From NCBI GenBank assembly GCA_012295275.1, contig CM022672.1, forward strand, positions 33,046,001 through 33,110,000: a stretch of DNA of 64,000 nucleotides, given 5' to 3'. Shown in pieces: positions 1 through 64,000 of the stretch (positions within the stretch are counted from its first letter, which is position 1; the number at the start of each line of letters is the position of its first letter). The notes beneath the pieces were generated by a model. That model saw only the letters and a list, made by a program, of their open reading frames with translations. It was not told the origin of the DNA and searched no databases. The position numbers and the translations under genes are program-made. Origin of the DNA: Chrysomallon squamiferum. Taxonomy: Eukaryota > Animalia > Mollusca.

Positions 1-663
1 CAAATAACATAGTAGACTAAATGTTTTTGTTATTTTAAATTGTTTTTTCTTGTTTTTCATAGTTAAAAAAAGGCTATATACAAGATTTTAACTACAGACA
101 TGTATTATTGTGTTTGTGTGTGTGTCTTATTTAACAAAATTTAGTTTCTGCAGCAAATTGAAAAAACCAAACAAAACATTTAGAGTGAAAGAAATGAAAT
201 ATTTGACATAAAAATGAACTGAAACATATCAATCAGTCAATCAATAAATCAGTAATAAATAAATAAATTACAATGAATTTAACTATTTGATAGCAATGCC
301 ATAGAAAATTATTTACAGTTTTATGCAGTGTTTGACAAATACTATCATTTAAGATAACTCAATTAACAAGGGAGACAATCCACTGCCATCCAAATCTTTA
401 TGGCTTCCTCTTTTCCAATAAACAGCAAGGGATCTTTTTATATAAACTAACCAACAGACAGGACAGTAAATACCATTACCTTCTTTAAAACAAGTCATGG
501 AGCAGTGGTTGGAACTAGAAATATTTAAATGATTCCATTGACAAAGATCGATCTGGTGACCCACTGCACTTTGAGAAGATGCTCTGCTACTGAACTCTGT
601 GTCCCAGTTCTTTTCATCATTTACAATATATTTCTTTTTTTTTTTTATATTGTTATTACTAAC

Positions 664-2348
664 CATGCATATCAGACAAAAACTGCCTCATTTTCATCAC
701 CATTTTTGATCTGAGTCGAAGGTTTCTTTGCATTTCCTGTTGTCGAAGGTCAAGGTAACGATACTGCATCCTCAGAGACTCCTTAACCTAAAACCAACCA
801 ATAGAAAAGTCTGTTACATATGAATTAATCAATCAGAAATACTTTTACATTTTTGTTACTGATGCAAGTTTATTTTCAGTGACACTTGAACATGAATTAA
901 TAAAAATATATATTTTTTAAAACATTATTAACTAATATCTGTAAATGTTTAAAATCCATTTGTGTGATTTATATAAAGTTTGAGGACCATCACTGAACAC
1001 ATTATAAAATAAAATCTGTAATTATTAATGTCTGTATTTGCTGTGAGACCACAAAAAGAAACAATTACACCTACAAGATTAACTATAGAATTACAAATAA
1101 TGATGATGATGCTGGCAACAACAACAACTCAACAATAATAATGATAATAATAAATATATTTAAATTGTTTTAATGGTGATAAGGGCAAAATTTAAATTGC
1201 ATTAATAGCAACATCAAAACAACAACAATAACAATAATAATAATAATATAATAACAATAATTTAATAATAGTAATAATAATAATAATAGTAGTAATAATA
1301 ATACGGAAAACAGAATTTAAAAATGAAAAAGTCTGACAAAACATAACACTTTACCTTGAAAAACTCTTTGATTTCAAAAGGTAGACTTGGTGTACATCTG
1401 TTTAGGAACTTGAAGATTTTTTATTACAACTTCTATGTCTCCTGTGCTCATTTTCTGAAACATAAATAGAGAATGAATAAGAGATTTTTTTTCATAAAAA
1501 GTTATTATTTAATGTATTTCAGGAAAGTGTCAAACGAAGTCTTCATTATGTCATATTTGAAAGGAGATTTTAATCATATTACAGCTTGGATTGCTCTTGT
1601 AGATTTCTAGAATGGGATATTTATCTGCACTTTTGAATATACCAGTAAGTAAGTATCATAAAATTTAATTATGCCAACAGTATTGCCTAGAATCAGTAAT
1701 TATGTTGACAAAGAAGATATAAAAAGATTAAATAATAAAATGATGATGATGATGATGAAAATACTAATAATGTAATATTTTTATAATATGTGAAGTCTTT
1801 ATCTGACTACATTCATTCATATACAAACATATGCACACTGACACACATCACATACACACACACATACACAGTCACACATAGATAAATGTTTCTTTATTCT
1901 CTAATAAATGTTTAGAACAACTGATAAAAAAAAAAAAAATTCGGTAAGCAACAAAAACAACAAAATGATGACAGTGAAACCTGATTATTTATTTTTTGTT
2001 TGACCTTTTTATTATAGAAAAACAGCAACAACAACAATAATGATTATGAGTGATAAAACTATAATATTAATAATACAAAACACATTACAGTGAAACTCCA
2101 GAAACTGAATATTTATTTAGTTATTTAAATAATCTATGGTTATTTTTCATCATAAAAACAAAAGAAAAGAAACTCACATCTGTCACTCTCTAATGTACTT
2201 TTATAAATTTGGCAACAATAACGTCTTCTTATTGAAATCTTTAATAATTCATTTATTATAATGATTTACAATTCTATTACTGTTATTTATACTTATGCAA
2301 CAACAATTAATAATAATAATAATAATAATAATAGTAACAGTAGTAGTG

Positions 2349-2397
<49 letters not shown>

Positions 2398-2871
2398 AAT
2401 GTGTTTTAAGTAAAAGTTAATACTGACCTTATTTTCTTGACCTGGAGGTCGCTGTCTGACCTGACCATGAACTTGTAAAACTGATTCATATGGAAGATTT
2501 AAAACTTGCTCTGTTAATGTGTCTTTCTGTATTAAAAATGAAATAAATAACAATATCAACAACAACAGTAATAATAATTAATTATCAAATGCTGTAAATT
2601 TATTTTAACATTAAAGAGATAAATATATCAAGAATGTGTAAGATCCTTCGCTAAGTAATACAGTTATTTTTAAGATACATGAATATCCCTATTGTAAACT
2701 TTGTTATGAATATGTGAACAACTATATGAACAAAACACACACACACACACGTATGTATATGAACGTGTAAGATACTTCTCTAAGTAACATACAGTTATTT
2801 TTAAGTATATCAATATTGTAACCTTTCTTATGCATAATAGCTATCTGTGTGAATGTGTGTGATGGTGCCTA

Positions 2872-2913
<42 letters not shown>

Positions 2914-2972
2914 GTGTGTTTGTGTGTGTGTGTGTGTGTGTATATGTGTCTGTGCCTAAGTGAGTGCATGCA

Positions 2973-3007
<35 letters not shown>

Positions 3008-3020
3008 CCCAGTGCCCATA

Positions 3021-3069
<49 letters not shown>

Positions 3070-3874
3070 GAGAGTGTGTACTATGCTGGAACACTTTATC
3101 TGTACCTGTTCTTCCGGGACAACCACCTGGGTCATTCCTTGCCAGTCCCTCAGGAGCAGAAAGAGTCCAAATCTCTGATACTGGAGCCAGCCACACAGAA
3201 CCACATCCTTCTCAGCATCAGTGAGTCGCAGCTCACCACACGTGTGAGTTCTTGCTGTGTAACTCACTTTATCTGAAACAGGTGAAGGGAGAACATTTTC
3301 ACCGAGATAAGAATCTAGTTATATTCGCATAGAAGTAATCTGTTATGCCTGCCATAGGCCAAAAGTTACAAATAGCAATTTCATGTGCAGATGTTTTAAA
3401 TGTATTATTTTCAACACACACACAAACATGCACACACTCACACGCCAACATCTGTTTATTTATTTATTGATAAAAAAACCACCCCAAAAACCCCAGATGT
3501 GCTTGGGTATCTTGTTTGTATATGTATCATGTATTTGCTTATCATTATATATGTGTATGTGTACAAGCCTTGATTTAACTTTTCTTACACTGGTAGGCCA
3601 GACATGTACACGTACAGAAATAGCACACACACACACACACACATACATACACACATACACACACACTGCGACACAGCATGCACAGTTTTCAAGTATAGTG
3701 AATATGACGCAACTTTTTTCGACAAGTATAAATTGACATCACGTTCGAATATTACCTGCTGTTAATTTAGAAGCGAAGCGATGATGAGCTAAACATATAT
3801 TTCTGGAGTGCAAAAGTAATCGTCTTGAGTAATTAATTACCTAAACAAATTGGTTTACATCCACTTAGAGACAT
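664..3874 (-). CDS. DARS2: Mitochondrial aspartyl-tRNA synthetase, 5' part (5 exons; gene continues beyond the left edge)
   Basis: Hand-spliced exons: 3874-3756 (presequence-like [25 protein letters not shown]; start uncertain), 3272-3106 (RTHTCGELR...[26 protein letters not shown]), 2526-2428 ([23 protein letters not shown]), 1454-1355 (MSTGDIEV...[10 protein letters not shown]; 1-nt frameshift), 787-664 ([25 protein letters not shown]). These are hallmark motifs of bacterial-type AspRS, and intron phases are compatible. Confidence 0.95.
2870..3066. repeat. Compound (GT)n microsatellite in DARS2 intron
   Basis: Long interrupted GT runs are directly visible. Confidence 0.95.
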
Positions 3875-5004
3875 GCTGGTGTTTTAATTTCGAGAACGAA
3901 AGTATGGTCTTGATCATTGCAGTACTTTTAACAAATCTGACCTTGGTTAGATAACTGGAACCAGTAGTTGAGGCCAAGAATTTTATAAAACATGTACTCT
4001 ATAATAAACGACCAAGCATGAAATCCTTTCGGATACAAATTACAACTTAGTATTTTATTCATCTTAGTTTTAAATGCTATGCCAAAACAAACTATTTTAA
4101 AACTAATTATTTATCTTATTCTTTTCATTTTAAATACTAGGTAACTGCTTATGATATCGGCTAATAATTTCATTTATAATAAATTCCAACTTTTATATAA
4201 TTTAGGAGTACAGTATGGATTTTGATTATTTAGGTAGGTGTTTATGTTGACATACAGTTGTCACAAGATATAAAAGTAACGGTCGAATAAAATTTAAAAA
4301 TTAATTCAAAATATTCTTTCATAAAATGTATTCGTGACATTGCAACGTTTAGATGTCAGAGTAAACAGGTCACTGACTGTCGGTAGTTTGCTGTCTGCTA
4401 TTTTATTGTTTGAAGATAAAATTATTTTTGTGAATGAACAATCATGTTGAGGACATGTATGTTATGAACTGGCATAATACTGTAATAATTTTTCGTTTTG
4501 GTTATTAATTATATTTTTTAATGTTTTCTGTACAATTTTTTTTCTATCAATAACAAAAGTAAGAGAGTTACATGGAAAAAAACATATTTACATTATAATT
4601 AAAACACTTAAGACTCACACTAAGACTTATATTGAATATAATACTTGATCCATGTTGATACATTCTAAATAGGGCTATCATACAGTTTGAGTTCTGATTC
4701 CATTTATTATCATTACAAGTGAATTTAATATCAGATAATTTTATAAGGATGATACTAATGTATTTTATGAATATATTTCACCGAGCAACAACATTTTCCA
4801 ATTTTCACACATCATTACCAATAAATATTACAATTTTTCAATGTCTGTTTAATTTCTCATTTTTATTTATTTATTTATTTTTTAGTTGACTTATACCAAC
4901 AACTTTCAACAGAACTGATAATATGAAAATAACAACAAAGAAGATAGTATTCAACTGTTTAAAAAGAAACCTGTGACGAAGAATAGATTTGTTTTCTCTC
5001 TGCC
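3875..5004. promoter_or_regulatory. Probable bidirectional promoter region between DARS2 and RABL6
   Basis: The two genes diverge with start codons about 1.1 kb apart. No specific core promoter element was identified. Confidence 0.55.
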
Positions 5005-17476
<12,472 letters not shown>

Positions 17477-19552
17477 TGAGAAATGTCTAATATTAATTAG
17501 AATAATTTAAAAAAAAATTAAAATTAAAATAAATATCAGGGTAAGTATTTGAGTTTGAAAATATTCAGATCCTGTGAGAGAGTTTTAGAGAAAGAAGGAG
17601 TGAGAAAAAGAATGAAGAGATCATAAGAGAAACTAAGAAAATGATGAGAGATGGACAATTCCTGCCATTGTTCTGTTTGTCTGGTGGAAGGAGATTATAC
17701 ATAAAAACTGAGATGTATATAAAAACCTAATAATATTTTAATCTTGTTACCTGTTGAAATAAAAAACAATTAAAATATTTTATTTTTTTAAAATAACCAC
17801 CAATAAATGGTGTAATGTTACACAAAAAAAAATTTAAAAAAAATAAAATTAAAAAAAGAAGTGAGAATTGTAAAATAAATGCATTGTTTGCAAGTTTTTA
17901 AATGTTTCAAACTTCATTTATCAAAAGTATTCAAAATGAAGTTCACTGCATCTGATTATCTAACAGAAGGACTTCTGTAATAAGTTAAATTTTAATATTT
18001 TCTGGTTTTGCTGTTTACCTACCATTTTGATGTGTGAAAATTGTGTGCAATATCTGCAAAATAACTGAAATGATTAAAAAAAAGCAAACCCAGATGATGT
18101 TATATCTGTTTTTGTACAAAATACCTAAACAAAAATTAACAACAAGCAAGGTATCCTAGCAGATTATTTCATTTCTTTTGTATATATCAGTTAATGAAGT
18201 AAGCCTGAGAAATATATGAGAGATACATCAATTAATATATTTTTAGCAGCAAGAGATGTGATATTTCATGTCTCAATTACACTAATATTGTTCTCAACTA
18301 ACAAACCTTGATTGTAACTAATTGGACAAAACCAACTGGATCAGTCGGCTAATATTTCTTCATAACAAAACTTTAAAGACAATGCTTTTTAATAATTAAA
18401 ATTTGCTCTTGTTATATTACTTTATAAGATATATATATATGTATGAAAGTTGTGATTGCTTAATCTTTTACAATATAAAATTTAAAAAATTTTCTCCAAG
18501 AGATTCAGGTCGTTTAGTCCACTTTTATGCTTTGCAAAGAATACAAAGTTTTTTAAACCGTTAGAAGTGTTGATTTTTAATTTTACTGAAAATTAATGTT
18601 TTTAAAAAGTTGAGAGAAAAGAATTTCTGGTAAATATTTAGGTTTTGCATGGCACAAAAATATTCTGAGAAATATATGTCATTATTAAAATGAGCACTTG
18701 ATTTCCAAAGATTTAAAAGTGTTGATTTTTTTTAAAAATTAGTTTTAAAAATGAGGATATTGAATCACCTGTTATTTATTTAGTTTTGCATAGCACAAAT
18801 ATATTCTAATAAAATATGTCACATGAACATGTACAGTTGTTTTGTAAAGAATGCAAAGTGTTTAAAGTTGTTTTGAAAATTTGGAAGTGTTGTTTTATTA
18901 TTTTACTTAAAATTTAAAAAAATAGGAAGAAAAATGACTGGTATTTATTATTTTTACAAGGCATTAAATTAGAATATGATTTTTTTTCTTCAAATATTTT
19001 GTTTATAATAATAATAAACACAGTTTACTGCAAACATTTTTGTTTTGGTGTGCGTGTTAGTGTGTATATGTATTTGTATTTTCTGTGTGTTTCGTGTTTC
19101 TGCTTCAATGTGTCTGTATGCATGTGTTTCTGTGCATAGCTGTATATATGTATGAGTGTATGTATCATGCACTTTTCTTTATCATTAGCAACTACTGCAG
19201 CAAACTCTTACTGACATTCATTTTGCAAGGAACTGTTTTGGGGATTTTTTTCAGCAATTTTCCATGTTAGGAAATAATAATAGTAAAATTCTGTTGCTTT
19301 TATAATATATATATATATATATATATATCTAGACAGAGAGAGAGATCAAGACGGAGAGTGGGAGACTTTAGTGAATTTTTTTTTTTTTCTCTGGTTCTGT
19401 TTGTGTCTTCTTTATACCATATCTTCTCAAAATACTGAACTGTCCAAACACGGACATAACATGTGAACAAGCATCTGTGTGATTTGTTTTTGTAGCCAGG
19501 AAGAACAAGGCTGGATTTGATTAAAACCTCTGGGTATCACTGTGAGAAGGGA

Positions 19553-19594
<42 letters not shown>

Positions 19595-21317
19595 ATAATT
19601 ATTCATAGTAGTGTGTCAAAAAGGCCTCTATATTTTTTCTCCATCTCTAAATTTGGTCCTGATCGAGATTTCATTCAGTACAGAGGTTAATGCAGAGTTA
19701 GGTTGTGATTACAAATGTTGAATATGCGAATATAACATCTGATGCTTTTCATTTTTAATTCAAATTCAACCATACCTCATTAAACTCAACATAATTACCT
19801 GTCTAAATATTTCTTCTAGCAATTTCTTTAACATGTTAATTTTTCAAGAGTATCTTTTTATCTTTATTTTTTATTATTATTGTACATTTTATTTTTATTA
19901 TTTTATTTTTAATTACCTTTTTTTTCTAACTGATAACTAATTTTAAATAAATCTGCAATTCATAAATTGTCAAATTTCTTTTCTATCTTGTTTATCCAGT
20001 TTCAGGATTTTCCTGGAAAGAAAATACATCACCTTTACAAATGTTAATACATTCTGCACAGCAGTGGTAACTCTCTGATAACAGAACAGGGTTTTCACAA
20101 AATCAGTCACATTTCATTTTTAACTCGTACTTTAATAAACACAGCTGATATGAAAAACAAAACAAAACAAAGCAAAACAAACAATTTTTATTAATTAAAG
20201 CTGTTGCCAAAATAATAAATTTAAATAGGAAATAAATGTAATTTCATTTTGTTCTTTGTTTTTGTATGTGAAATTAAAGTTAAAATAAAACTGACTAGTG
20301 CTTTCCAAATTATCAATAAATTAGTTATTCAACTATTACAGTACATTATAATATATAACAGAAAAACTAAACAAAAATAATTATGTTCAAAATAATCAAA
20401 ATAATCCATGTACTGAATTCTGTAAGTAATAAAAAAAGAAGGTATTCATCTAAAACAAGAGTTCTGCACCAATTGTGCTCTTTCTCATTTCTCTGTCCCC
20501 ACAGTCAAGTCTACAAATCTGTATGTACATTATTGGATGTTACATTTCATGCTTAAATCCTGCTTTAATAAACATAGAAGACATGAAAAAAAAGAGTTTT
20601 ATTTTGTTTATTAAGTTATAATGACCTCCTGCCAAAATATTATTTGATTTTTGTGGTATTTTATTACATTAAATTTTTTTTTTAAAAAACACACAAAAAA
20701 TGAAATATGTAACAAAGATGGGAGATCTACAAGAAAATACAAGTTTATTAAATAAAAAGAGATAAATATGTTGATACAAAAAAATCAGTCCATTACATCG
20801 GAAAAGGAGAAAAGTGATCTGAAAGAGAAGCCAAAAAGAAACTAAGAACACTCTACACACATGTAAAAAACCTGGCATTGATGAAAACAGAATTATTGAG
20901 GAAAGTCATATTTTAAAACAAAGTTTAAAACACATGAAACAATTACTGACAGATGAAAACAACTAAATCAGAAAAAATACCTATACACCAGAGACAGTTT
21001 GTTGTGTAAAGAATCTGTTGGTACCAGTTTTTGACAGAACATTTAATTCGCTTTTTTTTAAAGATCCCTTCCGAAAAATTAATTTTTCATTAAAATAAAA
21101 AGCATTCAACTTATGAAACATATTCTATTGTGTATACAAAGAGCTTCCTATGTGGATCTAGTAAGAAACGACTGTAATCCACATTTCTTCAATTATTCTC
21201 TAGTTACAGTTTTACTGATATCACCCACTGACATAACAAGAATTGGAATAAATAACAAATAAATATATAGATTAATCTTCTGTTATAGGACGGTTGTATA
21301 CAGTTTATTTAAACAAG

Positions 21318-24276
21318 TCAGATAAATTTGGCTGTAACAAAAATAAAATTATTAAAACAAACATTTATATTGTTATAACTATCTCATTTTAATCTACAAT
21401 TTTATGATATATTTTTAGAAATATAAAATATCTCAAAACAGGGATGTTATATTCTGTTTCATTGTAAACTGAACTAAAATGTTTATCTGCTGGTATTTAA
21501 TCAAAAAAATCTTTATTTTTAGAGATGTTTGGCAATGCACTTCAGGATAATTTATTTGTATTATTTAATTATGTTAACAAGAATGTTCAATATTTAAAAC
21601 CAATTGAAGTTTGTAAAATTAAGGTTATGTTTTTAAATTTATACATTATTAAGTACCATTGCTTCTACATTATGTGAATTTTTTTGAATTTCTCCTTTGA
21701 TAAAACTAAGTTGATTAAGATTCAATAAATGATTCTATTTATATTGTTTTACGTTAATATTATTTCAGTTGACTGACTATATTTGTGTTTGCTTTTACCT
21801 TGCAGATATATAACAAATATGGCAAGAACAATAATCCAGTATGAACTAGATAACTTCACTTGACCAGCAACTAAAAAATACAATAAATAACAAAGCATCA
21901 AATTAAATTCACACATTCATATAAACTTAAAAAATTAACTAAAGAATTTCAGTGACAAAAATTTCAATAAAGTATGTTTCTAGCTGCTTTAAATGTAAAG
22001 GATATTATGTAGATAGAAAGATATACAAGTCGCACAAAACAGGCAAAATTGATTAGTAATCAATAACATTTTAACTGGGTATTAACTATCCTTATGCTGC
22101 CAATAACAGTAGTTAAAAACAGATACACACCATCCACATTCTTTGTTAAATTCTCTTGAGGTTTTTTGGTTGTATTCAGAGAAGTTATGTTCATTGACAG
22201 TTCCATGCAGTGAAATGTGTTTCCTGAAAATAAAATATTAAAATACAATAGGTCTTAATACGTTCAGCTGTCGTTTTAATATGATTACTGAGTTCACGTA
22301 CATTTATAATATTTATGATTTTTACTCTTCCAGTTGTTGTGTAAGAACTGAACAAACATGTTCCTTTCGGATCTCTTTGTTGACGCCACAGGGATCAGGG
22401 GTAGACTACTCTCGATGAACATACATGTATTCCAGTATAAACCGATGACTGGTGACCAGACTATTGTTGTTTTTAATTCCGTAACGTTTTACTCGTTGAT
22501 TATTCAATTTAACAGAGTTTTGGAAATTCATGACGTGAATCCAAACGGATTTGGATGTTGTATGTTTGAGCGAATCGGATTATGAGATTCGCGAATTTAT
22601 AGCCCTGAGTGATAAGGTACTGCTAAACAAAACCTTTTTATATAACAATGTTGAATGTAAGAGAGAGCCTATTTTAACAGTTTCACTTTCAGTTGTAACT
22701 AGGTATTAAATAATGACATTTACTGTGTATATGTTGTGCAAAGTTGTAATAGCTTTAGTAATTTCATCTTTAGCTGTAAATCATATTATTGCTTACCTTT
22801 AGCTACAGGCACTGAACCATCAGGACAGGTGCCAGTCCAGCTACAGTGATCTTCATATCCATTTCCTTCAACAAATTTGTAGCCTACTTCACAGGAACAC
22901 TCAGAATTCTTTGTCTTAGTACAGTTTGTTTTTAACTTTTGGAAAGGATCATTACATGGATTGCACGGCTCACAATAAGCTGCTTGATTGTAAACCTCTT
23001 GAAAAGTTCCAGATGGGCATTCTTCACATACAGAATTTTCATAATTTCCAACACAATCCTTACTTTTATATGTTCCTGGTGGGCATTTGCAGCAAACTCT
23101 TTCTGGTTGATGTGCTATGTAAATTTTTGAACATTTTTCACCCTGAAAATAAAAACAGAGATTATTTCAATACTTACTCTCAAAGGAACAAGATCAAACC
23201 TATACTATTCTGTAAATCAACAACTACTTTTGCATATGTCACTCAATCAATTATGTATGGGCACATGATTACAAGTGTTTATATATATATATATAATTAT
23301 TTATTTTAGCTGGGAATATATTTATAACTAAGATACTGATATAAAAATAGTTTAACAGCATAATAATAATAAAAAAAAAATTTCCTTTCACAATTTAGAC
23401 CTGAAATTCATTCTGTAGGAAGCTCAAAGCTGGTTTTTTATTTTTATTATTTTTGTTTTCCTAGATAAACTGGTTTAAATTAGAGAGGTTGTGTAGAGAT
23501 GGAAGAACTTGTGTACTTCTGCTTGTTAGGGTATATAAGCCTACTGCACTATAGTACTAGACACATGGCCAAAAAGAAAAAAAACTCCAATACACCACTT
23601 AAAATTAATATGAATTAAACGCATATAGAACTTAAAAACAACAAAGAAGAACAAAACTTAAATTCATCAAAGGCAAGAAAAAAAATGTCATTCATGAACC
23701 AAACAAAAGAAACTGAAATTTATATTAAATGAATATAGAACTTAAAAACCACAAATAAGAACAAAAGCTTAAACACATCAAATGCAACAACAAGAAAAAT
23801 ACATTACTCACTTGTTGACCATGCCATCAAAGAGAACATTTAAGAAGTCATAAAAATATGCATTCATGAAAGCAAAGAATTATAGTGAAAATTTGGAAAT
23901 TCCTAGATCTACCAGTTTATTTTAAAAGTGTTTTAAAATTGTTTATTTTAAACCTACTTTTTACAGACTTATAAATGACTTCATGCATGAAAAATGTTTA
24001 GATAATCACCACTATTCAAATCTGAAGATCTGGAAACAAAAATTAAGTTATTTAGTTCTATACAATGTCTGATACCAAAATTGAGCATATTCCAAATTTT
24101 AGAAACTAAACATTTTTTTTCAGTTTAATAATGGAATACAGTTATTATGTGTTCATTAATACTATATAATTTGAGTAAACAGGAAATGTAGAAAAAATAT
24201 TTATACTCACCAGATTTGGTTGAATCAGTATCATCAGTTCTGCGATTATAAAAACAACAGTCAGGTAGTTGTTCAT
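21318..24276 (-). CDS. TNF receptor superfamily-like protein, copy A (signal peptide + Cys-rich TNFR repeats + hydrophobic C-terminus; about 197 aa)
   Basis: Exons: 24276-24211 (MNNYLTVVFIIAELMILIQPNL), 23142-22797 (GEKCSKIYIAHQPERVCCKCPPGTYKSKDCVGNYENSVCEECPSGTFQEVYNQAAYCEPCNPC...NCTKTKNSECSCEVGY...), 22223-22131 (stalk, NTTKKPQENLTK), 21870-21799 (VAGQVKLSSSYWIIVLAIFVIYLQ), 21331-21318 (AKFI*; this last exon is less certain). Splice sites are canonical, phases match, and CCxCPPG...C...CxxCxxGT is the TNFR_c6 pattern. Confidence 0.88.
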
Positions 24277-25328
24277 ATTTCTCAAGGAAAAGTAACACAG
24301 GCTTGATTAATTAATGGTGAGAATAAATTCTGTGTAACAGAATTTTCTTAAATATTGGTTATTTCAAATTTTATGTTGATTATGTCAGTTAAAGTGTATT
24401 ACAGTAAACCTCAACTAAAATAAATCGTCTCCATATATCGTCACTGTCTTCACCATTTTATACGCGTTGCATTCTTACGTCACAGCCAATGAGGTCGTAA
24501 TCCACTTTTTAAGGTCAAATTGCATTGGTAACTCCGCCTACAAAAATGCACCTTTAACAATGTATATAATATGTATTTAACCTGTGTTTATGTTATGCGT
24601 AAAGCTATGATAATAGCGGGATTGAGGAATGGGCATTTACTTTTGTCAGTCGCCAGTAGAATGGGCCTGTGCTATGTTTTGCTACGGGCTCCGCTTTGCT
24701 TATGTAGAATATTAAAGGAAAAATAATAATATATAACTGATTTCATCTTCTCAATTGCGTGTTAGGCATCCAGTGCGAGGGCCAGGGGTCGCGGGTTCGG
24801 AGCTCGTAAACAGACATTGTTGGTTCTGTCAAAGGTCAGAGAGAGAGAGAGAGGGCCAGGGGTCGCGGTAAACGATTAGTCACCACAAACTGGTCGATCG
24901 TTCTATGAAATAAAAAAAACCCACCTAAAATCATTGGTTCATGCTACCAAAAGTAATAAATATGTATGTAAACAATGAGTTTCATATTTGAATCAAAATT
25001 AAAAAAAAAAAAATCATCGATTCATGCTACCAAAAGTAATAAATATTAAATAACCGAAAAGAATGTAATGCATCTTTTAAGATCAAGCTGCATTGATAAG
25101 TCAGCTTACAAACAGGTCCACACACTGACTGCAAAACGATTCTTGTATCTTTTTTCTTTCCTTTTTTTTTTTTGTGTGTGCGGTCTGAGTGAAAAAACAA
25201 CTGTTAAGAGTTTATAATTAAAGGAAATATTACTGGACTTTAATGAATTTTACGAACGCTGACTCTGGGAGATTTTTGTCAAATTCAGTAACATAGAGTC
25301 TCATATAGTCGGACACATATTTATTATG

Positions 25329-25362
<34 letters not shown>

Positions 25363-26169
25363 TTAAATTTTTTTATTATTCTAATTCATATTTAGTTAAT
25401 TTAGTAAGAACTATTTTAAAAAAGAAGTAAATAATAATTAGAAAAATTCAAAATATGATTTCAACAAGAACTTGCTAAAAATGTACCTTTAACAATGTAT
25501 ATAATATTGAAAAAAAAAAATAATAATAAAAAATATACTAAAACAAACAAACAAAAAGAAACCTGAAGTTTAGGAAACATTATCTTTTTCATTTATTACT
25601 ACAACTATTTTTTTTATTAAATTATGTTTTAACTTTATTTTCTCTTTATATGTGTCTTATATACGTTATTATGTACATGTGTTTGTGTGGGTGTCTGTCT
25701 GTGATTATATATACACAATACATCCATCCATCCATCCATACATATATCTCTCAAGTTGGCGTCACATTAGCCACAGGTGGGCAAACTTTATATTTAAAAC
25801 CAGGACGTCGAGAAATCTATTTTGTGATGCTCTATTGCAGGTGAACAATGAGCCACTTGTATCGAAACGTTAAGAGTTATTATTATGGGCTTTTTGTTTG
25901 CTTTGTTTAACCTGGAATCATGTTAAGAGAATCCTCCGATTCAACCGTATTAGCTACACAATTCCGTGTCAAATGCGACGAAGTGTATATTGATTAGTGT
26001 AACACAGACACAAAAAATAAAAGTGACAGGCTGAAAGATATTTTATATTCTCAGTGTGTATAACCTCTACGCTACAGTTAAGTGATAAAAAAATTAATAA
26101 TAATAAAATTATAAACTGTTTTCTAAACTGTCTGTGGAGAATCAGAAAATATTACCAGTTACATTAAAA

Positions 26170-26625
26170 AATATTAATTAATCTGTTATAAAATAGCAAG
26201 TATAATGAATTGTTCATACCTATTATTTTTTATTTTATCATTAATTATATCAACAACAAAAAAATCAATAAATCAATAATAAAAAAAATAATAAATAAAT
26301 AAACAGATTTACAGTTATCATGAATAGGTTGTTCATAATTTCAGTGCAGGTTTGAAAGTTAACCTAATAATAATATAATTAGGAAATAATTTTAATCTTG
26401 TTACCTGTTCATATAAATATATATATATTTAAATAGCCACCAAAAATGGTGTTAGGTAACACACACACACAAAAATAATAATAAAATTAAAAATTAAAAA
26501 AAAAGTAGGATTGTAAAAATGCATTGTTTACAAGCTTTTTTGAAGCAATTGGATTAATGTTTTAAATTTCATTTATTCAAAATGACGTTCACCAGTATCT
26601 GATTATTTAACAGGACTTCTGTAAA
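26170..26625 (+). repeat. Duplicated fragments of the RABL6 last intron and 3' flank, lacking the coding exon
   Basis: About 26200-26340 resembles the repeat at 16890-17115; about 26360-26625 resembles 17722-17980. Confidence 0.8.
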
Positions 26626-27040
26626 AGCGACCAGGTAGTCAGGTTTCTGAATGGGCGAGGCAAATTAAATGGTGTCGGCTACATTTTGTTTATTTCCTGG
26701 ATGCAGGTTTGTAAGTTCTGCATTGGTTATTTCAAATTTTATGTTGATTATGTCAGTTAAAGTGTACTACAGGAAACCTTGCCTAAAATAAATCGTCTGC
26801 ATACATCGGTCACTGTGACGTCCACTTAAACATCATCCTTGATTACTGAGGCATACAGGTAGCTGTGGAATTTTCCTCAGCACACAGTTTAGAAGGAGGC
26901 GTCACAGACTGGAAGGGGGCGCGCCTGCCAGATGCACATATTTTTTCAAGTATTACGAGGTAGCTAGCAAAAAAAAAAAAAAAAAACAAACAAGAAAAAA
27001 ATAATGTTCACAAACACCTGCGCGTGAATATATACCATAA

Positions 27041-27071
<31 letters not shown>

Positions 27072-27318
27072 GTGTGTGTGTGTCTGTGTGTGTTATTTAT
27101 TTCCATTTTCAATTCATTACAGGTCACTGTATATGTAAAAAGCAAATTAACCACGTGTTATTTGAATGATTTCCCTGGCTTAGTCCCATATATTGGAATC
27201 CTATTTCGTAGAAAGGCTAAATGTGGTTCAGTGGTCTTATTGACATGTTTGGTTTTACCTCAGTCATTTTAATGAACTGTTCCAGATTATTTGGAAAGCG
27301 ATTATTATTGTATAAATA

Positions 27319-27975
27319 CAGTAACATCTCGCTTAACGATACCACGCTTTAACAATCTTTCTTCTTTACAAATTATATAAATAGAAATTTAATTTAATAG
27401 TTAATTGCTCGAAATAAATGATACAAATGTATACAGTGCATGTTTTTAAGTCCTTTTTCTTTAATTTTTCGTTCATTCACGAGCTTCTCTCAGTTGTGTT
27501 GATCAGTTGACACGTCATATGTGCATCTGATATTCTGATTCTCTTTTGTCTTCTTCTTCGATTTAGACTTAAACTTGTTTTGAATTTACCCCTCCAATAT
27601 GTCAAAACGAATAACAGTATACCGGCAAATGCTGATGATAAAAGAAACGGAAGATAATAACTTTAGAAACAAAATAAATTATCTTGAATGAAACCAAAAC
27701 CCACAATGAGCGGCATATACTTATTTCTTAGTGTATTTGTATAAATTGATTTATAAATGATTTACTGTTTATTTAATATCTACAATCTATTAAATCATTT
27801 ATGTCTAAACTGCCGTTTTATTTCTCCTTATTTCACCTTTTTTTTTTTATGTCAGATCTCATCAGCGAGAAAGTAACCACTGCTTTTAACCTTAATTCTA
27901 TGTAAATTAGTCTCCCGCTTACCTCACTTAATTATTGGATGTTTTGGAACCAATTATTGTAGTATGGATATTGCT
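27319..27975 (+). mobile_element. Degenerate Tigger/pogo-like DNA transposon remnant
   Basis: Starts TA|CAGTAACATCTCGCTTAACGA, a pogo-like terminus. About 27640-27690 translates as KKRKIITLETK*IILN, resembling the CENP-B/psq HTH start of pogo transposases. The right end is poorly defined. Confidence 0.55.
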
Positions 27976-28007
27976 TATCGCATAAAGTATCAAGAATTAT
28001 CAAGAAG

Positions 28008-28059
<52 letters not shown>

Positions 28060-28508
28060 CAGACGGCATATGTTGTTTATTAAGAAGTTAGACAACACAC
28101 CAAAGATGGGGTAAATGTATAGAATGTTCGTTGTTTTACCGATTAAAAACAAATCTTCTTTGTCTAGTTTCCTAACTGTGGAGTCGGTTCCTTTCTCAAT
28201 CCAGAACATTGCTGGAGGCAGAATTTTCATTCATGGATGAAAGAAAATAATAGGCATTAGTAGAGATGCATCAAATGGTTCTGTTCACTGAACTGTTGAG
28301 GAGGAAGGTCAAAACAGAAAGCATACATAATACAGAATTCTTACAGGGTAGGTTTTAGATTTCTGTTGAAATCTGAGGTCAACATGACAATCAATTAGTA
28401 TCAATATGATACTACAGTATCAATGTGACCATTCTGACAGGTTTTAATATCTACCTGTATCAGTATTTACATGTGTGTCTGTGTGTATCTATATTTATAC
28501 GTGTCTGA

Positions 28509-28553
<45 letters not shown>

Positions 28554-28714
28554 TGATGATTTATTTTCTTTATCCTTTTTCCTTATTTTTATTTGAAACC
28601 ATCATTCAGCGACATTTTAAACTAATTTGTTTTCTTTTTCTTTTCTTTTCTAAAAAAAAATAAATAAAATTGTCATAAATTATCGTGAGATCCATAGTCA
28701 AACATATAAAAAAA

Positions 28715-28905
28715 CAAAGATGTTTTTTGATTAAATACTTGGCAGCAGATAAGCATTTTAGTTCATTTTACAATGAAACAGAATATAAAAACACCTGTTT
28801 GGGGGATATTTTATGTTTGAAAAAATATATCATAAAACTGTAGTTTAAAATGTAGATTGTTATAAATGTTTGTTTTAATAATTTTATTTTGTTTCAGGTT
28901 CGTAA
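28715..28905 (+). pseudogene. Orphan fragment of the TNFR-like gene (last intron + terminal acceptor gtttcag|GTTCGTAA)
   Basis: Colinear with 40672-40865 of copy B. Confidence 0.75.
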
Positions 28906-29233
28906 CAACCAACAAAACAAAAAATAATCCATGTATAACTAACTGCATTATAGATTTCGATCGGAAGTGTCCGTGAGCGCTCGGAAACCATCTGATTGAG
29001 TTTTTAATCTTCAATAATAATAATGATGATGATGATGATGATGATGATGATACAAGATTAAATAAAGTTATTTTATAAATGAATATGAATAAGTTACGCA
29101 GTTTGGGGGAAAATATGTAATACATTATAAATATTTTTATAATAAAATAATAATTAAAAAAAGGTCGTGAAGTTAACAGGGACGATCGTGTACATAAAAT
29201 AAGAAAAATATCTTGCCAATATAGCGTTCATTA

Positions 29234-29286
<53 letters not shown>

Positions 29287-31224
29287 TTTTATGACACTGA
29301 TTAAAGGTTAATATCAAAGCAATGCAGAGAAGAAAATGCCATCGAGTCTAACGTTAAATTTTGAAAAGGAAATAAATTTAACTTCATTTTATTCTTTGGG
29401 GTTTTTTATGTCAAATTTTTCTATATCTGCATCATATCCAAGCTATTCTCACCCACTGTTTAGAGATAATAGCCTATATTAAGCATATAATAATATAAAT
29501 TTACTGTGCGTATGAAAATACACATGCTTCATTTTTATAACATTTTTAATATTTTTACTTGACGATGGTCCATATATAAATATGTTACCCCTCTTGGACA
29601 GTAAAATATACGTTTTCATCATTCAGTGCTACAGCGAATCTCGAATATAAATATGAATGAAACTGTGACGTCACTGAACATTAAATGCGTACATTCCATT
29701 CCTTTCTTTGGTTTCCGTCATCTATGAATGAACACTGTGCCTCGCTGTGCTGTAGTTGAGCTTTTTTTTATCTTTGGGCATGTGTCTAGTGCTGTAGTGC
29801 AGTAGGCTAATATACCCTAACAAGCAGAAGCACACAAGTTCTTCCATCTCTACACAACCTCTCTAATTTAAACCAGTTTATCTAGGAAAACAAAAATAAT
29901 AAAAATAAAAAGCCAGCCTTGTGCTTCCTACAGAATGAATTTCAGGTGTAAATTGTGAAAGGAAATGTTTTATTTTTTATTATGCTGTTAAAATTTGTTT
30001 ATATCAGTATCTGCATTTCCTTTTAGTTATAACTCTATTCCCAACTAATAATAATAAAGGATTATGTTCAGTCAAACACAGACATTATGATACACTACAC
30101 AATACTTTTAATAATCCATGTATAACTAACTGCATTATAGATTTCGATCGGAAGTGTCCGTGAGCGCTCGGAAACCATCTGATAGAATTTTTAATCTTCA
30201 ATATTCCTACTATTTTTCTGAATTTTTTATGATTTACACTAATAAAGGTACGAAGGATGATTGTTCATATTACCAAACCAACCCTTTCCTAACTATTTTT
30301 TCCACTTAATAAAACTTTTCAAACTTTATTAATTTTGTGTAAATGCGTGCATAATAAACTGAAATTGTAATAATAATTTGTTATGAGTTGTTATTAACTT
30401 TTCTAATTGGCAGTGTTACCCGTGTCAGAAACCATTATAAAGAGAGGGAAAAACAAATCAAAAACATGAATAGGTTTACCCAAATATCTCAAATGACTCC
30501 AAACCAATGTGATTACTATTTCTATTCACAGCGAAAATGCAACATCACTTAATTTTTTTCGTGCACGGAATGCAGATGACGTTAGACTCGGTGGAGTTAT
30601 CTTCTCTTCGTTGCTTTGATATTAACATTTAATCAGTGTCATAATAATAATAATAATAATAATAATAATGTAATGAACGCTATATTGGCAAGATATTTTT
30701 CTTATTTTATGTACACGATCGTCCCTGTTAACTTCACGACCATTTTTTTAATTATTATTTTATTATAAAAATATTTATAATGTATTACATATTTTCCCCA
30801 AAATTGCATAACTTATTCATATTCATTTATAAAATAACTTTATTTAATCTTATACTATCATCATCATCATTATTTTTATTATCATTAATCATTCTTCTTC
30901 TTTTGGTGTATTTGTTTCGTGTGTGTATATGTGTGTGTGTTTTTGAAGATTTGCCTTTTAATTTTCAAAAAATATTTCTTTGGAATATGATTAGTATATT
31001 AAAACTACTGTAAAATTTATATTCATAATTATTTTGGTTTAGTTTTCTTTTACCTTTAGTTTCACATACAAATCAAAGAACAAAAAGAGATTATATTTAT
31101 TTCCTTTTTAGCATTTAACAATATATCTGTACAGGTGAAATTAAAATTAATAATTTTGGCATCAACTTTAATTAATAAACAAAATAAAACTATATATATA
31201 TATTTTTTGTTTTGGTTTTATATA

Positions 31225-31256
<32 letters not shown>

Positions 31257-32467
31257 CAGCTATGTTTGTTAACTGATTTTGTAACTGATTTTGTGAAAAC
31301 CCTGTTCTGTTATCAGAGAGTTTCACTGCTGTGCAGAATGTATTAAAGTTTGTTAAGAGGATGTATTTTCTTTCAAGGAAAACCCTGAAACTGGATGAGC
31401 AAGATAGAAAAGAAATTTGACAATTTATGAATTGGCGATTTTATATAAATTCATTATCAGCTATAAAAATATATTTGAAAAGTAAAAGCACAAAAAATAT
31501 AACTAAAAATGTAGATTATAATAATAATGATAAATAAATAAAAATAGTTATAAAAAAAGTTAATTGTCCACGTTTATAGAATTATAATAGCAACAAAACT
31601 TTACTATTGTTATTTCCTAACATTGAAAATTGTTGTAAAAAGAATTTCCTGAGAAAATGAATGTGAGGAAGAGATTGCTGTAGTTGCTAAAGCAAAAGAC
31701 AAGTGCATGACATTTAGATATATATATATATATACACACGGAAACACACACTAACACACAGTAACACAGAAACACTAGCAGAGAAACATACACACACACA
31801 CTCATACAGTAACACACACAAGCATGTGCTCACACCAAAACAAAAATGTTTGCAATAAATTATGTTTATTTATTATTATTATTATAAACAAAATATTTCA
31901 AAAGAAAATCATATTTTATTTTAATGCCTTGTAAAAATAATAAATAAAAGTCACTTTTGTTCCTTTTTTTTATAGCTTTTAAGTAAAATAATAAAACAAC
32001 AATTCTTAATTTTCGAAACAATTTTAAACTTTGAATTCATTACAAGGAATATTTTTATCAGAATATTTTTTTGTCATGCAAAAACTAAATATTTACCAAT
32101 AATTCTTTTCCATCAACTTTTTAAAAACTTTAATTTTCAATAAAATTTAAAAATCAACACTTCTGATTGCTCAAAATTATTTTTAAAATGTTGTATTCTT
32201 TCCAAAGCATAGAAGTGGACTAAACTTGACCTGGATCTCTCGGAAAATATTTAAAAATAAAACGTTATTCATTTAAAATTTTATATTTCTTTAACATGCT
32301 TATTTTTCAACAATATATTTTATTTTCTGTATAATTAAAGTTGTTGCCAAAATAATTAATTTTAATTATTTTTATTTAATTTCATCTGTGCAGATTTATG
32401 GTTAAATTTTAAAAAGTTTAATTTAATTTTATTCTGGGTTTTTCATATGTAAAATTAAAGGTAAAAA

Positions 32468-32513
<46 letters not shown>

Positions 32514-33204
32514 ATGTTATTGGTATTATTGTTATTATTATTATTGTTATTGTTATTATTTTATTTTATTATTATTATTATTATTATTATTATAGATTCA
32601 GCTGATGGCTTTGATATTTATATATTTGTATGATACTGATTAAAGATTAATAAAACGAAGAGAAGATAACTCCATCGAGTCTAACGTAATCTGCCTTCCG
32701 TACACGACAAAAAACACGTGATGTTGCATTTTCGCTGTGAATAGAAATAATAATCACGCTGTTTTGGGGTCATTTGAGATATTTGGGTAAACGTATTCAT
32801 GTTGTTGATTTGTATTTTCCTCCCTGTATAATGGAAAAAATAATAACAAATCTTAAAACAAATTATAATTTCACTTTTATTTTTCAACCATTTACTCAAA
32901 AATAATAAAGTTTGAAAAGTTTGATTAAGTGGAAAAAGTAGTTAGGAAAGGTGTGGTACATCATTGTTTGGAAATATGGACAACCATCCTTAGTACCTTT
33001 ATTAGTGTAAATCGTCAATATGTTGTTGTTTTTGAAAATTGACGTAAAATTACCATGCATTCCTTCATAATGCAATCAGTTCTGCATGGTTTATTAAAAG
33101 TGATTCGGGGAATATATCAGTGCTTTGTTATTTGTTTTTCGTTAGTTTACATAAACATGTCAGATAAAACGCTATCATTTTGTTACATCCAGCTGAAGAA
33201 TATT

Positions 33205-33581
33205 TTCTTTTTTAGCTGCTGGTCAAGTGAAGTTATCTAGTTCATACTGGATTATTTTTCATGCCATATTTGTTATATATCTGCAAGGTAAAAGCAAACA
33301 CAAATATAGTCAGTCAACTGAAATAATATTAACATAAAACAATATAAATAGAATCATTTATCATACTATTTATTGAATCTTAATCAACTTAGTTTTATCA
33401 AAGGAGAAATTCAAAAAAATTCACATAATGTAGAAGCAATGGTACTTAATAATTTATAAATTTAAAAACATAACCTTAATTTTACAAACTTCAATTGGTT
33501 TTAAATATTGAACATTCTTGTTAACATAATTAAATAATACAAATAAATTATCCTGAAGTGCATTGCCAAACATCTCTAAAA
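33205..33581 (+). pseudogene. Orphan copy of TNFR-like exon 4 (33216-33287) plus downstream intron
   Basis: A 72-bp exon with intact AG/GT encoding AGQVKLSSSYWIIFHAIFVIYLQ. Nearly identical to 40310-40670; no upstream Cys-rich exon is present. Confidence 0.85.
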
Positions 33582-33598
33582 ACAAACATCTCTCTGTA

Positions 33599-33945
33599 CA
33601 GTGCAGGATTAACAACGTAGCAGACGTAGCAATTACTTTTTTTTTATTTTTTTTTTTTTTAAATCAAAATGTTGGGAGCTGCTCATGTACCGTCTGATCA
33701 GAGATCACAACACGCAGTCATGTTTACCTGATACTGAAATAATGCTACGCATGTATTTGTGTATGATGGTTATAAACTGCACGGGGAACGGTTCGTGTTT
33801 CAAACTGCGCCGCATACGCAACGAAAGACGATGGGAGGAAAACGTTTAAATATGCTGACGTTGATGAACATCGAATGTGACGTTTCAGAACGACTGACAC
33901 TACTTCCATCAGGGTGTCAGGTGTGCTTTCTTGTTTATCGCTGAT
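33599..33945 (+). mobile_element. hAT transposon remnant (terminus-like start + fragment of the dimerisation domain)
   Basis: Starts CAGTGCAGGATTAAC...GTAGCA. ORF 33759-33944 contains RKTMGGKRLNMLTLMNIECD, matching the hATC motif RSTMxxxRLxxLxLxxIExD. Confidence 0.65.
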
Positions 33946-34719
33946 TACAGTGTCGATGGTTTGGTCAAATCAGAAAGCATGCATAAGGCAGAATACTTAC
34001 AGTAGGTTTAACGTGATATCTGTTGGAATCGTAGGTCAGCATGACCATCAATAATTAGTCATTGATACTTAGTCAGTGTCAATGTGACCATTCTGACTGG
34101 TTTTAATATCTACCTGTATCAGTATTTACATGTGTGTCTGTGTTTATCTACATTTATACGTGAATGTGTGTGTGTGTGTGTGTGTGTGTGATGATTTATT
34201 TTCTTTATCCTTTTTCCTTATTTTTATTTGAAACCATCATTCAGCAACATTTTAAACTAATTTGTTTTCTTTTTCTTTTCTTTTAAAAAAAAAAAAAAAA
34301 TTGTCGTAATTGTCTGTTTGGGGAATATTTTATTTTTAAAAAAAAAAATATATCATAAAACTGTAGTTTAAAATGCAGGAGGAGGTCACATAACTTAATT
34401 ATTAAACAAAATAAAAGCTTTTTTTTTTTTTTTTTTTCATGTCAGCTATGTTTATTAAAGTAGGATTTAAGCATAAAATGCAAAATCCTGATTTGTTGAC
34501 TTGATTGTGGGGATAGAGAAATGAGAAAGAGCACAATTGGTGCAAAATTCTTGTTTCAGATGAATATCTTCTTTTCTAATTACTTACAGAATAATACACA
34601 ACATTCAGTACATGGATTATTTTGATATTTGTAATATTTGCAAACGTTATGCGATAAGGGACATCCATAACCTCTATACAATACTAATCGGTTTCCAAAT
34701 AATGTGGAACCGTTCATTA

Positions 34720-35640
34720 TAATGACTGAGGTAGCAACATGCACGTCAATTAAGACGACCACTGTTCTTAGCAGTTCGACTAGCAGTTCGACTAGTTCGT
34801 AAGCCACGCCCTTTCTGTTTTATGGGTCACAAGTTAATGTCCAAAATGGCGGAATCTGTAGCTCTAAAAAGTATTCCAGATAATGTGTCGGTTTCATATC
34901 TTCATCAGAGCTTGGGCCTTTCCAGAAAAGCACAAGAGAAAGGCTTAAAGTATTTTAGGCAAGGCTACATCCACGATATAAAAATGTCCGACGAAAATCA
35001 ACCGAAAGTTAGATTCTGGCGTGCCATGACGAAATACGACTCGGCGCACAAACTGAAACTGCGTAGTCACGTTTGCTTGGAGACGAAACAACTATCAGAA
35101 GCCAACTGCGCCCGTAAAACTGGATGAATAAGTATATTTTGATATTATACTCATATTGCAGCATGGTTTATTTTAGTGCAAAAAAAAGAAAAAAAAAAGA
35201 GAAAAGTAACGAACTTGAATACAACAAATTGACACACGAGTCTTAAAGCTGCATTGTCAAGGCCATTTGTAATAGTTGAACATTTACAAAAGATCGCCCA
35301 CATTATGTTTGAATTCATCTCACAACCAGTTTTGGTATATGCATCACACACACAGTCACACAGCTTTTGGGGTGTTTTTTTAATTCTCCGTTGGGCCATT
35401 TCTTGTTCCAACCAGAGAATCATGACTGGACATAGTAGGATATTGCGTCTAATTCCACAGCGGTTTTGATTGGATAATATTTCGTCTCAAAAGAAAAAGG
35501 AACAGCTTCCGTTATAAGTTAATCGCGAGAATCAGCGAGATTCAGTTATAATCGGACAATAAAAGGCGCTTCCGTTATAAGTTAATCGGAGAACAGCGAG
35601 ATTCAGTATAGTATATATATATAATATAGCCTGCCAGAAA
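34720..35640 (+). mobile_element. Transposon remnant with truncated ORF resembling the SWIM-finger N-terminus of ISL2EU/Harbinger-associated YqaJ proteins
   Basis: GC-richer island. ORF 34822-35127 reads EKGLKYFRQGYIHDIK...WRAMTK..AHKL...EANCARKTG (decayed AxCxCKAG). Homology to 41415-41450 breaks at about 34720, and about 40-bp direct repeats occur at 35506 and 35568. The family call is from memory of motifs only. Confidence 0.5.
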
Positions 35641-35776
35641 GTGCTTTACTACAGCTCGCTCATTTCATTTCATTTCAACATAAAGATTGAAATAACCAAG
35701 ATTTAAGAAAATTCTGTAACAGAATTTATTTTGTTCTATTAACTGTTCAAAATTGTGAAAATTTTTATTCAGAAAT

Positions 35777-38700
35777 ATGAAAAACCAGACTACTCTGCCT
35801 GTAATTGCTTTTATCATTCTGATGGGATCAGTGATCCGACCAGTCTTGGTGAGTATAAATATATATATTTTTTTTTTACATTTCCTATTTACTCAAATTA
35901 TACAGAATTAATAAACATATTATAGTAACTGTATTCCATTATTTAGGTATGTGGATTTAGTGTTCAGTTCTCCCGCCTGCTTTCGATTGAAACACAGTGA
36001 ACAATTCTAGCCGCTGTAATATTTTAACATTTCCCCCTCTATCTTTGTTAATAATCAAGCTTTCTTGATGAAATTTTCAGTGAAGACCAATGCCAATCTC
36101 TGCTATCGATTATATTTGTAAAAATTAGAAAGAAGTTATTAATTAAGGTACCAGCAGCCTAACAAACATAAGTGGAAAAAGTGCCGATTTTGTCCATTTC
36201 CCGCCCATCCCAAATCCCTTCTGTAAAATTTAACATCAAAAACAATTACACTCAAATACAGATTAATATGCGCTCTTTTAAATGGTGATGTTGTTTTTGT
36301 TATGTGTTAAATCAGTAGTTTGTATAAGAGTGTTAAACGTGGTGGGGGTAAGCGAAATTTGTGAACATCCCTAAAGCTAAAGCGGTGTCGCTCTACGAAG
36401 CGCTCATCTGAAGGCGGAGTCGCTTTTCTTAACTATTTTTAGCACCCAAGAAAAGAACGTCATAGTTCGATATTTCTAACATCGTTAGAATTATTTATTA
36501 TTTCTAATATCGTCGCTATTAATACCAATGGCGTGTAAATTTATAACAAAAGTTATGTCCACAAATGTATATTGCTTGCCTAAAAATAAATTTAAAAAAA
36601 TAAATTAAGAAAGAAAGAAAAAAAGAGTAACAAACATATAAAAGAACCTCTGCTATTTAAAATGATAGAAGCTATGTTTATATTTTTAGTAATTTTGGGG
36701 ATGCATAGTTTTCTCCTGTGTTCGGATTTCTAAAGTATATACATTATAATATGAATGCGATCGTGTTTTGCTTTAAAAATTCTTGCGATAAATGGTGAAT
36801 TAAAAATCATAAACATAACAAACTGTACTACAAAACAGTACAATGAATGTATTCTGTGAATCTAAGTACCAGAGGTATTCGTAGAATATTAAATACGAAA
36901 CGTACAACTTTTTTTTTTTTTTAATCGTGAAACCATAAACTGATAAATCATAAAGTGTTCAGTTTTAAAACTTAGGTTATTTTTGCTTCAAGTGTTGATT
37001 TGCTCCATCAGAGAAAACATCAGCAGATGGTCACATGATACATTGATAGGTATCTTTTGTTTGCTGTCAAATCACCAGGAAGTACAAACACAAAGCCAAG
37101 AAAATTATTTTGTCTGCTTCAAATGACAGTTACAATACCTGTGTCTTTAATTGTCATGATTACATACACAATGTATTGCTCCTAATAAAGACCGGCAACA
37201 CCTTTCTGGAGTCGATTCCAAGGATTATACGAGTTTATGTATTGCAGAGGATTATAGTTAACATCAAATGCTAGTAATCGGTAAAACAATATTAATTCGT
37301 TTATTTCAGAACGAATACATATTATATTTAGTAAAAGTCACAACATCCAATAAAACATGCATCCTACAAGCTATTAAAAATATAATCAACATAATTTTGA
37401 AGAAAAAAAAACAGAAACTCAAACTGGCGATATAACGCCAACAAACCATATTTCACGAGGTAAAAATTACAATTAAGAGCCTCGAAGCTGCTTGATAAAA
37501 TTTCAAAGACAATAAGATAATAAAACTAATTATTATGTCCAGCTTCTTTTCATTCGTGTCACATAACCGGTTTTAGTTATTGTAGCATGTTGAAAATTCC
37601 GTAAAAGTTTCAAGATGGCGATCGAACACCAAAATGACCAAAACCAAAATACCATATTTCACGAGGCAATCATAACAATTGAATGCGACCATAACTTTTG
37701 ATAAAATTTTAAAGACAATAAGATAAAAAACCAAAGTTAATGTCTACTTACCTTTCGTTCGTGTCCGTAGCTGGTTTTAGTGGTTCAAGTGTGTTGAAAA
37801 TTCATAATTTTCTAAAAAGCAGTGTAGGCACAGAAAAAAACGGAATCAAAATATTCGAAATCGTGAGCACTTATCAATATCCTGTCTGTGTTTTTATGCA
37901 GAAATCCCAAGTAAAGAATATAACACGAGTCAAGAAAAGCGAACAAACGGCGCCCCCCCAGTGCGAAACACGATTTCTGTGGAACAGCTAATTGGTAAGA
38001 AACGGCAGCCGCTAATTGCGAGTATCTGCACATACCTACTTTATTAAACTTAAAAACATTTTTCCTTTATAAAATTTGGAATATCACCAAAAATGCTCAT
38101 TTTTGGTATCACACATTGTATATAAATAAATCACTTCATTTTTGTTTCCAGATCTTCAGATATGAATAGTGGTAATTATTTCAACATTTTTCATGCATGC
38201 AGTTATTTATAAATAAGTCTGTAAAAAGCTGTAAACTGAACGATTATTTTTCCTAACTTTGATGGCATGAGTAAAAAGTAAATAATTTGCTACTTCTCAT
38301 TTTCCTGTCTTGATAAAATCAGTTTCTTTTGTTTGGGTTCATGGTTTTGTATTTTTTCTTGCTGTTGTTGCGTTTGATGTATTTTAGTTTTTGTTCTTGT
38401 TAGTTGTTTTTAAGTTTTATATGCATTTAAATTCAGCTTCTTTTGTTTGGTTCATGCATGGTTCTAGTTTTTTTTTTTTTTTTTTTTTTGCGTTTTATGT
38501 ATTTAAGTTTTTCTTTTTGTTATTTTTAGGATCAGTATGCATTTAATTCATATTAATTTTAAGTGGTGTAGTGGGTTTTTTCTCCTTCTGCTGCTATAGT
38601 GCAGTAGATGTGTCTGTTGCTATAGTGCAGTAGGCTTATATACCATAACAAGCAGAACCACACAAGATCCACTAGTTCATACATATCCTCTCTAATTTTT

Positions 38701-40865
38701 AAACCAGTTTATCTACCAAAACAAAAAACAAAAATAAAAAAGCCCTGTAAATTGTGAAAGGAAAATTTTTATTATGCTGTTAAACTTTTTTTATATCAGT
38801 ATCTGCATTTCCTTGTAGTTATAAATATATTCGCAGCTAATTTAAGGAATTATAGTCAATCAAAACCAAACATATAAAATATCTACAATGTTTAATTATG
38901 TGCCTCTGCACTTTTGATTGACTGATGTATGTAAAAGTAGTTGATTTACAGAATAGTAAAGGATTGATCTTGTTACTTTGACAGTAGGTTTTGAAATCAT
39001 TTCTGCTTTTATTTTCAGACTGAAAAATGTCAATATACTTACATATCACATGAACCAGAAAGAGTTTGCTGCAAATGTCCACCAGGAACATATAAAAGTA
39101 AGGACTGTGTTGGAAATTATGAAAATGCTGTCTGTGAAGAGTGTCCACCTGGAACTTATCAAGAGGTTTACAATCAAGCAGCTTATTGTGAGAAGTGTAA
39201 CCTGTGTAATGATCATTTCCAAATGTTGAAAACAAACTGTACTAAGACAAAGAATTCTGAGTGTTCCTGTGAAGCAGGCTACAAACCTGTTGAAGGAAAT
39301 GGATATGAAGATCACTGTAGCTGGACTGGCACCTGTCCTGATGGTTCAGTGCCTAAAGCGAAAGGTAAGCTATAATACAGTTTACAGCTAAAGATGAAAT
39401 TACTAAAGCTATTACAACTTTGTACAACATATAAACAGTAAATGTCATTATTTAATACCTAGTTACAACTGAAAGTGAAACTGTTAAAGTAGCTCTCTCT
39501 TGCATTCAACATTGTTATATAAAAAGGTTTTGTTTAGCAATACCTTATCACTCAGGGATATAAATTCACGAATCTCAGAATCCATTTCCATCAAACATAA
39601 AACATCCAAATCCGTTTGGATTCACGTCATGAATTTCCAAAACTCTGTTAAATTGAATAATCAACGAGTAAAATGTTACGGAATTAAAAACAACTGGTTT
39701 AAAAAGTGTAGCATATATTCGAATCCACGTATGTTCGAAACATCGTGGTTTATCGAGAGTAGTCTACCCTTGGTCCTTGTGGTGTCAACAAAGAGATCCG
39801 AAAGGAACATGTTTGTTCAGTTCTTACATAACAACTGGAATAGTAAAAATCATAAACACTATAAATGTACGTGAACTCATTAATCAGATTAAAACGACAC
39901 CTGAACATATTAAGACCTATTGTATTTTAATATTTTATTTTCAGAAGGCACAAACAAATTTCACTGCATGGAACTGTCAATGAACACAACTTCTCTGAAT
40001 ACAACCAAAAAACCTCAAGAGAATTTAACAAAGAATGTGGATGGTGTGTATCTGTTTTTAACTACATGTTAACATGCTACTGTTATTGGCAGCACAAGGA
40101 TAGTTAATACCCAATTAAAATGTTATTGATTACTAATCTATTTTGCCTGTTTTGTGGAACTTGTATATCTTTCTATCTACATAATATCCTTTACATTTAA
40201 AGAAGATAGAAACATACTTTATTGAAATTTTTGTCACTGAAATTCTTTAGTTAATTTTTTAAGTTTATGTGAATGTGTGAATTTAATTGTTATTTATTAT
40301 ATTTTTTAGCTGCTGGTCAAGTGAAGTTATCTAGTTCATACTGGATTATTGTTCTTGCCATATTTGTTATGTACCTGCAAGGTAAAAGCAAACACAAATA
40401 TAGTCAGTCAACTGAAATAATATTAACATAAAACAATATAAATAGAATCATTTATCATATTTATTGAATCTTAATCAACTTAGTTTTATCAAAGGAGAAA
40501 TTCAAAAAAATTTACATAATGTAGAAGCAATGGTACCTAATGTATAAATTTAAAAACATAACCTTAATTTTACAAACTTCAATTGGTTTTAAATATTGAA
40601 CATTCTTGTTAACATAATTAAATAATACAAATAAATTATCCTGAAGTGCATTGCCAAACATCTCTAAAAATAAAGATTTTTTTGATTAAATACCAGCAGA
40701 TAAGCATTTTAGTTCATTTTACAATGAAACAGAATATAACATACACCTGTTTTGGGATATTTTATATTTGAGAAAATATATCATACAATTGTAGATTAAA
40801 ATGCAGATAGTTAAAACAATATAAATGTTTGTTTTAATAATTTTATTTTTGTTTCAGGTTGGTAA
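35777..40865 (+). CDS. TNF receptor superfamily-like protein, copy B (about 199 aa)
   Basis: Exons: 35777-35848 (MKNQTTLPVIAFIILMGSVIRPVL), 39019-39364 (TEKCQYTYISHEPERVCCKCPPGTYKSKDCVGNYENAVCEECPPGTYQEVYNQAAYCEKCNLC...), 39945-40043, 40310-40381 (AAGQVKLSSSYWIIVLAIFVMYLQ), 40858-40865 (GW*; this last exon is less certain). The frame is open and splice sites are canonical. Confidence 0.88.
35944..38038. mobile_element. Non-autonomous DNA transposon, about 2.1 kb, in intron 1 of TNFR copy B (possibly hAT)
   Basis: 10-bp TIR TAGGTATGTG...CACATACCTA. Flanks cattatt / ctttatt form an imperfect TSD. The paralogous site in copy A (about 24120-24140) is empty. An internal direct repeat of about 206 bp starts at 37445 and 37651. 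No transposase ORF. Confidence 0.85.
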
Positions 40866-43721
40866 GGTACAGGCAAACAAACAAAAAACAAAGAAAAATT
40901 AACAAAATAATTCTTGGATCTTTCATGTTTTGATTATTCTTCAGCTGGAACCAAAAAAATGTATCTGACTTGTTTACATAAACTGTATACAACCGTCCTA
41001 TAACAGAAGATTAATCTATATATTTATTTATTTATTTATTCCAGTTCTTGTTATGACAGTCTGTGATATCAGTGAAACTGTAACTAGAGAATAATTGAAG
41101 AAATGTGGATTTATAGTCGTTTCTGCGGCCTCGAAGCTTAAACTTCATAAATTTCTTTATAGGTCCAGATAGGAAGCTCTTTGTTTGTATACATAATAGA
41201 ATATGTCTTAGAATTCTTTTTATTTCCTTTTTAACATTTAACAATAAATCTGTACAGGTGAAATTAAAATTAATTATTTTGGCATCAACTTTAATTAATA
41301 AACAAAATAAAACTATATATATATTTTTTATTTTTGGTTTTATATATATATATATATATTTTTTTTTTTTTTCTGTCAGCTGTGTTTATTAAAGTACCAG
41401 TTAAGCATGAAATAATCGGTTTCTAAATAATATGGAACAATTCATTATATGAATTTGCTTTTTCTTAGATTTCCAATCTTTGTTACTTATTTTATTTTTT
41501 TTTTATTTTAGTTTTTGTCTTGGGTGTGTTTACAAATTTAATTAAAAATACTCTTGTAAATTTAATTATAATTCATAATTATTTTTGTTTAGTTTTTCTG
41601 TTATATATTATAATCTATTGTGATAGTTGAATAACTAACTTATTGCTTTATTTTAACTTTAATTTCACATAGAATAAATGAAATTACACAAAAATAATTT
41701 AAATTTATTATTTTGTCAACAGCTTTAATTAATAAAAATTGTTTGTTTTGCTTTGTTTTGTTTTTTGTTTTGTTTTTGATATCAGCTGTGTTTATTAAAG
41801 TTATGAGTTAAGTGTGAAATTAACTGATTTTGTGAAAAGTTGTTTTAGAATTATTTTTATTATAAACATCTATCCTGGATGAATTAAATGTAAAAAGATT
41901 TGTAAAAAAACAAACGAATCAAGTAGGTTTGTTAAACCAAAGCATAATTTGTAAAATGCATTTACATTTATTCATAATTTAACTTTAATTTTTTTTTGTT
42001 TTATTTCTTTTTTTAATCTTATCTTTCTTTACTGTTAGAACATGACTGAATGTTCTGGAGTTTTTAATATGATTTATTAGTAAGGTTTAAACATGTTGAG
42101 TTGTGATGTTATTCTGTGGTACTTACTTACGTTTATAATACAAATGTTAATATATTTTAATAATTAAGAGTATTTAGAAAGTAACCAACTGGTCTGAATT
42201 AGTTTTGTGTTATTTGTCAACATGGTTTGATTTGATAATCTACAATTTAACTATATATCTATATAGTACGCATTTGGTTAATTTGTCTAAATTACATGTG
42301 TATATATATAAATATATAAAACAAATGTACAGAATTCATGTCTGTGTTGTTGTTCTCTAGTGAATACAGAATCGTCATTTAGTAGTTTAAGATGGCTCAG
42401 ATAATTAACACTTTGTCATGTGACCTGTTAGACAGGATGAGTGAAAAATTTAATTAGTAATACCACTCAGTCTAGTCACCATGACAATGTTCCTCATTTT
42501 TGGCTTCTTGACCAACTTGTTAATAAACAGATGGTGTATGTGTATGTGTATGTCTTAATCTCTGTGTGTGAATATAGAATCGTTTCAACACACAAATACA
42601 CACACACACAACAGTTACATACTTCACATTCACACCCATAAAACAAACACATTATATACAGAACACAAAAAAAAAAAAAAAAAAAAAAATTAAACAGCAA
42701 CAAGATATTTCTTTATAAACACTTAACCAGTATTTAAGAGACTGCCCAGTGAACACTGAATTGTACACTGTTGAGAATTGTGTACATTTATGTTTTAATT
42801 ATGAGTATAGCTCCAATAGATGTTTTTATTTCATTTTTAAAAATTATTTTTTTTTTTTTTTTTTTTTTTTTCTTGTTCTTTGTTTAGAAAGAAGACTAAA
42901 AACTCTGTGCATTGTTTAAGCAGTAAAGTAAATTTATTCAAGTTTCTGGCTTGCAAACAAATTTAATATTCAGGATTAAAGTTTATAATACGTATTCTTA
43001 GAAATTAATATTATAATTGTAAGAGATTTATTTTATCAAATGTTTGGATTGGGAAAAACATGTATACTAAACTCAGCTCTTTATTATTATCAGGTAATTA
43101 TTCTTTATTTATTTATTTAAATTTATTTGTTCTTTTATTTCATTTATTAATTTATTTATTAATTTATTTACTTATTTATTTTTATTATATTTTATGTTGT
43201 TTTTTGTTTTGTTTTTATGAACATTTAGGTGCTTTAAACTGATGTATCAATTATAATTGAAAAACTGAAAATAAAATCAATCTTTATTTCAAAAATATAA
43301 TTTAGTAAAATAATTTTATAAAATGCCCATAAATTTAATATGCAGAAGTTTATAACACATCTGGAATAATAGAGTATTAAAAGCAATACATGTTATTCAT
43401 TAAAATCACTAAGATCATTTTAAGAAACTGATTTCATACCACAAAATTAATTAGATCAGAAAATTTATATAATTCTAAGAAAGTTAGTTATAGTATTCTA
43501 TAAAACAGCTACAAATATAAAAAAATAAAAATAAATACAAACATTTTTGTTGTTCTGTTTATACAAAATGAAAACAAGCGTATATTATAAGAACTTGTGG
43601 CTAGCATCAGTAATCTTTGATTTCATTTTCACTGGGTTTTAATCTTTTTTTGTTTGGTTATTTTTTTCATCAAACTAATTAAAGATTATAAATGCTTTTG
43701 TAATAAAGTTATTTATTTACC

Positions 43722-43752
<31 letters not shown>

Positions 43753-44053
43753 CAGATTTCGAAGCCTTAATTATGAACATAATTAATTTTTTTTTAATAA
43801 TAATTGATATTTTAAATTTTCAAAGAAAAACACTATTTTATTTAAAGAGTTCTATCTACATATTAATCATTAATATAAACTGTTTATTATAATTGAATAA
43901 TTTAGCTTCTATTTATACATTATTTTTTATATCTATATTTGTAATCTGAGTTAAGGTAATAACCTATTTTTTAAAATTTATTTTTTTCAGAGAAAAACTG
44001 ATTTTGACAGTAAATCTAATGACGCAGTAATATTTCCATGTGCAAGCTCAAAT

Positions 44054-44275
44054 CTATTTGCTACACAACTCAGTTGCTTTTGTTGTTGATACGTCATCAT
44101 CAACCACAGCATCAGCATTGTTCACATCATCATCGTCGTCGTCGTCATCATCATCATAATCCTGCACATTTTCTGGATACATGACGTTCTTGTTGTCTTC
44201 CGTCCATGCAGGATGCAATTTGGTGTCGTCCACAGTAGACTGGTTTCTCACAGTGTTAGGCTGTATTGTGTCAAC
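44054..44275 (-). CDS. PBX: Candidate distal alternative terminal exon of PBX (acidic tail, 73 aa)
   Basis: Acceptor ttttattacag|GTTGAC; phase-0 open frame VDTIQPNTVRNQSTVDDTKLHPAWTED...poly-Asp...CSK*. It is an isolated island of coding-like composition on the PBX strand. Linkage to PBX is inferred. Confidence 0.55.
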   Translation of the reverse strand, partial: VDTIQPNTVRNQSTVDDTKLHPAWTEDNKNVMYPENVQDYDDDDDDDDDDVNNADAVVDDDVSTTKATELCSK

Positions 44276-44339
44276 CTGTAATAAAATTATCTTATCGATA
44301 TCAGTCTATTGACATTAAATTATTTAAATTTATCCGAAA

Positions 44340-44370
<31 letters not shown>

Positions 44371-47300
44371 GAAGAAGAAAAACAAAATCGATATAGTTTT
44401 TAGAGTGAGAGAAATTTTTATTTTAGTTTCTAAGTAACTTTTTTCTTTCTCAGAACTGATTTAATTTAAACAGTTTCTTATGCACTCCACTGTAATAAAG
44501 AATTCACAAAAACCTCCAAACAACATTTTTATTACTTTCTTCAGGTGATGGGTTTGTGACTTTAAAGACATTTCTTTACTCCAGGTAATGAATTTGGTTT
44601 AATTCACATCTGTTATCTGTTTCAAGGAATGTTTTTCATATACAACTAAACCTATTAATTTATCTTCCAAACGAAACCAACAGGAAAGAAATACAAAAAT
44701 TAGAAATTACAACTTCTGGGTGGCAAATACTTCTGAATTGCAAATACTATCGTTTTTCTTCAAATTATGACCAGCTTCACAATCTGTTAAAACATTTAAA
44801 ACGTCTAGTGGTTTTATTTTGTGAATTTATATGAAATAAACGAAGAAGGCTGAAATCTTTATAAATAAACATGACAAATATTTTTATCGGAGGGATAGTA
44901 ATGGAACTACTGTGGATTTATGTGAAAATAATTTAAATTTGTAGAAGCTGCAACATCTTTGTTATAGTAGAGCAAATGAAAACAATGAAACAGTTGGTTA
45001 GTAGTGTTGTTTCCAATTAGAAAGAAAATATTTTGTCTTAATGTTAGCAATAAAAAAAAATTCTTTATAAAAGCCAGATGTGTATCTTTTAAATCAGATT
45101 AAATGTTTTTATTAACATTTGTTGATTATTTTAAACTGTTAATATACGTCCAAATAAAGTGATATTAAAATTAAATAAAATATTATTTTTCTGCTTGTAA
45201 CTGTATCCAAAAAAAGGTGATGTAAATATCTAAAATTAGAGCAAACAATAATACTTACATATGTAAAAACTAAATATCTTTGTATGTAACTTGATAAATC
45301 TAAATAATAATATACAGACAGATCTGGCAATGTTTAACTGCTGAAATGTGTGTGCGTGTATGTGTGTGTGTGTGGAGAGACAGGGAGGACAAATTTAAAT
45401 ATTTATAAATTGTTTATGTTATTCAATTCTTGAGAGACAGATATCCAAACATTTTAATGCATTTTTCAACTCTTTCGTCGACAGAATATCGGTTCAGTGG
45501 GAGTCGTATATGACTTGCCCAGTATACTTTGAAATAGAATGCAGCATTTCTAGCTGTGGTAGCAAATTTAATTATTGCAGAGTCTAAGAAAGAGAAAAGG
45601 ATTGCAGGAATTCTGCGACTATTTGAAAGTTGGAGTTGTAGATTACATGGGTAAGCACAGCAAAGTTTGGAAAGAATAAAAATGTTAATAATAATTTTCT
45701 TAAGACATTTCAATACTGGAATTAGTTCTGAGAAATAGTTTAACAAAAATAAATAAATAAATAAATGATATTTAATTAAATACAAGTATGTAAGACAAAT
45801 TAGTTTTGGAAAATAATAAAATTGTTGTTAATGATATTAAATTAAACTCAAGTATGTAACAAATTTCCAATACTGGAATTAAGATATTGGTAAATAAGAA
45901 TATTCTTAACTAAATATCATTATCAGCAGAGTTTGAACATATTTTAATATTGGAAATAATCTGGATACTCAATTAGGTTATCCCAATGTTTGATAAATCA
46001 TTGATAGGTTATGAAGAAATATCATATGAATTAAGTTATAAGCCCTCAAAATATCCCTGTATGAACAACTGAAATGCCTTTTAAATAAACTGATAATAAT
46101 AAAGTAATGAAAATATTCTTGTTGCTTCTTCTATTAATCAACGTTAAGCAATTATTTATAGTAAATTTCTTATTCCACGTATTTCTAAATTAAAAATTCA
46201 GATTATAATTCTAATGTGTTTTTTCTAAATAATACAGCTGTTAAAGAACATCAAACTGAATAAAACAGAATAAAATAAAATAAAATTAAATAAATAAAAA
46301 TAAAAATAAAGTTGCATATTAATAATTAAATAAAAAAAAAAAAAGATATTAAATATACAGATCAAAAGAAAAATAATTGTAAAATATTTAAAAAAAAAAA
46401 ACACTAAAATTTATTAATTTTTTTTCAAGGACACCAATTAATGTAACCTGTCATTTTAAACAGTAAACACAATAATAACAACTCAGTAGGTTACAAATTT
46501 GACATGTTTTACTCAAAATTTCCACGTTATATGGACAGTACACAAAAAACCCCATGTTACGTGACAAGTACAACTATTATAGTTATTATTATGCTCAATT
46601 ACATATGGTAACAAGAACAAAAATGTCATGCATTCAAAATTCTTTACAATTTTTAGTAATATGTATATATTTAAATGTTTTCAATCTTACAATACTGGGT
46701 TACCTACATAGCTAGAAGTTTTGTTCACTGAGCATACCTTTCTGTTATTTTTATCATTAATACGAAGGTCAGAGTATTTCGTTAAACAAAATTAACATTA
46801 ACTAGATTGAAATGTTATAAATGTTAATTTTCTAACATTCTGATTCATAGTATTTGAAGTATATCAAATTAAAAATTAGTTTATTACTTAATTAACAAAG
46901 TTATATAAAGTGGCTATTTAATAATTATATTTAACACTTTTCTGCTAGCACTTAATTTGAAAACTCATCATTTCAACAAAGATAGAAAACACCCTCGAAG
47001 GACTTCAAGACTATAGTAGACCATAAATGAAAAATTAAGAATTTAAAATTAAAAGAAATTTAAATGCTTTTTTTTGATTATTTGTCATTAAGTCAAAATA
47101 TTCCAGCTGGACAATCATTTACTGTCACTAAAGAAATATATATTCAGAAATATGTATTGTTTTATAATTTGTTTTTTAACATATACATCACTAGCAGAAT
47201 AATAATAACCATCAAGAGGTTTAAAATCATTTTAATATTAAATTTTCTTTATACATTTGTTTGATATATCTCACATGAAGTATTTAATTTATTAACAACA

Positions 47301-50262
47301 ACAAAATAATAATCTTAGAGAAAAAAAAAAGAAGAAATTCATGAAGTTTTTCTAAAATTTCTATTAAAAATGAATCTAGCACATATTTTTATTCATGGGT
47401 AAAATCTCTCAAAATGATAAAATATACCACTGGTAATTTTAAAATGTGTTATAGCTTAAAATAGTTAATACTGTTATTTTTAAACATAACTGAAAATAAA
47501 CTCAATAATTTTCATATAGTGTTGACTAATGACATAAAAATATAAATAAAATTAAGATAGATAAAAAAATTTGCTGACAATGAAGTTTGATAATAATGGA
47601 GACAGCCATTATTTTAATAGAAAATAAAATTAAAAAAATTTGTAATTTGTTGTATTTATTTATTTATTTTGTAAATAAAAAGAATACTACTGTTATTATA
47701 ATGTTATTATAAGGTAAGGTCTGTTGATTGTTAGGAAATATAGAAAAAAAATGTATTTAGGCTAAAACTTAGCATCACCACTATAAAGACATGACTCACA
47801 ATAATAATATGTTAAATTTATTTAAGCTAGCTGTTCATTCTACCAAATGTACATTTGTATCTATCTTTATATATCATGTAATACTTTGCAGATGTATATT
47901 TACAAATGATGTAGTAGCATTACTTTGCCAAACAACACAAACACAACACAAAGTTACACGTTAAAATTTCGCGACTTGTGCAAACATGTACAGAAAACAC
48001 TTTAAAAAAAAACAAAAACAATGAAAAAAGAAATGTTCCGTTATTTTATTTTTTATTATTATTATTTTTTTTTATAAATAAAACTAATTTAAATGATGAT
48101 TTTGTTTTTAATTAAATGAAAATGAATGATTTTTAAAATTTTATTTAGTGTTTTTTTTTCAGGGCACTAATGATATTTAGTTAAAAACATATGATTAGCT
48201 TTAGAACAATAACATTTTTTATCAAGAACATCACCAAATCAATACTAGTGAATTATAAATGATTTTGAGCAAATCACAATTTAACTAACAAAATTAAAAA
48301 TATTTTTACTATACCTTTGGTTTCTTTAAAAATAAAGTTTTCATTTGGTATGGTCCTTTGCATTATGTTGTTGTGTTAACAACATCTAAACATGCCAAGG
48401 GTTTCCACACCTCTGTTATTACAAATACTAACCAAACACAAAACACATACTGTACATATTTAAAGAGCAATGTAGTCTTTGATACTGGAATGCTCTTTGT
48501 TATTATTTTTTTTTTTTAAAGCTCTGTACCATTTCAGTTTTAACCCATTTATCATCTTTTTTTTTTTTTTTTTTTTAATATTAAATTGTTCAGTCAGTAA
48601 TGTCAACCAGCAATAATCTGTAACCTACTTCAAATTTTTCATTCTTAGAGAAATGTATTATCTCAAGTCATGTTCTGTTTAAGAACACATTAATTTGTTC
48701 TGTTCCTTATCATTCTAAAATCCCAACCTGTGTTTTTATTTTGTTTATTGTATATCAATATTTATTCTATTAATATTTGTTCAGTGTGTAAGTTTATATT
48801 GAAGTTTCTTAAATAAAATGCAGGACTGGTTGTTCTAGTAACAAGTCAAAGTTTCTTAAATAAATTCAGAACTGCTGTTGTTTGTTCGATACGAAAATGC
48901 CATTTTTTATTTACTTATTCTTTGTATTATATATAAACAAAAAAAAAAAAAAAATGGAAAGAAAGAAAGAAAAAGACAGAACACATACATGGAATAACAA
49001 GTTTTGTAACACTGAAAACAAAAATACACAAAAGCACAGTTGATAATGTATGATACATAAATATACAAGTTATTTAAAAGCTTTTAAATGATTAGCTTTA
49101 GCCGTAAGATTTTCAAAAAGAATTGGGATCATTATTTTGTGTCTGTTTAGCTGTCGAAATATACATCTTGTCAAAAATGTCTTTGTTACTTTCATTAATC
49201 TGGCTTAAGGTATATTTATATACTGGCACTGAAGAAAAAGAAATGTATGCTTGCAAAATATTTCATTTTCCACAATATACATTTTTATTGTTTCTATAAT
49301 TAAATAAGACTTTAAAAGATTTTATATACTAAAAGTTATGAACCAGCAAAGTAACAATTTATTCTTAATAAAATAAAATTTATATGCATTTTAAAATTGT
49401 TTAATAAACGATTGAGATTTAACAACAAAGATTTAAAACAATTTTAAAAACAAAAATAATAAAACCCACAAAAATGTTTCCTATCTCTTCAACAACAACA
49501 ACATTCCTCAAAAATATATTAAAAACATTTTGAGCAAATTAATTGCTTTGTTCATTACATTTCATAAAACTATTCAAACGAATGGATGTTTAATCGATTT
49601 AAAAATATTTTTTAAAGCAGTTAATTGTTGAACATTTAAATATGTGTTACAAATAAATACATTTTTACTTTTGTATCCTATTTAAAAAAATAAAAAAAAA
49701 ATAAAATGAAAGAAAAAAAAATGCGATGTTACCAATGATTAAGAATAAAGTTACATGAATGTTTATTATGAATTCAAGAACAAAAACAAGTGAACAAATA
49801 TGAAATACATGCATGCGATGGTTCCAACATGTTGTAGATTATACATATAACCACAATTCCTGTAAATAACAAAACCCTAAACATTTCTAAAGACAATACT
49901 GTTCCACGATGAAATCACTGATACCTGAAACTTTGTTATGATGATGATTTTTTTTCAACAAAAGCAGTGAAATCCAAGCAACAAATTGACAAACAAAATG
50001 TATTATGAAAATTTTTTTGTTTTTTTAAAAGTTAAGATATTTATTAGAAATTACTGAGTACATAACTGTTATGTACACAAATGTGTAAAAAAAAAAAAAA
50101 GAAGAAATGTTTAACATATATATTAGATTATTTGTAAGAGCATGAAGACATGACTGGCAAATTAAACACAGAACAGACAGACAAAAGAAGGTAGCTGATG
50201 TTGATGATATGTTTCTAACAATTGTACATTATTTTTCACATTAAAAATCTAAAATTCTGTCA

Positions 50263-50302
<40 letters not shown>

Positions 50303-51153
50303 TTGCAGTATTCTTTTTTTCAACTAATCAACAAGATTTTAAAGCATATTCACAAGAATTCATAATTCTGGAAGCACCAAAATATGACTTAAAAGACAAT
50401 GTTAAAAATCATTACAAAATTTTCAAAAAAAAAAAAAAATAATAAAATAAAAAATGAAACCTTCCTCAATACTGAATGTTGTTTAAAGTTTGAAACCAAT
50501 AATAAAACCATGTTTAAACTTTACAAATAAATCATATCAAATATAATTTCATTTAATTTAATTTTTTTATTTATTTATTTTTCTTCTTCTTTTTTTTTTT
50601 TTGAACAGAAAAAGGAAAGAAAATTAAAAACTCCAGAACATTTAGTAATGTTCTAATAGTAAAGAAAGATAAGATTAAAAAAAAAAAAAAAATAAAAAAA
50701 TTAAAGTTAAATTATGAATAAATGTAAATGCATTTTACAAATTATGCTTTGGTTTAACAAACCTACTCGATTTGTTTGGGGTTTATTTTACAAATGTTTT
50801 TACATCTAATTCATCCAGCATTGATGTTTATGATAAAAATAATTCTAAAACACTTGTACTAACAAAGATTTAAAAACAATAAAAAACAAAAAATAATAAT
50901 AAAAATAATTTTGACAGGATGTGAAATAAATCTAAACAGACTGAGTTATTTCCTTTTTTTTATTAGCTCTCATGCTAATATATCAAATTTGCCTATTTTA
51001 TATAACAACAAAAAATATATTAAAAAAATAAATAAAAATAAAAATAAAAAAGTCATTCAAATGTTTTTGGGGTTAGTTATCAGTGTTGTTTGTATCACAT
51101 CCTATTGTTTTAATGATAATAACAGCAGTAATAATAGAAAAAAAAGAACATTA

Positions 51154-51202
<49 letters not shown>

Positions 51203-51382
51203 GTAATAGTAATAATAATAACAAAAACCAGTTGATGCACTTTTGAAATGTGTGAGAAAAAATACAAAAACCTATCTCACACACACACATTAAAAAGATA
51301 AATACAAATATTCAGCACTTGAAAAACAGAAAAGCAGATTGTGGAGATGGTCACAGAAATAAGTTTCTTTGGTCTTCGTCTT

Positions 51383-64000
<12,618 letters not shown>

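What the first reader, a model, noticed from the sequence alone, without database searches (positions are those of the whole stretch)
21318..40865. Hidden inverted pair of TNF-receptor-like genes that look like GPI-anchored decoy receptors
Seen: two intact 5-exon genes absent from the ORF track. Each encodes a signal peptide, roughly 2-3 TNFR Cys-rich domains, a stalk with N-glycosylation sequons (NIT/NTT, NLT), then small residues (D-A/V-A-G), a polar spacer (QVKLSSS), a 13-residue hydrophobic run (YWIIVLAIFVxYL) and a stop within a few residues. Established: small-residue omega site + spacer + terminal hydrophobic run is the GPI-attachment signal, and GPI-anchored TNFRs without a tail (human DcR1/TNFRSF10C, mouse Tnfrsf23) act as ligand decoys. 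Inference: an independently evolved invertebrate decoy-receptor system that buffers TNF signalling.
Basis: partly seen in the sequence, partly recalled or inferred. Interest (0 to 1): 0.85.

Follow-up and report, generated by a model that had tools for sequence, protein, structure and literature searches.

The report
Tailless TNF-receptor decoy genes in gastropods
Two back-to-back duplicate genes, likely from a snail, encode TNF-receptor proteins whose gene models end without an inside-the-cell signalling tail; they are predicted to hang on the cell surface by a lipid (GPI) anchor and likely soak up TNF signals, as some mammalian decoy receptors do.

Summary
Two head-to-head genes with five coding exons (A, minus, 196 aa; B, plus, 198 aa; 157/200 identical) have open frames, GT-AG introns, a TNFR Cys-rich fold and a C-terminus with the layout of a GPI signal. 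For B, RNA contigs show the exon 3-4 junction in 3 of 3 RNA runs (one study) and exon 2-3 in one. Exon 4-5 and the stop are supported only indirectly; A's junctions are untested.

New here: the design is not a one-off truncation. The closest named relatives are four short, tailless Gigantopelta aegis (gastropod) proteins. One shares the C-terminal segment by sequence (scores 43/42; best of 82 controls 34). The terminal hydrophobic run is weaker than 81 of 82 transmembrane helices of tailed relatives, which favours GPI.

No GPI predictor, ligand binding or decoy action was tested. 14 of 82 artificially cut transmembrane receptors also pass my omega-site rule, and an alternative acceptor could give a short-tailed form. 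Ten literature searches showed no mollusc GPI-type TNFR. Verdict: new variant of a known kind; 'GPI-anchored TNF decoy' about 0.45.

The parts
24211..24276 (-). Gene A exon 1: start codon and predicted signal peptide
   Evidence: ATG, hydrophobic core, GTGAGT donor, phase 0. Not tested on reads.
22797..23142 (-). Gene A exon 2: TNFR Cys-rich domains (15 Cys)
   Evidence: Pfam TNFR_c6 33.9 bits; 314/346 nt identical to B exon 2. A-type letters seen in one RNA library, X1.
22131..22223 (-). Gene A exon 3: last Cys and stalk with three N-glycosylation sequons
   Evidence: 90/93 nt identical to B.
21799..21870 (-). Gene A exon 4: small residues, polar spacer, 13-residue hydrophobic run (predicted GPI signal)
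   Evidence: omega candidate D168, 28 residues from the end.
21318..21331 (-). Gene A exon 5, coding part and stop
   Evidence: Relative to B it lacks about 100 bases at the start of exon 5, so the last residues differ (blocks).
35777..35848 (+). Gene B exon 1: start codon and predicted signal peptide
   Evidence: covered by RNA contigs in X2 and X3. The junction to exon 2 is indirect only.
39019..39364 (+). Gene B exon 2: TNFR Cys-rich domains (15 Cys)
   Evidence: Pfam 30.9 bits; best PDB sequence hit HVEM, E 2.9e-11; model pLDDT 89.5; Foldseek HVEM, TNFR1, DcR3.
39945..40043 (+). Gene B exon 3: stalk with sequons
   Evidence: Exon 2-3 join in X2 (table 5c); exon 3-4 GT..AG joint in X1, X2, X3 and not in X5.
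40310..40381 (+). Gene B exon 4: predicted GPI signal
   Evidence: joint; omega candidates D172 and A173, 26 and 25 residues from the end.
40858..40865 (+). Gene B exon 5, coding part and stop; the 3' untranslated part is covered by RNA contigs to about 41290
   Evidence: contig lengths in X1 and X3 fit this acceptor; longest stop-free frame in the next 535 bases is 91 codons.
40945..41003 (+). Possible alternative exon-5 start in B that would give a 19-residue tail with two lysines after the hydrophobic run
   Evidence: Pyrimidine tract plus AG ending at 40944; use not shown and not excluded.
33201..33589 (+). Remnant third copy: exon 4 (33216-33287) and part of intron 4; one Leu-to-His change in the hydrophobic run; no exon 1-3
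   Evidence: 94-96% identical to A and B; no other copy of exons 1-3 in the window.
28675..28927 (+). Remnant copy of the intron 4 end and exon 5 acceptor
   Evidence: 83% identical to both A and B.
35944..38038 (.). 2.1-kb insertion in B intron 1, absent from A, with 12-base terminal inverted repeats (11/12); likely a non-autonomous DNA transposon
   Evidence: longest frame 89 codons; summed depth up to about 5,700 in X5 against about 50 in exon 2.

Best explanation
These are two intact, duplicated TNF-receptor-family genes, likely of a gastropod, whose gene models encode no cytoplasmic tail; the products are predicted to be GPI-anchored and likely act as surface decoys for the animal's TNF-type cytokines. 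Steps: (1) shown: open five-exon frames, TNFR fold, spliced RNA for B exons 2-4. (2) Inferred from sequence: the signal peptide takes the protein into the ER; the transamidase cuts at the Asp or Ala at the exon 3-4 boundary, drops the last 25-28 residues and adds GPI, leaving about 2.5 Cys-rich domains on a short glycosylated stalk. (3) Inferred by analogy with human DcR1: with nothing inside the cell it cannot recruit TRAF or death-domain adaptors, so bound TNF trimer is sequestered and signalling through full-length TNFRs is damped. (4) Inferred history: the tailless design predates the split from Gigantopelta aegis; the pair arose by a local inverted duplication, with further copies now decayed. 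My odds: real tailless genes 0.9, GPI given that 0.75, TNF decoy given GPI about 0.65.
For: Gene models. Exon 3-4 joint in 3 of 3 RNA runs and 0 of 1 DNA-like run; exon 2-3 join in X2. X1 record 6 leaves 75 letters unlaid, equal to 45 of exon 5 plus a 30-letter overlap; X3's joint has 2 extra matching letters, as expected if exon 5 begins at 40858. The published GPI-signal layout (omega+2 mostly G/A/S, spacer omega+3 to +9, hydrophobic from about omega+10; bioRxiv 10.1101/838680, passages) is met by both. Best 19-residue hydropathy is 1.94 and 1.80 against a median of 2.92 for 82 transmembrane helices of tailed relatives, only 1 of 82 as low; 57 of 82 have two or more K/R after the helix, whereas A has one and B none. 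A and B differ in their last residues, as expected for a discarded propeptide. The top hit and three more G. aegis proteins (P0001, P0004, P0019, P0180) are short, start with a hydrophobic leader and end in a hydrophobic run; all list a contig of 46,388,186 bases. The last 28 residues align to P0001's end with scores 43 and 42, above all 82 controls (best 34). Exon 2 dN/dS is 0.59 overall and 0.04 in codons 16-42. DcR1 is GPI-anchored and inhibits by ligand scavenging (PMC5876652, PMC10445540, passages).
Against: No trained GPI predictor was available; my rule is home-made, and 14 of 82 transmembrane receptors cut just after the helix also pass it. Only 5 of 8 tailless homologs tested pass it; P0180, P0076 and P0058 fail. 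B has 20 uncharged residues at its end, enough for a weak membrane anchor. The exon 4-5 joint and the stop codon were not displayed (43 joints were hidden). X1 and X2 contigs end exactly at the end of exon 4, which implies a branch with at least one continuation that I could not read. All RNA comes from one study and from contigs. A's junctions are untested. The G. aegis proteins are automatic gene models, and terminal hydrophobic ends can come from incomplete models: P0107 is labelled partial and has a 425-aa cluster mate. No ligand was identified. Even for DcR1 the review read notes possible functions beyond decoy. Only 4 C-terminal alignments to G. aegis were scored, and for P0004, P0019 and P0180 2 to 7 of 82 controls score as high.
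Confidence: 0.45

Rival explanations
1. The proteins are GPI-anchored but are not sinks. They act as co-receptors or presenters that concentrate TNF for a signalling receptor, trigger reverse signalling through membrane-bound TNF, or bind a non-TNF partner such as a microbial or viral surface protein.
For: Sequence cannot tell a sink from a presenter. GPI-linked co-receptors exist (GFR with RET; PMC13351906 passage). The closest solved relatives include HVEM and ELR1, which are in the PDB with non-TNF partners or as virus receptors. The first 15 codons of exon 2 differ between A and B by 9 replacement and 0 silent changes, and the RNA contigs carry mixed A/B letters, a hint of diversification.
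Against: 9 to 0 is not significant (about 0.11 under neutrality, from 35.2 and 9.8 sites). The Cys-rich core is conserved. The characterised tailless TNFRs that I read about are described as decoys.
Confidence: 0.27
2. The hydrophobic end is kept as a short transmembrane anchor, or fails as a GPI signal and the protein is secreted. The product is still a non-signalling binder, but not GPI-linked.
For: 19-residue hydropathy of 1.8-1.9 is above a commonly used transmembrane threshold of 1.6 (recalled). Retention of intron 4 would give a 16-residue basic tail in A, B and the remnant; the acceptor ending at 40944 would give a 19-residue tail with two lysines.
Against: Hydropathy is below 81 of 82 true helices, and there is no basic cluster after it in the main models. 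Intron 4 has RNA depth 0-0.8 in the bin 40414-40647 against 6.6-14.6 in the bin holding exon 4 (contig depth is a poor measure).
Confidence: 0.16
3. The tailless models are incomplete or minor: exon 4 is mainly spliced to further exons that encode a signalling tail, or the genes are decaying truncations of a signalling receptor.
For: The branch at the end of exon 4 in X1 and X2 is unread. Decayed copies lie between the genes. Exon 4 has the position of a transmembrane exon.
Against: X3 and X1 contig lengths fit exon 5 at 40858. RNA covers the region after the stop. No frame over 91 codons follows it. B is followed within about 3 kb by a minus-strand exon-like segment and then a PBX-type gene; A faces the end of a RABL6-like gene. 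Frames are intact, and tailless relatives exist in G. aegis.
Confidence: 0.12

Closest known systems
Human DcR1 / TRAIL-R3 / TNFRSF10C
   Same: TNFR Cys-rich ectodomain, stalk, no intracellular domain; GPI-anchored and inhibits by ligand scavenging (PMC10445540, PMC5876652, passages).
   Different: Binds TRAIL and has five TAPE repeats in its stalk. The window proteins have a short N-glycosylated stalk, no tested ligand and only a predicted anchor. It was not among the 36 PDB sequence hits, and orthology was not tested.
Mouse mDcTRAIL-R1 (Tnfrsf23) and R2 (Tnfrsf22)
   Same: Decoys without a death domain that differ substantially in sequence from the human decoys, a precedent for repeated origin. 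That Tnfrsf23 is GPI-linked and that the genes are tandem duplicates is recalled, not seen in the passages.
   Different: Mammalian and TRAIL-binding. An ESM Atlas cluster named 'TNR26 factor (Fragment)' scored 0.89, a lead only.
Gigantopelta aegis predicted TNFR-like proteins XP_041377191.1 (P0001), XP_041377439.1 (P0004), XP_041378419.1 (P0019) and P0180
   Same: 182-237 aa, hydrophobic leader, Cys-rich domains, terminal hydrophobic run, 0 to about 5 residues after it. P0001 is the best hit (41% identity, E 2.9e-18) and shares the C-terminal segment.
   Different: Only automatic names (6-, 6B-, 11B-, 21-like); no GPI or decoy wording in the names returned. P0180 fails my omega rule. A single clade is not rejected (p-AU 0.578) but not shown.
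Soluble decoys DcR3 (TNFRSF6B) and OPG (TNFRSF11B); HVEM and TNFR1 ectodomains
   Same: Best sequence and fold matches of the Cys-rich part (TM-score up to 0.80).
   Different: OPG is soluble (DcR3 recalled), and HVEM and TNFR1 signal through tails (recalled). Identity is about 23-33%, too low to infer the ligand.

Membership tests
TNF receptor superfamily | TNFR Cys-rich domain (Pfam PF00020) above the curated cut-off | tested here: met
   33.9 and 30.9 bits against 29.4.
TNF receptor superfamily | Elongated Cys-rich-domain fold | tested here: met
   pLDDT 89.5; all listed Foldseek hits are TNFR-family ectodomains (B exon 2 only).
TNF receptor superfamily | Binds a TNF-family ligand | not testable with these tools
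   No ligand gene was found in the window and no genome is held.
GPI-anchored proteins | N-terminal signal peptide | tested here: inconclusive
   Hydrophobic leaders of 22-24 residues in exon 1; no SignalP run.
GPI-anchored proteins | Small omega and omega+2 residues, polar spacer, terminal hydrophobic run, no tail | tested here: met
   against the layout; home-made rule that 14 of 82 cut transmembrane controls also pass.
GPI-anchored proteins | Covalent GPI, released by PI-PLC | not testable with these tools
   Bench test.
GPI-linked decoy TNFRs (DcR1 type) | Mature transcript encodes no intracellular signalling domain | tested here: inconclusive
   B: contig lengths fit the short exon 5 in X1 and X3, but the joint was not displayed and a branch at the end of exon 4 is unread. 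A: not examined.
GPI-linked decoy TNFRs (DcR1 type) | Inhibits signalling of a paired receptor by taking its ligand | not testable with these tools
   Bench test.
TNFRSF10C or Tnfrsf22/23 orthologues | Groups with the mammalian decoys in a tree | not tested
   No row known to be a mammalian decoy was in the trees. The window proteins fell on the side holding the named mollusc and hemichordate rows (94/92).
Death-domain or TRAF-binding signalling TNFRs | Full transmembrane helix followed by a cytoplasmic domain | tested here: not met
   3-5 residues after the core in the models; hydropathy below 81 of 82 helices.

The most novel reading that the evidence does not exclude
Molluscs carry their own old subfamily of GPI-anchored TNF decoy receptors, evolved independently of the mammalian ones and overlooked because surveys filter for a transmembrane helix. 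It is present in at least two gastropods, perhaps also in the bivalve Dreissena, and turns over by local duplication, with sequence exchange between inverted copies that reshuffles the ligand-facing domains.
Probability: 0.35. Interest if true: 0.7.

Novelty: new variant of a known kind. Interest (0 to 1): 0.5.

Why it matters
GPI-linked decoy TNF receptors are described from mammals. A mollusc version would show that the same way of damping TNF signals arose again in a lineage without adaptive immunity. It gives concrete candidates for a question that a review of invertebrate TNFRs lists as open: what TNFRs without death domains do (PMC4979521, passage). It also exposes a blind spot: two surveys required a transmembrane segment when calling receptors (bioRxiv 10.1101/2024.07.27.603686 and 10.1101/2021.12.26.474206, passages), and neither main text contains 'GPI' or 'decoy'. 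The idea is cheap to test. It is a convergent variant of a known design, not a new mechanism.

Tried and rejected
Genome-wide search for paralogs and ligands: no genome is held.

Word-index homolog searches with B exon 2 found nothing at near lengths or longer lengths (24 candidates, none significant). The profile search added P0180 and otherwise returned mostly fish proteins (20 hits among 4873 candidates).

ESM Atlas gave only generic TNFR clusters, best score 0.90.

The fold of P0004 from a 6-row alignment was poor (pLDDT 53) and was not used.

NF-kB-like sites (recalled consensus, 1 mismatch): 36 found against 25.5 expected, 5 of 100 shuffles as high, no perfect site near either start. Not used as evidence.

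Positive selection: not supported (dN/dS 0.59; the 9:0 patch is not significant).

Sister relation to P0001: 89/91, unstarred, in the 66-row tree, but support 0 in the 39-row quick tree. The clade test that added Dreissena P0110 did not finish.

A hidden cytoplasmic frame after the stops: none over 91 codons.

A complete third gene between the copies: rejected, since exons 1-3 have no other copy in the window.

The DARS2-like frame, one RABL6-like exon, the last PBX-like exon and the 34735-35127 frame gave no Pfam match (4 of 7 queries), so the DARS2 and RABL6 names rest on recall.

No complex was predicted, because no ligand of this species was at hand.

Three look-ups of earlier findings returned nothing.
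Full report
Setting. The window is an AT-rich eukaryotic sequence (19-34% GC per 2 kb), and no whole genome is held for it. The finding lies between a plus-strand gene with a Ras-family exon (weak Pfam match; RABL6-like by recall) and a minus-strand PBX/extradenticle-type gene (PBC and homeodomain matches). The organism was not identified. The closest named relatives of the proteins are from the gastropod Gigantopelta aegis, so a gastropod is likely.

Observation. Self-comparison shows an inverted block, 21332-24131 against 40857-38041 at 84%, with further inverted pieces around exon 1 and after exon 5. Splicing by coordinates gives two open five-exon models, A (minus, 196 aa) and B (plus, 198 aa), with start codons 11.5 kb apart and pointing away from each other. 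They share phases 0,1,1,1, have GT..AG at all eight introns, and are identical at 157 of 200 columns. Exon 2 passes Pfam TNFR_c6 in both. B exon 2 matches 36 PDB sequences, led by HVEM at E 2.9e-11, folds with pLDDT 89.5 from a 49-row alignment, and superposes on HVEM, TNFR1 and DcR3 ectodomains. Sixteen cysteines fit about two and a half domains, which is my reading.

Expression. Five runs hold part of B: four RNA runs of one study and one unlabelled run of another. Four of the five were laid on 35500-42500. The exon 3-4 joint (GT..AG) appears in 3 of 3 RNA runs and not in X5, which covers introns and behaves like DNA. X2 joins exon 2 to exon 3, in a form 6 bases shorter than the window's. 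Exon 1-2 is indirect: an X1 contig stops at the last base before exon 2, and an X3 contig leaves 52 letters unlaid there.

Exon 4-5. This joint was not among the rows shown (43 were hidden), but three numbers fit the acceptor at 40858. X1 record 6 leaves 75 letters unlaid, equal to 45 of exon 5 plus a 30-letter overlap. X3's joint extends two letters past exon 4, as it would into an exon that starts GT. X3 record 23, of the same depth, leaves 290 letters, enough for exons 3, 4 and part of 2. Against this, the X1 and X2 contigs end exactly at the end of exon 4, implying a branch whose other arm begins with a different letter. That fits A's exon 5, the alternative acceptor ending at 40944 (19-residue tail), or an unseen exon. 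Gene A was not examined on reads; A-type letters occur in exon 2 in X1. All of this is contig evidence from one study.

The C-terminus. The published layout of a GPI signal is a polar linker, the omega residue, omega+2 mostly G, A or S, a spacer to about omega+9, and a hydrophobic stretch from about omega+10 (bioRxiv 10.1101/838680, passages). A (D168) and B (D172 or A173) fit it, 25-28 residues from the end. To separate GPI from a cut-off transmembrane helix I used 82 tailed relatives, picked from 168 hits by a 19-residue hydropathy of at least 1.6 and a tail of at least 25 residues. Their median is 2.92, and only 1 of 82 is as low as A (1.94) or B (1.80). 57 of 82 have two or more basic residues after the helix; A has one and B none. 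The rule is not specific enough to decide: 14 of 82 of those receptors pass when cut after the helix. The hydropathy scale and the rule's residue sets are recalled, and no trained predictor was available.

Relatives. The exhaustive search gave 320 proteins at E up to 0.001 and listed 150. Nine of the 150 end in a hydrophobic run by my rule, 74 have helix plus tail, and 67 are other or fragmentary. Three of the nine are G. aegis (ranks 1, 4 and 19). The others are Dreissena P0110, a hemichordate, a scallop, a partial bird model and two unnamed. A profile search added G. aegis P0180, also nearly tailless. All four G. aegis entries list a contig of the same length.

Shared C-terminal segment. The window's last 28 residues align to P0001's end better than to any of 82 transmembrane regions (43 and 42 against at most 34). 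For P0004, P0019 and P0180, 2 to 7 controls score as high, and for P0110, P0076, P0058 and P0149 there is no signal. Five of eight tailless homologs pass the omega rule. Trees of the Cys-rich part are weak: window plus P0001 has 89/91 in one tree (66 rows) and 0 in another (39 rows). Holding the window pair, the four G. aegis proteins and the fragment P0024 together is not rejected (p-AU 0.578). Rows over 620 aa or matching under 65 positions were left out of the trees. So an old gastropod subfamily is likely but not proven, and the G. aegis entries are automatic models.

History of the pair. Identity rises from the 5' end to the 3' end: exon 1 83%, intron 1 85%, exon 2 91%, intron 2 93%, exons 3-4 and introns 3-4 96-97%. 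X2's main contig carries three A-type letters in an otherwise B-type exon 2. Both suggest sequence exchange between the inverted copies, but alleles or further paralogs could explain the second. A third exon 4, an exon-5 acceptor and flanking pieces lie between the genes without exons 1-3. B's intron 1 carries a 2.1-kb high-copy insertion with terminal inverted repeats. Exon 2 dN/dS is 0.59.

Mechanism. Shown: TNFR ectodomain, open frames, spliced B exons 2-4. Inferred: ER entry, cleavage at the exon 3-4 boundary, GPI addition and surface display. With no inner part the protein cannot recruit adaptors, so a bound TNF trimer would be withheld from signalling receptors, as described for DcR1 (PMC5876652 and PMC10445540, passages). 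I put this whole chain at 0.45. The rivals are a GPI-linked co-receptor or binder of another partner (0.27), a short membrane anchor or secretion (0.16), and incomplete or decaying models (0.12). Gastropods do have the pathway: 4 TNF and 15 TNFR-like genes are listed for Aplysia (PMC9334734, passages). In oyster, five TNFRs without a death domain respond to Vibrio (PMC4346834, passages).

Novelty. Ten searches of the held library showed no paper title or abstract start on a GPI-type TNFR in a mollusc or other invertebrate; the search for TNFR, mollusc, GPI and decoy receptor together returned 0. I saw listings only for most, and passages for 11 papers. 'GPI' occurs 0 times in the three invertebrate TNFR papers and the two mollusc immunome papers checked for it. 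Most subscription journals, where much shellfish immunology appears, are not held, and I read no supplements; the gene tables of the two bioRxiv surveys could bear on this. One of them notes that only 9 of 15 receptor-like proteins in a coral set have a C-terminal transmembrane region, so invertebrate TNFR-like proteins without one are known in outline. That mouse Tnfrsf23 is GPI-linked is recalled; the passages confirm only that it is a decoy unlike the human ones in sequence.

Verdict. A real feature: members of the TNFR superfamily that probably work like DcR1, with membership of the GPI-decoy class unproven. New variant of a known kind, interest 0.5.

Noticed in passing
window 2828-3318 (-): Exon-like frame resembling mitochondrial aspartyl-tRNA synthetase (DARS2), by recall; no Pfam match on this piece.
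   Followed up: partly
window about 5600-15800 (+): Multi-exon RABL6-like gene (name recalled) with an acidic low-complexity C-terminal part; one exon matches Pfam Ras weakly.
   Followed up: partly
window about 51300-61940 (-): PBX/extradenticle-type homeobox gene: PBC and homeodomain exons confirmed; the 3' exons were not mapped.
   Followed up: partly
window about 44007-44277 (-): Acceptor followed by an Asp-rich stretch that looks like a last exon; possibly an alternative end of the PBX-type gene (read by eye).
   Followed up: no
window 34735-35127 (+): 130-codon frame about 650 bases upstream of gene B's start, in a more GC-rich patch; looks like a mobile-element remnant by recall, no Pfam match.
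   Followed up: partly
window about 39475-39920 (+) and its inverted match in A intron 2: High-copy repeat in intron 2; one X5 contig skips it (446 bases), so a haplotype or paralog without the insertion exists.
   Followed up: no
window 40951-40977 (+): X3's main transcript has letters here that differ from B and partly resemble A's exon 5; a further allele or paralog is possible.
   Followed up: no
window 18487-20630 against 31041-32252, 34380-34630 and 41574-41838: Older (70-82%) inverted copies of the 3' flank, pointing to several rounds of duplication at this locus.
   Followed up: no
window 12042-13313: Tandem array with units of about 67-114 bases in an intron of the RABL6-like gene.
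   Followed up: no
P0110 and P0201 (Dreissena polymorpha): A near-identical pair of 201-aa TNFR-like models that also end in a GPI-like segment; the models lack a leader peptide and may be incomplete.
   Followed up: partly
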